IMG/VR virus record: IMGVR_UViG_3300042346_001094
Span: 1-62,749 of that record
Reading direction: 5' to 3' (one strand)
Origin: a virus
Taxonomy: Duplodnaviria > Caudoviricetes
DNA: 62,749 nucleotides
Shown: in pieces, positions 1 through 62,749 of the stretch
Position numbering within the stretch: the stretch's first letter is position 1
Layout of the letters: every line of letters starts with the position of its first letter
Made by a program: the position numbers and the translations under genes
Notes under the pieces: generated by a model
Databases searched by the model: none
What the model saw: the letters and a program-made list of their open reading frames with translations, nothing else
What the model was told of the DNA's origin: nothing

Positions 1-126
1 TTGAGTTTGGCAATTACAGCGGCCTGTACAGCCCGCTGAACGGGGCGCATTTCTACCCGAACAACGTCACTTATGGGTCGTGGCGCATCGCTGGAAGCCG
101 AAACGGATGGCATGGGATTCATTTCG
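1..126 (+). repeat. Terminal direct repeat (circular assembly overlap), copy 1
   Basis: Identical to 62615-62740. Confidence 0.95.
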
Positions 127-929
127 ATTCTGGCTCGACGCTGATGGTGAACAGCAACGTCGTCGGGTTTCATCGCGAAGGTTACGGCTGGCAAATGCGG
201 TGGTCGGCGGGCACGGGTTACATAAGCAAAGGCGACCCCGGTGGCGGCACGGACGCGACCATTCTCGACAGCAGCAACTACAACAGTTACTCACCAACCC
301 TCACCGGCGGCAACGCGTCGGGAAGTTGGAACATTACGGCTGCTCGCGCCACACGCGCCAACGGCAACTTCTACATCGACGACAACTACGGCAACGGCAT
401 CGTTGGCGTGTACTCCTCGTATCGCTACCAAGGCGTGTTCGCCATGGGCGACAGTTACAAGCTGCCTGCCGATGGCACAACCACAGGCAGCCTGTACGGC
501 ATCGCGTGGTCGCATCCAAACGCAGGCGGTATTGCGGGCAACCTTACCGACCACGGGATGCTCATTATCAATAACGGTGGGTTTCGTTGCGCTATCTCGA
601 ACTCGATCGTGGCCAGTGGCAACATCACCGCGTATTCTGATGAGCGGTTAAAGCGCAACTGGCGTTCAATGCCGGATAATTTCGTCGAGCGGCTCGCGCA
701 GGTGCGCAACGGGCTCTACGAGCGTATCGACGACGGTATGGAGCAAGTTGGCGTGTCGGCGCAATCGCTGCAACCGTTGCTGCCGCAGGCGATCCTCAAG
801 GCGAAGGATGAAATGGGCACGTTGTCTGTGTCGTACGGCAACGCCGCGATGGCGTCGGCCGTCGAGCTGGCCAAGGAAATCGTAGCGCTCAAGCGCGAGA
901 TTGAAATACTGAAATCCAAACTTCACTAG
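3..929 (+). CDS. C-terminal part of the long tail fibre starting at 59284, ending in a peptidase S74-type intramolecular chaperone
   Basis: In frame with 59284 across the overlap; TAYSDERLKRN...GVSAQSLQPLLP...LSVSYG plus terminal coiled coil. Confidence 0.85.
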   Translation, partial: EFGNYSGLYSPLNGAHFYPNNVTYGSWRIAGSRNGWHGIHFDSGSTLMVNSNVVGFHREGYGWQMRWSAGTGYISKGDPGGGTDATILDSSNYNSYSPTLTGGNASGSWNITAARATRANGNFYIDDNYGNGIVGVYSSYRYQGVFAMGDSYKLPADGTTTGSLYGIAWSHPNAGGIAGNLTDHGMLIINNGGFRCAISNSIVASGNITAYSDERLKRNWRSMPDNFVERLAQVRNGLYERIDDGMEQVGVSAQSLQPLLPQAILKAKDEMGTLSVSYGNAAMASAVELAKEIVALKREIEILKSKLH

Positions 930-938
930 GAGACTGAC

Positions 939-1337
939 ATGGCAATTACGTATACGTACAAAGTAAACGCCGTTCGCGTACAGAGCGAAAATGGCTTGAG
1001 TGATGTTGTCAAAGAGGTTGATGTGACCGTCACGGGCACGGATGGCGCAGCAACGTTTTCGCTTCCGGCGTCACTGAAAGTGGGCAGCCCAAGCCCAGAG
1101 GACTTCACCGCGTTTGGCGATCTCACCGAAGAGCAGATCTTGGCTTGGCTGGACGCCCCGCCGGTTCCGGGCGTGCCGACGACGCTCGAAGGCATCAAGA
1201 TGCACATTGCATACGTGGTCGCCAAGGAAGCCGAGAGGCTCGCGATGGAGCAGAAGCCGCTTCCGTGGGCACCGGCCCCAACCATTCCGCCTGCCCCAAC
1301 CGTTCCGCCTGCCCCAACCGTTCCGCCTGCGGCCTAA
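939..1337 (+). CDS. Tail-fibre-associated protein with C-terminal PPAPTV repeats
   Basis: SD AGGAGA; directly follows the fibre gene; three 18-bp tandem repeats near 1279-1330. Confidence 0.6.
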   Translation: MAITYTYKVNAVRVQSENGLSDVVKEVDVTVTGTDGAATFSLPASLKVGSPSPEDFTAFGDLTEEQILAWLDAPPVPGVPTTLEGIKMHIAYVVAKEAERLAMEQKPLPWAPAPTIPPAPTVPPAPTVPPAA

Positions 1338-1340
1338 GCA

Positions 1341-1952
1341 ATGCCGACGCCCACAGGCACAATATCGTTGTCGGATGTAAACGTTGAGCTTGGCTACGCT
1401 TCGACGGCTTACATCACGATGAACGACGCCAACGTGCGCACGCTTGCGGGCGTCGGCGGCAGCGGCACGATTATTTCTATGAATGACCTGCGCGGAAAAA
1501 CGTGGCAGGCGCTTTCTGCTTCATTGCCGTACTACGAGCAAGCCGGCGGCTACGATGTAAACCTTCTAGAGTTCGTTTATCGGTCAAGCCCGGCTTACAC
1601 AGAAAGTTATGTAGACATTATTTTGCGCAACGACGGCACCGGCGCTTATCGACACGGCAACTCGTTCCAAGCCACCACCGACTTCACTTCATTCACGTGG
1701 AAAACCGGCACCGGCGGCGTTGGTGACTACTACGCATACGTAACGCTCAGCAGCGGAGCGCTCAACCAAGGAACGACGGGCACGCTTTTGGCGCTTAGTA
1801 CGAATCGATCGTGGCGTGTGCTTGCTTCCGGCAGCTCAATCGGCTCGTATTATGCCGACGCCGCCGGGACTATCAGCATTAGGGATGTGAACAGCAACGT
1901 ACTGGCAAGCCGATCATTCTCGATGTACTGCAACACTGAAATTGGCACCTAG
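1341..1952 (+). CDS. Putative fibre-tip adhesin (gp38-like N-terminus)
   Basis: N-terminal GTISLSDVNVELG...ISMNDLRGK attachment motif followed by a beta-rich domain. Confidence 0.6.
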   Translation: MPTPTGTISLSDVNVELGYASTAYITMNDANVRTLAGVGGSGTIISMNDLRGKTWQALSASLPYYEQAGGYDVNLLEFVYRSSPAYTESYVDIILRNDGTGAYRHGNSFQATTDFTSFTWKTGTGGVGDYYAYVTLSSGALNQGTTGTLLALSTNRSWRVLASGSSIGSYYADAAGTISIRDVNSNVLASRSFSMYCNTEIGT

Positions 1953-2015
1953 CATTGAGCCGCTCAGAAATTTCGGCTAGGTTTTCATGCACTTCAACCC
2001 CACGAGGAAGCGCCC

Positions 2016-2204
2016 ATGTCGCAGGAAATTGAGTTCACACTGAAGATCGACGGAAACGATGCCAACGTGATCATGGCTGGCCTGCTGGAATTGCAGGCGA
2101 AGGTGAGCGTGAACACGATGTTCAAGGTTCGCCAGCAACTGGACGCCCAGATGGCTGCCGCGAACGTGCCGAAGGAACTGGCGCAAGGCGCAGCGGCCGC
2201 CTAA
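2016..2204 (+). CDS. Small hypothetical protein
   Basis: SD GAGGAA; 62 aa. Confidence 0.6.
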   Translation: MSQEIEFTLKIDGNDANVIMAGLLELQAKVSVNTMFKVRQQLDAQMAAANVPKELAQGAAAA

Positions 2205-2241
2205 GTATCAAGGGCGCGACAACCGGAAAGCCATCTGCTGT

Positions 2242-2277
2242 AAATGCACGCAACTGACGTTGCTTCGTGCATTTTCA
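2242..2277 (+). terminator. Hairpin, possible terminator
   Basis: AAATGCACG-CAAC...GTTG-CTT-CGTGCATTTT inverted repeat after the fibre block. Confidence 0.45.
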
Positions 2278-2329
2278 TGCGCTACACAATCCAAGCGCTT
2301 GATCGCGTTGGGCTTTCGAGGAGTGGTCG

Positions 2330-2587
2330 ATGGATCTTTCGGTTGTCGCTGCCTTGGTGGGCATTCTGGGTGCTGGCATTGGAGTTTGGGTTCGCCTCAA
2401 CAACAAGATTGCCAAGCTCGAAACGCAGCATGACCTGCGCGACGGGATTCTGAAGCACTTCGATGCCAGTACCCGCGTCACACGGCTCGAAACACAGCTC
2501 GAACACACTGAGCGTCAGTTCCATCAGATCAACCAAGCGCTGCAGCGCATCGAGTCGAAGCTAGATACCAAGGCGGATCGGGCTTGA
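2330..2587 (+). CDS. Holin-like membrane protein (N-terminal TM helix plus coiled coil)
   Basis: Hydrophobic VVAALVGILGAGIGVWV then LETQLE...IESKLD. Confidence 0.5.
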   Translation: MDLSVVAALVGILGAGIGVWVRLNNKIAKLETQHDLRDGILKHFDASTRVTRLETQLEHTERQFHQINQALQRIESKLDTKADRA

Positions 2588-2593
2588 TGCCTC

Positions 2594-3691
2594 ATGCCAA
2601 CCCCGCCGCTGCCAGACAAGTTCCTCGCTGAGATCGCAGAGATCATCGCCCAGCACGGGGGTAACGTGCGCAAGGCCGCGACTGCAGAAGCAGCGAGCCT
2701 CAATCTGACCATCGGCGGCTTCGAAAGCCGCGCCAAGGTGGCAATGCAAAAAGGCTTTTGGAACCGCGAGCAACTACCGCTTGCCCGCCCCTCACAAGCT
2801 GCTGCCGCACCGAAGATTCCCACCGCTCCGGAGCTGCCGGATGACGACATTCCGACTGCCGACCTCATCCAGATGCTGCAGCGCCGGGTGCAGAAGCGGA
2901 TCGAACACGTTACGGCCAAGCGCTGGCGCAGGTTCGATGTGCCGATCGACGGGCCGTACGCACTGCTGCTGATGGGCGACCCGCACATCGACGACAACGG
3001 GTGCGATTGGAACATCCTCAGCGCGCACTGCGAGCTGGCGGCCCGGAACAAGGGCATCTACGCCTGCAACCTTGGCGACACGACGAACAACTGGGGAGGA
3101 AGGCTTGCCTCTCTGTGGGCTCATCAAGACACGAGCGCACACACCGCCCGGAAGCTCGTGAAGTGGTTTTTCAACGACTCCGGGGTGCCGTGGTTCCTCT
3201 GGCTGATCGGTAACCACGACGCCATGCCGGGCCCGGTGGGCCGGGATGCGCTGGAGCGGTTCAAGCCGCACGGCGTGGTGATGGAGGAATGGGGTGCCCG
3301 TGTCACCCTGCGCTCTCCAAACGGCTCAGAGTTCCGGATGCACCTCGCCCACGACTTCCCCGGCCACAGCCAGTGGAACCCGCTGCACGGGCTCCAGAAG
3401 GCCGCGCTGATGAACGATTGGGCGCACCTGTACGGGGCTGGGCACAAGCACAACTGGATGCTTTCGCAGAACGAGCACGAGCACCGTGGCCAGATCTACT
3501 GGCTGGCGCGTGCGCGGGGGTACAAGGTGCTCGACGACTACGGCGACCGGCTAGGCTACGGCTCGCAGGCGCACGGACACTCGATTCTTGCGGTAGTAGA
3601 TCCGGGCGCGGATGGCCCCGGCCGAATAACGTGCTTTAGTGACCCACAGGAAGGCGCGGAGTTCCTTGCCTTCAAGCGTAGACGCGCTTAA
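2594..3691 (+). CDS. Calcineurin-like metallophosphoesterase
   Basis: GDPH, NLGD, IGNHD, AHDF, GHKH motifs in canonical order. Confidence 0.85.
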   Translation: MPTPPLPDKFLAEIAEIIAQHGGNVRKAATAEAASLNLTIGGFESRAKVAMQKGFWNREQLPLARPSQAAAAPKIPTAPELPDDDIPTADLIQMLQRRVQKRIEHVTAKRWRRFDVPIDGPYALLLMGDPHIDDNGCDWNILSAHCELAARNKGIYACNLGDTTNNWGGRLASLWAHQDTSAHTARKLVKWFFNDSGVPWFLWLIGNHDAMPGPVGRDALERFKPHGVVMEEWGARVTLRSPNGSEFRMHLAHDFPGHSQWNPLHGLQKAALMNDWAHLYGAGHKHNWMLSQNEHEHRGQIYWLARARGYKVLDDYGDRLGYGSQAHGHSILAVVDPGADGPGRITCFSDPQEGAEFLAFKRRRA

Positions 3692-3922
3692 CGCCTCGCG
3701 CCGCCCGGCATCCACGCCGTCGCACAGCGCCTCGATCAACCGGGTGAGGTACACGGGGCGGCCCGTGATCTTCACAATTCGGTTGCACGTTTTGCACATC
3801 GCCCCGGCTTTTGATTCGCAGCCGCAGGACGGACAGTTTTTCCGGCCATTGCTTATCGGCTGACAGCCGATGGCCAGTTCTCGCCAGCGCGGAATCGCCC
3901 GCGCCCGCCAATCATTTGCCAT
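3551..3922 (-). CDS. Hypothetical Zn-ribbon protein
   Basis: MANDWR start overlapping the upstream gene; CPSC...CKTC; overlaps the phosphoesterase 3' end. Confidence 0.4.
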   Translation of the reverse strand: MANDWRARAIPRWRELAIGCQPISNGRKNCPSCGCESKAGAMCKTCNRIVKITGRPVYLTRLIEALCDGVDAGRREALSASTLEGKELRAFLWVTKARYSAGAIRARIYYRKNRVSVRLRAVA

Positions 3923-4223
3923 TAAGCCGGAACGCCTCTGCCATGGCGTTGTTCGCGTACGTGACCGTATCGGCGTCACGGCTCGTGTGGCTGATGAAGG
4001 TGAGGTGCGCCATCATCCGCAGCCACCCCTCATCTGCGCGCAATGCAGCCGCTTCCAGCGTTGCGATGCGTGCTCGCATTGCCTCCATCTCTGAGGCCGC
4101 GCAGCGCGACCCGTGGCGCAGATCCGAAATGATTTCACGCAGCTCCGTGGTGGAAAGCGAGCCTGCAAGACGCTCTTCCATCCACGAGCCCGGCGGTGAC
4201 ACTCGATCAAACACAGCGTTCAT
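3912..4223 (-). CDS. Hypothetical protein
   Basis: Coupled ATGA overlap with 4220-4447. Confidence 0.55.
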   Translation of the reverse strand: MNAVFDRVSPPGSWMEERLAGSLSTTELREIISDLRHGSRCAASEMEAMRARIATLEAAALRADEGWLRMMAHLTFISHTSRDADTVTYANNAMAEAFRLNGK

Positions 4224-4447
4224 CTTCGATGTACCTCTCTAGGTAACTGGCTGAGGTGGTTATCGCGGATCTCATCGAACGAGAGCCCGCGTGCTTTCTC
4301 TTGCTGGCGCATCCATACTTTCATGCGCCACAGCCGCTCCGTAAGCGCATCAGCCCATCGCTGCTGCATCCGGTTCGACAACTGCAAGCGCTGCTTTCTC
4401 GACAACCCTAAACCCCATCCGAATCTCATTGGCTTTCCTCCAGTCAA
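4220..4447 (-). CDS. Hypothetical protein
   Basis: GAGGAAA SD before MRFGWG; downstream of a leftward promoter-like element. Confidence 0.5.
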   Translation of the reverse strand: MTGGKPMRFGWGLGLSRKQRLQLSNRMQQRWADALTERLWRMKVWMRQQEKARGLSFDEIRDNHLSQLPREVHRR

Positions 4448-4466
4448 CTACCGTGTAGGGCGACAA

Positions 4467-4482
4467 TATCATGGCGGTGATA
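4467..4482. promoter_or_regulatory. Palindromic operator TATCA-N6-TGATA
   Basis: TATCATGGCGGTGATA; lies between TTGCAG and TATTGT on the minus strand. Confidence 0.7.
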
Positions 4483-4600
4483 ACCTGCAAACAGATATCG
4501 CCATGCAACCACCAAGCGGACACACGGTTTAGCGTTGTGATTCCAGCGGTTTTGCACTACGGTTCAGTCATCCACAGGCGTATCACCGGAGTGAGAGTGG

Positions 4601-5752
4601 GTGTCCACGCGCATCGGCTCAGCACAACACAATCCGCACCGACGCCTGCCGCCGGAAACGACCCCTGCCCGCGCCATTGTCTATAAGGCGAAGGCTGAGA
4701 GCCTCAGCGCCGCTGAGCAGCTCATCGTTCAGTTGGAGTCGAAGCTAGCGGCCAGCATCCTGCAAGCGCTTCTGGCTCAGAAGGAATCGATCGATCTCGA
4801 TGCGATCGTGGCCGCGCTGCAAACCGGCAACGTGGCCAAGGTTCTGGAGCTGCTGGAGCTGCCCAAGGCGCTCGCTGGGTTCGATGTGATGACGGCCGCC
4901 GTACAGAACGGGGCCAACACCGCAGGAGCCGCCGCAGCCGCCTCCGTGCGCCTCACCGGGGCCAGTTTCGCGTTCAACCAGTTGAATCCGCGCCTCATCA
5001 CGTGGCTGCAGACCTACAACCTTGGGCTGATCCGCCAGATCAACGAGCAGACCAAGGAAGGCGTGCGGGCGGCGCTCATCGACGGCATGAAGGCCGGTGA
5101 GAACCCGAAGGAAGTAGCCCGGCAGGTAAAGGGCATTGTTGGGCTCACCGATCGGCAGGCCAAGGCCGTCGCCAACTACCGCAAGCAGCTCGAAACGTTC
5201 CACCTCAAGCGCTCCGCAGGCTCATTCGGGCTGGGCAACAAGGTGAACCGGGTGAACGGCACGCAGGTGAGCATCCTCGACGCCGATGGCAACAACACCG
5301 ATGGCATCAATGCCCGCCGCCTCCGCGATTACCGATTCGACGGGCAAATGCGCCGCGCCATGGAGACCGGCAAGCCGCTCTCAAAGGCACAGATCGACAA
5401 AATGGTGGCGGCCTACGAGCGCAAGTACCTCGCGTACCGCTCACGCACCATCGCCCGCACCGAAGCCACGCGCACCACGAACATGGGCATACAGGATGCG
5501 TGGCAGCAGGCGATCGACAAGGGCGCGGTGAAAGAGGATCTCACCCGCAAAATGTGGATTGTGGCTCGCGATGAGCGCACGTGCGAAGTGTGCGGCCCGA
5601 TTCCGAAGATGAACCCGAAGAAGGGCATCAAGCACGCACAGAGCTTTGCAACGCCCGATGGCCCCGTCACCCGGCCGCCGATGCACCCCAACTGCCGGTG
5701 CACGATCTTCTACCGCGTGTACGAGCCGCAGCAGCTTGGAGAAGGCCAATGA
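4601..5752 (+). CDS. MuF/SPP1 gp7-like head morphogenesis protein
   Basis: RTIARTE, DERTCEVC, PPMHPNCRC motifs. Confidence 0.85.
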   Translation: MSTRIGSAQHNPHRRLPPETTPARAIVYKAKAESLSAAEQLIVQLESKLAASILQALLAQKESIDLDAIVAALQTGNVAKVLELLELPKALAGFDVMTAAVQNGANTAGAAAAASVRLTGASFAFNQLNPRLITWLQTYNLGLIRQINEQTKEGVRAALIDGMKAGENPKEVARQVKGIVGLTDRQAKAVANYRKQLETFHLKRSAGSFGLGNKVNRVNGTQVSILDADGNNTDGINARRLRDYRFDGQMRRAMETGKPLSKAQIDKMVAAYERKYLAYRSRTIARTEATRTTNMGIQDAWQQAIDKGAVKEDLTRKMWIVARDERTCEVCGPIPKMNPKKGIKHAQSFATPDGPVTRPPMHPNCRCTIFYRVYEPQQLGEGQ

Positions 5753-5979
5753 GCAAGAGCAAATACGTTCCGGTGCAGATCGTGGACGGCATCTGGTATC
5801 GGGTGCGCGGCTACACGCACAGCGAGTGCTGCGATTGCGCTTTGGTGCACAAGGAAGAGTACCGGCTTGTGGATGGTCACCTTGAGTGGCGAGCGAGCCG
5901 CGATGACGCCGCTACCGCACGCCGCCGGGCAGAGCTTGGGATATCCGTCGTGACGAAGCCGCCTAAAAAGCGGACTTGA
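5749..5979 (+). CDS. Small Cys/His protein
   Basis: ATGA overlap; ECCDCALVH. Confidence 0.6.
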   Translation: MSKSKYVPVQIVDGIWYRVRGYTHSECCDCALVHKEEYRLVDGHLEWRASRDDAATARRRAELGISVVTKPPKKRT

Positions 5980-6130
5980 AGAAAGCCGATGCCAATTTCT
6001 GGATTGTTTTTGCCGCCGCTCGAAGCGCGGTGCGCGAGTGCATGGACATGGCCGCATCAGCCATGACCTCCAAGCGCTCGTGCAACGCTTTCAGCTCGCG
6101 GTAGATCTCCAGATCGCTCAGTCGCTGCAT
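5963..6130 (-). CDS. Small helical hypothetical protein
   Basis: MQRLSDLEIYRELKALHERLE...; lone antisense ORF in the head module. Confidence 0.35.
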   Translation of the reverse strand: MQRLSDLEIYRELKALHERLEVMADAAMSMHSRTALRAAAKTIQKLASAFFKSAF

Positions 6131-6145
6131 GGATGTAATCGAACG

Positions 6146-7654
6146 ATGACGCCAGACAAGTACGTTGAACTGCGAGACCGCATTGCGCTGCTGAAGGCGC
6201 GTGTGGCGCTTGTGCTGATGGGTGGCCACAAAGATGGCACGGGCTCGCCCGTGGTGCAAGGCATAGAAAAACTGGTGAGTCGTTGGCCCGCCGGTACGCC
6301 GGGAGCCAAGGGCGGGCAGTTTGCGCCGAAGAGCGTGGGCGGGTTGGCGTCTGCTACCGCTCCAGCAGGTGATGCTGCCCCAGCATCATCGAAGATGCCG
6401 AATTTCTCGCAGTCGTTGGTGCCTATTACCAACGTGAATGCAGCATCCCACAACGCTCGTGTGATGCTGCTGCAGCAACACGCGGAGAAGAAAGACGCCG
6501 ATTCGATTCTGCGGATGAGCTTTGGAACAAACACCTACGGGAAGAAACAGGCGAAGCTCGCCAACGCCGCGCTTGAAGCGATCGGCAGCGAGCACCGCGT
6601 CACGGCTGGGCAGAAGAAGAATGCTCACCCGGCGCTCACTGGCAACACGCCTGCCCCTGCACCCGCACCCGCACCCGCACCCGCGCCTGTGGTGGCCCCT
6701 GCCCCTGTTCCTGCCCCGGCTCCAGCGCCCGCGCCGGTCGCGGAAGCGCCCAAGCATTCGTACAAGAAGGCCAAGAATCTCGATGAGGCGCAGTCTCAGT
6801 TCGAGGCCATGGGCTACCAGATTGCACGCTTGGCGATGTACCACCAATCGGAATCGAGCAAGCTGAAGATTGCTACCGCGCCGCCAGAGAAAAAGGCGCT
6901 GTACGAAAAGTGGTATGGCCCGAAGAAGCAAAAGCAGGTCATCACCGACAAGTCGTTTTTAGAGATCTTGAACACGATCGGGCCCGAAGCCGCACGAGTT
7001 GCCAGCGAGTTCCCAGCGCTTGCGCAGGCCACGCGCATCATGCAGAAGAGCCCCGGCCCCAGAGCGCTTGGCTTCTACGCCTACGCTGACCGTGGCATTT
7101 CGCTGCGCACACCCGGCGGATTCAAGCCGCTGAAGCCTTTGGAGCCGGGAAAGATTCCATGGACGGTGAGCTCCAGCGGGCTTTCTGGCGAAGGCCAGAT
7201 CCTCGACACGTTCCGCCACGAGGCCGCGCACGCACTAGATCTGCGAGAGCATAAGGGCGCATTCACCAAGGCATTGGTTGACGCCGTTGGCGGATCACCG
7301 GCGTTGTCGAACTACATGGGCGCGAACATCAGCAAGTACGGCGCGAGCAAGCCGGTGGAGGCTACCGCTGAGCTTGTGGCGCTGTACACCTCGAAAAACT
7401 ACAAGCCGGGAACAATTACCAAGCCGCTCGAAGATGTGCTGGCGAAATACTTGAAGGGAACCAACGTGAGCAAAGCAGCAGACGCCCAGATCGATCCGGA
7501 CTTCGTATCAATCAGCATTCCGGAGCCGCCAGAAGGCTACGAACTCATCAGCGCCGATGGCATCGATATCAAGTTCCGCGCACCGGACGGCAGCGTTGTG
7601 CAGTACATCGACATGGTGGAAGCCGGGTTCTTTGGCGAAGAGGTTGAAGAATAA
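6146..7654 (+). CDS. Multidomain protein with a zincin (lethal-factor-like) metallopeptidase domain
   Basis: FRHEAAHALD (HExxH) plus ISKYG...VEATAE; PA-repeat linker; N-terminal RWPAG..KGGQFAPK. Confidence 0.7.
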   Translation: MTPDKYVELRDRIALLKARVALVLMGGHKDGTGSPVVQGIEKLVSRWPAGTPGAKGGQFAPKSVGGLASATAPAGDAAPASSKMPNFSQSLVPITNVNAASHNARVMLLQQHAEKKDADSILRMSFGTNTYGKKQAKLANAALEAIGSEHRVTAGQKKNAHPALTGNTPAPAPAPAPAPAPVVAPAPVPAPAPAPAPVAEAPKHSYKKAKNLDEAQSQFEAMGYQIARLAMYHQSESSKLKIATAPPEKKALYEKWYGPKKQKQVITDKSFLEILNTIGPEAARVASEFPALAQATRIMQKSPGPRALGFYAYADRGISLRTPGGFKPLKPLEPGKIPWTVSSSGLSGEGQILDTFRHEAAHALDLREHKGAFTKALVDAVGGSPALSNYMGANISKYGASKPVEATAELVALYTSKNYKPGTITKPLEDVLAKYLKGTNVSKAADAQIDPDFVSISIPEPPEGYELISADGIDIKFRAPDGSVVQYIDMVEAGFFGEEVEE

Positions 7655-10600
7655 TGGCGAACTCCACCGACGAACTGCGCGCCCGTCTAGCGCTCGCACG
7701 CGCCCGCGTAGCGCTGCACAAAGGCTTTTGGAACCGCTGGCCTGCAGGCTCAGAGAAAGGCGGCCAGTTCGCCCCGAAAGCCAGCACCGGCATCGGCGGC
7801 GGCCCTGCCAAGGGCGGCGGCGGAATGTTTGGCGCATGGGGCAGCAAGGCCAGCCAGTACGCATCCTACGTTGCTGGGCTCAAGGGCGGCGCAGGCCCGA
7901 AGCCTGCCGCTGGCTCTGGGATTCTGGGCCCGCAGTTTGGCGGCAGTGCGCCGAAAGGCCCGCCGCCGGGCTCTGCGCAGCATCCAAAGGTGAACGACAA
8001 AGGCGCGGCGGTAACCATCAACTACCCCACCAAGCCTTCGCACCAAAGCACGTGGAGCGATCACAACAAGACGGCCGTGTTCACGCCGGGCAGCGATGCC
8101 CCTGCCGTGCTCAACAACGTGGCCATGAAGCCTTGGAACCCGCCGAAGGACGGCTGGAGCAAGGTGCCCGGCACCAAGGAATCGCTCGAAGCCGATATGC
8201 CGTTCGAAGCCACGCCCGGCAAGACCGTGGGCGCTGGCGTGGTGATCATGGAGCCAGATGGCCGCCTGTGGCTCACGCGGCCCACCAACGCCTTTGGCGG
8301 CTACCAGAACACCTACCCCAAAGGCACGGTGGAATCCGGGCTCACGATGCAGCAGAACGCCGTAAAGGAGGCGTGGGAGGAAACCGGGCTCAAGGTGAAA
8401 ATCACCGGCATCCTTGGCGATTACGAGCGCGACACTTCGAAGGCGCGCTTCTACATCGCCCAGCGCGTCGGCGGCACGCCGAAAGGCATGGGCTGGGAGT
8501 CGCAGGCCATCAACCTCGCCACGCTCAAGGACGCTCGCAAGCTGCTCAACCGCGAGCACGATCGCGGCATCCTTGACGATCTCGAAGATCTCATCGCGCT
8601 TTCGAAGTCGAAAACAGCGCCCAAGGGCGGGTTCTGGACGAACCAACCGCGCTGGCCGGGCGGCTCTGCGCTGGGCGGCCAGTGGAAGGCGACGGATGCA
8701 GACGGCATCACCATCGCACCGAAGATTGCAGGCGGGCTGGAGGGCACAAACTCCAACTACCAAAAAGCCGCGATCGCCGTGTACACCTCAGTCAAAAACG
8801 GCGATCTAAAAACCGCACAGGCGGTGATCGACAAGTACGCTGCCGCCAACGAGAAGTTTGCGACCGGGGTGAAAGGCACCTCGCACGTGAAGTACGGCGC
8901 ACAGACATACCAATACGCCGTGCAGGCGGTTGGCGACTACAAGGCGAAGATTTCTGCAACGGCTACGGCCGACGCGATCATCGGGCCGCAGAAACTCTCG
9001 CACATGGCCTACGAGGGGCCAAAGCCCGGCGGCTCCAACCCCGGCGCAATGTACGTGGACGACTCTGGCAAATGGCTCGTGAAGGGCAGCAACGCCTCAA
9101 ACGCCACCCCGCGCTCGCACAACGAGGTGCTGGCGTCGAAGCTCATGGCCGCTGCTGGCGTCGGCGCTCCGGAAATGAAGCTCGTGGACTTGCAGGGCAC
9201 GCACGGCGGCGGCATCGGTGTCGCCTCGAAGTGGATCGAAGGCGGTGTGGCATTCGACAAGAGCAACCCGGCGCACATTTCGTTGGCCCAGCAAGATTTC
9301 GCTGTGCACGCATGGCTGGCCAACTACGACGCCATTGGGATGGGCTTCGACAACACGCAGATCATCAACGGCAAGGCCGTCAACATCGATCCGGGCGGAG
9401 CGCTGCTGTACCGCGCACAGGGCGCACCCAAAATGGACTTCGGCAACGAGGTGACGGAGTTTGATTCGCTGCGCAAGCCGGTGCAAGGCGTGCCGGTCAA
9501 TCACTCAGCGCACGCTGTGTATGGCTCGATGACCGCCAGCCAGATCGCGGAATCCGCGAAGAAGGTTGCGGCCATTTCGGATGAGACCATTTTCAAGCTC
9601 GTGCATACATACGCGCCCGACACGGTGGATAAACCCGCGCTTGCCGACAAGATCATCGCCCGCAAGTATGACCTGCTGACCAAGGTGGCGGCTCTGGAGG
9701 CAAAAGCCGCGCCGCCCCCAGCGCCCGCGCCTGCGGCCGTTGGAGAGGCCGGGTATATCGATACGATCGCACAGCTCAAAGGCACCCATTACGGAGCAAT
9801 TTCCGCAAAGTTTGTTCACACCACTGTGGCACTTAAGGTTGACCAAATTATCAACGAAAACCTTGACCCGGTTTCTATAACGGTGGGAATTGACAACGCG
9901 CTTGAGGACGATGGCGAGAAGTTCAAGTTTGCAGATATCGGCGTTGAAAAGTTTCCAGTTATTTTCCAAACGCAAGTCAGCAAGATGGTCAAAAACGGAG
10001 AGTTGCGCAAGCTCTCTAAAGACGTTGAGGCATTACTTGGGCAGGCGCAGATGTACAAATCGATAGGCGCTCCCGACATGGTGAAACAAAAAGCGCAGAT
10101 GGCCGCGTATATGGCTGCTGCAATCGTTCAAATCAAGGCTGATCAAGCCAAGGCTGCAAAGGCAATAGTGCCGCCACCGGCCGCGCCGATCCAAAAGCCC
10201 ACGTTCAACTCTGGCTTCGAAAAGGCCGACAAGTTCTACGCCGACATAGCCAACAAACTACAAACCTTGCACGCGGCTGGCAACCTCGCGGGGCTGAAAA
10301 CCTTTGAGGGCATGAAAACCGCGTACACGGACGGCGGCAAACAGGTGCCGTGGAAGCCGGGCACGGGCAACGGCATAAAAATGGCCATCTACCACGCGGA
10401 GCTTGTCTCGGATCTCGAAAAGAAATCAGCGGCGCAGGTGATTGTTGCGGCCAACGCGGCCGACAAGGTGATTTCCACTCCCGTACCGCCGCCGCCGAAG
10501 AATGCGCCCGTCACAACCGCGCTGCCAAACTTCGCCGCCGCGATGCTTCCTTTGACGAACACCAACGCCGCGTCGCACAACGGCAAGATCGACGCGATTG

Positions 10601-11907
10601 CAAAGCTCGCGAACGCTGGCGATGTGAAGGGCTTGTTGTCGCTTAACTTTGGCACGAACACGTACGGCAAGAAGCAGGCGAATCTGGCCAACGACGCGCT
10701 GACCGCGCTGGGCTCGCCGGAGAAGGTGCAGGCGGGCCAGAAATCTGGTGCGCATCCTGCGCTGCACGGAGGCGCAACGCCTGCCGCAGTGATCGCCGCT
10801 GCGGCTACCACCAAGGTGCAGCCGCCCACGCCTGCGCCTCCAGTGGAGACGCCGAAGAGCAGCAAGCCCGCTTTCAAGCCCGACAACCTTACCGCGCCGC
10901 CAAACTTCAACAACTGGAACAACGGCGGCAAGGGGCTTTCGAGCAAGGATTGGGTGAACCAATCGAACACTGCCGTTGCAGCCGCAATCTACACCGCAGC
11001 CAAAACCGGCGACATGAGCGCAGTGAAGGCCGTTGCGTACGAGGTGCTGGACAAGGAGACCGGCGCAAAAACGGGCGTGTTCAAGCCCGCCTCTGAGCAC
11101 CCGTCGCAGCACATCAAGGCGTATCAGCAGAATCTCATTCAAGAAATCGATCTACAGCTTAATCCGCCGAAGATGCCGCGAATCGGCGTTCAAGCAAGCG
11201 GATCGATTGCCGAAGTTTCCAGCCAGATGCCGCCTGTGCCGTCTGGTAAGTCAATCGCTGCAGTGCCTCAGAACCAGAAGGCCGGGCGCTACATCGTGCT
11301 AGGCAAAGCCTCGCTCACCGAAAAGGAGCCTCCGGAGGATAACTCCGTGGCAACCACGAGCGCGTGGCAAAACATGGCCAAGCAGCACTACGCCAGCGCT
11401 TCAGACTCCGCCAAGCAGACTTTCAGCACGTATTTGACCAGCAGCGGCGCATCCGCTTTGAACACGGCTCTGCGAACGGGAAACACAAGCACGAACGTTG
11501 GCGGGAAGAGCGTCGAGAAGCACGTGAAGGACTTCGAAAAGCTGCTCGTGGATATCCCTGAAGGAACGACATTCACGCGAAACATGGGCATGAAGGGCTT
11601 CGGTGAAACTCCCAATCCGAAGTACATCACAGAGCTTCAGCAGTTTCTGATGAGCGCGGAGAAAGGCACCGTTGTGCAGGAGCCCGGCTTCAGCAGCGCG
11701 TCGTTCGGCAGCCAGATTCTGTCCAACAACGATATCAAGTGGAACTTGCGTGCTGGCAAGGGCGTCAAGGCATTCCCGGCATGGCTTACGGCCAACACGG
11801 GAGAGGCTGAGTCGCTCTTCCCGCCCAACACGCGGTACATGATTCTGGGCGCAAAGAAAAAAGGAAAAACCGTCTACGTAGACGCCGTTTTGCTCCCGAA
11901 TTCATAA
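7654..11907 (+). CDS. 1417-aa polyvalent protein: Nudix hydrolase, HipA/PI3K-like kinase and VIP2/Alt-like ADP-ribosyltransferase
   Basis: Nudix box GTVESGLTMQQNAVKEAWEETG; kinase GSNPG..WLVK..NEVLAS..WLANYD..IDPG; ART TFTRN..GFSSAS..EAESLFP. Confidence 0.8.
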   Translation: MANSTDELRARLALARARVALHKGFWNRWPAGSEKGGQFAPKASTGIGGGPAKGGGGMFGAWGSKASQYASYVAGLKGGAGPKPAAGSGILGPQFGGSAPKGPPPGSAQHPKVNDKGAAVTINYPTKPSHQSTWSDHNKTAVFTPGSDAPAVLNNVAMKPWNPPKDGWSKVPGTKESLEADMPFEATPGKTVGAGVVIMEPDGRLWLTRPTNAFGGYQNTYPKGTVESGLTMQQNAVKEAWEETGLKVKITGILGDYERDTSKARFYIAQRVGGTPKGMGWESQAINLATLKDARKLLNREHDRGILDDLEDLIALSKSKTAPKGGFWTNQPRWPGGSALGGQWKATDADGITIAPKIAGGLEGTNSNYQKAAIAVYTSVKNGDLKTAQAVIDKYAAANEKFATGVKGTSHVKYGAQTYQYAVQAVGDYKAKISATATADAIIGPQKLSHMAYEGPKPGGSNPGAMYVDDSGKWLVKGSNASNATPRSHNEVLASKLMAAAGVGAPEMKLVDLQGTHGGGIGVASKWIEGGVAFDKSNPAHISLAQQDFAVHAWLANYDAIGMGFDNTQIINGKAVNIDPGGALLYRAQGAPKMDFGNEVTEFDSLRKPVQGVPVNHSAHAVYGSMTASQIAESAKKVAAISDETIFKLVHTYAPDTVDKPALADKIIARKYDLLTKVAALEAKAAPPPAPAPAAVGEAGYIDTIAQLKGTHYGAISAKFVHTTVALKVDQIINENLDPVSITVGIDNALEDDGEKFKFADIGVEKFPVIFQTQVSKMVKNGELRKLSKDVEALLGQAQMYKSIGAPDMVKQKAQMAAYMAAAIVQIKADQAKAAKAIVPPPAAPIQKPTFNSGFEKADKFYADIANKLQTLHAAGNLAGLKTFEGMKTAYTDGGKQVPWKPGTGNGIKMAIYHAELVSDLEKKSAAQVIVAANAADKVISTPVPPPPKNAPVTTALPNFAAAMLPLTNTNAASHNGKIDAIAKLANAGDVKGLLSLNFGTNTYGKKQANLANDALTALGSPEKVQAGQKSGAHPALHGGATPAAVIAAAATTKVQPPTPAPPVETPKSSKPAFKPDNLTAPPNFNNWNNGGKGLSSKDWVNQSNTAVAAAIYTAAKTGDMSAVKAVAYEVLDKETGAKTGVFKPASEHPSQHIKAYQQNLIQEIDLQLNPPKMPRIGVQASGSIAEVSSQMPPVPSGKSIAAVPQNQKAGRYIVLGKASLTEKEPPEDNSVATTSAWQNMAKQHYASASDSAKQTFSTYLTSSGASALNTALRTGNTSTNVGGKSVEKHVKDFEKLLVDIPEGTTFTRNMGMKGFGETPNPKYITELQQFLMSAEKGTVVQEPGFSSASFGSQILSNNDIKWNLRAGKGVKAFPAWLTANTGEAESLFPPNTRYMILGAKKKGKTVYVDAVLLPNS

Positions 11908-11960
11908 AACCGACGGCTGTAGTTGCTCAACCGATAGCGCAGCAGGGGTAAGATATCCGC

Positions 11961-12431
11961 ATGAAACTTCCAGACACCCAAGAGCTTGCCAAAACCGGGC
12001 TCTCAACAGCCAAGCCTTATTTGGGCACCTACTCGATTGTTGATGGGCTTGTGCGCCAATTGTTGAGCGCCGTGACCGACCTGCGCGAGCAGCAGCTTGC
12101 AGGCAAATTGCAGGGCGTCGAGCCGCAACTTGATGCGCTGTGCAAGAAGTTCCAAGCCACGATGTACGGGCAGAGCCCGGAATTCCTTGCATCGGCGTGG
12201 AACAGCCCCGGCCAACTTGGCAAGGCGCTCGTAGAGGAAGCGGGTATAGGCGGCGACACTGACGACGCCGTGGCCCGCCTCGCGGCAAAGATCATCAGCG
12301 ACTATCTGGCTGTGTACATCCCCTTTGAGCAGGAGGCGGCCAGTGATGACGATTTCCAGTTCGGGCTAGAGACCGTAGTGGAAACTTTCTCGCACATCCT
12401 GCTTGGAATCCCGCTCGACCCGGCAGATTAA
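11961..12431 (+). CDS. Acidic helical hypothetical protein
   Basis: 156-aa ORF between the polyvalent gene and a terminator. Confidence 0.65.
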   Translation: MKLPDTQELAKTGLSTAKPYLGTYSIVDGLVRQLLSAVTDLREQQLAGKLQGVEPQLDALCKKFQATMYGQSPEFLASAWNSPGQLGKALVEEAGIGGDTDDAVARLAAKIISDYLAVYIPFEQEAASDDDFQFGLETVVETFSHILLGIPLDPAD

Positions 12432-12457
12432 AGCCTCGTTGTCACGCCCGTGATACT

Positions 12458-12486
12458 AAAGCCCGCCTCGTGCGGGCTTTTTGTTT
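12458..12486 (+). terminator. Rho-independent terminator
   Basis: AAAGCCCGC-CTCGT-GCGGGCTTTTTGTTT. Confidence 0.85.
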
Positions 12487-12577
12487 CTAGCGCTTCCACA
12501 ACCGTTTTTCGCGTGTTACGAAATCAATCACGGACGGTTCGCGCCGCCCGTTCTCACAGTCGTGACACGGAGTTGTG

Positions 12578-12970
12578 ATGAGCGTTGGTATCAGCTTCCA
12601 GTTCCAGAAGGCAGACGCCACCGGCGGCTTTGTACGCGGTTGGGCGAGCGTGGCCGAAGTGGATGGGAAGGCCGTCACCGACCATCAAGGCGACGTTATC
12701 ACCATGCAGGAGCTCCAGAAGGCCGCACACAAGTTCGTGTGTGACGCCCGCGTGGCCAAGGCCATGCACTCTGGCAAGCAGGTGGGTGAGGTTGTGGAAA
12801 GCGTTTTGATCGATGACGAGTTCGCCAAGGCTCTGGGCGTGCAGGACAGCCGCCGGGGTTGGTGGATCGGCATGGCGATCAACGACGAGAGCGTGCGCAA
12901 GCGCGTGCGCTCCGGCGAGCTGAAAGCCTTCAGCATTGGTGGGCGCGGTCGCCGCGCCAAGATGGAGTGA
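12578..12970 (+). CDS. XkdF-like prohead serine protease
   Basis: DHQGDVI, AMH, GWWIG, GELKAFSIGG. Confidence 0.8.
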   Translation: MSVGISFQFQKADATGGFVRGWASVAEVDGKAVTDHQGDVITMQELQKAAHKFVCDARVAKAMHSGKQVGEVVESVLIDDEFAKALGVQDSRRGWWIGMAINDESVRKRVRSGELKAFSIGGRGRRAKME

Positions 12971-12975
12971 ACGCA

Positions 12976-13920
12976 ATGCCGCAAATGCTTTCGGACATGA
13001 CGATTGAAGAAATCAGCCTCGTGGATGACCCGGCCAACGAGCAGGCCCGCGTCCAGATTGTGAAAGCACGGGGCAAGAAGAAACCTCAAGCCGCAACCGA
13101 ATCCGAAATCGATGATGAGGATATGGATGCGGAAGAGACCCTCGACGATGGCGAAGAAGCGCCTGCAGTGAGGAATCTCAAGAAAGCGCTCTCAGCCATC
13201 GCGCCTCGTCTGGCGCAAACCATTGCCGGGGGTGTCTCGGCTGATTCCGATGCGGCTGCATCGGGTGAAACTGCACTCAAGGAGTACACAATGGACTTGG
13301 AGAATCTTTCCAAGGCGCTGGAAGAGGCGGAAGAGAAGCTGGGCACGCTGCAGAAGCGCGCCGACGATGCTGAGGCCGCACTTGCCACCGCTCAGAACGA
13401 GCTCGCAACCCGCGACACGCAGATTGCTGAGCTGCAGAAGGCCGCCGCCCCGCAGCCCACCGAAGAGGATGTGCTGAAGTCGCTTCCGGAGCCGGTGCGC
13501 AAGCGCATCGAGGAAACCGAAGCCCGTGCGAAGGCCGCCGAAGATGCCATCTCGAAGATCCGCGCCGAAGCGGAGCTTGGTGAGGCCGTGGCCAAGGCGA
13601 AGAGCCTCAGCCTGCCGGAGCCGGAGAAGATGGGCCCGCTGCTGCTGCGCGTGGCGAAGGGCATGACCACCGCAGAGGACGCCTCTACGTTGGAAGCTGT
13701 GTTTAAGGGCATCGTTGAGCAGGGCTCACAGGCCGCTCTGTTCAAGAGCCTTGGTTCCAGCGCCGCCGTTGATGGCGACCCGGAATCTCTGCTGAAAGCC
13801 AAGGCCGATGAGATCCAGAAGGCCAACACCGGCATGACGTTTGAGCAGGCGTACGCCAAAGCTGTGGATTCAAACCCGGCTCTGTACAACGCCTACGTCG
13901 CCAAGCGCCGGGCCGCGTAA
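12976..13920 (+). CDS. Scaffolding protein (possible internal start at 13291)
   Basis: EEISLVDDPAN N-terminus, coiled coil, TFEQAYAKAV..NPALY C-terminus; AAGGAG before ATG 13291. Confidence 0.75.
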   Translation: MPQMLSDMTIEEISLVDDPANEQARVQIVKARGKKKPQAATESEIDDEDMDAEETLDDGEEAPAVRNLKKALSAIAPRLAQTIAGGVSADSDAAASGETALKEYTMDLENLSKALEEAEEKLGTLQKRADDAEAALATAQNELATRDTQIAELQKAAAPQPTEEDVLKSLPEPVRKRIEETEARAKAAEDAISKIRAEAELGEAVAKAKSLSLPEPEKMGPLLLRVAKGMTTAEDASTLEAVFKGIVEQGSQAALFKSLGSSAAVDGDPESLLKAKADEIQKANTGMTFEQAYAKAVDSNPALYNAYVAKRRAA

Positions 13921-13950
13921 GCCACCCATTTCCTTTAGGAGCATTTGATC

Positions 13951-14328
13951 ATGGCAAGTGAAAACATTGTTCAGTCGATCACCTTGCCTGCGGCGGCGGA
14001 TCTTTCGTCCTCGCAGTTCAAGTTGGTCACGGTTAACTCCAGCGGGCAGGCCGCTCTCGCGAACGCCACGGCGCTCGTGGTTGGCGTGCTGCAGAACAAG
14101 CCTTCTGCTGCTGGGCAGGCCGCCACGGTGGCCGTGCACGGCGTGTCGAAGGCTGTGGCCGGTGGTGCGATCACCGCCGGTGCTCGCGTGACCGCTGATG
14201 CCAGCGGCAACGCGATCGCTGCCGCTTCGGCCGGTGACGCAGTGTTGGGTGTGGCGCTCACGGGCGCTGCCTCTGGCGATGTGTTCCCCGTTCTCATCAA
14301 CCCGTATCCGTTCGCCGCGTTGGCGTAA
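13951..14328 (+). CDS. Capsid decoration/cement protein (DUF2190-like)
   Basis: GVLQNKP..G..AGGAITAG..GVAL; immediately upstream of the major capsid gene. Confidence 0.75.
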   Translation: MASENIVQSITLPAAADLSSSQFKLVTVNSSGQAALANATALVVGVLQNKPSAAGQAATVAVHGVSKAVAGGAITAGARVTADASGNAIAAASAGDAVLGVALTGAASGDVFPVLINPYPFAALA

Positions 14329-14354
14329 TTGGAACTCTGTAGGAGTAACCTTCG

Positions 14355-15341
14355 ATGAACCCGACTCCCGGTGACGTTCACGTTAACCAGCCGCTGACCA
14401 ACATCAGCATTGCGTTCCTCCAGAACGCTTCCAACTTCGTTTCCTCGCGAGTGTTCCCCAACATTCCGGTTTCGAAGCAGGCCGACCGCTACTACACCTA
14501 CGATCGCGGCGATTTCAACCGCGACGAGATGGAGTTGCGCGCTCCCAGCTCTGAGAGCGCCGGTGGTGGCTACAAGCTGGACAACACCCCCAGCTACTAC
14601 GCTCCGGTCTATGCCTTCCACAAGGACATTCCGGATCAAGTGCGTGCCAATGCCGACGCAGTGCTTTCGCCGGATCGCGAGGCCACCGCGTTCGTCACCC
14701 ACAAGGCTCTCATCAAGCGTGAGAAGCTGTGGGTGTCGAAGTATTTCAACACCGGCATTTGGTCGTTCAACCGCACGGGCGTTGCCGGTTCGCCGGGCGC
14801 TTCGGAAGTGAAGCAGTGGAACGACGCCACCTCGACCCCGATCGCCAACGTGCGTGCGATGAAGCGCGCCATTGCCGAAAGCACCGGCTTCGAGCCCAAC
14901 AAGCTCGTGGTTGGCCGCCCGGTGTATGACGCACTGATCGACCACCCGGAAATCGTGGATCGCATCAAGTACGGCCAGACGGCCGGTGCCCCGGCGATGA
15001 GCAGCGCGCAGGTTCTGGCGCAGCTCTTCGATGTGGGTGAGGTGCTCGTGATGAACGCGATCGAGAACACTGGCAAGGAAGGCCAGAGCAACTCGCACTC
15101 GTTCATCGGTGGCAAGGCCGCGCTGCTGTGCTACGCCGCCCCGGCTCCGGGCTTGATGACGCCCAGCGCCGGTTACACGTTCTCGTGGAATGGTTTGCTT
15201 GGTTCGGGTGCCGAAGGCAACCGCATCAGCACCTTCCGCATGGAACACCTCAAGAGCGACCGCGTTGAGATCGAAATGGCTTTCGACCAGAAGCTGATTT
15301 CTGCCGACCTCGGTGCGTTCTGGACGACGGTTGTTGCGTAA
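14355..15341 (+). CDS. Major capsid protein
   Basis: Position, strong SD, HVNQPLTNISIAF, PNKLVVG..HPEIVDRIKY. Confidence 0.85.
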   Translation: MNPTPGDVHVNQPLTNISIAFLQNASNFVSSRVFPNIPVSKQADRYYTYDRGDFNRDEMELRAPSSESAGGGYKLDNTPSYYAPVYAFHKDIPDQVRANADAVLSPDREATAFVTHKALIKREKLWVSKYFNTGIWSFNRTGVAGSPGASEVKQWNDATSTPIANVRAMKRAIAESTGFEPNKLVVGRPVYDALIDHPEIVDRIKYGQTAGAPAMSSAQVLAQLFDVGEVLVMNAIENTGKEGQSNSHSFIGGKAALLCYAAPAPGLMTPSAGYTFSWNGLLGSGAEGNRISTFRMEHLKSDRVEIEMAFDQKLISADLGAFWTTVVA

Positions 15342-15347
15342 TCAACT

Positions 15348-15382
15348 GGGGCGGGGCTGAGGTAACTACTCAGCTCCGCCCC
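15348..15382 (+). terminator. Strong hairpin after the capsid gene
   Basis: GGGGCGGGGCTGAG/CTCAGCTCCGCCCC; no U-tract. Confidence 0.55.
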
Positions 15383-15401
15383 GGCTGCCTTAGAGAAAGC
15401 C

Positions 15402-15767
15402 ATGGCAGAACCCAGACTTTTCAACCCAGAAAGCAAATTCAAAGCAATGCGCCCGTTCACGATGGGCGGCCGCCAATACGGGCACGACGAATCGGTAGAT
15501 GTGCGTGGCATCGAAACGCGCCGCTTGCGGCAGATGTTCGATATGCGCCTCATCGATACCGACAAGGGCGATGCCCCGCCGCCGCCGCGCAAGGCCGCTG
15601 TAGAGCCGCCTGTAAAGCAGGAAGTGGCTCCGGTAGCGTCAGATGCGAAGGCATCGTTGCGGCACAAGGGCTTTGGGAAATACGAGATTGTGGACGCGCA
15701 GGGCAACACGATTGCGGGCCCGTTTCAGCGCGAGCAAGCCGATGCGGAATTGCTGAAGTATTTGTGA
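15402..15767 (+). CDS. Hypothetical head-associated protein
   Basis: Position between capsid and adaptor genes. Confidence 0.6.
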   Translation: MAEPRLFNPESKFKAMRPFTMGGRQYGHDESVDVRGIETRRLRQMFDMRLIDTDKGDAPPPPRKAAVEPPVKQEVAPVASDAKASLRHKGFGKYEIVDAQGNTIAGPFQREQADAELLKYL

Positions 15768-15775
15768 GGTGAGGC

Positions 15776-16351
15776 ATGGCTCTGACAGTCGAGAACGGAA
15801 CCGGGCTCGCCGGAGCAGACGCCTACATCTCGCTCGTTGAATTCAAGACGTTCTGCAGCGATCGCAACTATCGCTGGGAATCGTACGAGGATTTCCAACT
15901 GGAGGCGTCGATACGCCTCGCCACGAGTTGGATCGATACCTACTCTCGATACAAGGGCTCGCGCCTCGTTTCCTCGCAGGCGCTGGAGTTCCCCCGCGCA
16001 GACCTTACGGACTGGAGCGGCTACACCATCACCGGCGTGCCCAAGCGCGTGAAGGATGCTTGCTCTGAGCTCGCGTTTAAGGGGCTCTCAGAGCCTCTGT
16101 ATCAAGATCTCGACCGTGGCGGCATGATCACCTCTGAGAGCGTGGGGCCGATCTCTGTGTCGTACAGCGAGGGCGCTCCGGCGGGCAAGGTGTGGCAGTT
16201 CGCGGTGAACCTGCTGAAGCCATACGTGCGCGACCCGCACAACTTCCGTGGGCCGCTGTGGACTGAGCCCACCACGGAGCCAGTGTTTAACGTTGGGATG
16301 AACGACAATCCGGGCAACGGCTCTCGCCTGCTTGCCCCGGACGGAACCTAA
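15776..16351 (+). CDS. Head-tail adaptor (DnaT-like family)
   Basis: MALTVENGTG..DAYIS, QALEFPR, VGPISVSY. Confidence 0.75.
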   Translation: MALTVENGTGLAGADAYISLVEFKTFCSDRNYRWESYEDFQLEASIRLATSWIDTYSRYKGSRLVSSQALEFPRADLTDWSGYTITGVPKRVKDACSELAFKGLSEPLYQDLDRGGMITSESVGPISVSYSEGAPAGKVWQFAVNLLKPYVRDPHNFRGPLWTEPTTEPVFNVGMNDNPGNGSRLLAPDGT

Positions 16352-16355
16352 TGCC

Positions 16356-16721
16356 GTGCCGAAGTACGCTGGCGCGGCCGCAACCGCCTACAACTTGATC
16401 GCCCGCAAGGGCGCACCCGTTGCGTTCACGCGGGAGACCACCGCCGCGTTCAACCCTGTAACGCAGCAGGAAACGAAATCCACCATCACCTTCACGCTCA
16501 ACGGCGTGGCAGTGCCGCCAGACAAGTCTGCGGAGTTCCGCATTGGATCGCTGGCCAAGCGCAACCTCGTGGAGCTGCACCTTGCGCCCAACCTTGGAAT
16601 TGCGCCGCAGCCGGGCGACAAGGCCCGCTGGGCCGGTGCTGATTGGACGGTCATCTGGAGCAACGCGCTAGATCCGGCCGCTGACGGCTCGCCGTACGCG
16701 CTTGCGTATCTGGAGCGCTGA
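16356..16721 (+). CDS. Head closure/stopper protein
   Basis: Synteny; beta-rich, about 120 aa. Confidence 0.6.
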   Translation: MPKYAGAAATAYNLIARKGAPVAFTRETTAAFNPVTQQETKSTITFTLNGVAVPPDKSAEFRIGSLAKRNLVELHLAPNLGIAPQPGDKARWAGADWTVIWSNALDPAADGSPYALAYLER

Positions 16722-17134
16722 TGAACAACGGGCATCAGTTCAACATCTCTCTGGCCGCGTGGGGCAAGAAATTCGAAGGCAGTATGGACGCGCTTGCGCG
16801 CCAAACGAGCCAGCAGATTGCGCTTAACGTGGTGAAGGACACGCCGGTAGATACCGGGTTCCTGCGCGGTTCGTGGCAGCCCGCCATTGGCGGCTCGAAG
16901 TTCCGCAACAAGCCCAACGGCGATGACGGCGGCGCTGCAGTGATCGCAGATGTGATGCTCACGGCGGCGCAGATGAAGGCTGGGCAGAAGTTCTACATGA
17001 TGAACAACGCCCATTACGCCGGGTTTGTCGAGTTTGGCACCTCGCGTATGCGCGCCCGCCTGTTTGTAACGCGAAACGTTAAGCGCGCCAAGTCTGTCGT
17101 TTCGAAGATTGCGCGTGAGCTGGGGGCCAAATGA
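16721..17134 (+). CDS. HK97 gp10-like tail completion protein
   Basis: TPVDTGFLRGSW, YAGFVEFGTSRM. Confidence 0.8.
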   Translation: MNNGHQFNISLAAWGKKFEGSMDALARQTSQQIALNVVKDTPVDTGFLRGSWQPAIGGSKFRNKPNGDDGGAAVIADVMLTAAQMKAGQKFYMMNNAHYAGFVEFGTSRMRARLFVTRNVKRAKSVVSKIARELGAK

Positions 17135-17550
17135 GCGCCGAAACTTTCCACAGAAACATTCGCGCTGCCATCCGCGCTCGCCTGCAGGAGCTCTCCGGGC
17201 TTCCTGCCGTTGAGTGGGAAGGCAACGATTTCCTGCCCGTAAAGGGCACCCCGTGGCTCACAGAGACTGTCTCGCCCGTTTCCTCAGTTGTATCGGCAAC
17301 CGGGCTTGGCGGAACCATCGCGCACACGGTGATAGCAGCGTTCACGCTTCATTACCCGGCCAACAAGGGCACGCTTGCCATTGAGACCATGGCCGGGAAC
17401 TTGATGGCGCATTTTCGACCGGGCACAGCGTTGATCTACGGGGACGATTCGGCAATGGTTCAGCAAGCCGAAATGGCCCCGTTGCAGCAGGAGCCCGATT
17501 GGATCAACCGCACCGTCAACATCACGATGATTGGTCACACGAGCAATTAA
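17131..17550 (+). CDS. Tail terminator-like protein
   Basis: Synteny before the tail tube; WEGNDF..PWL. Confidence 0.65.
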   Translation: MSAETFHRNIRAAIRARLQELSGLPAVEWEGNDFLPVKGTPWLTETVSPVSSVVSATGLGGTIAHTVIAAFTLHYPANKGTLAIETMAGNLMAHFRPGTALIYGDDSAMVQQAEMAPLQQEPDWINRTVNITMIGHTSN

Positions 17551-17595
17551 ATGTTTTGTCCCGCGCAACGGGACAGCTAAATAGGAGTTCCGACA

Positions 17596-18522
17596 ATGCC
17601 TCTCCAGAGTAACGTTAACGTACGGGTTGCGTACGACACCGAAACCACGCTTGGCACTCAAGCGCCCGGCACCGGGCACCTCATGCGCCGCGTTTCCTCG
17701 TCGCTCGCTCTCACCAAGGAGGCTTTCACCTCCAACGAAGTGCGCCCGGATCAGCAGGTGCAGGATGCTCGCCACGGCGTGCGCCGCGTCTCCGGCAACA
17801 TCCAAGGCGAACTGTCGCGCACTACGTACGACGATTTCCTTGCTGCCGCTTTGCGCACCTCGTGGGTGTCCAACAAGCTCACGCCGGGCACGACGCAGCG
17901 CTCGTTCACCATCGAGCAGGTGTATCCGGAACTCGATGTTTCGGAAGTGTTCCTTGGCTGCCGCGTTTCCGATGTGGCGATCTCGATGCCGCCCACGGGT
18001 ATGGCGACGATCAACTTGGGCTTCCAAGGGCTCAACATGGCCACCTACACGGGCGCGGGTTCGCCGGTGTACAACGGCGCGGCTGCTGTTACGCAAACTA
18101 GCCTGCTGGCTGGCGTGAATGGCTCGCTCAGCATCAACGGCACGCAGTCCGCGATCATCACCTCGCTCGATTTCACGATCGCGAACAACCTAAACAGCAC
18201 GCCCGTCGTTGGCAGCAACGTGGTGCCGGAGATTTTCTACGGCCGCCTCATCGTCACCGGCACGCTCTCGGCGTACTTCGACTCGCTCACGATGCTGAAC
18301 TACTTCTTGAACGAGACGGAGTTGGGCATCACTGCGCGCCTCACGGAGTCGAACGGCTCCGACTGGCTGCAGTTCGCCATGGGCCGCGTGAAGCTCATGG
18401 GCGCGTCGAAAACCGTTGGCCCGGATGGTGGCGTGATCCTGCAGAGCCCGTTCCAAGCGCTGTATCACGACACCGCTGGCACGGCGGATGACGGCTCCAT
18501 CATCATCACCCGCAGCGCCTAA
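17596..18522 (+). CDS. Tail tube protein
   Basis: SNEVRPD, RSFTIEQ, VTGTLSAYF; no sheath gene present. Confidence 0.8.
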   Translation: MPLQSNVNVRVAYDTETTLGTQAPGTGHLMRRVSSSLALTKEAFTSNEVRPDQQVQDARHGVRRVSGNIQGELSRTTYDDFLAAALRTSWVSNKLTPGTTQRSFTIEQVYPELDVSEVFLGCRVSDVAISMPPTGMATINLGFQGLNMATYTGAGSPVYNGAAAVTQTSLLAGVNGSLSINGTQSAIITSLDFTIANNLNSTPVVGSNVVPEIFYGRLIVTGTLSAYFDSLTMLNYFLNETELGITARLTESNGSDWLQFAMGRVKLMGASKTVGPDGGVILQSPFQALYHDTAGTADDGSIIITRSA

Positions 18523-18530
18523 TAAATGCA

Positions 18531-18563
18531 CGCGGCGGCTTAGCGTTTGCTGGGCCGCCGCGT
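18531..18563 (+). terminator. Hairpin after the tail tube gene
   Basis: CGCGGCGGCTTAGC/GCTGGGCCGCCGCG. Confidence 0.55.
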
Positions 18564-18593
18564 TCATCACTTCAACACCACACAGGAAGCAAC

Positions 18594-19028
18594 ATGAAAT
18601 TCGATCTGGCAGAGGTTGACACGAAATCGCTCAGCAACGGCGGCGTATTCATGCCGGTGCGTAGGCTCAACAGCGACGAGCCGCTTGTGGCGAAGAATGG
18701 CAAGCAGGTGCGAATCCGCTTGCGCGGCCCGGACAGCGATGTGTACCGCGAATTTACTCGCAAGCAGGTGCAGAAGCGCCTTGCTCGCACGAACGATCCG
18801 AAGAAGCTCAACGAGTTGGATTTTGATGAGATCGAATCCGACGCGCTGGAGATGCTCACCGCTGTGACAGTTGGCTGGGAAAACGTGCTCGACCCGGATG
18901 GAAAAGAGATCCCGTTCAGCCCAGACGCAGCGCGTGCGTTGTATGCCGCTTACCCGGTGGTGCGTGAGCAGGTGGACACGTTTGTTGCCAACCGCGCCCA
19001 TTTTTTGAAAGCGTCGTTGGGGAACTGA
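18594..19028 (+). CDS. Tail assembly chaperone (G-like)
   Basis: Between tube and tape measure; slippery TTTTTTG at 19001-19007. Confidence 0.8.
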   Translation: MKFDLAEVDTKSLSNGGVFMPVRRLNSDEPLVAKNGKQVRIRLRGPDSDVYREFTRKQVQKRLARTNDPKKLNELDFDEIESDALEMLTAVTVGWENVLDPDGKEIPFSPDAARALYAAYPVVREQVDTFVANRAHFLKASLGN

Positions 19029-19369
19029 TTCGGTATGCAAAGCATCAGTTCACGCTCGCCCGCACGGTCGGCAATGCCTCGATGGCAGAGCACTATGCTG
19101 CAGTTGAGCGTGCAACTGGGCGCAAAGCGGAGCACCCCGAATTACCAACGGCGCTGCGGTATCTGTGGAATCACTTCATCCTTCTGCACAAGGCTCGCGG
19201 CAGCAATGGTTTCGGGCCCAACCCGTTGGCGTGGAGCGAAATCCGGGCCTACTGTGAATTGATGCAAGCGCGGCTCGATCCGTGGGAGATCGAAGCCATC
19301 AAGGTTGTGGACGATGAATACTTGGCTTCGGTAGTCGAATCAACATCGGAACAGGGCAATGGCGTCTGA
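19001..19369 (+). CDS. Tail assembly chaperone -1 frameshift extension (T-like)
   Basis: The -1 frame is open from the slippery site to 19369; GFGPNPLAWSEIRAY. Confidence 0.7.
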   Translation, partial: FFESVVGELIRYAKHQFTLARTVGNASMAEHYAAVERATGRKAEHPELPTALRYLWNHFILLHKARGSNGFGPNPLAWSEIRAYCELMQARLDPWEIEAIKVVDDEYLASVVESTSEQGNGV

Positions 19370-22300
19370 AAACTTTGAACTTGGCTTTGTAATCGACACA
19401 TCGGCGCTCTCGCGAGCTTCCGTTGAAGCGCTCAAGGCCGCTGACGCTGCAAAAAAACTGGGTGATGCAGAGCGCGCCCAAGCCGCCGCTGCAGAGACTG
19501 CTGCCAAGGCCGAAGCAGAGAAGGCTAAGCAGACGACTGCGGCTGAGCAGGCCGCAGGCCGTGCCTCCAACAAAACCACAGAGTTTGCACGCACTGTTGA
19601 GAACCTCAGCGGCACCCTTCGCGTAAGCCAGCAGGATCTCCAAGCGCTTGCGGCGGCATTCCGGGGCGGCGGTGGCGTGACTGGCATTGCGGGCAGCGTA
19701 GAGGCCGCAGCGGGCGGCTTTGCCCGCCTCATGGCGCTGCTGGGCCCAACCGGGGCAATGCTTGCGGGCGCAGGCGTGGCCGTTGCTGGGCTTGCTTACG
19801 CCACCAAGTCGGCCGCCGAATCACTGGCGGTGTACAACGACAAACTGGTGATGATGCAGGGCCGCCTCACCAACTCGCTGGGCAGTGCGCAGTTGGCCAA
19901 AGAGGCCATGGAGTCGCTGTACGCGACCACTCAGCAGACCGGGCTAGGGTTCCAATCGGCAGCAGATGCGTTTGCCCGCATTGCGCGCAACAACGCCGCG
20001 ATCGGAATGTCGCAGGCTCAGATGCTGCAGATGATCGAGACCGTGCAGAAGTTGGGCGCGGTTTCGGGCACTACCGGCGGCGAAATGGCTGCGGGCATGG
20101 TGCAGTTCGGGCAGGCGCTTGCCTCCGGCCGCCTGCAGGGCGACGAGTTGCGCTCGATCATGGAGAACTTCCCGGCACTTGCCAAGGCGGTGGCCGACAA
20201 CTTCGAGCGGGCAGACGGGAAAATCGGCATCACCATCGGTGAGCTGCGCAAGATGGGCTCTGAAGGCGAGCTCACCGGCCAGAAGATCGCCAAAGCGGTT
20301 CTGGCTGCCGCAGAGCAGGCCAACAAGGAATTCGCTTCGCTTCCAGATACCGTCGAGCGCGCCAACCAGCGCACTGCGGACGCCTACGAAAAACTCTTGA
20401 AGTTGCTGGCGCAAAAGACCGGCACTTCTGAGTTCGTGATCATGTGGAAGAACCTGCTGGGCGATATCGTGGACGGTGCGATATCCCTGCTGGATGACGG
20501 GACGCTTTCACAGCAGCTTGCCGCTGCTGAAGCCCGCCTCACACAGATGCAGCGGATCAACGCTGAACTGCAGCGCACCAACCCGTACGAGTACGAGAAC
20601 CTTGGAGCAGGTGCTTCTCGCGGCCGTGCTGCTGAAGAGCGGCTGTTGCGTGAGGTGACGCAGCTTCGTGCCCAGCAAACGCTTGCTGGGATGGAAGAGG
20701 CCAAGCAAGGCGACAAATCCACGATGGCGACGGCCAGCGGGTTGATTGCCCGCACGGCCGAAATGAAAACGTTCGCTGAAGAGGCAAAGCTCGCTGCGAA
20801 CACAGTCAAGGATCTGCAGGCATCTCTGGACGCTCTGGCCAAGACACGGGCGGAGCGCATCGGGAGCAACGCAACACGTGGCCGCGGCATCCGCGTAGAT
20901 CTCACGGATATCGATGACGCGGTGCAAACTCTTGAGCAACGGCTGATCATTGCGCAGGCCAAGCAGGCCGATCTGCGCACTGAGCTTGGCAAGTTGCAAA
21001 TGAGCAATTCCGATCGCGCCCGCGCCATGCAGATTGGCGGTGTCGAAGGGGCGTCGTTCGTAGAGCAGGCTATCAACGCGCAGCGTGGCGACGTACGGCG
21101 CAACGCTGGCGGCTCGATCGATCAGTACATCGACGCAATCATCAACCGCGAACTGGCCAACAACCGCAGCCAGCTTCAAGCGCTTCAGCGCCAGATTGGC
21201 GCGTCGGAACGATCGGCCGCGGCTATAGGCCAAGGCCGCGCAGCCGCAATCGAAGCAGAGGTACAAAACGAGGTAGCCGCAGAGCGCGCCTCGTTCGGTT
21301 CCTTTGCCAACCGGCGCGATGTGCTGCGGTGGCTGGAAGAATACGAGCGGATGCTGCGCAAGTCGAAGCAGGCCGCCGAAGATTCTGCCAATGCCAACCG
21401 CCTGTACCAAGCGTCGATCGCCGCAGAGCGTGCGCAGATGATGGCAGGCATCACGAACCCGCTCGACGCGGCGCGTGCCGGGCTTGAGTTCGACATTGGC
21501 CGCGACACCAAGGGCATGAACGAAAGGGATGCCAACGCGATTGCCAGTGCCCGGCGCAACGAATTCGAGGCCAACCAGTCGCGCCAAAGGAATGCCGCGC
21601 TTGATGAATTCAAGCAGCGCGAAGCGCAGATTCTGCGCGAAACCCGGCTTGTTGGGCTTATCGGGCAAGAGCGCCAAATACAGTTGGCGTTGCTGGCCAA
21701 GGAAACCGACCTTCGACGGCAGGGCTACGACGAAGAAGATGCTCACTTCAAGCAGGTGATGGCCGAAACAGAGCGGCTGGAGCGCTTGTCACTCAACGAG
21801 CGCCGCCGCACCCAGTCCGTGCGCGCCATCTTCGATCAGCTCGACGAAGGCGTGAAGCAGTTCGAAAGCACGTTCAAGAGCAGCTTCGAAACCGTATTCA
21901 CACATGGCGTGAACAAGGCCAGCGATATTCTGCTGCAGGGTTTTGGCGGCGTGATCAAGAAGATCAGCGCGCAGATGATCTACGAGCTGGCTATACGGCC
22001 GTTCGAAATGATTGCAGAGCAGCTCGCTTCGCAGTTCGGCCGTTGGCTCACCGGCTTTTTGCCGGGCGGCTCCGTGGGCGGGCTTGGATCGGGCGGCGGC
22101 AGCGGAATCAACACCAGTGGATTCGCTGCGGCTGGCGCTTACTTCGACGGGCCCATGCACAACTTTGCCACCGGCGGCGTGTTCACGAACAAGGTTGTGA
22201 ACAAGCCCACCATGTTTGCCTTTGCCAACGGCGTTGGGCTCATGGGCGAGGCTGGGCCAGAGGCCATCATGCCGCTGCGCCGCGATGCAAGCGGCCGCTT

Positions 22301-22532
22301 GGGCGTTACAGCCAACGGCGGCGGCGACTCCGGCGTGAGCGTGGTGATCAACGATATGCGTTCGAACGGCAACGCTGAGCGCGTGCAGACGCAGGAGCGG
22401 CGCGGAGCGAATGGCAAGCGGATTCTGAGCGTGATGATTCGCGACGAAATGCGCCGCCAGATTCGCAGCGGCGACATGGATCGTGACATGGCGGGTTCGT
22501 ACGGAAGCACCCGCGTTCTATCGAGGAAGTAA
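19359..22532 (+). CDS. Tail tape measure protein
   Basis: QFGQALASGRLQGDELRSIMEN; helical body; MGEAGPEAIMPL near the C-terminus. Confidence 0.9.
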   Translation: MASENFELGFVIDTSALSRASVEALKAADAAKKLGDAERAQAAAAETAAKAEAEKAKQTTAAEQAAGRASNKTTEFARTVENLSGTLRVSQQDLQALAAAFRGGGGVTGIAGSVEAAAGGFARLMALLGPTGAMLAGAGVAVAGLAYATKSAAESLAVYNDKLVMMQGRLTNSLGSAQLAKEAMESLYATTQQTGLGFQSAADAFARIARNNAAIGMSQAQMLQMIETVQKLGAVSGTTGGEMAAGMVQFGQALASGRLQGDELRSIMENFPALAKAVADNFERADGKIGITIGELRKMGSEGELTGQKIAKAVLAAAEQANKEFASLPDTVERANQRTADAYEKLLKLLAQKTGTSEFVIMWKNLLGDIVDGAISLLDDGTLSQQLAAAEARLTQMQRINAELQRTNPYEYENLGAGASRGRAAEERLLREVTQLRAQQTLAGMEEAKQGDKSTMATASGLIARTAEMKTFAEEAKLAANTVKDLQASLDALAKTRAERIGSNATRGRGIRVDLTDIDDAVQTLEQRLIIAQAKQADLRTELGKLQMSNSDRARAMQIGGVEGASFVEQAINAQRGDVRRNAGGSIDQYIDAIINRELANNRSQLQALQRQIGASERSAAAIGQGRAAAIEAEVQNEVAAERASFGSFANRRDVLRWLEEYERMLRKSKQAAEDSANANRLYQASIAAERAQMMAGITNPLDAARAGLEFDIGRDTKGMNERDANAIASARRNEFEANQSRQRNAALDEFKQREAQILRETRLVGLIGQERQIQLALLAKETDLRRQGYDEEDAHFKQVMAETERLERLSLNERRRTQSVRAIFDQLDEGVKQFESTFKSSFETVFTHGVNKASDILLQGFGGVIKKISAQMIYELAIRPFEMIAEQLASQFGRWLTGFLPGGSVGGLGSGGGSGINTSGFAAAGAYFDGPMHNFATGGVFTNKVVNKPTMFAFANGVGLMGEAGPEAIMPLRRDASGRLGVTANGGGDSGVSVVINDMRSNGNAERVQTQERRGANGKRILSVMIRDEMRRQIRSGDMDRDMAGSYGSTRVLSRK

Positions 22533-22535
22533 CCG

Positions 22536-22895
22536 ATGCCTACCCCAACATTCCCCGCCACCCTGCCGCAATACGTGCAGGAAGGCGGCTTTTCGGAGCA
22601 GATCCAAGACCAGACCATCGAATCGCAGATGGACACGGGCCCGGCGAAGATCCGCAGGCGCTTTACCAAGTCGCTACGGCAGTTTTCGCTGCAGATGATG
22701 CTCACGCCCGCCCAAACCGATACGTTCGAAGCGTTCTGGCAGGACGACTGCAAGGGCGGCTCCCTGCCGTTTATCTGGGTTCACCCGCGCACCCGCGTGC
22801 CCAGCACCATGCGCTTTCGCCTGCCTGCCCCGCAGATCTCCACGCAAGGCGGCGGCGCAGCAAACATCGTTTCGTTCACCGTGGAGCTCACCTAA
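22536..22895 (+). CDS. Distal tail protein
   Basis: SQMDTGPAKIRRRFT, GSLPFIWVHP. Confidence 0.7.
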   Translation: MPTPTFPATLPQYVQEGGFSEQIQDQTIESQMDTGPAKIRRRFTKSLRQFSLQMMLTPAQTDTFEAFWQDDCKGGSLPFIWVHPRTRVPSTMRFRLPAPQISTQGGGAANIVSFTVELT

Positions 22896-23363
22896 GTGCG
22901 CACGCTTTCCAGCACCGCGATCGCCAGCGCGCACGCGCAGGAGACCGGCGAGGTATGGCTCGTGCTGCTTACGATCAGCCACTCGTCGCTCCCCGCCCCG
23001 ATTCGGGTGGTGAACAACAACGAGGACATAACCAGCCGGGGCAACTCGTACCAAGCCTTCCCCTTCGAGATCATCCTGCCGGGCGAAGATCCGGACGGGG
23101 TTACCAAGGCGCTGCTGCGGTTCGACAACGTGGAGCGCACCGCGATCACCGCCATTCGCGGGCTCACCTCTGCCCCGGCGGTCACCATCGAGGTGATTCT
23201 GGCCAGCGACCCGGATGTGGTGGAGATCAGTTTCACCGGGCTCACGGTGAAAAACGTGAACTTCGACGCGGTGCAGATCGAGGGCGAGCTGCACTTCGAG
23301 AGCCTGTGGACGGAGCCGATCACGTACACCATGACTCCCAGCCGACTGCCGGGGCTATTCTGA
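22896..23363 (+). CDS. Minor tail protein (DUF1833-like)
   Basis: LLTISH..IRVVNN..FPFEIILP. Confidence 0.7.
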   Translation: MRTLSSTAIASAHAQETGEVWLVLLTISHSSLPAPIRVVNNNEDITSRGNSYQAFPFEIILPGEDPDGVTKALLRFDNVERTAITAIRGLTSAPAVTIEVILASDPDVVEISFTGLTVKNVNFDAVQIEGELHFESLWTEPITYTMTPSRLPGLF

Positions 23364-23782
23364 TGGATCGAGAGCTGCCGGAATGGGCGGCGCAGTACAT
23401 CGGCATCCCCTACCAAACGCACGGACGCAGCCACCAAGGCGCTGACTGCTGGGGGCTGCTGGAGATGGTTCAGCGGGAGCAGCTTGGCTCCCTGTGGCCG
23501 CCGTATGAAGGAGTGGATTGGTTCAAGGGCCAGCGCCCGGCCAACGTGGGCGAAGCCGCTGTGCGTTACGCCTCCATGTTCACGCCTGTGGCACCGGGCT
23601 GCGAGCAGCTAGGCGACGGCATCCTCATCCGAATGCGCGGGCACCCGTTCCACTGTGCTCTGGTTCTAGCGCCCGGCTGGATGCTACACACGCATGAGGC
23701 CGCTGGATCATGCGTCGAAAACTACCATTCGATGCTGTGGGAACGGCGGATCAGCGGGTTTTACAGGTACAGCGCGCCATGA
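23363..23782 (+). CDS. NlpC/P60 tail tip protein
   Basis: YIGIPY..GADCWGL..HCAL..MLH. Confidence 0.8.
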   Translation: MDRELPEWAAQYIGIPYQTHGRSHQGADCWGLLEMVQREQLGSLWPPYEGVDWFKGQRPANVGEAAVRYASMFTPVAPGCEQLGDGILIRMRGHPFHCALVLAPGWMLHTHEAAGSCVENYHSMLWERRISGFYRYSAP

Positions 23783-26700
23783 CGGAAATCCAATCAGCGG
23801 TTCGAGAAGCCATCAACCCGCAGATCCCGGTGGTGGTGCATCCGCACCCATTTGCCACCGATGTGAAGTTGATGGTGGCATTGGAAGGCCAGAGCATTTC
23901 CACGGTCGTGGAGAAGGCTGGCTTCCCGGCCGTGTACCGCCAGTACCTGCGCGTCTGGATTGGCGATGAGGAAATCCCGGTCGAGAGCTGGGATTCCACG
24001 TTCATCACTGACGGCCAGAACATCTACCTGCGCGTGGTGCCGCAGAAATCCGGCAAGGACATTTTCCGCGCCATTGCCATGGTCGTTATCACGGCCGTGG
24101 CGTTTTCCGTCGCTGGGCCTGCCGGGTTGAACCTTGGCGGATCGCTTGCCTCATCGCTGGGCGTCACAAGCGCCATCGGAACATCGATCATTACGGGCTT
24201 GGTGGCTGCGGGTATCGCAACCATTGGCTACCTTGCGCTCAACGCGCTTGTGCCGCCTCCGGGCCTGCGCAACAACCAGCAGGACGAAAAGTACCGGCTC
24301 ACTGGCTCATCAAACCAGTTTGCGCCGTACGCCAACATCCCCCGCATCTTTGGCAAGCGCCGCCTGTTCCCGCTTCTGGCCGCCCGCCCCTACTCCGAAG
24401 TGCAGGGCGATGACGAATACCTGCGCATTGCGCTCGTGGTGGGCTGGGGGCCGCTTGAGATCACCAACATCCGCATTGGTGAAACGCCGATCACCGCCTT
24501 CAGTGGAGTGGAGTACGAGATCCGCGAAGGCTGGGCGAATGATCAGCCGCTCACCCTGTTCACCCGCACGGTGACGGAGGATAACTTTGCGATCCGGCTG
24601 GAACCTTTCAATAGCACCAACTACTACAGCGGCATTCCCGGCTACGCGGGCGACTACTACACCTACGATCCGAATACAGACTCGTATTCTGGCGCTGTAA
24701 CCTCGACCACCAACCAGTGGGCCCAGCGCACCACCGCCATCAACGCGGTGGAGTTCAGCGTCGATGTGTCGTTCCCGCAGGGCTTGTTCAAGTTCGACAG
24801 CAAGGGCAACAAGCAGAACACCACGGTAACGTTCGAGGTTCAGTATTCGCCCGCCGGGCAGAACAACTGGACAAATGCCGTCTGGGAGAACAACTTCGAG
24901 ACTGGCTTCGGCACCGCTGGCCAGATCACCGTCACGGCCGCAGAAAGCAGCGCTGTGCGCCGCAGTGGCCGCGTCGTGCTGCCCGCTTCCGGCCAATACG
25001 ACGTTCGCATTCGGCGCACAACGGTAGAGCAGGATTCAAAACACGTTGACCTCGCGTGGTGGACAGCGCTGCGCACGATCAAGGCCGATTACCCGGTCAA
25101 CCAAAAAAACTTGGCGCTGATTGCGCTGCGCATCAAGGCCAGCGGCCAGCTCAACGGCGTGCCGCAGACGATCAACTGCGATGCAGAATCGTACTTGCCG
25201 GTACGCAGTGGCGGCACGTGGTCGATGCAGAAAACCTCGAACCCCGCATGGGCGTTCGCGGATCTTTTGCGCAGGCGCGCAGGAGAGACGTACATCGATG
25301 ACTCGCGCATCGACCTTCCGGCCATCGAATCGTGGGCTGCGGCGTGCGCCGCACAAGCGCCGAATGCAAGCGAGCCGCGTTGGACGTTCAATCATGTGCT
25401 GGAAGGCGGCTCGATCATCGATTCGCTGAAGGTGGTGGCGTCGAACGCCCGCGCTCTGTACACGATGCGCGACGGCAAGCACTCCGTGGTGCGCGACATT
25501 CAGCAGAGCGTGCCGGTGCAGCACATCACCCCGCGCAACTCCAGCGGGTACGCAGGCTCGAAAGTGTTTGTCGAGTACCCGCACGCGCTGCGGGTACTGT
25601 TCACCAACGCTGCCAACGGGTATCAGCCCGATGAGCGCATCGTGTACGACGATGGCTACACCGCAGCGAATGCCACGCGGTTCGAAACGCTCGAACTGCA
25701 GGGCTGCACGAGCGCCACACAGGCGTTCCGCGAAGCGAGATACCACATGGCCGTGGCCAAGCTGCGCCCAGAGCAGCACGTGGTCACCATGGATATCGAA
25801 GCGCTTCGCTGCACGCTTGGCGACCTTGTGATGTTTTCGCACGATGCCATCGGCATCGGCATCATGGCCACGCGCATCAAGGCGCGCACCACGAGCGGCG
25901 GCAACGTAACCACCGTTACGCTGCACGACGATGTGTACTTCGAGGCCGCCAAAACGTACGCGCTGCGCGTGCGCCTCATCGACGGATCTTCCGTGCTTGT
26001 GCCGGTCAACAACCCCGGCGCGGGCTATGCCACCACGCTGACGCTCACCACGCCGCTGGCAATCGCCTCCGCGCCGGATGTGGGCGATCTATGCGTGTTC
26101 GGTGAGTCCACGCTCGAAATGGCTCCGATGATTGTGCGTAAGATCGAGCCGGGCGAGAACTTCCAAGTGACGCTCACGCTCGTGGATGCGCAGCCGGGCG
26201 TGTACACGGCCGACACGGGCACCATCCCCGCTTTCAACTCGTACATCACCCTGCAGAGCCCGCCGGGCGCAGGGCGCGTGCCGCCTGCATACATCAGCGT
26301 GGTGCGCTCCGACGATTCTGCCACGCAGATTGCGCCGGACGGAACGCTCACCTTCCGGATTTTTGCGCAGCTTGACATTGTGCGCGGCACGTACCCGGAG
26401 CGCGTGGCGCATTACGAACTGCAGTGGCGGCAGCAGGGCAACCCGGCATGGCAATCCATGCAGGTGGACAAGGCGCAGCCCAGCGCATTCATCGCCGGTG
26501 TGACCGTAGGCAAGGCGTACGAGATCCGTGCCCGTTCAGTTTCTGAGAGCGGCTCTGAAAGCAACTGGACGCCAGTAGTCACGCACACGGTAGTCGGCAA
26601 GACCAACTTCGACAACCTGCCAACCGGGCTTTCAGCCACCGCAATCCCCGGCGCGATCAGCCTCGCGTGGACAAACCCAACCAGCGACGATTTCTGGCAG

Positions 26701-29700
26701 GTCGAGGTGTACGAGAACACCTCCAACAACTCTGCCACCGCGGCAAAGATTGCGGAAACATCGACCACTGGATACGTTCGCACAAGCCTCACGGCCGCCG
26801 ATGGCGTGCGCTATTACTGGCTGAAGGCGGTTGATACCTCCGGCAACAAGACGGCATTTGTTGGCCCGGTGAGCACTACAGCAGCCAACAAGGGGCTGTA
26901 CATCACGCTCACCAACGATTCAATTGCGCTGCCTGCCACGAGCGCGGGCATGGTCACTTCATACGCCGGTGCGGATGGCGTGATGGCGCTGTTCGATGCG
27001 GATTCCGATGTGACTGGCGCGGCTACCGTATTCGCGACCGGAACCAGCTGCACAGGCACCATCAACACGGCTGCGGACACGCCGGTTGCGGGCAAGCCGA
27101 AGGGATACTACCGCGTCACTGAGGTGACCAGCGACAGCGCACTGCTTACGCTTTCCGCTTCGTACAACGGTCAAACAATCACTCGATTGTTTTCGATCAC
27201 CCGCGTGCGTGCGGGCGCGGATGGCAATGGCGCAGGCGAAGATGCCGTTTCAATAGTTGCTTCGCGCACGGCGATCGCGTTGCCTGCTACAAGCAGCGGC
27301 GATGTTGCCTCGTACGCCGACGCCGAAGGCACGCTGCGCGTGTTCAGCGGCTCACAGGAAGTGACAGATGCCGCCACCTTTTCTGCCGTGGGCACAGGGG
27401 TAACCGGCACCATCAATACCGCTGTAGACACCCCCGTGGCGGGCAAGCCCAAGGGCTACTACCGCGTGACAGCGCTTGCCGGTGATGCTGGCTCGCTCAC
27501 GCTGAGCGCGACCTACAACGGCGTAACGCTCACCACAATCTTCTCGATCACCAAGGTAAAGGCTGGCGTCGATATCGTTTCCAGCCTGCCGACCACCGGG
27601 CTCACGCAGGGCCGCGTTGTATTCCTCACGACCGACAACAAACTGTACCGCTACACCGGCACGGCTTGGACAGCGGCGGTTCCGGCCGCCGACGTTACCG
27701 GCCAGATTGTGGCCGCGCAGATCGCTAATGAGGCAATCACCACCGCCAAGTTCGCCGCAGGCATTGAGCCGGTGGCCGTTGTTTCGAGCGTTCCGGGCAC
27801 CAAGTCCACCAACCAGATCTTCAACACCACGGACGGCAAGCTGTACCGATGGAACGGCACCGCGTACGTGGCGACCGTGCCCGCTGCCGATATTACCGGG
27901 CAACTGGCCAATGCACAGATTGAGGCCGTCGCGGCTTCGAAAGTAACTGGGCAGCTCACCAACGCGCAGATTGAGGCCGTTGCCGCTGCAAAGGTTACAG
28001 GTCAGATCACTAGCACGCAGATCACGGACGGCGCTATCAGCACCGCCAAGCTCGCCGCTGCTGCCGTGACAGCCAACGAGCTGGCAGCAAACTCCGTCGT
28101 TGCAGGAAAGATTTCTGCCGGGGCCGTGAGCACGGCAGAACTTGCCGCAGGCGCAATCACGACGGCGAAAATCGCAGCCGGGGCTGTGACGGCCGCAGAA
28201 ATCGCCGCAGGCTCGATCATCACCTCCAAGTTGGCGGCCGGGGCGGTGACTGCAAACGAGCTGGCAGCAAACTCCGTCGTCGCCGGGAAGATTTCCGCCG
28301 GTGCGGTGAGCACAACTGAGCTCGCAGCCAATGCAGTGACCACCGGGAAACTCGCCGCCGGGGCTGTGACTGCAAACGAGATCGCTGCAAACGCCATCGT
28401 TGCTGGCAAAATTTCGGCCGGAACAATCACAGCCGCAGAGCTCGCCACCAACGCCGTCACCGCAGACAAAATCCTTGCTGGCGCAGTAACGGCCGGGAAA
28501 ATTTCTGTCAACTCGCTTTCTGCCATCAGCGCCGACCTTGGCACCGTTACCGCAGGCACCGTGCAGACGGCCGCCAGCGGCTACCGCGTGCAGATCAGCT
28601 CCGGCGGCAGCTTCCCAATCTGGTACGGCACCGGCGCGATCAACGATGCCAACGGGCTGTTCTACGTCAAAACCGATGGCACGATCTTCTACAAGGGCGC
28701 TCTGGGCGCTGGCATCGTAGGCGTATCGCAGTTTGCCTCTGGCCTGCGGCCCATCGAAACCGTTTCGTCGTTGCCCACCGCTGGCACGGCCGGGCGCATT
28801 GTGTTCCTCACGACTGACAACAAGCTCTATCGTGATACCGGCACCTCGTGGACGGCTGCAATCCCCGCCACAGATATCAGCGGCACCATTGCGGACGCGC
28901 AGCTCGCTGGGCTTGCCGCGTCGAAGATCACGGGCCAGCTCACCAATGCGCAGATCGCGGATCTTGCTGCCGCCAAGATCTCCGGCCAGCTCACCAACGC
29001 TCAGCTTGCGGATATTGCGTCAACAAAGATCACTGGGCAGCTTACTAATGCCCAGATTGCTGACATTGCCGCGGCAAAGGTTTCGGGCCAACTGACCGAC
29101 GCCCAGATCCAGTCTGTAGCAACGGCAAAACTCTCTGGCCAGATCACAAGCACCCAGATTACAGACGGGGCGATCAGCACGGCAAAACTTTCAGCCGGTG
29201 CAGTTACCGCGAATGAAATTTCCGCCGGGGCAATCACCGCCGGGAAGATTGCAGCCAACGCGGTGACGGCTGCTGAAATTGCGGCCGGGGCCATTACCAC
29301 TGCGAAGATTGCGGCGGGCGCTGTAACTGCGGGCGAGATTGCGGCGAACGCGATCACATCCGCAGCAATCAATGCCGGGGCCATCACTACTGCCAAGCTG
29401 GCCGCTGGGGCCGTCACGGCAAACGAGATCGCCGCAAACGCGGTCACTGCTGCGGCAATCAGCGCCGGGGCGATCACGACGGCAAAGATCGCAGCAAACG
29501 CAGTGACTGCAGGCGAGATTGCGGCCAATGCAGTCACTGCAGCGAAAATCAGTGCTGGCGCTGTGGAAACGGCGAAGTTGGCGGCAGGCGCGGTGACGGC
29601 CAACGAAATTGCCGCCGGGGCGGTCGTTGCAGGAAAGATTGCAGCAAACGCAGTGACGGCAACAGAAATTGCGGCTGGCGCGGTGGTAGCTGGCAAGATC

Positions 29701-29901
29701 GCGGCAAACGCGGTCAGCGCAAACGAAATCGCGGCAAACGCGGTAACGGCCGGAAAGATGAGCGTTTCCAGCCTTTCTGCGATCACTGCAACTATTGGCA
29801 CGCTGCGCACCGCCGCAACGGGCGCTCGCACCGAAATCAAAGACAACTTGATCGAAGTGTATGACGCCAACCGCGTGCGCGTTCGAATAGGTATTTGGTG
29901 A
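23779..29901 (+). CDS. Tail tip/central fibre (lambda I+J-like) with FnIII-like domains and a long repeat shaft
   Basis: IPRIFG, SNPAW, FnIII-like segments, 10-aa AGAVTAAKIA repeats. Confidence 0.85.
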   Translation: MTEIQSAVREAINPQIPVVVHPHPFATDVKLMVALEGQSISTVVEKAGFPAVYRQYLRVWIGDEEIPVESWDSTFITDGQNIYLRVVPQKSGKDIFRAIAMVVITAVAFSVAGPAGLNLGGSLASSLGVTSAIGTSIITGLVAAGIATIGYLALNALVPPPGLRNNQQDEKYRLTGSSNQFAPYANIPRIFGKRRLFPLLAARPYSEVQGDDEYLRIALVVGWGPLEITNIRIGETPITAFSGVEYEIREGWANDQPLTLFTRTVTEDNFAIRLEPFNSTNYYSGIPGYAGDYYTYDPNTDSYSGAVTSTTNQWAQRTTAINAVEFSVDVSFPQGLFKFDSKGNKQNTTVTFEVQYSPAGQNNWTNAVWENNFETGFGTAGQITVTAAESSAVRRSGRVVLPASGQYDVRIRRTTVEQDSKHVDLAWWTALRTIKADYPVNQKNLALIALRIKASGQLNGVPQTINCDAESYLPVRSGGTWSMQKTSNPAWAFADLLRRRAGETYIDDSRIDLPAIESWAAACAAQAPNASEPRWTFNHVLEGGSIIDSLKVVASNARALYTMRDGKHSVVRDIQQSVPVQHITPRNSSGYAGSKVFVEYPHALRVLFTNAANGYQPDERIVYDDGYTAANATRFETLELQGCTSATQAFREARYHMAVAKLRPEQHVVTMDIEALRCTLGDLVMFSHDAIGIGIMATRIKARTTSGGNVTTVTLHDDVYFEAAKTYALRVRLIDGSSVLVPVNNPGAGYATTLTLTTPLAIASAPDVGDLCVFGESTLEMAPMIVRKIEPGENFQVTLTLVDAQPGVYTADTGTIPAFNSYITLQSPPGAGRVPPAYISVVRSDDSATQIAPDGTLTFRIFAQLDIVRGTYPERVAHYELQWRQQGNPAWQSMQVDKAQPSAFIAGVTVGKAYEIRARSVSESGSESNWTPVVTHTVVGKTNFDNLPTGLSATAIPGAISLAWTNPTSDDFWQVEVYENTSNNSATAAKIAETSTTGYVRTSLTAADGVRYYWLKAVDTSGNKTAFVGPVSTTAANKGLYITLTNDSIALPATSAGMVTSYAGADGVMALFDADSDVTGAATVFATGTSCTGTINTAADTPVAGKPKGYYRVTEVTSDSALLTLSASYNGQTITRLFSITRVRAGADGNGAGEDAVSIVASRTAIALPATSSGDVASYADAEGTLRVFSGSQEVTDAATFSAVGTGVTGTINTAVDTPVAGKPKGYYRVTALAGDAGSLTLSATYNGVTLTTIFSITKVKAGVDIVSSLPTTGLTQGRVVFLTTDNKLYRYTGTAWTAAVPAADVTGQIVAAQIANEAITTAKFAAGIEPVAVVSSVPGTKSTNQIFNTTDGKLYRWNGTAYVATVPAADITGQLANAQIEAVAASKVTGQLTNAQIEAVAAAKVTGQITSTQITDGAISTAKLAAAAVTANELAANSVVAGKISAGAVSTAELAAGAITTAKIAAGAVTAAEIAAGSIITSKLAAGAVTANELAANSVVAGKISAGAVSTTELAANAVTTGKLAAGAVTANEIAANAIVAGKISAGTITAAELATNAVTADKILAGAVTAGKISVNSLSAISADLGTVTAGTVQTAASGYRVQISSGGSFPIWYGTGAINDANGLFYVKTDGTIFYKGALGAGIVGVSQFASGLRPIETVSSLPTAGTAGRIVFLTTDNKLYRDTGTSWTAAIPATDISGTIADAQLAGLAASKITGQLTNAQIADLAAAKISGQLTNAQLADIASTKITGQLTNAQIADIAAAKVSGQLTDAQIQSVATAKLSGQITSTQITDGAISTAKLSAGAVTANEISAGAITAGKIAANAVTAAEIAAGAITTAKIAAGAVTAGEIAANAITSAAINAGAITTAKLAAGAVTANEIAANAVTAAAISAGAITTAKIAANAVTAGEIAANAVTAAKISAGAVETAKLAAGAVTANEIAAGAVVAGKIAANAVTATEIAAGAVVAGKIAANAVSANEIAANAVTAGKMSVSSLSAITATIGTLRTAATGARTEIKDNLIEVYDANRVRVRIGIW

Positions 29902-30209
29902 TGCCTGCTGGGATACAGGTGTGGGATGCGAGCGGCAATCTCATTATGAACTTTGATACGACCTTGGTGAAGCTTCTGGGCGTTTTGTCCGTTGGGACGA
30001 GCTACACCGGAACGCAACAAAGCGGGTCGGTTACTGACACAAGGTTTACGGCCTACGCAGGACACACACCGTTTTATACGGCAGTAGGTGCGGCGCTTGC
30101 CAATGACAATGCGGATGTTCAGGTTTCGATTTCGGGCAACGTGCTGAGTTGGAGCTATCCGGGAGCGACTGGAAGACCAGATCGCACCATCCTATACGGA
30201 ATTTATTGA
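29901..30209 (+). CDS. Tail tip accessory protein
   Basis: MPAGIQVWDASG; follows the J-like gene. Confidence 0.65.
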   Translation: MPAGIQVWDASGNLIMNFDTTLVKLLGVLSVGTSYTGTQQSGSVTDTRFTAYAGHTPFYTAVGAALANDNADVQVSISGNVLSWSYPGATGRPDRTILYGIY

Positions 30210-30210
30210 T

Positions 30211-30984
30211 ATGCCAGTTGGCTTCGAAGCATACGACGCGAACGGAAAGCTGCAGTTCAATGATTCGATGTTCTGCTACTTCCTGCGCAAAACCGGAAGC
30301 GGAACTACCGACAACTCGACAATCGGCAACACCGATCCGTCAAAAATCACACTGCCTGCAACCGGCTATACCAACCCGATAATTGCGATCCAGTGTTCTG
30401 CGGCGGTGTCGTTCTACGGGCTGTTTGGCGGGAACTATTACTGGCTGTGCAGCGGTGCAGCAGGAACATCCTTCAACTATTTCGTCTACGACAGATCAAG
30501 CACCATCCCCGCATCGAATTTCGGCTTGGAAGTCGTCGATGCAAACGGCGCAATCACGTTTTCGTCGAACTATCGGCCGATGCAGGTGCTATCGCTACTT
30601 AACAGCGTTACGTATCCGTACTGGGGCGGCCCATTGGGCGGAACAAACCAGCCAAGCGTAACGCACACAGGGAAATCGCTGGCAGTTGCGCAAGGCGAGA
30701 CAGGCGCACATCTATACGCTGGGCCAATCGATTACTACCTTGGCGGCACGATTACGCTCGATCCATTTAACTACGACGCCACCGGGTATCAGAACGATGC
30801 CAAGGTGTATGGCGCTAACGTAAGCAACTCAAACCAAACCGCCACCGTAGATTGGGTGAGCTTCGACGACGTATACATTGGGCCACAAGCTGGCGATGTG
30901 TACGTTCCGCCAGACTTCCAGCGCCAGCCGCTGATTTTTGTTTGCGACGTAACAGGCGTGCCGATTGGCACAACGTTTTTTTAA
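30211..30984 (+). CDS. Tail tip accessory/receptor-binding protein
   Basis: GFEAYDANG and FGLEVVDANGAITFSS repeats. Confidence 0.65.
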   Translation: MPVGFEAYDANGKLQFNDSMFCYFLRKTGSGTTDNSTIGNTDPSKITLPATGYTNPIIAIQCSAAVSFYGLFGGNYYWLCSGAAGTSFNYFVYDRSSTIPASNFGLEVVDANGAITFSSNYRPMQVLSLLNSVTYPYWGGPLGGTNQPSVTHTGKSLAVAQGETGAHLYAGPIDYYLGGTITLDPFNYDATGYQNDAKVYGANVSNSNQTATVDWVSFDDVYIGPQAGDVYVPPDFQRQPLIFVCDVTGVPIGTTFF

Positions 30985-31003
30985 TCCACAACGAGGAAGC
31001 ACA

Positions 31004-31573
31004 ATGGCTCTTCAGAATGAACCGGCACGCGCTGAACGTGTGATGCCTCCCCGCATCATTGGCGTGCTGGGCGTGGCGGGCTCTGGCAAGACGCTAGTTT
31101 CCCGCCACCTCGTCGAGCAGCACGGGTACGTGCGCACGCGATTCGCAGAGCCGATCAAGGCCATGCTGCGATCCATTGGGCTAACGGATGCGCAGGTGGA
31201 CGGCGATGAAAAAATGCAGCCGCTGCCTGCCTTTGGCGGCGCGACGGCGCGATCGATGATGCAAACGCTGGGCACCGAATGGGGCCGCCGCGTAGTGCAC
31301 ACCGACATTTGGGTGAACCTCTGGTTGCGAGATATCGCCGCCATCAGCAGTCCGATCGTGGTGGACGATGTGCGCTTTCCCAACGAGGTGGCCGCCATCC
31401 GATCGCTGGGCGGCACCATGTGGCGCGTCTACCGGCCGGGGCTCAGCACGGGCGACCACGCCTCAGAGCGGATGCAGCGCCACATCGAAGAGGATGAGCT
31501 GATCACCAACGCCACCACCATCCCTGCGCTGTTCGCCAGCGTCGATTACCTCATCGGCAGGCATTTGGCATGA
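31004..31573 (+). CDS. Deoxynucleoside monophosphate kinase
   Basis: GVAGSGKT, FAEPIK, QTLGTEWGR, DDVRFPNE, HASE. Confidence 0.85.
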   Translation: MALQNEPARAERVMPPRIIGVLGVAGSGKTLVSRHLVEQHGYVRTRFAEPIKAMLRSIGLTDAQVDGDEKMQPLPAFGGATARSMMQTLGTEWGRRVVHTDIWVNLWLRDIAAISSPIVVDDVRFPNEVAAIRSLGGTMWRVYRPGLSTGDHASERMQRHIEEDELITNATTIPALFASVDYLIGRHLA

Positions 31574-31875
31574 GCCGCCTGCCACCGCCTGCCACCTTTA
31601 CCGAAGGCCAGCGCCTCGCAGCTCTCTGGCTGGCCGCGTTTGCCGGGATGTTCTGCGGCCTGTTCGTGATGGGGCTTGTGCTCATCCTGTGGCTTGGCGA
31701 ATGGCCGCCAGCGACGGCAGCGCAGCGCATCACCGTGTTTGGCATCACCATCGGCGGGCTCGTGTTCGGAATGCTGGCCGTCATCCTTGGGTTGCTTGTC
31801 GGCGGGCCGGTTGGCCGGTTCACCGGCAAGATCGGCAAGGACGGGCTCACGATGGAAGCAGAGGATCAGAAATGA
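31570..31875 (+). CDS. Putative holin (2 TM segments)
   Basis: Two hydrophobic helices; directly upstream of the spanins. Confidence 0.55.
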   Translation: MSRLPPPATFTEGQRLAALWLAAFAGMFCGLFVMGLVLILWLGEWPPATAAQRITVFGITIGGLVFGMLAVILGLLVGGPVGRFTGKIGKDGLTMEAEDQK

Positions 31876-32249
31876 TTATCGGAATGCAGGCGCGAATGTA
31901 CGCGCTCGTGGCCGTGATCGTTCTGGCGCTTCTGGGAGGCTTCTGGGGCGGCTGGCAGATACGGGGCTGGCTTGCCCATTCGCAGGCGCTTCTCTCCGCC
32001 CGTGCGGCTGCTGAGGCGCGGCAATTGCTGGAGGTGCAGCTAAACCAGAAGGCCGCCGACTACGAGCGCGTGCGTGCGGAACTCGACGCACGCCTTGGCC
32101 AAAACACCACGAAGATTCGGGAGATCTACCGCAATGTCGAAGTCCCTGCTGATTGCGCTGCCCCTGCCGCTGCTCGCGGGCTGCTCGTCTCTCTGGGCGC
32201 AACGGGAGCCCCAGCCGCCGCCGCTGATCCCGCCCAACCTAACCGCTGA
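31872..32249 (+). CDS. i-spanin (Rz-like)
   Basis: N-terminal TM, coiled coil, C-terminal Cys; overlapped by a lipoprotein gene. Confidence 0.7.
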   Translation: MIIGMQARMYALVAVIVLALLGGFWGGWQIRGWLAHSQALLSARAAAEARQLLEVQLNQKAADYERVRAELDARLGQNTTKIREIYRNVEVPADCAAPAAARGLLVSLGATGAPAAAADPAQPNR

Positions 32250-32394
32250 GTGCCCGGTACTGCCTCAGCCGCCAGATCCGCTGATCGATCCGGCGCGGCT
32301 GGAATGGGAGGCTACGGTGGTGCTCAAGTACGAGGATTGCCGCGCTCGCCATCGAGCTTTAGCCGACGCATCCCAAGCAGCGCCAGCTCGATAG
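32134..32394 (+). CDS. o-spanin (Rz1-like lipoprotein)
   Basis: Lipobox LLAGC, Pro-rich, two further Cys. Confidence 0.75.
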   Translation: MSKSLLIALPLPLLAGCSSLWAQREPQPPPLIPPNLTAECPVLPQPPDPLIDPARLEWEATVVLKYEDCRARHRALADASQAAPAR

Positions 32395-32524
32395 CCTTGG
32401 GCACTGGCAGTTCGCCCAGCACGTAGCGGCGCATCGTGCGCTCGTTGATCCTAAGCAAACGGGCCGCGCCGCGCTGGGACAGGCCGCACTCTGCAAGCAA
32501 CCGCCGTATGTCGTCGCGGGTCAT
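32324..32524 (-). CDS. Small HTH (Cro/XRE-like) protein
   Basis: GLSQRGAARLLRINERTMRRY..G..PVP. Confidence 0.75.
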   Translation of the reverse strand: MTRDDIRRLLAECGLSQRGAARLLRINERTMRRYVLGELPVPKAIELALLGMRRLKLDGERGNPRT

Positions 32525-32757
32525 ACCTCACCCCTCGCCCGAATCGCGATGGCGCAGTAATAAGAAGCCGTTGCCTGACCGTTACGCCATTCGTCACTAC
32601 CGTCTGCCCATTTGTCTCCATTTTCCTCACACACCTTTGCACACGCCTCTCTTTCTTGGGCTACAGCAAGCGCGGCTAACTTCACTTCCAAGTCAGACGG
32701 CTTGAGGACTGCGCCAAAATGTTCTAGCGCCATGCGGATGATGTCATCGCGGGTCAT
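32521..32757 (-). CDS. Hypothetical early protein
   Basis: EREACAKVCE...AIAIRARG motif common in phage early genes. Confidence 0.65.
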   Translation of the reverse strand: MTRDDIIRMALEHFGAVLKPSDLEVKLAALAVAQEREACAKVCEENGDKWADGSDEWRNGQATASYYCAIAIRARGEV

Positions 32758-32879
32758 CGCAGCCACTCCACAACCGTCACGGCCAGCCAAATGATTGCCC
32801 CAACCGGCAAGCCGATCACAAAGGCTAACACCAAAAATATCTCACCCCACGTAGGGGGGACAAAACCACCTACTGGCAT
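32754..32879 (-). CDS. Small membrane protein
   Basis: SD GAGGAG; single TM helix. Confidence 0.5.
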   Translation of the reverse strand: MPVGGFVPPTWGEIFLVLAFVIGLPVGAIIWLAVTVVEWLR

Positions 32880-32880
32880 A

Positions 32881-33051
32881 TCAACTCTCCTCTTTGTAGT
32901 ACACATCAATGTCGTTGCTTTCGCAGTTTGGGCACACATCGCCTTCGAACAGCGTCACCCACTGTGAGCCGATGCCGTAATCGATCACCTCGCGCTCTTC
33001 GATGTATGCAGGCTCGTCGAACAGGTGCTCGCACTTGTTGCACACGTGCAT
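32881..33051 (-). CDS. Small Zn-finger protein
   Basis: CNKC...CPNC. Confidence 0.6.
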   Translation of the reverse strand: MHVCNKCEHLFDEPAYIEEREVIDYGIGSQWVTLFEGDVCPNCESNDIDVYYKEES

Positions 33052-33064
33052 GGCGTGCTCTTGC

Positions 33065-33365
33065 AAGGGGCGGCTTACGCCGCCACCTCTGTAGCGTGGG
33101 AGTAAAACACTGCGCGGCTGACGCGCTTGCCGTTGATTTTGAACATTGCAGTCGGTGTCGGCAGCCCGTCGTAGCATTCGCGGTTTGTAACGAAATATTC
33201 AACCGAATAAGTGGTGTCGCCGTACACCGCGCTTTGCGCCGGTCGCTTGTCTTCGCTCGGGATAAATTTCGCCGCCCATTCAATCTGATGCAATTGGTTG
33301 CGGGTAGGTTTTGTCGTATTCATCTTTAATACTCCTATAAAAGGGGCGGCTTACGCCGCCACCTC
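33065..33365. repeat. 25-bp direct repeat (33065-33089, 33341-33365)
   Basis: AAGGGGCGGCTTACGCCGCCACCTC twice, at the 3' ends of consecutive genes. Confidence 0.9.
33075..33323 (-). CDS. Hypothetical early protein
   Basis: SD AGGAG; ends EVAA. Confidence 0.65.
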   Translation of the reverse strand: MNTTKPTRNQLHQIEWAAKFIPSEDKRPAQSAVYGDTTYSVEYFVTNRECYDGLPTPTAMFKINGKRVSRAVFYSHATEVAA

Positions 33366-33593
33366 CTGCTTGATTGCGATGCGGTTGCGCAGGATGGTCG
33401 TGCACTTGGCGATCGCATCCTCTTCCGAATTGAAGGTGAACTGCCTGCCGTTCAGTGGGTCGGTGCAAGTCCAGTCCCTGCCTTCAGCAGCAACCCACTT
33501 GCCATCGAGCTGCCAGATCAGCACGCCAGCATCAGCAACGCGATCGATAACGTAGATGTTCTGGCAATCCTTCAGAATTTCGATGTTGCTCAT
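33351..33593 (-). CDS. Hypothetical early protein
   Basis: SD AGGAGG; first gene after a strong promoter; ends EVAA. Confidence 0.7.
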   Translation of the reverse strand: MSNIEILKDCQNIYVIDRVADAGVLIWQLDGKWVAAEGRDWTCTDPLNGRQFTFNSEEDAIAKCTTILRNRIAIKQEVAA

Positions 33594-33633
33594 TTCCCTT
33601 TCCTCCTAGCGGCACCGCGCCGCCGATGGGTGA

Positions 33634-33662
33634 ACTATAGGGCGCTACGCCCTACAGGTCAA
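33634..33662 (-). promoter_or_regulatory. Sigma70-type early promoter with a palindrome in the spacer
   Basis: TTGACC-N17-TATAGT; TAGGGCG-CTA-CGCCCTA at 33638-33654. Confidence 0.75.
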
Positions 33663-33806
33663 CAGGTTTTATCATCCCGATGAGAAAATATCTGGAGCGT
33701 TCACTCTGCGGTTAGGGCTGTGCCGGGTGAGGTAGTTGGGTTTGCTCACTCTAGGCATCCGGTGGAGGCGACACATTGCTGCTCGCCACACCCGGCACAG
33801 GTTGTT

Positions 33807-34202
33807 TTAGGCTTCGGTCGGCTCTTCCGATGCGACCGCTTCAAGCCGGAGCACTTCAACCACCTTGCGCTCCGGGTTCTGGGCGACGACTACGCTGCCA
33901 TTGCCCCACTTGGCCACGCCGCGTGAACTGGCGGCTTTCGAGACCACGTGCAGCTCGAACGGGCCAGCAGGAATCTCCGCGTAGCCGCCCGGCATCAACG
34001 CGTCGAGGTGCGGGCCGATGTGATCGCGCAGCGCGCCCCACGAGTGCAACCGCCGCCGCTTGACCTTGCGCTCCTGCTCAACTACCAACGTGCCGAACTC
34101 TTCGCCGCCCGGCATGATAATTTTGAATTGCGCACCACTGGCGGAGATGACCGCCAGAGCTTTTTTGAACACGGCGCTATCCGCGCCAATCTTCTCGCCC
34201 AT
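33807..34202 (-). CDS. Hypothetical protein
   Basis: SD AAGGAGG; 131 aa. Confidence 0.7.
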   Translation of the reverse strand: MGEKIGADSAVFKKALAVISASGAQFKIIMPGGEEFGTLVVEQERKVKRRRLHSWGALRDHIGPHLDALMPGGYAEIPAGPFELHVVSKAASSRGVAKWGNGSVVVAQNPERKVVEVLRLEAVASEEPTEA

Positions 34203-34279
34203 TTTTTTTCCTCCTTCCGGCCCATGTGCCGGGGTTGGCGAGACAATAGGGGCGCTGCGCCCTATTTGGAAGTAGTTTC

Positions 34280-34295
34280 TATCATTCCCATGATA
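34280..34295. promoter_or_regulatory. Palindromic operator TATCA-N6-TGATA
   Basis: TATCATTCCCATGATA, intergenic. Confidence 0.7.
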
Positions 34296-34347
34296 CTTTC
34301 AGATTGGCCAACCACTGTGCGGTTGGATGCCGCGGTGGTGATGCGCT

Positions 34348-34563
34348 TCATTTGGAAAGAGTGACCGGCGTGCCGGGGGCATATTCTGTGGTGGCGCTAC
34401 GATCGATCGGCAGAAGATAAATCGTCACGGCCACGCCGCCATTTCGGCGCACGGTTACAGACGCAATCGTGCCGCGCAGTTCCGCGGCGCGTGATCCGGG
34501 CATACGCATCTGCTCGCAGAGCCGGTCAATCAATGCGCGCACTTCAGCCAGTCGGTTTTTCAT
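34348..34563 (-). CDS. Hypothetical protein
   Basis: Translationally coupled operon member. Confidence 0.5.
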   Translation of the reverse strand: MKNRLAEVRALIDRLCEQMRMPGSRAAELRGTIASVTVRRNGGVAVTIYLLPIDRSATTEYAPGTPVTLSK

Positions 34564-34781
34564 CGCTTACCCCTCACCCGTCGAGCAACGATCTCAATTG
34601 CCCGTCGAATGCGGGCCACGTAGCGTGCGCGCCGAAACTCCGTGCGCAACTTGCGATCGTCAACGGTAGCCCGTAGCCGGAACAGCTCCTTGCGGTACAC
34701 CTCGACGGTAAACTCCAGCGCTGCAACTCGCTTTTCGAGCGCCTGTATTGCAACAGCGCCGAACTCGTATTCGTTGGTCAT
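34560..34781 (-). CDS. Hypothetical coiled-coil protein
   Basis: ATGA overlap. Confidence 0.55.
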   Translation of the reverse strand: MTNEYEFGAVAIQALEKRVAALEFTVEVYRKELFRLRATVDDRKLRTEFRRARYVARIRRAIEIVARRVRGKR

Positions 34782-35254
34782 CCGCGCATCTGCTCAATCA
34801 GCGGGGTGAGATCCGGCTTCTGCCAGCCCGGCGGCTTGAGCACTTTGCCATCCTCGCGCCGTCGCACTTCGTACACGTGCCCCTGCCCGTTGCACACGCG
34901 GCAAGGCTCGTCGCCTTCTGCGGTTGCCACGGTGCCTGTAGCGCCACACGCCACACACGGGTGCTTGATCTTGTCGATGTTCGATTGGTGCACCACATCC
35001 CACAGCGCCTGCGGATCGAGGTTCAGCGCGTGCAGCAGCCCGGAAAGCACGTAGACGCAATCGAGCGCTTCCTTGGCCACCTCGCCAATCGCCTCTGCAG
35101 AGTCGGGCTCTGCCTTCATCTTGATCAGCGCTTCCGCCAACTCGATGTACTCTTCGCCCACTAGCTTCTCGTACAGCGCCGCCGTGTCCGGGCCCGGCTT
35201 CTGGCCGAAATACCCCATGAACGATTTCTGATCTTTGAAAACGAGGTAACTCAC
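34778..35254 (-). CDS. MazG-like (all-alpha) NTP pyrophosphohydrolase with a Zn-finger insert
   Basis: EEYIE...KEALD, VHQSNIDK, REDGKVLKPPGW; CVAC/CRVC insert. Confidence 0.8.
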   Translation of the reverse strand: MSYLVFKDQKSFMGYFGQKPGPDTAALYEKLVGEEYIELAEALIKMKAEPDSAEAIGEVAKEALDCVYVLSGLLHALNLDPQALWDVVHQSNIDKIKHPCVACGATGTVATAEGDEPCRVCNGQGHVYEVRRREDGKVLKPPGWQKPDLTPLIEQMRG

Positions 35255-35352
35255 TCGCCGCTCTCCCTGTGATTAGCCGCCATCAGCGCGGCGACGAAAA
35301 ACCCAAACACAAACCCCGAATAAAACAGCCCGACCGTAAGCAGCAGGCTCAT
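35251..35352 (-). CDS. Small membrane peptide
   Basis: Coupled overlaps on both sides; one TM. Confidence 0.45.
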   Translation of the reverse strand: MSLLLTVGLFYSGFVFGFFVAALMAANHRESGE

Positions 35353-35735
35353 GCGGCACCTCTCCACGCGGACACCTTGCGATACAGCATCAACTTGCGA
35401 GCGTGCGCCTTCGGATCTTTGCCATTTGCAATCCCAATGTGCTCGATGACGCGATAGCGCAGCAGGTTGCGAATCTGGCCACCGATAACGCTGCTCCATG
35501 CGTTGGGGTGATGCGGCTCCGCAATGCCTGCAGCCTGTGCGGCCAGACGGATATCCTCGCCAGTGAACGCGCTTTGCACGCTCTGGCAGTTGATCCAATC
35601 GATGGCAAACGTAATCACCGCGCCTTTCCAATCGGCGGCGGAGTTGTCGGCCACGCGCTGCATCCCTGCATCGCGTAGCCGACGCCCAGCGTCGAAGTTC
35701 AGCGCCGCCTGTGCGGGCTCAGAACGGAATGTCAT
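35349..35735 (-). CDS. Hypothetical protein
   Basis: GRRLRDAGMQRV, FTGEDIR, PHHPNAW phage motif. Confidence 0.65.
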   Translation of the reverse strand: MTFRSEPAQAALNFDAGRRLRDAGMQRVADNSAADWKGAVITFAIDWINCQSVQSAFTGEDIRLAAQAAGIAEPHHPNAWSSVIGGQIRNLLRYRVIEHIGIANGKDPKAHARKLMLYRKVSAWRGAA

Positions 35736-36036
35736 CGTTCAGTTCCTCCGCTCCCTTCGGCTTTTGGGCTTGTGCCTGCTGCGCAGGCCGTGAGTTGCCG
35801 CGCTCTTCGCGTGCGAACACGCTCAGATAAATGGGCCTAGAGGTGTCGATTCCCGCAGCGCTCATTTGCATGAGCACAGACGGCGCAAGGAACATGGGCT
35901 CAATCGCCAGCAGTTTTGCTCCGTCATCCTTCACCATTTCGGAGCCAACTCGCGTGTACCGGCCGCGCTTCTGGCCATTGCCGTCCGTGTACTCGCCAGT
36001 CTTGATCGAAACATCACCTACCAATTTCATTGCCAT
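35719..36036 (-). CDS. Putative single-stranded DNA-binding protein
   Basis: Acidic DDIPF tail; within the recombination module. Confidence 0.65.
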   Translation of the reverse strand: MAMKLVGDVSIKTGEYTDGNGQKRGRYTRVGSEMVKDDGAKLLAIEPMFLAPSVLMQMSAAGIDTSRPIYLSVFAREERGNSRPAQQAQAQKPKGAEELNDDIPF

Positions 36037-36289
36037 CGCTTACCACTCCATCGTTGCTTGAATTGCCCAGCAGATCGCCGGGCGCTACACCCATGTGATT
36101 CGCCGCTTGCACGAGCAGATCGACGCGCAGCATTCGCGCTCCGTTTTCGTGCCAGCGAATCGTGTTAACGCTTACGCCCAGCACCTTGGCCAGATCGCGC
36201 AGCCACACCTTCCGCGCTCGACGAGCGGCTTTGAACCGCTCGCCAAGCGCAGCTTCGAAATCACCCCGTGGGGTTGGAACCGTTGCCAT
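36014..36289 (-). CDS. XRE-family HTH regulator
   Basis: LGERFKAAR..LRDLAKVLGVSVNTIRWHENG. Confidence 0.8.
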   Translation of the reverse strand: MATVPTPRGDFEAALGERFKAARRARKVWLRDLAKVLGVSVNTIRWHENGARMLRVDLLVQAANHMGVAPGDLLGNSSNDGVVSDGNEIGR

Positions 36290-37028
36290 CAGTCGCCTCT
36301 TCGAACGCGCCCTCGAACTCCGCCGCTGCAGGCGCAGCGTCGGCTTGCGGATCGGGCTTGCCGCTTGGAACGTTGGCGAACCCGTCGAGCGCCGCCTTGG
36401 CATCGCGGGCTGGCGCGACCTGCGGGCGTGGGGTTACATCGATCGCCTCTCGAATGCGATCGGCTTCGTCTGGGTCGTAGATGCCCACGAACCCGAACGC
36501 GAGCCGGGCGCACTGGATCATCGCCTTGTGCCGCAGGAAGCGGCTTGTGTGCGACTGCCACGGGCCGTTTGAGGTGTACCCCTTGTCGCTCTTGAACGGC
36601 GGGCGGTAGCACTCGCTGAAGCGCTCACGCACAGCGATGGCACGCGAGCGATCCTTGCGGTAGATCCGGCACTCAATCCATTGCGGGCAATCCTTGTGCT
36701 CGCTACTCTTCACAATGTCGTCGCTCTCAACGAACTCCATGCCGTCGAACTGCGGGTGCGAGTTAATGATGCGCGACCAACCATCAAGGCCGACCACTGG
36801 CACGATGCCGTTTTTTTTGTCTGGGAAGGCGTAGATTTCCTTCGTCCACGGGTTTAGGTCGTACTGGTTCGCCACCACCAGCAGAGCCATCATCTGCTCG
36901 TTGCTCACATCGCCTTTGAAGGCCGTCGCCTTCAACGTGTGCAGCATCTTGTCCGGGTCAACGCCGTACTTGCCCGCCATCGTTGTCAGCAGGCTTGCCT
37001 TCTTCTCAATCTTCGCCACCGCGTTCAT
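36261..37028 (-). CDS. bet: Red-beta/RecT-family annealase
   Basis: LLVVANQYDLNPWTKEIYAFP, VVGLDGW, LRHKAMIQCARLAFG..GIYDPDEA. Confidence 0.9.
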   Translation of the reverse strand: MNAVAKIEKKASLLTTMAGKYGVDPDKMLHTLKATAFKGDVSNEQMMALLVVANQYDLNPWTKEIYAFPDKKNGIVPVVGLDGWSRIINSHPQFDGMEFVESDDIVKSSEHKDCPQWIECRIYRKDRSRAIAVRERFSECYRPPFKSDKGYTSNGPWQSHTSRFLRHKAMIQCARLAFGFVGIYDPDEADRIREAIDVTPRPQVAPARDAKAALDGFANVPSGKPDPQADAAPAAAEFEGAFEEATDGNGSNPTG

Positions 37029-38029
37029 GCAACCTCCTTCACGGTCAAACCACCGCGATACGTGAGCGCTTTTTGGATGCGCTCCGGTATCACCTTCTCC
37101 TTGCGCTCAATCACAGGCCACGATATGGCCCACCCTGCCGTCACCGCCTTCGGCGCTTCCTTCAGCCGCGATCCAATCGCGCCTTTCAACAGCTCGATTT
37201 CGGTATCCAGTTCTTCAGCTTTGGCTTTGGCAGCGCGGTACTTCGCGCACAACTCCGGCAACTCTGAATCAGCGGTGAGATCCACCGACACGCCGGGCGT
37301 GCCGTAGCGATATGCCTCAGCGACGGTTTCGTAGTCGGCCAGCCACGCGGGCTCAACGTTGTTGGCAACGCCGTGCCAAAACGCCTCGATAGCCTCGCCA
37401 ATGCGCTGCTGTGTGCCTTCGTGCCGGTCGATCCGGCCGCGCAGCAACTGGTTGCCGCCAACGCACGCCACGATCCACCCGTGATCGGATTCGACCGCGC
37501 CCATTTGGTGCTGCAACTGGAGCACGTAGGTGAGCGGCGGCATGACGATCTCGCCATCCTCCGCAACCCACTGATCGCGGAACACGAGGAAATCGACGTT
37601 TTTGAACTCGACCGGAGGCGAGCCTTTCTCGTGCAGTTCGTAATCGAGTGATGCGCCCCAGCCCGCTACGGTGGGGTGGGTGCTGTAGCGGCGCACCTTG
37701 CGCAGCAGATCCCAGCGCCACTTCTGCTTGGCCCACGCGGCCAGCGCCGGTTCAAGGTGCACGCCAGCCTGCACGCGCTCGACACCGGACAGATCATCCG
37801 GCATGACGCGGCCAGCCTTCTGCTGCCACAGGCGGTAACCCGTAGTGTGCGGCGAAAGGCATTCAATAACCCGCGCTCCGGCGGGCGGCTGCTCGTAGAG
37901 ATGGTGGACAGCTTCCGTGCCGTCCACGTACTGCCAGCGATAGAACAGGCTGGCAATTTCAGATCCGCCTACGTACTGCTCACGGAGTGAGAGCCACGTG
38001 GCTTCATCAGCAACTGCGATTGTTCCCAT
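37025..38029 (-). CDS. YqaJ/lambda exonuclease-like nuclease
   Basis: VGGSEIA, GASLD, EFK, QLQHQM; upstream of bet. Confidence 0.85.
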   Translation of the reverse strand: MGTIAVADEATWLSLREQYVGGSEIASLFYRWQYVDGTEAVHHLYEQPPAGARVIECLSPHTTGYRLWQQKAGRVMPDDLSGVERVQAGVHLEPALAAWAKQKWRWDLLRKVRRYSTHPTVAGWGASLDYELHEKGSPPVEFKNVDFLVFRDQWVAEDGEIVMPPLTYVLQLQHQMGAVESDHGWIVACVGGNQLLRGRIDRHEGTQQRIGEAIEAFWHGVANNVEPAWLADYETVAEAYRYGTPGVSVDLTADSELPELCAKYRAAKAKAEELDTEIELLKGAIGSRLKEAPKAVTAGWAISWPVIERKEKVIPERIQKALTYRGGLTVKEVA

Positions 38030-38069
38030 GTTTCCTCCAGCGCGGCCCGTATGCCGCTGCAGAGGAAAC

Positions 38070-38085
38070 TATCATCGCGGTGATA
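38070..38085. promoter_or_regulatory. Palindromic operator in a divergent promoter region
   Basis: TATCATCGCGGTGATA. Confidence 0.7.
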
Positions 38086-38184
38086 TCAAATCAAGCGCAA
38101 ATGTGCGTCCGGTGATACTTTCTAGCGAAGCGCCTGTTTTTGCGGTGACAATCACCCAATTGGCTGAGCAATTGAAAGCACCGC

Positions 38185-38574
38185 ATGGGCACTCTCGATT
38201 TCCACACAAAAACCCCTTTGAACAAAAACACACCCCCCATGCAATTCTTTCGCACAGGCCGCCGCAAGTTTCGCAACGTTCCCACCGAGATCGACGGTAT
38301 CCGTTTTGACTCGAAGAAAGAAGCCCAAAGATACGTCGAGCTCAAAATGTTGGAGCGCGTCAAAGAAATCCGCAATCTGCAAATGCAGCCGCGATTTCCG
38401 CTGTGTGTGAACGGTGAGAAAGTCTGCGAGTACCGCGCCGACTTTCAGTACGTCGATTCCGGTGGGAAAACCGTGGTCGAGGATGTGAAGAGCGCGGGCA
38501 CGAAAACCCCTCAATACCGCATCAAAATCAAATTATTGCGGGCGCTTACCGGCATCGAGGTGCGCGAGGTTTAG
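38185..38574 (+). CDS. DUF1064-like PD-(D/E)XK endonuclease (alternative start 38239)
   Basis: DGIRFDSKKEAQRY, YRADF, VEDVK. Confidence 0.8.
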   Translation: MGTLDFHTKTPLNKNTPPMQFFRTGRRKFRNVPTEIDGIRFDSKKEAQRYVELKMLERVKEIRNLQMQPRFPLCVNGEKVCEYRADFQYVDSGGKTVVEDVKSAGTKTPQYRIKIKLLRALTGIEVREV

Positions 38575-38718
38575 GCCGTCTGCGTCAGAAATCTCCGCTG
38601 AATGCTTTACAACAGATCCGGGTGTGCGGATATCATCCCAATGACACTTTTGGAGGAACCCTAGTGTGACCATTGCAGAAGATCACCGCGTTAGGCGGTG
38701 GAAAACACATGAACCGTT

Positions 38719-38903
38719 TGCGGACTGTGCGGACGCAAATTTCCGCACCCAATCTGCGCAGCGAATAGCGCACGCGCTCCTTGCGGACGGTGCGGACGGT
38801 TGCGGCCGCAACGGCGATCCGGCCGTCCGCGAAAAGCCCTTTGAATCCAATGGCCAGACCGATGCGGACGGTGCGGACACAAATTTCCGTACCCAATCCG
38901 CGC
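38719..38903. repeat. Iteron-like repeat cluster
   Basis: 41-bp repeat (38719-38759, 38863-38903; 4 mismatches) and six TGCGGAC units. Confidence 0.75.
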
Positions 38904-38916
38904 TGCGGGGTGGGGC

Positions 38917-39726
38917 ATGAGCAGCCAGCCTTTCATGCCTCTCTTCTTTGGCGACTTCCTTGCCTCCACGGCGGAGTGGAGCGGCGAAGAACAGGCGCTT
39001 TATTTGCTCCTTCTGGCGCACCAATGGTCGATCGGATCGCTACCTGCCGACCCCGATTCGATCAGAAAATTGTCGAAATTCGATCGAAAAACCTTCAAAA
39101 AATGTTGGAAAACTGTGTCGATGAAGTTTTCCACCATCGACGGCAGATTGATCAACGAAACGCTGGAGCGGCACCGGCAGAAATCGCAACAAATATCGGA
39201 AAAACGGGCACTTGCGGGCGCGAAGGGTGGAGCAACAAGGGTAGCAAAGGCCAAGCAAAATCCAAGCAATTGCTTAGCAAATGCTTCGGTTTTGTATAGC
39301 CATCCATACCAAACCATACCAAGAGTAGAGATATCTACCGATATCTCTCCTTCAAACCAAGAAATAAACCCCCCCTCCCCCCTTGCGGGGGGCGGGCTAG
39401 TGCTTGAGTCGGAAGCCCCGGAAGAAGGGCCGAAAAAGCCGGTCTACACGGCCGGATTCGAAGATTTCTGGCAGGTGTACCCCCGGAAAGTGGGCAAATT
39501 GGCAGCGTCGAAGGCGTACAGCCGCGCCGTGAAAATTCTAGGGGTGCAGGGGCGGTCAGCTCTGGAAGCGGCTGTAAAGCGATATGCGGCGGTTTCACGA
39601 AACGCTGATCCGCAGTTCATTCCGCACCCTGCCACGTGGCTCAACCAAGGCCGTTGGGATGATTCGCCAGCGTCAGTGGCCACTTCTGGGGCGGTAGGCC
39701 GTGATGCGTTTGGCGTTGGCGGTTGA
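38917..39726 (+). CDS. Replication initiator-like protein (DUF1376/YdaU-type N-terminus)
   Basis: PFMPLFFGDFLAST; C-terminal FWQVYPRKVGK..PHPATWLNQGRW. Confidence 0.75.
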   Translation: MSSQPFMPLFFGDFLASTAEWSGEEQALYLLLLAHQWSIGSLPADPDSIRKLSKFDRKTFKKCWKTVSMKFSTIDGRLINETLERHRQKSQQISEKRALAGAKGGATRVAKAKQNPSNCLANASVLYSHPYQTIPRVEISTDISPSNQEINPPSPLAGGGLVLESEAPEEGPKKPVYTAGFEDFWQVYPRKVGKLAASKAYSRAVKILGVQGRSALEAAVKRYAAVSRNADPQFIPHPATWLNQGRWDDSPASVATSGAVGRDAFGVGG

Positions 39727-39747
39727 TGCAACTTTGTTGCTGGAGGC

Positions 39748-40098
39748 GTGAAGGTGGACGTTAGAACTTTGTTGCAGGAGCGGAACATCACCCTGCGCTC
39801 GTACGAGCCGGGCAACCATTACACGGTCTGCCCCCAGTGCAGCGCGGGGCGTAAGCCCGGCAACCGAAAGAAGCCATGCCTTAGCGTGGCGGTAGGGCCG
39901 TTCACGATACGGCGTGGGACATTACAGGCGGGGCAGGCCGTATGGCATTGCATCCATTGCAGTTGGAGCGGAGGAACAGGTGGAACAGGAAATATCAATC
40001 AGCGAAACGATCGCGGAGCAGTTGGCGGCGCGTCACATCGATACGGAGCTGGCGGTCAAGTACGGGCTGCACAGCCTCGTCGGCAAAGGTGGTGGTGA
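39748..40098 (+). CDS. Stand-alone primase zinc-binding domain
   Basis: CPQC..CLSV..WHCIHCSWSG. Confidence 0.7.
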   Translation: MKVDVRTLLQERNITLRSYEPGNHYTVCPQCSAGRKPGNRKKPCLSVAVGPFTIRRGTLQAGQAVWHCIHCSWSGGTGGTGNINQRNDRGAVGGASHRYGAGGQVRAAQPRRQRWW

Positions 40099-41431
40099 GG
40101 CGCTCGTAATCCCGTTTATTCGGGAAGGCAAGCGCGTCAACCGCAAGTTCCGCACCCTTGGGGGCGAGAAGAAGTTCTGGCAGGAAACGGGCGGTGTGCA
40201 GTGCCTATGGAACGAGGACTGCCTGCGCGATGACACGTTGCTGGAGCAACCGCTTGTCATCACCGAAGGCGAACTCGATGCGCTGTCAGCAATACAGGCC
40301 GGGTTCCCTCGCACGGTGAGCGTGCCGGGCGGTGCGCCGAAAGAGCCGCTGCCGGAGGATACGTCGAAGTACCAGTTTGTGGCGGATGCGCGGCCGTTGC
40401 TTACGGCTGAGCGCGTGCGCGAGGTGATCATCGCGGCCGATGGTGATGGGCCCGGCGCGAACCTACTGCACGATCTGTCCCACCGTCTGGGGCGATTCCG
40501 CTGCAAGTTCGTGACCTACCCCAAGCACCCGGAAGATCCCCAGCGGCGCTTGAAGGATCTGAACGAGGTGCTGCAGGCGTATGGCCCGAAGGGCGTGCGC
40601 ATGACGCTGGAGCGTGCGCAGTGGCTCAAAGTCGATGGCGTCTACCGCATGAGCGAGTTGCCGCCGGTGCCCGTGGCTCCGATCTACGAAATCGGAATCC
40701 CGAAGCTCTCGACGCGCTACAAGGTGCGCCTTGGCGATCTGGCCGTGTTCACCGGAATTCCGTCGCACGGGAAATCATCGGTGGTCAACGATATCTGCTG
40801 CCACCTCGTGCAGTACCACGATCTGAACATCGCGTTTGCGTCGTTCGAGCAGATGCCGCAGCGCGACCACAGGCGCAACCTGCGCACGTGGCACGCACGC
40901 AAGCCCGTGCAGTATTGCGACGGGAAAGAGCTGCGCGAAGCCGATGAGTGGATCGACCGGCACTTCTCGTTCCTCGTGCCCGGCGAGGATGACGAGGTGA
41001 CGCTTGAATGGATGCTCGACAAGGCAGAGGCCGCGGTCGTGCAGCACGGCTGCAAGGTGGTGGTGATCGATCCGTGGAACGAAATGGATCACGCACGCGA
41101 CCGGGCGGAGACTCTCACTGAGTACACGGGGCGCGCAATCAAGGCGCTGCGTCGGTTTGCGAAGAAGATGATGGTGCACGTGATCATCGTGGCGCACCCG
41201 TCGAAGCAGCAGAAGGACGACAAGGGCGAGTACCGCGTGCCTACGCTCTACGATATTTCCGACTCAGCGCACTGGTACAACAAATGCGATCTGGGCGTCG
41301 TGGTGCATCGGTATGCGGATCACACACTGATCCGCGTGGCCAAGAGCCGCTACCACGATGAGATTGGCGTGCCGGGAGACGAAAAGGCGCTGTTCCAGTT
41401 CGAGCAGCGCCGTTTCGAAATGATCCCGTGA
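39980..41431 (+). CDS. TOPRIM primase-DnaB-like helicase (T7 gp4/Twinkle type)
   Basis: ITEGELDALS, DGDGPG, KDLNE, GIPSHGKS, IDPWN, VAHP; GGAGG before GTG 39980. Confidence 0.85.
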   Translation: MEQEISISETIAEQLAARHIDTELAVKYGLHSLVGKGGGEALVIPFIREGKRVNRKFRTLGGEKKFWQETGGVQCLWNEDCLRDDTLLEQPLVITEGELDALSAIQAGFPRTVSVPGGAPKEPLPEDTSKYQFVADARPLLTAERVREVIIAADGDGPGANLLHDLSHRLGRFRCKFVTYPKHPEDPQRRLKDLNEVLQAYGPKGVRMTLERAQWLKVDGVYRMSELPPVPVAPIYEIGIPKLSTRYKVRLGDLAVFTGIPSHGKSSVVNDICCHLVQYHDLNIAFASFEQMPQRDHRRNLRTWHARKPVQYCDGKELREADEWIDRHFSFLVPGEDDEVTLEWMLDKAEAAVVQHGCKVVVIDPWNEMDHARDRAETLTEYTGRAIKALRRFAKKMMVHVIIVAHPSKQQKDDKGEYRVPTLYDISDSAHWYNKCDLGVVVHRYADHTLIRVAKSRYHDEIGVPGDEKALFQFEQRRFEMIP

Positions 41432-41818
41432 TTACGCTAGGTCGTCGATTTCTTCCTCGTCGTTGTACCGCGTGAAGGCTGGCTCCGCGACCGCAAACGC
41501 GGACATGGTGCCCCACACGCGGGAGTAAACGGTGGCGCGGTGCTTCTCGCGCACGGAGCCTTTGAAGTTGTCATACCCAATCCCCTCGACTTCCTCGCGG
41601 ATGATATCGGCTACTTTGTCGCGGGCGACAAAAGCCCGCCACTGGTAGTCGCGGTGCGCCCGCTTGTGAATCTTGGCTTTCGGGAACACGCGCTCGATAT
41701 CCTCGCGCCGCCGTGCCCGAACTACGAGCGCGTCGGGCGTGCGAACGTTGAACGAGCGAAGATCTTCGCGGGTTGGCTGCACGATCGACAAAAACGAGTC
41801 ATTAAGAAAAATCCACAT
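41432..41818 (-). CDS. Hypothetical protein
   Basis: SD AGGAGG; MWIF..SFLSIV..LVVRAR..YDNFK. Confidence 0.7.
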   Translation of the reverse strand: MWIFLNDSFLSIVQPTREDLRSFNVRTPDALVVRARRREDIERVFPKAKIHKRAHRDYQWRAFVARDKVADIIREEVEGIGYDNFKGSVREKHRATVYSRVWGTMSAFAVAEPAFTRYNDEEEIDDLA

Positions 41819-42146
41819 CTGCTTTCAATCCTCCTGCGTAACGGTCTGGAACTTCCGCCCGCGGGGCGTAGTCTCTCAGCGTTACGCTTGAACCATGGTT
41901 GGCTTTTGCCGCTGCGGCCGTGGCGCGGGCTGCACGCCGAATCACTTTGCTTGCGCTCCACGCGGAGAGCGGGGGCTTCTCGCCCGTGCGCTCAACTTCC
42001 GGTGTGCTGGCCACCACTGTGATTCGGTGCCTGCATTCAACGCATTCCCTGCGGCGTTTTACGATTCCGGTGTGATGCTCCGTTTCAGTTCGAATCACCC
42101 TCGTTGGTGAGCCGCACTGGGCGCAGCTTAATTCCGTCCGTCTCAT
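41802..42146 (-). CDS. NrdR-N-like Zn-ribbon protein
   Basis: CAQCG..TRV..RRRECVEC. Confidence 0.6.
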   Translation of the reverse strand: MRRTELSCAQCGSPTRVIRTETEHHTGIVKRRRECVECRHRITVVASTPEVERTGEKPPLSAWSASKVIRRAARATAAAAKANHGSSVTLRDYAPRAEVPDRYAGGLKADVDFS

Positions 42147-42384
42147 AGCGTTGAAGCTCCTTCTGCGGTGGTTTCCCCACATATCCTCCGTTTTCAATTG
42201 CCCAAACAACACGCACCTGTTCCCCGAACTTGGCGCGAAACATATCAGCAAAGGCCGTCACCTCCGGGAACTCCGCCCGGAAGCGAAGGCGGGCGGCTTC
42301 TCGCCGCTCCGCCTCCGCCTTGGCTTTCGCTGCTGCGGCATCTACCGCGTCATCGAATACCGGCTCCGGGTAGTGGGCGCTCAC
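42085..42384 (-). CDS. Hypothetical protein
   Basis: GTGA overlap with the upstream gene. Confidence 0.5.
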   Translation of the reverse strand: MSAHYPEPVFDDAVDAAAAKAKAEAERREAARLRFRAEFPEVTAFADMFRAKFGEQVRVVWAIENGGYVGKPPQKELQRYETDGIKLRPVRLTNEGDSN

Positions 42385-43550
42385 GCGGCCACCTTTACCC
42401 GGTTCAGCATCTGCCCGGCCACCTGCTCCATGGCAAGCCGATCCTCCTGCAGCGGCTCGAAGCGAGCGAGCGCGCTCACAGCCTGCGCGAAATCCCACAC
42501 CGATTCCGGCAACTTCTGCTCTTCCACGAGGCAGGTATCGATGACCTCCTGCGCACGGCGGTTGCTGAAGTTGTAGCGGGCGAGGAACTCCAAGCGATCC
42601 TCTTCGGTGCTGGCCACCACGGCCGCCTTGGCCGCCTTCACGCCGCTGATCAACCGCGACTCGCTGGCGTTGGCGAACTCCAGCAGCGCCGGGGCCGCCT
42701 GCTCGATGAAGCGCTCCGGGGCGCTGGCCGTGTGCTTGAAGGTGATCTGGTTGAAATCCTCAACGCCCCACAGGTTGCGGTTCTGGCACACGCCGCGCAG
42801 GTACATGGTGGCGATGCCGAACGTGCGGGCACCCACCTCGCTGTTCCACACGTAGAAGCCGCGGAACATGAGATCCGGGTCGCCGTTCGCGAGTTTGCCC
42901 ACCTCGATTGGGTTGAGGTCGTCCACGAGGAACAGGAACACATCGCGGTCGCTGGCGTACAGCGTGGTGTTCTGCTTGGTGATATCGACGTTGGGGTTGT
43001 ACGCCACGCCGAACTCGCTAGACCAATCGATGCAGCCCGGCACCTTCCAGCGCGTGTCGCCCGTGCCGTTGCCCGCCACCTTCATCACCGCATCGACCAC
43101 ATCCACATCGTAGATTCGGCCGTAACGCGGGCTCGTAACGCCGCGCAGGTACGTGCCGCCGTTCTGGCGAACGTACAGGCCCACATCCTTTGGCTCAGCG
43201 GTCTGCAGGCCGTAGTTGAGGTTTACGGCCGCCAGCGGGCCCGGCAGGCCGCGCAGGTAGTTGGCCGGGGCACCCGCCACGCGGGCCACCTGCTCAAAGC
43301 CCCAGTTGCTGGGCTCGAAGCGGCCAATGCCATCCGCCTCGATCCCAAGGTAGTTGGGGTTTGCAGGGTCGTATACCGCCTTCAGCGCACTGGGGGCGGC
43401 CAGCACCATGCTGCTCTCCGCCTTCCACTTCGCCACCTGCGTGCGCAGCGCTGACAGGCTCGTGAACCGCTGATCATCACTGCGGTTTGCCCACTGGGCG
43501 CTCACCGCGCCGACCACCTTCCCCTTCGAAACATCAATCGCGTAGCTCAT
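42381..43550 (-). CDS. DUF932-like protein
   Basis: LYASDRDVF, NSEVG, VCQNRNLWG, FKHT. Confidence 0.75.
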   Translation of the reverse strand: MSYAIDVSKGKVVGAVSAQWANRSDDQRFTSLSALRTQVAKWKAESSMVLAAPSALKAVYDPANPNYLGIEADGIGRFEPSNWGFEQVARVAGAPANYLRGLPGPLAAVNLNYGLQTAEPKDVGLYVRQNGGTYLRGVTSPRYGRIYDVDVVDAVMKVAGNGTGDTRWKVPGCIDWSSEFGVAYNPNVDITKQNTTLYASDRDVFLFLVDDLNPIEVGKLANGDPDLMFRGFYVWNSEVGARTFGIATMYLRGVCQNRNLWGVEDFNQITFKHTASAPERFIEQAAPALLEFANASESRLISGVKAAKAAVVASTEEDRLEFLARYNFSNRRAQEVIDTCLVEEQKLPESVWDFAQAVSALARFEPLQEDRLAMEQVAGQMLNRVKVAA

Positions 43551-43593
43551 CTCGTTTCCTCCTACCCGGAACCGTCCGGGCTTGGGAGAATAA

Positions 43594-43609
43594 TATCATC
43601 TCCGTGATA
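43594..43609. promoter_or_regulatory. Palindromic operator in a divergent promoter region
   Basis: TATCATCTCCGTGATA. Confidence 0.7.
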
Positions 43610-43806
43610 CTCCGCAAGGGGTGAAGCGAAAAAATTATCACGTACGTGCGATTTGACGTTGTGCGCCTGTCATCCCAATGCTATACCAGTTGGGCCGGGG
43701 CACCGCCCGGCGAGTGATTTCCTCCCACTCGCCCGCCCATCGGCCATAGTACCCGGCGGGTGGTTTCCCCCTTCCACCCGCCGGGTGCGCTTTCAGCGGG
43801 AGAACC

Positions 43807-44370
43807 ATGGCAAGCAAGCTAAATATCGCGTATCGGGCAATCGATTCGCTCAAGCCATACAAGCGCAACGCTCGCACCCACAGTGATGTGCAGGTTGAGC
43901 AAATTGCCGCCTCCATCAAGGAATTCGGCTGGGCAAACCCAATTTTGATCGACGGCGAAGGCGTGGTTGTAGCCGGGCACGGACGCCTGCTTGCGGCGCA
44001 GCGGCTGAACATGAAGGAAGTGCCGGTGGTTGAGCTTAGCCACCTCACAAAGACGCAGCGCAAGGCGCTCGTTCTGGCCGACAACAAGCTGGCGCTCAAT
44101 GCAGGGTGGGATTTCGAGCTGCTCAAGGTCGAAATTGGCGAGCTGGATACAGACGGATTCAACCTCGAAGTTCTTGGGTTTGGGGTGGACGAGCTCAACA
44201 ACATTCTTGAGCTGGACGGAGTAAAGCCAGCCGCCAGCCCCGACGAAGGTGGCGATGCCTACGTAGAGCAGTACGGCGTGATCGTGGTGTGCAACAACGC
44301 CGCGCACCAAGAGCGCGTCTATACGGAGCTGCTGGAGAAAGGCTACGAAGTAAAGGTGGTCAGCACGTGA
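43807..44370 (+). CDS. ParB/Srx N-terminal domain protein
   Basis: NARTH..IAASIKEFGW..PIL..AGHGRL..ADNKLA; no HTH. Confidence 0.85.
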   Translation: MASKLNIAYRAIDSLKPYKRNARTHSDVQVEQIAASIKEFGWANPILIDGEGVVVAGHGRLLAAQRLNMKEVPVVELSHLTKTQRKALVLADNKLALNAGWDFELLKVEIGELDTDGFNLEVLGFGVDELNNILELDGVKPAASPDEGGDAYVEQYGVIVVCNNAAHQERVYTELLEKGYEVKVVST

Positions 44371-45482
44371 AGATTGCCGTTCGCAACTCGTGCGACGACT
44401 TCAAGAGCTACCGGGCCGCCCGCGTCAAGAGCCTGTTCAACGTCGAAAGCGGCGCAAACTTCGAACACGAAGCCAATCTGGAGATCGACGACGGCAGTTG
44501 GCAGATTGGGCTGATCGTAGGGCCGTCCGGCTCCGGCAAAACCTCATTAGGTAAGCGGATCTTTGGGCGTGACGATGCCATCTACTCGCCAAATGGTTGG
44601 GCTCACGACAAGCCCATAGTGGATTGCATTCTGCCGGGCGGTGATTTCGATGCCGTAACCGGCGCGCTTGCTGCAGTGGGCTTGGGCAGCGTCCCCTCGT
44701 GGCTGCGGCCGTATCCGGTGCTCTCTAACGGCGAAAAATTCAGAGCCGACCTAGCCCGCATTGTTTGCGAAGAGCCCGACGAAATCGTGGTGGATGAGTT
44801 CACCTCCGTGGTGGATCGCCAGATTGCGAAATTCGGGGCCATGGCGTTTTCGAAGGCGTGGAAGCGCACGAAGGGCAAGCGATGCGTTTTGCTGAGCTGC
44901 CACTACGACATTATCGAATGGGTTGAACCCGATTGGGTGTACGACACACAGACGGCTACCTTCCAACGCGGGCAAGCCGGGAGGTCTCTTTGGCGACGGC
45001 CAAGGTTCGATCTTGAGGTTTGGGAGGTTGACCGGAGTTACTGGCCGCTCTTTGCTCCGCATTACTATCTGAGCCTGCCTCCCATGATCGCCGCAACGTA
45101 TTACGTGGGCACCGTGGAAGGCGAGCCCGCCTGCCATTTGGCCGTTTCCCCGCGCCTCGAAGTGGGCGGTATGCGCGCCTCTCGCATGGTCGTGATGCCG
45201 GAGTGGCAAGGCGCTGGCATTGGCCTGCGCTTCCTCAACGCAATCTGCGAGCACCAAACGTCTGGGCAGGGCAAGTACGGCGACCGGGTAAAGGCCGTGT
45301 ACTTCCACACCTCGCATCCCGGCCTGTGCGCTGGCCTGCGCCGCGACAAACGCTGGCGGCAGACGAGCGCCAAGCTGCATGGCGAGTCGAAGAAAGGCGC
45401 ACGCAAGCGCGGCATGGCGACGGGCTACGGCGGGCACTGGCGGGCGGTGCAAGGCTTCAAATACATTGGAGCTGCCGCATGA
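44367..45482 (+). CDS. ABC-type ATPase fused to a GNAT acyltransferase
   Basis: GPSGSGKT, LSNGEKFR, VVDEF, SCH; RMVVMPEWQGAGIG, TSHP. Confidence 0.8.
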   Translation: MKIAVRNSCDDFKSYRAARVKSLFNVESGANFEHEANLEIDDGSWQIGLIVGPSGSGKTSLGKRIFGRDDAIYSPNGWAHDKPIVDCILPGGDFDAVTGALAAVGLGSVPSWLRPYPVLSNGEKFRADLARIVCEEPDEIVVDEFTSVVDRQIAKFGAMAFSKAWKRTKGKRCVLLSCHYDIIEWVEPDWVYDTQTATFQRGQAGRSLWRRPRFDLEVWEVDRSYWPLFAPHYYLSLPPMIAATYYVGTVEGEPACHLAVSPRLEVGGMRASRMVVMPEWQGAGIGLRFLNAICEHQTSGQGKYGDRVKAVYFHTSHPGLCAGLRRDKRWRQTSAKLHGESKKGARKRGMATGYGGHWRAVQGFKYIGAAA

Positions 45483-46087
45483 AGGTGCTTCTTGCTGGGC
45501 AAAAGGTTTTCGGCGCTGCGGCTTTGGAGCTGCTGCTTCATCTTGGCCACGAGGTGGTCGCCGTGTTTGCGCCGCCGCCCAAAGGCGACAAGGTTGACCG
45601 ATTGGCGAGCCAAGCGCTGGCTTTCGGCATCCAGCCTCAAAGCGGGCTCACCGCAGACAAGGTGCCGCCCGGCACGGATCTGATCGTCACGGCTCACAGC
45701 CACGACTACATCACCAGCGAAGCGCTGCAGCGAACCACGTACGGTGGCATTGGGTATCACCCGTCACTGCTGCCCCTGCACCGGGGCAAAGATGCGATCC
45801 GCTGGGCCATCCGGATGGGCGACAAGGTGACCGGCGGCACCGTGTATTGGCTCAGCGACCACGTGGATGGCGGGCCGATCGCCGCTCAAGACTGGTGCTT
45901 TGTGCGCCCCGGCGACGACGCGATGGCGCTTTGGCAGCGAGAGCTTGCCCCGATGGGGCTGCGCCTCTTTCGGCGCGCTCTCACCGACATTTCCAGCGGA
46001 AACATTGTGCGCATCCCGCAGGACGAAAGCCTCGCCACGTGGGAGCCATCTCTTGATCGACCCAAACTTGCGAGCGCCAAGCCATGA
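45479..46087 (+). CDS. 10-formyl-THF-dependent formyltransferase (catalytic domain only)
   Basis: GYHPSLLPLHRG, TGGTVYW..VDGGPI. Confidence 0.85.
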   Translation: MKVLLAGQKVFGAAALELLLHLGHEVVAVFAPPPKGDKVDRLASQALAFGIQPQSGLTADKVPPGTDLIVTAHSHDYITSEALQRTTYGGIGYHPSLLPLHRGKDAIRWAIRMGDKVTGGTVYWLSDHVDGGPIAAQDWCFVRPGDDAMALWQRELAPMGLRLFRRALTDISSGNIVRIPQDESLATWEPSLDRPKLASAKP

Positions 46088-46139
46088 ACAGTCGTCGAAT
46101 TGAAGATCTGCACCCGGCCGACGCCCGGAATAAAAAAGC

Positions 46140-47186
46140 GTGATTCATCACGGCGATTGCCTTGAGGTGATGCGCACGCTGCCCGATTGCAGCGTCGATG
46201 CGGTCGTGACCGACCCACCGTATGGACTGTCCTTCATGGGCAAAAAATGGGACTACGACGTACCAAGCGTCGAAGTATGGGGTGAGTGCTTGCGGGTGTT
46301 GAAGCCCGGCGGGCATCTGCTGGCTTTTGCTGGGACTCGCACCCAGCACCGCATGGCCGTTCGCATCGAGGATGCGGGGTTTGAGATACGCGACATGATT
46401 GCGTGGGTTTACGGCAGCGGGTTCCCGAAGTCGCACAACCTAAAGGACGATTGGCAAGGTTGGGGCACCGCACTCAAGCCCGCGCTAGAGCCGATCACCG
46501 TGGCCCGAAAGCCGTTGGCAGGGACGGTGGCAGAGAATGTGTTGGCGCACGGCGCGGGTGCGCTGAACATTGATGGGTGTAGAGTTCCGCATGGCGCTGA
46601 TGTTGATCTTGGCGCAGTGCAGCATTGTCAAACGCATCAAGGCGGTCACACTGTCACGCTAAACAATCCCGGCTTTAGCACTGCTACTTACAAACCACAA
46701 GGCCGCTGGCCCGCCAACCTAATCCACGACGGGAGCGATGAGGTAACGCGACTGGCAGGCTCTGCCGCTAGATTCTTTTACTGCGCGAAAGCAAGTAAAG
46801 CGGATCGAGATGAAGGGCTAGACGACATTGACGGCAAGATCGTAGGGGCTAAAGGGAACGGGCTAGCTCGAAAATGCGCGACTTGTGGGGCGTCTGTACT
46901 TGATGGGTGCAATTGCCAAGATCGCACATTCGAAAACCCAAAGCGCAAAAACCACCATCCAACCGTCAAGCCTACTGACTTGATGCGCTACCTATGCCGC
47001 CTTGTTACGCCGCCGGGCGGCGTCGTGCTTGACCCATTCATGGGCAGCGGCAGCACAGGCAAAGCAGCGGCTTTGGAAGGGTTTGAATTTATCGGCATCG
47101 AACGTGAGGCCGATTACGTCGCGATCGCCCGCCGCCGAATCAATCACTCATACCCAGAACTTGCCCTGCAGGGAGGCTCGTTGTGA
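46140..47186 (+). CDS. N6-adenine/N4-cytosine DNA methyltransferase (beta order)
   Basis: TDPPY...HPTVKP...LDPFMGSGSTG. Confidence 0.9.
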   Translation: MIHHGDCLEVMRTLPDCSVDAVVTDPPYGLSFMGKKWDYDVPSVEVWGECLRVLKPGGHLLAFAGTRTQHRMAVRIEDAGFEIRDMIAWVYGSGFPKSHNLKDDWQGWGTALKPALEPITVARKPLAGTVAENVLAHGAGALNIDGCRVPHGADVDLGAVQHCQTHQGGHTVTLNNPGFSTATYKPQGRWPANLIHDGSDEVTRLAGSAARFFYCAKASKADRDEGLDDIDGKIVGAKGNGLARKCATCGASVLDGCNCQDRTFENPKRKNHHPTVKPTDLMRYLCRLVTPPGGVVLDPFMGSGSTGKAAALEGFEFIGIEREADYVAIARRRINHSYPELALQGGSL

Positions 47187-47626
47187 ACAGCCGCAGAATC
47201 GAAGATCTACACCCGGCCGTCGCCGCCAAAGCCCGCGAATTTCTCCGCCTCTGCGAGCAGCAATGGCCGGGCAACGAGGTGGATGTGATCATCACCTCTA
47301 CCATGCGCTCCATGGCTGAGCAGGAACGCCTCTACGCCCAAGGGCGCACCGCGCCCGGAAAGATTGTCACCAAGGCCAAGCCGGGGCAGTCCATGCACAA
47401 CTACGGGCTGGCGTTCGATGTGGTGCCCCTGCGCTACGGTAAGCCCGTGTGGGGCACTACCGGCGCAGATGGCGAACTGTGGAACCGGATTGGGCAGATA
47501 GGTGAATCCGTGGGCCTAGAATGGGCCGGGCGCTGGCAGCGCTTTCGCGAATTCCCCCACTTCCAATGGACAGGCGGGCTTACCCTTGCCGACCTGCAGA
47601 GCGGGAAACGTCCGGGGCTGGCTTAA
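47183..47626 (+). CDS. Endolysin, M15 L-Ala-D-Glu peptidase type
   Basis: RS..EQ..LYAQGRT, SMHNYGLAFD, EFPHFQ. Confidence 0.85.
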   Translation: MNSRRIEDLHPAVAAKAREFLRLCEQQWPGNEVDVIITSTMRSMAEQERLYAQGRTAPGKIVTKAKPGQSMHNYGLAFDVVPLRYGKPVWGTTGADGELWNRIGQIGESVGLEWAGRWQRFREFPHFQWTGGLTLADLQSGKRPGLA

Positions 47627-47894
47627 CTTTAGCGTGAGGCTGGCCGGGCTCCGGGCGCGAAGGCGGAGAGAAAAATTCCACGAACAGCGAGCCCGTAGGC
47701 TTGCCCGCCGCCAACGCCTTCTCACCCTCGTACACGAGGTACTCTGAATCCCACACCTGCACCACCGGGCCACGGTGCTGCTTCCACGACTGCACCATCA
47801 CCCGGATGGCACGCCGCGCCGCCTCCGGGGTGAGGTTCCCCGCCACCTTGCGTGGCACCTTCTCGCCCTTCTCCTGCGCCCATACGCTCGCCAT
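47580..47894 (-). CDS. Hypothetical protein
   Basis: Follows 47898-48263 in a short leftward operon. Confidence 0.5.
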   Translation of the reverse strand: MASVWAQEKGEKVPRKVAGNLTPEAARRAIRVMVQSWKQHRGPVVQVWDSEYLVYEGEKALAAGKPTGSLFVEFFSPPSRPEPGQPHAKVKPAPDVSRSAGRQG

Positions 47895-47897
47895 ACG

Positions 47898-48263
47898 TTA
47901 CCCTGCCTTCTTCATCGTGGATTGAGCCTGCTCCCGCTTCTTCACGAACTCAACCAGTAGATCGCGATAGCCGCGCAGGGCACGAGCATACGTGTTCGAC
48001 CCACGGATCTCGTATTCCTCCAGCAGCTCAATGTCAGAGGTGGCCGCAAAATCCCGCAGCGTCTTGGCGTGTGCGTTGTAACTGTAGTTGGTCTCGCTCG
48101 TGAACTCCAAGAGCCCCGGCAACTCGCCACGAGCAACCGCAGCCTTCGCCGCACTCAACAGCGTGACACGCACAGCCTTGGGCGGCCGCAGCGCCACCTG
48201 CTTCGCCGCAATGCCAGCCAACAACTTCTCAAGCCCCAATGGAATCACTGAATTCTCAAACAT
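47898..48263 (-). CDS. Small protein resembling the repeated helical domain of the cargo proteins
   Basis: SD AGGAGG; NYSYN..A..D..GSNTY motif. Confidence 0.65.
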   Translation of the reverse strand: MFENSVIPLGLEKLLAGIAAKQVALRPPKAVRVTLLSAAKAAVARGELPGLLEFTSETNYSYNAHAKTLRDFAATSDIELLEEYEIRGSNTYARALRGYRDLLVEFVKKREQAQSTMKKAG

Positions 48264-48430
48264 CGAACTTCCTCCTGCATTTGAACTAACGCTGCGTTTC
48301 GGGTAACGCTTCACATCAACCGCCCCACTGTGTGTTTCGTGAGATTCCGATGGTTGCGCCCCCAAAAACCGCTTCCCGGTATCAGTACGGTGACAATATG
48401 CCAGCCGCAGGGGCGGTTTGCAAGCAGAAA

Positions 48431-48446
48431 TATCATTCCGGTGATA
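48431..48446. promoter_or_regulatory. Palindromic operator before the terminase genes
   Basis: TATCATTCCGGTGATA; second copy at 48380-48395. Confidence 0.7.
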
Positions 48447-48450
48447 CCCA

Positions 48451-48867
48451 ATGAAGAAAGCCCAGCAGGCCGCACAGCCTCCAACCGCTCCCCCTAGAAA
48501 AAAGCCGGGGCCAGTTGGCCACGTGCCGACCGCCCAAACCCGCAACCTTGTATCGCTCGCCATGCTCAACGACATGACGCACGCGCAGGCCGCAAGGCTT
48601 GTGGAGATCGACGAGGTGACACTGCGCAAGCACTACGCGGATGAGCTGGCGCACGGCAAGGCCCGGATGATTTCCATGGTGGCCGCGAACCTGTACCGCA
48701 TCGCGCAGCAGACGGCCGATCTGAAGGCCGCGCTCACCGCCAGCATCTTTGTGCTCAAGAGCAAGGGCGGCTGGAACGATCGCGCCGCGCAGGCCGACGT
48801 AGAGGTGGAAACGCCGGGGCCGGTGAAGGTGCGCCTGCGGCTGGGTGACAAGGCGGAGAGCGCCTAA
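48451..48867 (+). CDS. terS: Terminase small subunit
   Basis: HTH, TLRKHY..EL..GK, IFVLKSKGGW; precedes TerL. Confidence 0.8.
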   Translation: MKKAQQAAQPPTAPPRKKPGPVGHVPTAQTRNLVSLAMLNDMTHAQAARLVEIDEVTLRKHYADELAHGKARMISMVAANLYRIAQQTADLKAALTASIFVLKSKGGWNDRAAQADVEVETPGPVKVRLRLGDKAESA

Positions 48868-50153
48868 TGGGTGCCGCCCGCAAACTGCTTGAGATCGAGT
48901 ACGAGCGCCCATGGCTGTACCCCGCTCAGCAGCGGGCAATTTTCGATTGCGTGGATCTGAACGGCGAGCCAGCCCGCTACGGCGTGGTCGAGGCCAGCAC
49001 CAAGGCCGGGAAAACGGTTGGCTGCATGGCGTGGATTGTCGAACAGGCGTACATGAGAGCGGGCATCAACCGCAACTTCTGGTGGGTAGCCCCGGTCTAC
49101 CCGCAGGCCAAGATCGCGTTCCGTCGCATCAAGGCCGGGCTACCTACAGGATCGTTCGCGGCAAACGAGGCCGATCTGAAGATCACGCTGCTGGGCGTGG
49201 GCTCAACGATCTGGTTCAAGACGGGCGAAAAGCCCGACAACCTGTACGGTGAGGATGTGTACGCCGCCGTGGTGGACGAGGCCAGCCGCTGCCGCGAGGA
49301 TTCGTGGATTGCTCTGCGCTCCACCCTCACCGCTACCAGAGGCCCGGTGCGGATCATCGGTAACGTGAAGGGACGGGCCAACTGGCACTACCGTATTGCC
49401 CGACGCGCCGAATCCGGCGAACCCGGCTACAGCTACGCCAAGCTCACTGCCTACGACGCGGTGGCCGGTGGCGTGCTCGATGCGGCTGAGATCGAGGATG
49501 CCAAGCGAGCGCTGCCCGAACAGGTGTTCCGCGAGCTCTACCTTGCCGAACCCTCCGACGACCAAGGCAACCCGTTTGGCATCCAGCACATCGCCGCTTG
49601 TGTCGCACCGCTATCCGAATCCCGCCCCGCCGCCATCGGCATCGACCTCGCGAAATCGTTCGACTGGACGGTGGTGATCGGGCTCGATCGCATGGGCAAC
49701 GTGTGCGGATTCGAGCGCTGGCAGGGGCCGTGGGAAGAAACGGAGCGGCGCATTTTGCAGCTCACTGGCAACACTCCCACCCTTGTGGACTCGACGGGCG
49801 TTGGCGACCCGATCGTGGAGCGCCTGCAGCGCAAGCGCGGCAACTTCACCGGCTTCAAGTTCACCTCCGAATCCAAACAGCGCCTCATGGAAGGGCTCGT
49901 CATGGCCATCCAGCAGCGCCGCATCCGATTTCCAGACGGTCACATTCGCAAAGAGCTGGAAAACTTCGAGTACGAGTACACGCGCACGGGCGTCCGATAT
50001 TGCGCGCCGGAAGGCGTTCACGATGACTGTGTGATGGCACTGGCACTTGCAGAAGAGCAGCGCCGCCAGAGCTTCCCCGAAACCCTCAATTCCCGACCCG
50101 ACTCACTGCCACGGATTAGCCCGTGGATTTCGGGCGATCGATCTGGAGAGTAA
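48867..50153 (+). CDS. terL: Terminase large subunit
   Basis: STKAGKT, VVDEA, GIDLAK..D, VDSTGVG, HDDCVMALALA. Confidence 0.9.
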   Translation: MGAARKLLEIEYERPWLYPAQQRAIFDCVDLNGEPARYGVVEASTKAGKTVGCMAWIVEQAYMRAGINRNFWWVAPVYPQAKIAFRRIKAGLPTGSFAANEADLKITLLGVGSTIWFKTGEKPDNLYGEDVYAAVVDEASRCREDSWIALRSTLTATRGPVRIIGNVKGRANWHYRIARRAESGEPGYSYAKLTAYDAVAGGVLDAAEIEDAKRALPEQVFRELYLAEPSDDQGNPFGIQHIAACVAPLSESRPAAIGIDLAKSFDWTVVIGLDRMGNVCGFERWQGPWEETERRILQLTGNTPTLVDSTGVGDPIVERLQRKRGNFTGFKFTSESKQRLMEGLVMAIQQRRIRFPDGHIRKELENFEYEYTRTGVRYCAPEGVHDDCVMALALAEEQRRQSFPETLNSRPDSLPRISPWISGDRSGE

Positions 50154-50155
50154 CC

Positions 50156-51553
50156 ATGGCAGAGCGCAAGGCCGTCAAGTACGACGCCAGCACCGTTGGC
50201 ACATCTGGCCTGCAGCAGTACGGCGGATACGTCAACGAAGAGTTCGTGAAAGAGCTGCGCGGCAACAACGCCGCCCGCGTTTATCGCGAAATGGCCGACA
50301 ACGATCCCACCATCGGGGCCATGTTGTTTGCCATCACCACGCTGATCCGGCAGGTGCAGTGGAGCTTCCAAAGCGCCGACGACTCCCCAGAATCAGAGGC
50401 CGCCAAGCAGTTCGCGGAAGAGGTGCTCAACGATATGAGCGTCTCGTGGTCGAGCGTGGTGGCAGAGATCTGTTCCATGTTCACCTACGGCTTCGCGCCC
50501 ATGGAAATCATCTGGAAGAAGCGCGACGGCACAGATGCCCGTGATGGCAGCCGCCGATCTGCCTACACGGACGGCCGCATCGGGCTGCGCGCACTCTCGC
50601 TGCGCGCCCAAAACACGGTCAACCGCTGGGAGATCGATCCGGAGGATGGATCTATCGACGGGCTGTATCAGCAACCGTGGCAAGGCCCGCAGGTGTTCAT
50701 CCCGATTGAAAAGATCGTGCTCTTTCGCACCACCGAAGAGAAAAACAACCCGGAAGGCCGCAGCGTCCTGCGCAACGCCTATAGGCCGTGGTACTTCAAG
50801 AAGCGCATCGAAGAGATTGAGGCCGTGGGCATCGAGCGCGATCTGGCCGGGTTGCCTATCGCTTACATCCCCGCGCAGTACCTCAGTTCAGACGCTGACC
50901 CGATGGATAAGGCCGTTGCCAACGAGTACAAGCGCCTCATCCGCAGCATCCGCCGCGACCAACAGGAAGGGCTCGTGCTGCCCAGCGCCCGCGATTCGTC
51001 GGGCAACCTCATGTTCGATGTGAAGTTGCTCAACGCAGGCGGCTCGCGCACGTTCAACACGACGGAGATCATCGACCGCTACGACAAGCGCATCGCCGGT
51101 TCCGTACTCGCGGATTTCATCTTCCTTGGCCAAGGGGCCACGGGCTCGTTCGCGCTTTCCAGCGACAAGACGCAGCTTTTCGCCACCGCAGTGGGGGCGT
51201 TCACCACTTCGATCTGCGACACGTTCAACCGCCACCTCATGCCGCGGCTTTGGAAGCTCAACGGCATGGATGTGGAATATATGCCCACCCTCGTGGCAGG
51301 CGATCTGGAAAAGCCGGATCTGACCGCGCTGGGCGAGTTCATCACCAAGCTCACGACGGCCGGCGCCCCGTTGTTCCCGGATCGAGAGCTGGAGAACCAC
51401 CTGCGCAACGCAGCGGGCCTGCCGCTCGCGCCGGAGGAAGGCGTGGATTCAGAGCTGCGCTCGATGAGCGATCAGACAGACATGGCCGAAATGCAGGGGC
51501 GCATCGCATCAGCGACCGCGCAGGCCGAAGGCGAAGCGGATCAAGAGGAATAA
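50156..51553 (+). CDS. Portal protein
   Basis: YGFAPMEIIW, NNPEGRSVLRNAY, IERDLAGLP; follows TerL. Confidence 0.9.
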   Translation: MAERKAVKYDASTVGTSGLQQYGGYVNEEFVKELRGNNAARVYREMADNDPTIGAMLFAITTLIRQVQWSFQSADDSPESEAAKQFAEEVLNDMSVSWSSVVAEICSMFTYGFAPMEIIWKKRDGTDARDGSRRSAYTDGRIGLRALSLRAQNTVNRWEIDPEDGSIDGLYQQPWQGPQVFIPIEKIVLFRTTEEKNNPEGRSVLRNAYRPWYFKKRIEEIEAVGIERDLAGLPIAYIPAQYLSSDADPMDKAVANEYKRLIRSIRRDQQEGLVLPSARDSSGNLMFDVKLLNAGGSRTFNTTEIIDRYDKRIAGSVLADFIFLGQGATGSFALSSDKTQLFATAVGAFTTSICDTFNRHLMPRLWKLNGMDVEYMPTLVAGDLEKPDLTALGEFITKLTTAGAPLFPDRELENHLRNAAGLPLAPEEGVDSELRSMSDQTDMAEMQGRIASATAQAEGEADQEE

Positions 51554-51556
51554 TCG

Positions 51557-51895
51557 ATGGCCGACGAAATCAAACTCGTACGCGGCAACAACCGCCCGTA
51601 CATCAAGATCACGCTCACCGATGCGGATAACGTAGCCATCGATCTGAGTGCAGTTACCACCACCGTATCGGTGCGGTTCCGCTCCGTCACGAGCGAAACA
51701 ACGCTGGCAACGCTCTCAACCACGAAGATTGGCAACGGCACCACGGGCGAAGTGCAGTTCAACTTCCCCGGCTCCACGCTGGATGTGCCGGCTGGGAACT
51801 ACGAGTTCGAAATCGAAGTGGACTTTAACGGCGAGAAGCAGACCGTTTACCAAACGGTGAAGTGCATCGTTCGCGAAAAGTTCGCCACGACCTAA
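51557..51895 (+). CDS. BppU-like Ig-fold adaptor
   Basis: LVRG..IDLS..LDVPAGNY..EIE..QT; paralogue of 56278. Confidence 0.65.
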   Translation: MADEIKLVRGNNRPYIKITLTDADNVAIDLSAVTTTVSVRFRSVTSETTLATLSTTKIGNGTTGEVQFNFPGSTLDVPAGNYEFEIEVDFNGEKQTVYQTVKCIVREKFATT

Positions 51896-51910
51896 CCACA
51901 GGAGCGAAAC

Positions 51911-52288
51911 ATGGCTATCGTTTACAGCACAGCCGCGAAGAATGCCCGATTGACGGCGGTTCGCGATCAGATCGATGCAGGGGCTGGCCCCGGCGTGCTG
52001 CAGGTTGGCACCGCAGGCATGGCCACCGTGCTCGCTGAGATCACCTTGGGCGATCCATGCGGAACCGTGGCCGCTGGCGTGCTCACGTTCTCCGGATTCC
52101 CACGCAGCGATACCTCTGCCAACGCCGCCGGCACCGCCGCTGCCGCCCGCATTCGGGACTCGGCAGGCAATGACGTAATCACAGGCTTGACAGTGGGGCT
52201 CACTGGAACGGACATCGTGCTCGACTCGGTGACCTTTTCCGAAGGACAGCTTCTGATGATCAACACTGCGACAATTTCGCACGCTTAA
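51911..52288 (+). CDS. Small virion fibre subunit-like protein
   Basis: MAIVYSTAAKNARL; paralogue of 52404. Confidence 0.65.
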   Translation: MAIVYSTAAKNARLTAVRDQIDAGAGPGVLQVGTAGMATVLAEITLGDPCGTVAAGVLTFSGFPRSDTSANAAGTAAAARIRDSAGNDVITGLTVGLTGTDIVLDSVTFSEGQLLMINTATISHA

Positions 52289-52403
52289 CCCGTCAGTTTT
52301 CTGCCGTTGACAACAAGCAATCGGCGGAGATGATTGTGTGGCGCGCACTAGCACGCCGCTATTTCGTCAGGGCCACGCTGTGCTCTAACCATAGGATCAA
52401 ACA

Positions 52404-52811
52404 ATGGCTATTCAGCTTTCGACTGCGGTTCGCAATGCTCGACTTGACGTAATCGAATCAACGGTAGGCACGAGCGCGATTCTTCGCATTCGCTCTGGCG
52501 CCGCTCCGGCAAACTGCGCGGCCGCTGACACGGGCACCGTGCTTGCCGCGATCACGCTTCCCTCAGACTGGATGGCCGCCGCTTCGAACGGCTCAAAGGC
52601 GCTCTCTGGCTCGTGGGTGGATTCATCGGCCGACAACACCGGCACCGCCGCTCACTTCCGCCTGTACGACAGCGCGGGCACCATCTGCCACTTGCAGGGC
52701 ACGGTTACGCTCACCGCTGGCGGTGGCGATATGACGGTGGATAGCACGAGCTTCACGGCCGGCCAGCAGTTCACCGTTACCGGCTTCACGCTCACTGATG
52801 CGAACGCCTAA
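52404..52811 (+). CDS. Small virion fibre subunit-like protein
   Basis: MAIQLSTAVRNARL..GTAAHFRL. Confidence 0.65.
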   Translation: MAIQLSTAVRNARLDVIESTVGTSAILRIRSGAAPANCAAADTGTVLAAITLPSDWMAAASNGSKALSGSWVDSSADNTGTAAHFRLYDSAGTICHLQGTVTLTAGGGDMTVDSTSFTAGQQFTVTGFTLTDANA

Positions 52812-52813
52812 CG

Positions 52814-53254
52814 ATGGCCGACAACCTTGGCTATACCCCCGGAGCTGGCGCTGAGGTAGCGACAGACGAGATCGATGGCAAGCATCACCAACGCGTCAAG
52901 GTGGTGCTTGGCAGCGATGGCGTCTCCGATGGCGATGTTTCAAGCGCAAACCCCATGCCCGTGCAGGTGCTTGGGGAAGCCATCGAAGCCATTGAGGCAA
53001 TGCGCTACGCGCTGCAGGCACTCACCCGCACGGTGGGGCAAATGCAGCCCGATACCGCATCGCGTATGCGCGTGGCCATCGACGCCATCTCGGCCAGCCT
53101 TACTCTCGCCACCATCACCACGGTGGGCACGGTTACGACGGTTTCAACGCTCACGAACCAAACGCAGATCGGCGGCTTTGCAGCCACCGAACAAATCCCG
53201 TCGCTCATGCGACTCGGCGCAGATTCCTTGCGACGTAACATCTCGGTGACCTAA
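52814..53254 (+). CDS. Virion fibre-associated protein
   Basis: HHQRVKV..VSSANPMPV, TVGTVTTV. Confidence 0.6.
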   Translation: MADNLGYTPGAGAEVATDEIDGKHHQRVKVVLGSDGVSDGDVSSANPMPVQVLGEAIEAIEAMRYALQALTRTVGQMQPDTASRMRVAIDAISASLTLATITTVGTVTTVSTLTNQTQIGGFAATEQIPSLMRLGADSLRRNISVT

Positions 53255-54691
53255 ATGGCAACGACCAACGGCAATCGCAAAATCCTCGATCTCAAGCGCT
53301 GGGAATTTTGCACCCCCGCACCGCAGGCGACGGCGGCGGCTCATTTCATCGTTTCGAGCCGCCACTACCGCCAGCAGCAGCTACTAATATCCAGCAACAC
53401 TGGCGCGCAACTCTACAACCCGCAAGAAGACGGCTGGATTCTTTTGCCCTCGCCCGCGCTTGCCGGTACTTTCGGCGCTGGAGCGTGCGGCGTGGCAGGC
53501 TCGTTCTCGACGGGCGCCACCGCTGCGGTGTCCTCACTCACGGCCACGGCCGGATCGACCACCTCGATCACGACCAACCAAACGCTTGCTCGCGACCTTC
53601 GCGGGTACTCGGTTTTCTTCGTTGGCGGCACCAACTCTGGCAAGCTAAAAACGATTGCGTCGAACACCATCGGCGCAAACGCCGTCATCACGTTCACAGA
53701 TGCAGAGGCGGTGGCCTTCGACGCCACGAGCCAGTACCGCATCAAAGCGCCCGTTTTCTTCGTGCTCGGCGCCGGTACGCTCGCGGCGGGTTCGTTCAAA
53801 AAGTATGACTTCGCAACGAACACGTGGGTAACGCTTGCGAACACCGGCCTCCCGGCAACGGTTGCCACTGACGGCCGGCTCATATCGACGCCGGCATGGA
53901 TCGATAGCGGGTTCAAATCATTTGCCACCGGCACGGCTACGGCTGGCGGCGCGAACACGCTCACGAACTCGGCGAAGAACTGGGCCACGAACCAGTGGGC
54001 GAACTCGCAGGTGCGCATCAGTGCTGGCACGGGTGCTGGCCAGATCCGCACGGTGGCGTCGAACACCAGCACGGTGCTCACCGTTTCTGCAAACTGGACA
54101 ACGCAGCCCGATGCCACGAGCCAGTACAGCCTTGAAGGAAATGATGACTTCATCTACTTCATGGGCAACAACGCAGTAACGCTCTACCGCTACAGCGTGA
54201 GCGGCAACACGTGGACAACCCTCAGCCCGGCTGTGGCGCGTGCTGCGGCTCCGGGCTTGGGCGCGAGCGGCCACTGGATTCACAGCGTAAGTGCGGCTGA
54301 CTGGACGAACGAAAACGCAATCCTCAACGGCCGTTACATCTACAGCTTCCGTGGCGGCGCAGGCGCTCTGCTCGACCGCTACGACATCGCCGCGAACTCG
54401 TGGGCCGCAATCACTTACGCGCCGGCAGCGGAAACTTTTACCACCGGCTCGAAATACAGCTACTGCAAAGACCGGCTGTACATCTCAAAGGAGGCGACGG
54501 GCCGTTGGTTCGCGTATGACTTCGCCGAAAACGCGATGCAGCCTTGGAGCACCATGACATACACCCAAGGCGCGGCGGTGCTCGGCGACACTTGTTTCGA
54601 TGTCACCTACAAAGACGGCGCCACCGAGATCGATTACGTTTATATGCTGCTCAACACCTCGGCCGTATTGCTGCGGCAACAGGTGGTGTGA
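53255..54691 (+). CDS. Putative adhesin with Kelch-like blades and two inserted beta domains
   Basis: YDFATNTW, YSVSGNTW, YDIAANSW; duplicated TATAG..ASNT..DATSQY. Confidence 0.6.
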   Translation: MATTNGNRKILDLKRWEFCTPAPQATAAAHFIVSSRHYRQQQLLISSNTGAQLYNPQEDGWILLPSPALAGTFGAGACGVAGSFSTGATAAVSSLTATAGSTTSITTNQTLARDLRGYSVFFVGGTNSGKLKTIASNTIGANAVITFTDAEAVAFDATSQYRIKAPVFFVLGAGTLAAGSFKKYDFATNTWVTLANTGLPATVATDGRLISTPAWIDSGFKSFATGTATAGGANTLTNSAKNWATNQWANSQVRISAGTGAGQIRTVASNTSTVLTVSANWTTQPDATSQYSLEGNDDFIYFMGNNAVTLYRYSVSGNTWTTLSPAVARAAAPGLGASGHWIHSVSAADWTNENAILNGRYIYSFRGGAGALLDRYDIAANSWAAITYAPAAETFTTGSKYSYCKDRLYISKEATGRWFAYDFAENAMQPWSTMTYTQGAAVLGDTCFDVTYKDGATEIDYVYMLLNTSAVLLRQQVV

Positions 54692-54692
54692 C

Positions 54693-54857
54693 ATGACCAT
54701 TGATGAACTGGTTGGGATGTGCCGGGCTCGCCTCGCGAATCTCTCGCAGTTGCGTTCCTCTGCCGTAAAGCTGGGGGACGCGGATCAGGTCGCACGCATT
54801 GATGCGCTGATCGATGAAACGCAGACAACGCTCAACAAACTTCTGACTCTTGGGTAA
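54693..54857 (+). CDS. Small helical protein
   Basis: 54-aa operon member. Confidence 0.6.
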   Translation: MTIDELVGMCRARLANLSQLRSSAVKLGDADQVARIDALIDETQTTLNKLLTLG

Positions 54858-54863
54858 CAGCCG

Positions 54864-55967
54864 ATGCTCCTTACGCTACTCTCCCCGTCGGGAGTTAGCG
54901 GCGGCATCGGGGTCGTCAATGCGACACTAGGCACGCTGGAACTCTCCGCTACCGGAGAGCTAACTACAACCGGCGTGAATGGATCGCTGAGCGCTACGCT
55001 TGGCGATCTTTCTCTTTCCTCCTCTTCGCAACTCGAAATCCGTGGCGCGAGCGCTTACACGCTCGATGCGCTCACGGTATCGGCGGCGGGCAGGCTTGAG
55101 CTGCGGGCCACGGCAAGCCCCACGCTCGGTGCGCTTACGCTCAACGCCGCTGGCGCGATCCAAGCCTCCAACTCTGGCCAGCTCAACGTAACACTTGGCA
55201 GCCTCTCGCTCGCAGCGGCCGGCGCGCTGCAGATCAACGCGGCCTCGGGTGGCGCGCTATCGGATCTCACGGCGGCCGCCACTGGCCGTCTGCTACTGCA
55301 GGCGCAGCTCAGCGCCACGCTCGGCACGCTCACCGCCACCTTTGCCGCAGGGCTGCCCGTTGTCGGTACGCTCTCCAGCCAACTCGGCGCGCTCTCCTCC
55401 GCCGCCACGGGCCAACTGCGGATCAGCGGAAACACGTTCTCTGTGCTTGGCGCTCTCACGGGCTCCGCCTCGGCGCAGTTGCAGGTCGCAGGCACCGTAA
55501 GCGCAACGCTCGGCACGCTTGCCGTCACGAGCACCGCCAAGCTGCCCATCGTCGGCACCTTCTCCGCCACGCTCGGAGATCTGGTTGCCACCTCGGCCAC
55601 CGGCCAGCTCAAGATCTCGGGCAACTTCGCGGGGACGGAAACTGGGCTCGACGGGCTGCAGGCAGCAGGGCTTCTGCACATCCGTGGCGTGCTCGCGGCG
55701 CTTGAAGCGCAGGATGGATTCTCGGCAGAAGGCAACCTGTACGCGGCCAACTCGGCAGCGGCCATCTGGGCTTATGTGCTGCCGAACGGCCTGAGCGCGG
55801 CCGCCACGGTGGTGCAGATCCACACGATGCTGAGCAACCTGCACCGCATCCACGGCCTTGAGCCGGGCGCGCCGCTCGCCGTATCTCCCACGCAGCGCAC
55901 CGCAGGCAGCATCATCCAGAGCATCACCACCGCCGGCACCACCACCACCGTGGAGCGCCTGCAGTGA
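54864..55967 (+). CDS. Protein with about 21-aa periodic repeats
   Basis: Repeats of G..SATLG.L...A.G.L. Confidence 0.7.
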   Translation: MLLTLLSPSGVSGGIGVVNATLGTLELSATGELTTTGVNGSLSATLGDLSLSSSSQLEIRGASAYTLDALTVSAAGRLELRATASPTLGALTLNAAGAIQASNSGQLNVTLGSLSLAAAGALQINAASGGALSDLTAAATGRLLLQAQLSATLGTLTATFAAGLPVVGTLSSQLGALSSAATGQLRISGNTFSVLGALTGSASAQLQVAGTVSATLGTLAVTSTAKLPIVGTFSATLGDLVATSATGQLKISGNFAGTETGLDGLQAAGLLHIRGVLAALEAQDGFSAEGNLYAANSAAAIWAYVLPNGLSAAATVVQIHTMLSNLHRIHGLEPGAPLAVSPTQRTAGSIIQSITTAGTTTTVERLQ

Positions 55968-56281
55968 GCGTAAACCCGCGTGCCGTAGCGCTGCAGGGCG
56001 TGGGCTTTGGCGCGCTCGCCGTCGCCAGCCTTGGCTTCCTGCTCGATCAGCCCGCCCCAACAGGGCCGCTGTTCGCCAACGCGCAGGTGCTGCAGGAGGC
56101 TTACGCACGCGCACGCGGGGCCGCCTTGGCCGCCACTTCTGTGGAAGAGCTGCTTGCCAGCATGGAAGCGCTCGACGCGCTCGCAAGCATCGAAGCCCAA
56201 AGTATCAGCGCGGTGACAACGGTGAACGACACCTTCGCCTCCGCCAGCGTGTTTTTCGATATTGCGACGATTGATGATTGA
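55964..56281 (+). CDS. Hypothetical virion-module protein
   Basis: GTGA overlap. Confidence 0.55.
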   Translation: MSVNPRAVALQGVGFGALAVASLGFLLDQPAPTGPLFANAQVLQEAYARARGAALAATSVEELLASMEALDALASIEAQSISAVTTVNDTFASASVFFDIATIDD

Positions 56282-56628
56282 GCAAACTCGTGGCACCGTT
56301 CGAAATAATTCGAGTAGTGCGCGGTGATGAAGGCATCGCCGTAGATCTGCACTTCACGAGAGCAAACGGCGCAGGGCTCAACTTGAGTAGCCCAACCACG
56401 GAAGTAGTGGTGCGCTTTGCTCCCGCTCACTCAGAAAGCACGTTGGCTCTGCTGACCGTCACCAAGGTGAACGGCGGGCAGAACGGCGAATGCGTGGCCA
56501 CGTTCCCGCCCGGCGCACTGGATGTGCCCGCCGGGTTCTACCACGCCGAGATCGAGCTGCGCATCGCGGGAGAGCCGCAGACGGCATTCGATCCGCTGAG
56601 GTTTTTTGTACGAGAACGGTTCCAGTAG
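56278..56628 (+). CDS. BppU-like Ig-fold adaptor
   Basis: VVRGD..LNLS..LDVPAGFY.AEIE..QT. Confidence 0.6.
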   Translation: MSKLVAPFEIIRVVRGDEGIAVDLHFTRANGAGLNLSSPTTEVVVRFAPAHSESTLALLTVTKVNGGQNGECVATFPPGALDVPAGFYHAEIELRIAGEPQTAFDPLRFFVRERFQ

Positions 56629-56637
56629 GAGATTTTC

Positions 56638-57075
56638 ATGGCCGCAATGTCGAACTATCTTGAGAACAAAGTGATCGATTGGTTCTTTCGAGCCCAAACG
56701 TTCACTCCCCCGGCTGGCCTGCACGTGGGCCTGCTTACCTCTGCTCCGTCCGATACCGGCGGTGGCACTGAGGTTTCTGGCAACGCTTACGCACGCCAGA
56801 ACCTTGCCCCGTCGCTCACGAACTGGGCGGGAACGCAGGGCGCAGGCTCGACCTCCACATCGTCGGGCACCAACGGCACCACAAGCAACAACGGCATCAT
56901 CACTTTCCCGACGCCGACAGCCTCGTGGGGCACGGTGACGCACTTCGCCATCTACGACGCCTCGACCGGCGGCAACCTGCTCTGGTACGGGGCGCTGCAG
57001 ATTGCGAAAACGATCAACCAAGGCGACACCGTTACGTTCCCGGCCGCCTCGCTCACGGTGCAGATTGACGATTAA
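56638..57075 (+). CDS. Small virion fibre subunit-like protein
   Basis: MSNYLENK, EVSGNAYARQ, WGTVTHFAIYDASTGGNLL. Confidence 0.75.
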   Translation: MAAMSNYLENKVIDWFFRAQTFTPPAGLHVGLLTSAPSDTGGGTEVSGNAYARQNLAPSLTNWAGTQGAGSTSTSSGTNGTTSNNGIITFPTPTASWGTVTHFAIYDASTGGNLLWYGALQIAKTINQGDTVTFPAASLTVQIDD

Positions 57076-57097
57076 TCGGGTGCAGTCCACCCATTGA

Positions 57098-57136
57098 GCA
57101 CGGGCGCGCTCAATCCGGGCGCGCTCGTGCTGTTTT
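57098..57136 (+). terminator. Hairpin/attenuator after the subunit gene
   Basis: AGCACGGGCGCGCTC/GGGCGCGCTCGTGCT followed by GTTTT. Confidence 0.6.
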
Positions 57137-57159
57137 GCTGCGGCGTGAGGTAACGAGCA

Positions 57160-59283
57160 ATGTCGAACGCCGTTTTTGGCCGGTTCGTATTTAACCGCAC
57201 CGTATTCAACGGCACCGGCGGCGAGGTGGCTCGCCTTGCCGCTTCCCCCGCAGCAGTCTCCACCGCGACAGGCGCGCTCGCTCAGCAGGTGCCGCTTGCT
57301 GGCGCGGCCATCGCCACAAGCGCCGCCTCTGTAGCGGCTGACAAATACGCACCGCTGGGGGCCAATGCCTCCGCGCTCTGCAGCGCCTCCGCTGGGCTCG
57401 ACAAGCACGCGCCCCTTGGCGTTACCGCTACGGCGGCAAGCACCACCACCGCGCTACTCGACAAGTACGCGCCGCTCGACGCCTCCGTGGCCGCACGCAG
57501 CGCCACCACGGGGGCCGTCGATAAGTACGCGCCGCTGGGGGCCATCGCCTCTGCCAACGCCACGGGCTCCGGATACGCCACGTGCATATTCCCCGTTACC
57601 GGCGCAGCGCAGGCGATCGTCACTGCCTCCGGAGCTCCGGTGGTGGCCTACGAGTTCCGGGCCAGCGCCGCAGGGCGGGCCAGCGCTACCGCAACCGCCG
57701 TGGGCGAGCTCTCGTGCTCCGCCGCCATCACTGCGCGCAGCACCGTTACCGCCGCACTCACCCGCGCCGCGCCGATCGCCGCGACCGCCGCCGGGCAGGG
57801 CAATGCAACTGCATTGCTCGACCTCTCGCGCAACCTCGCTGGGGCCGCATCGGCAGCCAGCAGCGCTTCGGCCGACCCACGCTCGATCTACAACGTGGTC
57901 GCCTCTGGCAGCGCCTCAGCGGCCGCCACGGCTGGGGTGCACCTTGGCATCATCGTAGCAGGCAGCGCCGCCGCACGGGCTTCTGCCTCCGCCGCGCCTA
58001 CTGCTAGCGCGCCGCTAGCGGGCAATGCCGCGACCCGTAGCACCGCCTCCGGGCTGCTGCTCATCAACGCCACGTTCGACGGGCTTGCGCAGGCGATCAG
58101 CTCCGCCTCAGCTTCGGCCGGGCTGCAGAAGATCGTTTCCGTCGCGGGCGTGGCTGCAGTCTCGAACGCCGCTGCCGCACTTGGGCTCACGGTGGTGGTG
58201 CACTCTGCCGGGGCTGCTGCTGCTCGCTCGACTGCGGCAGGCGCACTGGACACCACCCGCCCGCTGGCCGGGGCGATCTCCGCCGCCTCCAGCGCTTCCG
58301 CCTTGGCCGTGGCCGACCGTCGCATGGCAGGTGCAGGCTCCGCCTCCGCCTCCGCCACGGGCGCAGTGCTCGTGGCCTACACCGCCGCCGGATCTGCAGC
58401 CGCCACAAGCGCTGCCTCCGCCTCCGCTGATCTGCTCAAGCCGGTGGCCGGTGTGGTGGCCGCTTGCGTGGCCAGTGCCACCGCCGATGCGATCGCTCAG
58501 AAGCCGCTTGCTGGGGCTGCGCAGGCCGTGGCCACGGGGCTGGGCCTTACCACCCACGCCACGCCGCTCGCCGCCTCTGCGGCCGCCTCCGGGCTCGCCA
58601 GCGCCGCACTCGATCGGCAGCCGAACCTTGCCGGGGTGGTTTCCGCCAGTAGCAGCGCCTCCGCAGCCATCGAAAGCGCCAAACCCCTCGCCGGGGCAGC
58701 GCTCGCGGCACAGGCGGCCACCGCCACGCTGGGCCTTGCCGTGCCCATGGCGGGCTCGTGCGCCGCCAATACGGGCTCTGATGCCGCGCTTGGCGTTACC
58801 GTACCCCTTGCCGCCTCGATCTACGCCACTGGCGTAGCCGCCGCCGCGCTGGGCAACGAAGCCACGCCGCTGGCCGGGCTGGCTGCGAGCCGGTCGTCCA
58901 CCACAGGGGCCATTGCCCGCGCCGCACCGCTCGCGGCCATTGCTGCAGCAGCGCCCGCCTCGACCGGCACGCTCTCGCTGGCCGTACGCCTTGCAGGCAG
59001 CGCGCAGGCGCAGGCTCCCGCCATCACGGCGGCGCTGGGCCATGCCATTCCGCTCAGCGCTTCGGCCACCGTCACCGCCATCAGCTCCGCACGCATCCGG
59101 CGGATCATCTACACAAGTTACGGCTTCGCACTCGCCGCCACGCCGCGCACGCTGCGCGCCACGGTGCGCGCTGAATTGATCTACGCGGAAGCCACCGCTA
59201 TACCCGAAGAGATTTACACGGCGCAAAGCGGGGGCATTTACGCCGCCGTTACCGCGTCGAATGTCACCGCAGAGGCTGCTTAA
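57160..59283 (+). CDS. Ala-rich protein with about 30 repeats of 20 aa
   Basis: PLAG.A.A.S.A.A.L periodicity; FGRFVFNRTVFNG N-terminus. Confidence 0.75.
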   Translation: MSNAVFGRFVFNRTVFNGTGGEVARLAASPAAVSTATGALAQQVPLAGAAIATSAASVAADKYAPLGANASALCSASAGLDKHAPLGVTATAASTTTALLDKYAPLDASVAARSATTGAVDKYAPLGAIASANATGSGYATCIFPVTGAAQAIVTASGAPVVAYEFRASAAGRASATATAVGELSCSAAITARSTVTAALTRAAPIAATAAGQGNATALLDLSRNLAGAASAASSASADPRSIYNVVASGSASAAATAGVHLGIIVAGSAAARASASAAPTASAPLAGNAATRSTASGLLLINATFDGLAQAISSASASAGLQKIVSVAGVAAVSNAAAALGLTVVVHSAGAAAARSTAAGALDTTRPLAGAISAASSASALAVADRRMAGAGSASASATGAVLVAYTAAGSAAATSAASASADLLKPVAGVVAACVASATADAIAQKPLAGAAQAVATGLGLTTHATPLAASAAASGLASAALDRQPNLAGVVSASSSASAAIESAKPLAGAALAAQAATATLGLAVPMAGSCAANTGSDAALGVTVPLAASIYATGVAAAALGNEATPLAGLAASRSSTTGAIARAAPLAAIAAAAPASTGTLSLAVRLAGSAQAQAPAITAALGHAIPLSASATVTAISSARIRRIIYTSYGFALAATPRTLRATVRAELIYAEATAIPEEIYTAQSGGIYAAVTASNVTAEAA

Positions 59284-62200
59284 ATGGGCATCAAGATCAC
59301 CAACAACGCTTACTCCGAACTCGCTGCGGGGCTAAGCACATCGGCCACCTCGATCACGCTCACGACGGGCACCGGAAGCCGCTTCCCAACGCTGGGAGCA
59401 GGCGACTACTTCTGGGGCACCATCGTCGCTGAGAACAACGTCGATCTGATGGAGATTGTGAAGGTGACCGCCCGATCGGGCGACACGCTCACGGTGGTGC
59501 GCGCACAGGAAGGCACCGTTGCGGGCGTCTGGAGCACCAACGACAAGTTCCAACTGCGCATCACCGCGCAGACCATGCTCGACTACTCCGACGTTGCGCA
59601 CCTCACGGGCGTGCTCCCGATCGCGCAGGGCGGTACTGGATCGACGAACGCAGCCGATGCGCGTGCGGCGCTGAGTGTGCTCTCGCTCGCGGGCGGCACG
59701 CTCACCGGCGAGCTTTACGTTCCAAACTTAACCGTTGGCGGGCAAGGCCGGTCGGCCCTTAACGCTATCGGCGGCAACATTGGCGCGACGGCTGGCAGTT
59801 GGAACAACGCCCAGCTTGAGTTGAAGTCGACAGATGCAGGTACTGTTGCGCTTGCTTTCCACCGTGCTGGGTACACATCAAACACGATCGAAGCGCGAGA
59901 TGGTAATGGGCTTCGTATAGACGGCAATTTCATCCTCCACGCCGGTAACTACAACAGCTATGCGCTACCGCTCACAGGCGGGACTATTACCGGCACCGTC
60001 AGCATTAACGGTGGGGGTTCGCAGCCGCTCAACTTAACGACGAGCAGCAGCAGCCCGTGGGGATTTGGGTTGACCCGGTCGGACGCAAACGTCTCAAGCA
60101 GGGTATTTCTGCACAACGGCAGCGGCAGTTGGACGTGGGTTTACGAACACAACCCAGTTTTTTATAACGGCGGGGCATACAGCCCATTTCTGCATAGCGG
60201 AAACTATAGCAGCTACGCTTTGCCGCTTACGGGCGGGACTATTACCGGCACGCTCTACTTTACCGATACCACGAACGGCATCTACAAATCCGGTGGTCGC
60301 TTAACGGTAAGATCTGAGTCAACTGATGACGTAGCAAACTTTGCAAGTTACGGGTTGTATCTCCCTAAGACCGGACAAACCGCTGGTCTGTATGTCCAAA
60401 GCCCCATAGAGGCTCGCGGTGGATTGCGAATCGGCGACGGTGCAGGAAGCGGCACGATCACCGTTGGCGCAGATACGGCGGCGACTGCAAACAGGCTAGT
60501 ACAGCGCGACAGCGGCGGCGACATATACGGTCGCTACTTTTTCGGCGTTCACTTTAACCAGTCGAGCAGCAACACAGAGAACCCGTCGATCGCTGCGTTT
60601 TGGACAAACAGCGGGGCGGACAATTACAATCGAAAGTCATCGCCAGCGCACGTAATAAGCCAATTAGGCTTGCTGACCACGAGCAATTACACGAGCTACG
60701 CGCCCTCTATTGGCGGCGGCAGCACGATCGGCGGAATCACGTATTTCAGCAACGGAGAATCGATCAACCTGTACGGCATTCGTGGGCGATTCACCAACGA
60801 GTACATCCACCTCTACAACAAGGTCGGAGTTGGAAACCCAAGTGGGTGGGGGCAAGGCGAAGGAAATACCCCAAACCAAGGGCTGTCTACGTACGGCGGA
60901 ATCAACGTCGCTTACGGCACCAATGACTCATCGACCTTTAACGGCACTTTGCGCGTCAACGGCAACACGATTCGCCAAGGCAACAACCTCGCCCGGCCAA
61001 TTGCCAACTGGTCGGCAAGCAGCACATCTACGGGCATGGTCATCTTCAAGTTGCCGGGCAGTTCCGGCAACTACGGCATGGTTCACATGGTATTCGATAT
61101 TTACGAATACAACTCAAATGCCGTGTCCACAGTCATTGTTGGTGGCCACAATTGGTCGTCCGGCTGGTACAACGTCGGGGCCAATATTATTGGGCAGTGT
61201 GGCAAAGAGGTGCGGCTTGGCTACGTAGACGGTCAATACTGCGTCGTGTTTGGCACTGGCTCTTCTACGTGGGAGTACGGCACGATCATCCTGCGCAAGA
61301 TCCATAACGCTTCGTTCTACGACAACACGATGGATATGGGCGGCGCGTTCACCGCTTCACAAGTCACCTCCGCATCTTTTACCAACATCACCGGAGATCT
61401 TCGTGCGCTGCGTACGCCTGCGTCGTTCAATGCGGGCGGCGCGATCACGCAGGCGGGAAACCAAGTTCTGCACGCCGGCAACTACAACTCATACTCACCA
61501 ACACTGACCGGTGGCGGGGCATCCGGTACGTGGGGCATCAACGTCACGGGCTCTGCAGCGTCTCTGAATTTTGGTGGCGGGTACACCGTGCAGATGGGCG
61601 ATTGGGGGCTACGCAACACCACACCTTCCGGCTGGATTCAATTGGGGCCAGCAAACGGTAGCCACGCCCACATTTACACCGACAGATCAAACTTTTACTT
61701 CAACGTAGACCTGTATACGAACGGGTATCTCCAGCTCCATTCGAACAACTACAACAGCTATGCGCCAACGCTTACCGGCGGCGGGGCATCCGGTACTTGG
61801 GGTATTAGTATCACTGGTAACGCAGCCACCCTCCAAGGATATCAGTGGAACTCTGCTGGCAAGGATATTCGCGGTAGTGACATCTACGCAGATAGTTGGC
61901 TGCGCAATTACAACAGCGGCACTGGCTTGTATAACCAAGCAACCGCAAACCACTGGTACTCTGACGGTCAATATTGGAACGTCGGATACTCTGGAACGAC
62001 TGGCATTCGGCTGCGCAACGGGCACGCAGGCTCAATCCTTGGCTACCTGTACGCAGAAACTAGCGGCCGGTTTGGTTTGCTCAACAGTGGCGGGAGTTGG
62101 AGCGTCAGCTTAAACCCAGCCGATCACCGTCACGTGCTGTTTGGCGGAGGTTACGATGACAACGCCCACAGCACTCGTGATGGCGTGAGGTTGCTGCTTG

Positions 62201-62740
62201 GCGGAGGCAATACCGACGCGCAAGGCAACTATTACATTGGAACAAACTTCAACAATTACGGCGGCAACTACACCAAGCTAGACCTTGCATGGCACACGGG
62301 CATACGCATTGGCGCACAGGCCGGTTACGGCGGCGTTCGTTTTTACGATAGCGAAGATTTTGGAACGGTTGTTTTCTCTGTTAACACCGGCGATGCCAAC
62401 GTTCGCGTCACTAACACACTGTACTCATACGCCTACCGTGGCAACGGAAACGTAGCGGGCACTGGCGAGGCGATTTATGCCCCTGCTGGCGTGTACAGCA
62501 CAGGAACCAACTGGCTGTACGGCACGATTTATCTAAACGGTAACTCCATTCAAGACTGCAGTCGCATGAACGGGCCGTGGACAAGCGGAGCGCGGTGCTA
62601 CAGCAACGAATGGATTGAGTTTGGCAATTACAGCGGCCTGTACAGCCCGCTGAACGGGGCGCATTTCTACCCGAACAACGTCACTTATGGGTCGTGGCGC
62701 ATCGCTGGAAGCCGAAACGGATGGCATGGGATTCATTTCG
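59284..62740 (+). CDS. Long tail fibre, N-terminal part (continues at 1-929; about 1419 aa in total)
   Basis: MGIKITNNA..EIVKVTARSGDTLTVVRAQEGT; absent from the ORF track, consistent with no stop before the window end. Confidence 0.8.
62615..62740 (+). repeat. Terminal direct repeat, copy 2
   Basis: Identical to 1-126. Confidence 0.95.
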
Positions 62741-62749
62741 GCTTCCAGC

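Follow-up and report, generated by a model that had tools for sequence, protein, structure and literature searches.

A small domain, an ABC-type ATPase fused to a GNAT acyltransferase and a formyltransferase-fold protein form a conserved gene unit that is widespread in phages of many bacterial phyla. We describe the unit in a window of 62,749 nucleotides from a caudoviricete phage (IMG/VR record IMGVR_UViG_3300042346_001094). We tentatively propose that this three-part cassette makes a formyl donor and that its GNAT N-formylates a target, most likely a base of the phage DNA. An earlier note on this DNA had described an operon of four genes, encoding a ParB-N protein, the ABC-GNAT, the formyltransferase and a methylase. 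All four genes lie where it had placed them (Table 1), but the conserved unit is smaller than that operon.

Table 1. Features of the cassette locus and its surroundings, in window coordinates
Feature	Position	Strand	Basis or remark
Adaptor protein P0001, 187 aa	43807..44370	+	ParB/Srx-type N-terminal domain, then small C-terminal domain
Small beta-alpha-beta-like domain, about 35-45 residues	44227..44367	+	Constant ABC/GNAT partner; phrog_28816 2.9e-9
ABC-type ATPase + GNAT acyltransferase fusion P0002	44367..45482	+	phrog_11143, Pfam ABC_tran, Acetyltransf_7
GNAT domain of P0002	44982..45479	+	Structure model and Foldseek
Formyltransferase-fold P0003, single domain, 202 aa, FDH-hydrolase-domain type	45479..46087	+	PF00551, phrog_9240
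Mini-ORF, 19 codons	46084..46143	+	Duplicate of endolysin gene 5' end (41-nt direct repeat)
N6/N4 DNA methyltransferase P0004, DPPY motif	46140..47186	+	PF01555; inserted cassette outside conserved module
Endolysin gene (context)	47183..47626	+	phrog_2649 2.4e-33
TerS	start 48451		
TerL	start 48867		

Read from the DNA, the first three genes overlap as had been noted. The ParB and ABC-GNAT genes share GTGA at 44367-44370, within which lies the GTG start codon of P0002, and the ABC-GNAT and formyltransferase genes share ATGA at 45479-45482, which contains the formyltransferase start. The mini-ORF is joined to its neighbours in the same way, sharing ATGA with the end of the formyltransferase gene and GTGA with the beginning of the methylase gene. 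The cluster had been placed just upstream of the terminase genes; TerS and TerL do lie downstream, but they do not adjoin it. The endolysin gene intervenes, followed by about 0.8 kb with two minus-strand ORFs, neither of which has family matches.

Linkage between the core genes is far beyond chance. Immediately after ABC/GNAT comes the formyltransferase gene in 67 of 69 IMG/VR loci and in 60 of 73 prophage loci; conversely, ABC/GNAT is directly upstream in all 70 loci of the formyltransferase family. The co-occurrence of the two in other phages, on which the earlier note had staked its reading, is thus borne out. Sister clades differ in the third gene. In the Jace clade, the formyltransferase slot holds the aspartate decarboxylase PanD (PF02261 2e-33), whose Gly-Ser cleavage site is preserved, together with a CoA_transf_3 protein (PF02515 2e-8); the latter assignment finds weak backing among solved structures (E 0.007). 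PanD and the CoA-transferase occur together in 16 of 75 loci and the CoA-transferase alone in 4 more. The Pmp13 clade has no third gene beside the adaptor and ABC/GNAT. Cassettes are located before the terminase or, in the Mu-like phage phiE255, after the tail genes, which we take to be the site where Mu carries mom.

The methylase had been counted as a member of the operon. P0004 is indeed a methyltransferase (Pfam N6_N4_Mtase PF01555 1.5e-34, 120 bits; DPPY at residues 25-28) and the genome's sole match to PF01555. Homologs were found in none of 80 IMG/VR and none of 80 prophage related loci (0/160), and a 41-nt direct repeat brackets the gene (46085-46125 and 47184-47224, 85% identical). 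The second copy of the repeat is the first 41 nt of the endolysin gene. Hence the mini-ORF, which had been seen as the link to the methylase, is no dedicated coupling device but the duplicated first codons of the endolysin gene. Because homologs are absent and the duplication brackets the gene, we conclude that the methylase is an unrelated, later insertion that does not belong to the conserved module. Ancestrally, the endolysin gene would have directly followed the formyltransferase gene.

P0002 carries an ABC domain (about residues 1-205) and a C-terminal GNAT domain (about residues 206-371) in one polypeptide and belongs to the ABC-GNAT family phrog_11143, which is of unknown function (2e-143, residues 2-369). 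The Pfam matches are ABC_tran (3.5e-6) and Acetyltransf_7 (1.3e-3). A 30-sequence family alignment has invariant Walker A (GPSGSGK), signature (LSNGE), Walker B (DEF) and H-loop (CHYD) sequences; the GNAT motif PEWQGAG.G is also invariant and keeps the CoA-type Q-G-A-G-x-G. As the earlier note had observed, the permease partner that an ABC transporter would have is missing: no permease gene adjoins. The neighbours are the ParB-N and formyltransferase genes, and the same partners flank ABC/GNAT in related IMG/VR loci (formyltransferase 67/69, ParB-N 57/67). Foldseek matched a model of full-length P0002 (pLDDT 78) to transporter-type nucleotide-binding domains, and the ABC domain is akin to these and to SufC, not to DNA-binding ATPases of the Rad50/SMC/UvrA type, a point against the DNA reading. 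A model of residues 206-371 (pLDDT 84, pTM 0.79) has the GNAT fold and, with the acyl-CoA pyrophosphate-binding loop, places P0002 in the GNAT superfamily. Its PDB matches include PA2578, Naa60, SpeG and RimI (TM about 0.5-0.63, Foldseek probability 1.0 to many); by sequence only, PDB GNATs are matched weakly (E 0.1). Among solved structures, those closest in fold acetylate protein N-termini or polyamines, an observation that runs counter to a DNA target. In a protein atlas, the GNAT domain matched phage GNAT clusters. Mom and TmcA were not among the best 50 of either Foldseek list (BFVD or PDB), libraries that may lack a Mom structure. Relatives of P0002 fall into 769 clusters at 50% identity (E<=1e-30), and prophages from more than ten phyla carry the cassette at 50-66% identity.

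P0003 matches Formyl_trans_N (PF00551 2e-20) and phrog_9240 (3e-54). The earlier note had correctly seen that the C-domain of Fmt is absent from this 202-aa protein. However, P0003 is no truncated Fmt: against the PDB it scored 108 bits with the zebrafish FDH hydrolase domain, compared to 54 for ArnA, 53 for the best Fmt and about 39 for PurN, and a profile of its family gave 138 bits for the FDH type versus 88. The family alignment has invariant His94, Ser96 and Asp130, which align to the YHPSLLP and LDTGP segments of FDH; the stretch YHPSLLP.HRG is shared. Gly92 occupies the position of the Asn of formyltransferases in at least 90% of the alignment. With these residues, P0003 has the His-x-Ser...Asp triad of the FDH-hydrolase/HypX-N thiol transferases and, like them, no Asn. 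The alignment spans FDH residues 1-201, where P0003 ends, so the second OB-like subdomain of FDH and HypX-N is absent. Fmt was rejected as an identity for P0003, which has PF00551 alone, no C-terminal tRNA-binding domain and Gly92 in place of Asn; TIGR00460 (Fmt) is its best named NCBIfam match (1.6e-18, 66.9 bits versus a cut-off of 201.5).

The kinship of P0003 with FDH argues for a thiol, for example that of CoA, as the acceptor and against a DNA amine. The FDH triad is described as moving formyl to a 4'-phosphopantetheine thiol, and the homologous HypX domain has been proposed to make formyl-CoA (PMC6802093; PMC8748788), a structural proposal made without a direct assay (PMC6802093). In both, formyl thus goes from 10-formyl-THF to the thiol of a phosphopantetheine, which belongs to a carrier domain in FDH and, as proposed, to CoA in HypX. 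Unlike them, P0003 is a catalytic subdomain of ~200 residues without OB-like, carrier, dehydrogenase or decarbonylase domains, and the cassette shows no gene for a carrier protein. By itself, the FDH domain acts as a hydrolase, and release of formate might therefore be all that the phage enzyme does.

The third component is the adaptor. P0001 matches phrog_620 (2e-55), phrog_498, the family of the ParB portion in ParB-methylase fusions (9e-51), and the N-terminal part of PADLOC MTase_II (1.6e-38); Pfam ParB_N (22.6 bits, cut-off 26.3) and TIGR00180 (5e-6) matched below their cut-offs. With the PHROG matches and a GHGRLLAA segment that fits the nucleotide-binding motif G-x-x-R-x-x-A, P0001 belongs to the ParB-CTPase fold. 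The small domain follows, at residues 141-186 (phrog_28816, 2.9e-9). An HMM derived from the tails of ORFs upstream of ABC/GNAT detected this domain directly upstream in 74/77, 75/80 and 68/89 loci in three sets. It is a separate ORF of 42-54 aa in phiE255, Komp_PAO1_1 and Porphyromonas phages. A ParB-N protein is directly upstream in 57/67 IMG/VR loci, all 44 Pmp13-type loci and 19/36 Jace-type loci, but in only 27/76 prophage loci, many of which carry the small domain alone; ParB-N is dispensable, which weighs against the DNA reading. The conserved unit is the small domain, ABC/GNAT and the formyltransferase. Nine ABC/GNAT representatives of 568-623 aa that have an N-terminal extension were tested. 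Seven of these extensions match P0001 (E 3e-5 to 8e-19). Of the other two, one matches the small-domain HMM and the tail of the Jace ParB, and the other the HMM only. ParB-N domains of the P0001 type are known fused to phage DNA methylases (PMC12704722). The linkage and fusion to ParB-N, the methylase-associated type of that ParB and the position near packaging genes all favour DNA as the target. Mom, a DNA-acylating GNAT, a DNA thymine dioxygenase that requires a ParB-like protein, and an earlier prediction by Iyer et al., all discussed below, point the same way.

How might the cassette work? We infer both the chemical steps and the target from the gene content. An adaptor (the small domain, here on a ParB-N protein), an ATP-driven ABC-ATPase/GNAT and a donor-making enzyme would act together. 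The donor enzyme, here of the FDH N-terminus type, would transfer formyl from 10-formyl-THF to the CoA thiol, and the GNAT domain, with its CoA-binding motif, would use the resulting formyl-CoA thioester to N-formylate the target. This would most likely be an exocyclic base amine of phage dsDNA that has already been replicated, at a late stage of infection. Access to the duplex could come from the ParB-N/adaptor protein and an ATP-dependent ABC dimer, and the modification would shield DNA, once packaged, from the nucleases of the host. The adaptor and ABC/GNAT are kept in sister clades, in which other enzymes would supply the donor: aspartate decarboxylase and the CoA-transferase-like protein could yield beta-alanyl-CoA, and the clade that lacks a donor gene could draw on host acyl-CoA. 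Identity of 50-66% across more than ten phyla argues for a universal substrate, and on genomic context DNA is the best-supported target, most likely the true one. A point against base acylation is the reported instability of N-acyl groups at adenine N6 (PMC13219725). The earlier idea of an acyl or formyl DNA modification keeps its gene pairing and its target but loses the methylase, the Fmt-like reading and its novelty.

Could the same chemistry be directed at something other than DNA? A protein or a small amine, with ParB or the adaptor localising or regulating the enzyme, is an alternative that we consider a real, if rather unlikely, one. Candidates would be DNA-associated RNA polymerase, a nucleoid protein or terminase/portal, of host or phage, or a polyamine. 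Naa60/Naa80/Naa50, RimI and SpeG are the nearest solved GNAT folds, many cassette copies lack ParB-N, Rac of phiKMV-like phages is described as a GNAT that acetylates host RNA polymerase (PMC7824862), and aliphatic amines are said to be far better nucleophiles than base amines (PMC13219725). Nevertheless, the degree of identity across phyla is hard to fit to a fast-evolving host protein. The systematic linkage or fusion to a DNA-methylase-associated type of ParB-N and a position typical of late DNA-modifying genes also argue against this target. Translation is a still more doubtful target: GNAT and formyltransferase would block the alpha-amine of aminoacyl-tRNA or modify tRNA or the ribosome, for host take-over or counter-defence. 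Transfer RNA is universal and would suit the wide host range, GNAT toxins acetylate aminoacyl-tRNA (PMC13219725), and Fmt, far under its cut-off, is the best named match of P0003. But P0003 is FDH-type rather than Fmt-type and lacks the tRNA-binding C-domain, the position in the late operon is beside packaging genes, and the linkage to ParB-N and to PanD/CoA-transferase would be left unexplained.

The earlier note's acyl and/or N-formyl group on a base or DNA-linked amine can be read as two steps on DNA, in which the GNAT first adds an amino-acyl or other amine-bearing group, as Mom does with glycine, and the formyltransferase then N-formylates that aliphatic amine. Formyltransferase-fold enzymes do usually formylate aliphatic amines of nucleotide-linked substrates (Fmt, ArnA, PurN, sugar formyltransferases), Mom is a precedent for a GNAT that aminoacylates dsDNA (PMC13219725), and formylation of dPreQ1 by DpdN is a predicted one (PMC10516641). 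Capping the free amine could also block the rearrangement described for glycyl-dA. We nonetheless regard the two-step scheme as improbable. P0003 is much nearer the thiol-directed FDH domain than the amine formyltransferases (108 versus 54 bits) and lacks their Asn, and the GNAT keeps a CoA-type motif rather than appearing Mom-like. Moreover, the genome has no TGT/DpdA or thymidylate-synthase homolog to supply an amine-bearing base, and the Pmp13 clade does without a third gene. Least credible of all are ordinary metabolic or transport morons, an ABC transporter ATPase beside a PurN-like formyltransferase of the purine pathway with no joint function. Database names ('ABC transporter', 'phosphoribosylglycinamide formyltransferase') and a 2010 paper in which phiE255 gp29 was suggested to import or export nutrients (PMC2920897) would favour them. 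The ABC domain has no permease partner and is fused to a GNAT, PurN scores about 39 bits with P0003 versus 108 for FDH, and the near-obligate three-way linkage already contradicts this reading. N-formylation of a DNA base through formyl-CoA is our preferred, still tentative, interpretation.

A system of this kind had been predicted before, and the locus is a member of it. Iyer 2013, as cited in Iyer et al. 2021, Viruses 13:63 (PMC7824862), predicted that a GNAT coupled to an ABC ATPase would acylate a base in DNA, in a form not yet characterised; the 2021 article names Tenacibaculum phage pT24 as an example. The pT24 protein is a homolog of P0002 (36% identity, 90% coverage, E 9e-42). The protein family, the domain architecture and, as that article gives it, the proposed target class are the same, and the idea of DNA-base acylation by an ABC-GNAT thus precedes our locus, which the earlier note had called new. 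A formylated phage DNA base is also in print: fdPreQ1, with the predicted formyltransferase DpdN (PMC10516641); the earlier note had known of no characterised phage DNA modification that depends on formyl-THF. Like P0003, DpdN is a PF00551 phage protein proposed to yield a formylated DNA base, but its definition requires that DpdA and the preQ1 pathway be encoded alongside it (PMC10516641). No TGT-family match was found in the whole 62.7-kb genome, with a control positive in 14/14 genomes, and P0003 does not fit the definition of DpdN. The genome also has no thymidylate-synthase homolog. The DpdN study set aside a group of phage formyltransferases without the preQ1 pathway (PMC10516641).

Mom, which glycylates adenine N6 of dsDNA with Gly-tRNA as donor, resembles our proposed system in its GNAT fold, its place at the end of a late operon and its post-replicative modification of an exocyclic amine for restriction evasion; it is one protein, with no ATPase and a charged tRNA as donor (PMC13219725). 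P0002, by contrast, has a CoA-type motif, an ABC ATPase fusion and dedicated donor genes. TmcA/NAT10 also join a GNAT to a P-loop ATPase, one that is helicase-like and not ABC. They are ATP-dependent GNATs that acylate an aromatic base amine (cytidine N4) from acyl-CoA; TmcA acetylates tRNA (PMC13219725). They differ in that their substrate is tRNA or rRNA, and no sequence or fold kinship to the P0002 GNAT was detected. The closest parallel for the adaptor is 5mYOX176/ParB176, in which a DNA thymine dioxygenase acting on dsDNA requires a phage ParB-like protein (PMC13229309). The partner enzyme there is an Fe/2OG dioxygenase rather than an ABC-GNAT. The ParB-like protein has an N-terminal nucleotide-binding domain and a C-terminal domain, likened to that of P0001 by description only, with no obvious DNA-binding domain (PMC13229309). 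Its gene adjoins that of a post-replicative base modifier, it is needed for activity on dsDNA, and such ParB-dependent thymine dioxygenase pathways often lie near terminases (PMC13229309).

The gene for the ABC-ATPase-GNAT fusion (ABC/GNAT; P0002) and that for the 202-aa formyltransferase-fold protein (P0003) lie side by side in most of the close relatives sampled. Their co-occurrence in other phages had been set as a test by the earlier note. We took the best 80 of 560 confirmed IMG/VR loci and the best 80 of 547 confirmed GTDB loci, both samples being the most similar relatives (50-74% identity) and not random ones. Among loci with enough flank, the formyltransferase was directly 3' of ABC/GNAT in 67 of 69 from the best IMG/VR sample and in 60 of 73 from the best GTDB prophage sample. 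The reverse query, using the best 80 of 405 formyltransferase-family loci, placed ABC/GNAT directly upstream in all 70 that had enough upstream DNA. The ParB-N domain was less constant as an upstream neighbor (57/67 IMG/VR and 27/76 prophage loci in the best-80 samples). A small domain matching the C-terminal ~40 residues of P0001, the ParB protein of the window, was detected in 74/77 and 75/80 loci with an HMM built from the tails of upstream ORFs. Some loci have it at the end of a ParB-N protein, others as an ORF of its own (42-80 aa), which is labelled "hypothetical" or "acr candidate" in phiE255, Komp_PAO1_1 and Porphyromonas phages. We conclude that this adaptor domain, ABC/GNAT and a donor-making gene very probably form one functional unit.

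Single-polypeptide forms bear directly on this conclusion. Nine representatives of 568-623 aa with an N-terminal extension were tested. The extension matched the window's ParB protein in seven (E 3e-5 to 8e-19), the ParB tail of Rhodococcus/Gordonia phage Jace together with the small-domain HMM in the eighth, and the small-domain HMM only in the ninth. Since such fusions exist, the adaptor and the ABC/GNAT enzyme appear to work together. A search for longer fused forms of ABC/GNAT, at 651-2000 aa, returned 13 proteins; two of them bear inteins, others probably read through into a terminase or DNA polymerase gene, and none of the 13 carried an informative new fused domain. The inteins/homing endonucleases (PF14890; PF05203/PF05204/PF14528) reside in homologs of ~700 aa (P0244 and P0245), and inteins usually reside in proteins that the element cannot lose. 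In another protein, P0243 (694 aa), a terminase large-subunit C-domain (PF17289) follows the first 57% of an ABC/GNAT homolog (62% identical); read-through or mis-assembly is the probable origin, and the protein still sets ABC/GNAT beside terminase. This large family comprises 769 clusters at 50% identity (E<=1e-30), and more than 6,800 proteins scored as relatives among the matches listed. Prophages from over ten bacterial phyla (Pseudomonadota, Acidobacteriota, Planctomycetota, Verrucomicrobiota, Chloroflexota, Bacillota, Bacteroidota, Actinomycetota, Desulfobacterota, Campylobacterota, Spirochaetota and others) carry homologs 50-66% identical to ABC/GNAT.

All four genes of the locus are present where the earlier note had placed them, and its domain calls stand; both overlaps (GTGA and ATGA) and the mini-ORF of 19 codons were confirmed by direct reading of the DNA. 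P0001 is a ParB-N protein of the type found at the N-terminal end of phage ParB-methylase fusions; Pfam ParB_N scores it under threshold, and its PADLOC match is to the N-terminal part of a methylase (MTase_II, 1.6e-38). PADLOC matches were only generic, with a weak mad3/mad8 match for P0002 and none for P0003, and the NCBIfam matches were all generic (ABC; Fmt/ArnA/PurN) and under threshold. A 30-sequence ABC/GNAT alignment showed no variation in the Walker A motif, the LSNGE signature, the Walker B motif including its Glu, the His of the H-loop or the GNAT loop PEWQGAG.G. In P0002 the Walker B Glu is Glu144, and Gln281/Gly282 belong to the GNAT. The full-length P0002 model (pLDDT 78) resembled transporter-type nucleotide-binding domains and SufC. 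Residues 206-371, modelled separately (pLDDT 84), gave a standard GNAT; its nearest solved folds were PA2578, Naa60/Naa80, SpeG and RimI (TM ~0.5-0.63), and among viral models it was nearest to other phage GNATs.

Cassette genes and other annotated features of the window
Feature	Position	Strand	Evidence
dNMP kinase	30965-31573	+	phrog_139 1e-43
MazG-like nucleotide pyrophosphohydrolase	34778-35254	minus	phrog_671 6e-23
Bet/RecT-type annealing protein (top match Bet-like) and RecE-like exonuclease	36261-38029	minus	PHROG
Replication initiator	38917		PHROG
Primase/helicase	39914		PHROG
ParB-N/adaptor protein (P0001)	43807-44370		phrog_498 9e-51
ABC nucleotide-binding domain fused to GNAT (P0002)	44367-45482		phrog_11143 (unknown function) 2e-143
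Formyltransferase-fold protein (P0003)	45479-46087		Formyl_trans_N, only domain
N6/N4 methylase (P0004)	46140-47186		DPPY
Small terminase	48451		PHROG
Large terminase	48867		PHROG
Portal	50123		PHROG
Head morphogenesis protein	4601		PHROG
Major head protein	14355		PHROG
Tape measure	19359		PHROG
J-like tail protein, 2063 aa	23710		PHROG

The window is a virus contig of 62,749 bp, complete according to CheckV (100%), and PHROG scans revealed a siphovirus-type gene set. No tRNA genes were found in it. Megablast of 24 kb against 50,697 phage records returned zero matches; hence, there is no annotated close relative among those records. A tail-fibre-like ORF (59284-62748, +) leaves the contig at its 3' end, and the C-terminal part of one (3-929, +) enters at the 5' end; the ends of the linear record probably interrupt a single long fibre gene, as happens when an assembly is circularly permuted. 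A primase zinc-finger ORF (CPQC...HCIHC; 39748-40098, +) overlaps the primase/helicase ORF (39914-41431, +) in a different frame, and the phrog_239 profile match of the latter begins at position 100. A one-base change of frame at ~39960-39975 thus splits the gene; sequencing error, a genuine split or programmed frameshifting may account for it. Divergent from the cassette are two minus-strand genes, one for a protein with an NrdR-like zinc ribbon (41802-42251; PF22811 5.5e-6, slightly below cut-off) and one for a phrog_1362 protein of 389 aa (42381-43550; weak DUF932 match). Scanning 43400-49000 found no sigma-70 promoter sites, and terminator-like matches there were mostly inside genes or on the wrong strand. 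Two minus-strand ORFs between endolysin and small terminase (47580-47894 and 47898-48629) had no PHROG or Pfam match; the second, longer one extends, antisense, across the start of the small-terminase gene and may be no real gene.

The earlier note had counted the methylase (P0004) as part of the system. We exclude it: a methylase homolog was present in none of the 160 related loci (best 80 IMG/VR and best 80 GTDB), and the gene is exactly bracketed by a 41-nt direct repeat, 85% identical, at 46085-46125 and 47184-47224. The endolysin gene begins with the downstream copy; the upstream one is the mini-ORF, codons 1-12 of which encode the same peptide as the endolysin start. The simplest reading of this arrangement is a methylase insertion that left a duplicated endolysin start. 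Ancestrally, the formyltransferase gene would have led into the endolysin gene through an ATGA overlap; a methylase cassette would then have recombined in, duplicating the gene start, with the reading frames staying stitched by chance.

Homologs at ~35% identity retain the adaptor and ABC/GNAT, and the genes downstream differ. Around Jace, whose record gives Rhodococcus erythropolis as host, the next two genes encode an aspartate decarboxylase and then a 227-aa CoA-transferase-like protein; carriers of the formyltransferase type include the Gordonia terrae phages Axumite and NHagos. The decarboxylase of this clade (PF02261, 2e-33; 82 bits to Mycobacterium tuberculosis PanD) keeps the Gly-Ser self-cleavage site. 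The 227-aa protein contains the N-terminal part of CoA-transferase family III (PF02515 2.2e-8, above cut-off, but just E 0.007 against a solved relative). Around Pasteurella phage Pmp13 there is no added gene, terminase coming next after ABC/GNAT. Across 75 distant-clade loci with enough flank, PanD plus CoA-transferase occurred in 16, CoA-transferase alone in 4, a formyltransferase in 1 and neither donor gene in 54. ParB-N was upstream in 44/44 Pmp13-type and 19/36 Jace-type loci, and in Lactococcus phage P335 the ABC and GNAT are separate genes, after a ParB-N gene and before terminase. The other downstream genes in the formyltransferase-less clades were unrelated ones (terminase small subunits, a Dam-type methylase, Cpn10, a phosphoesterase, a DnaG zinc ribbon and DNA polymerase A), and no further donor type was found among them. 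Two other ideas were dropped. The ParB and ABC proteins might have substituted for a terminase small subunit, but several carriers encode that subunit just downstream. PanZ and PanD form a regulatory pair; a PanZ-PanD-like pairing explains nothing in the formyltransferase clade.

What, then, does the formyltransferase do? The earlier note had compared it with Fmt, whose tRNA-binding C-domain it lacks. We reassign it to the type of 10-formyl-THF dehydrogenase (FDH): compared with all solved chains, P0003 scored 108 bits to the FDH hydrolase domain, 54 to ArnA, 53 to the best Fmt and ~39 to PurN, and the family profile favored the FDH type by 138 to 88 bits. Gly replaces the catalytic Asn of amine formyltransferases in this family, and His94, Ser96 and Asp130 are invariant; FDH reads I-Y-H-P-S-L-L-P-R-H-R-G at the equivalent site. 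In the account of Muraki et al. (PMC6802093), FDH His106, Ser108 and Asp142 pass formyl from 10-formyl-THF to a 4'-phosphopantetheine thiol, and a like transfer to CoA, giving formyl-CoA, is proposed for the homologous HypX N-domain. The carrier arm is described in full-length FDH by Tsybovsky et al. (PMC8748788). CoA has the same arm, the GNAT has a CoA-type loop, and the sister clade has the PanD/CoA-transferase pair; these together suggest that the neighboring genes make acyl-CoA. Phage P0003 lacks the OB-like subdomain that FDH and HypX possess, and it might do no more than hydrolyze 10-formyl-THF. The economical reading, to which we incline by a small measure, is that variable neighbors make an acyl-CoA spent by a constant GNAT. 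On this reading, the FDH-like enzyme in the window would make formyl-CoA from 10-formyl-THF, PanD and CoA-transferase in the Jace clade would make beta-alanyl-CoA, and host acyl-CoA would serve as donor in the Pmp13 clade.

We consider the case for DNA as the target of the cassette evenly balanced in our analysis. P0001 has the type of ParB-N that occurs in fusions with phage DNA methylases (Kaljevic et al., PMC12704722). A thymine dioxygenase acting on dsDNA requires a phage ParB-like protein that has a nucleotide-binding domain and a C-terminal domain and no obvious DNA-binding domain, and ParB-dependent pathways often adjoin terminases (O'Toole et al., PMC13229309). The GNAT Mom acylates adenine N6 in dsDNA, according to passages of Silva et al. 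(PMC13219725). We also counted in favor of DNA the position of the cassette (leading the packaging genes or, in Mu-like phiE255, behind the tail genes), the intein-bearing homologs, and the 50-66% identity across more than ten phyla, which fits a universal substrate. Of 42 short stand-alone adaptor ORFs, 15 (loci L064, L065, L186, L197, L201 and L236 among them) have an AT-hook-like basic PGR(P/N) stretch ahead of the small domain, against none of 83 ParB-bearing adaptor forms; this is a weak hint of DNA binding. Against DNA stand the modelled GNAT, whose nearest folds are protein and polyamine acetyltransferases, the resemblance of the ABC domain to a transporter ATPase, the many loci without ParB-N, and the instability of N6-acyl adenine noted in the same passages (PMC13219725). 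The proposal that a DNA-linked amine is formylated is weakened: the window genome has no TGT/DpdA or thymidylate-synthase homologs, so an amine-bearing hypermodified base made by known routes is unlikely. Formyl-CoA-fed DNA acylation remains our best explanation of the cassette, held tentatively as a whole. Still less likely is a "programmable" core, in which the small adaptor domain, with or without ParB-N, and the ABC-ATPase-GNAT would acylate DNA bases while swappable neighbors set the acyl-CoA.

The function of this large family, spread over more than ten phyla, is predicted only. If the DNA reading is true, N-acyl bases whose acyl group is set by neighboring genes would be a new chemical class of phage DNA marks; N-formyl and N-beta-alanyl bases would join the natural DNA modifications, and formyl-CoA would count as a biological source of formyl groups for nucleic acids. 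It would also be another case of ParB-like proteins serving DNA-modifying enzymes, with relevance for restriction evasion, phage DNA sequencing and cloning, and enzymatic tools. Should the target be a protein or a metabolite, the cassette would still be among the most widespread unexplained phage accessory modules, and the donor-gene logic would still indicate which cofactors to supply in experiments.

The earlier note had called the system a candidate new one, a claim that has to be scaled back. Passages of Iyer et al. (2021; PMC7824862) say that a GNAT with an ABC ATPase had earlier been predicted to make an uncharacterised acyl modification of DNA bases, citing the authors' own 2013 NAR paper and naming phage pT24. 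A pT24 protein is among the homolog matches of P0002; hence, the core idea is already in print as a prediction and, judged by its sequence, the locus belongs to this predicted kind of system. Ronning et al. (2010; PMC2920897) list phiE255 gp29 as an ABC transporter and gp30 as a formyl transferase, role unknown. In the relevant passages of Cui et al. (2023; PMC10516641), fdPreQ1 was found, DpdN was predicted, and phage formyltransferases without a deazaguanine pathway were set aside. A search of PMC10853773 and PMC12839542 for GNAT or formyl passages gave nothing on the family. A link of this formyltransferase or PanD to ABC-GNAT was not found in the full texts searched, with most subscription papers and Iyer 2013 lying outside the search. 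The observation and the gene linkage of the earlier note thus stand, while methylase membership, formyltransferase type and the extent of novelty are revised. Compared with the texts searched, five points are new here: the constant partnership of the small adaptor domain, the existence of fusion forms, the assignment of the formyltransferase to the FDH type with the hypothesis of formyl-CoA as donor, the variant with PanD and CoA-transferase, and the scar left by insertion of the methylase.
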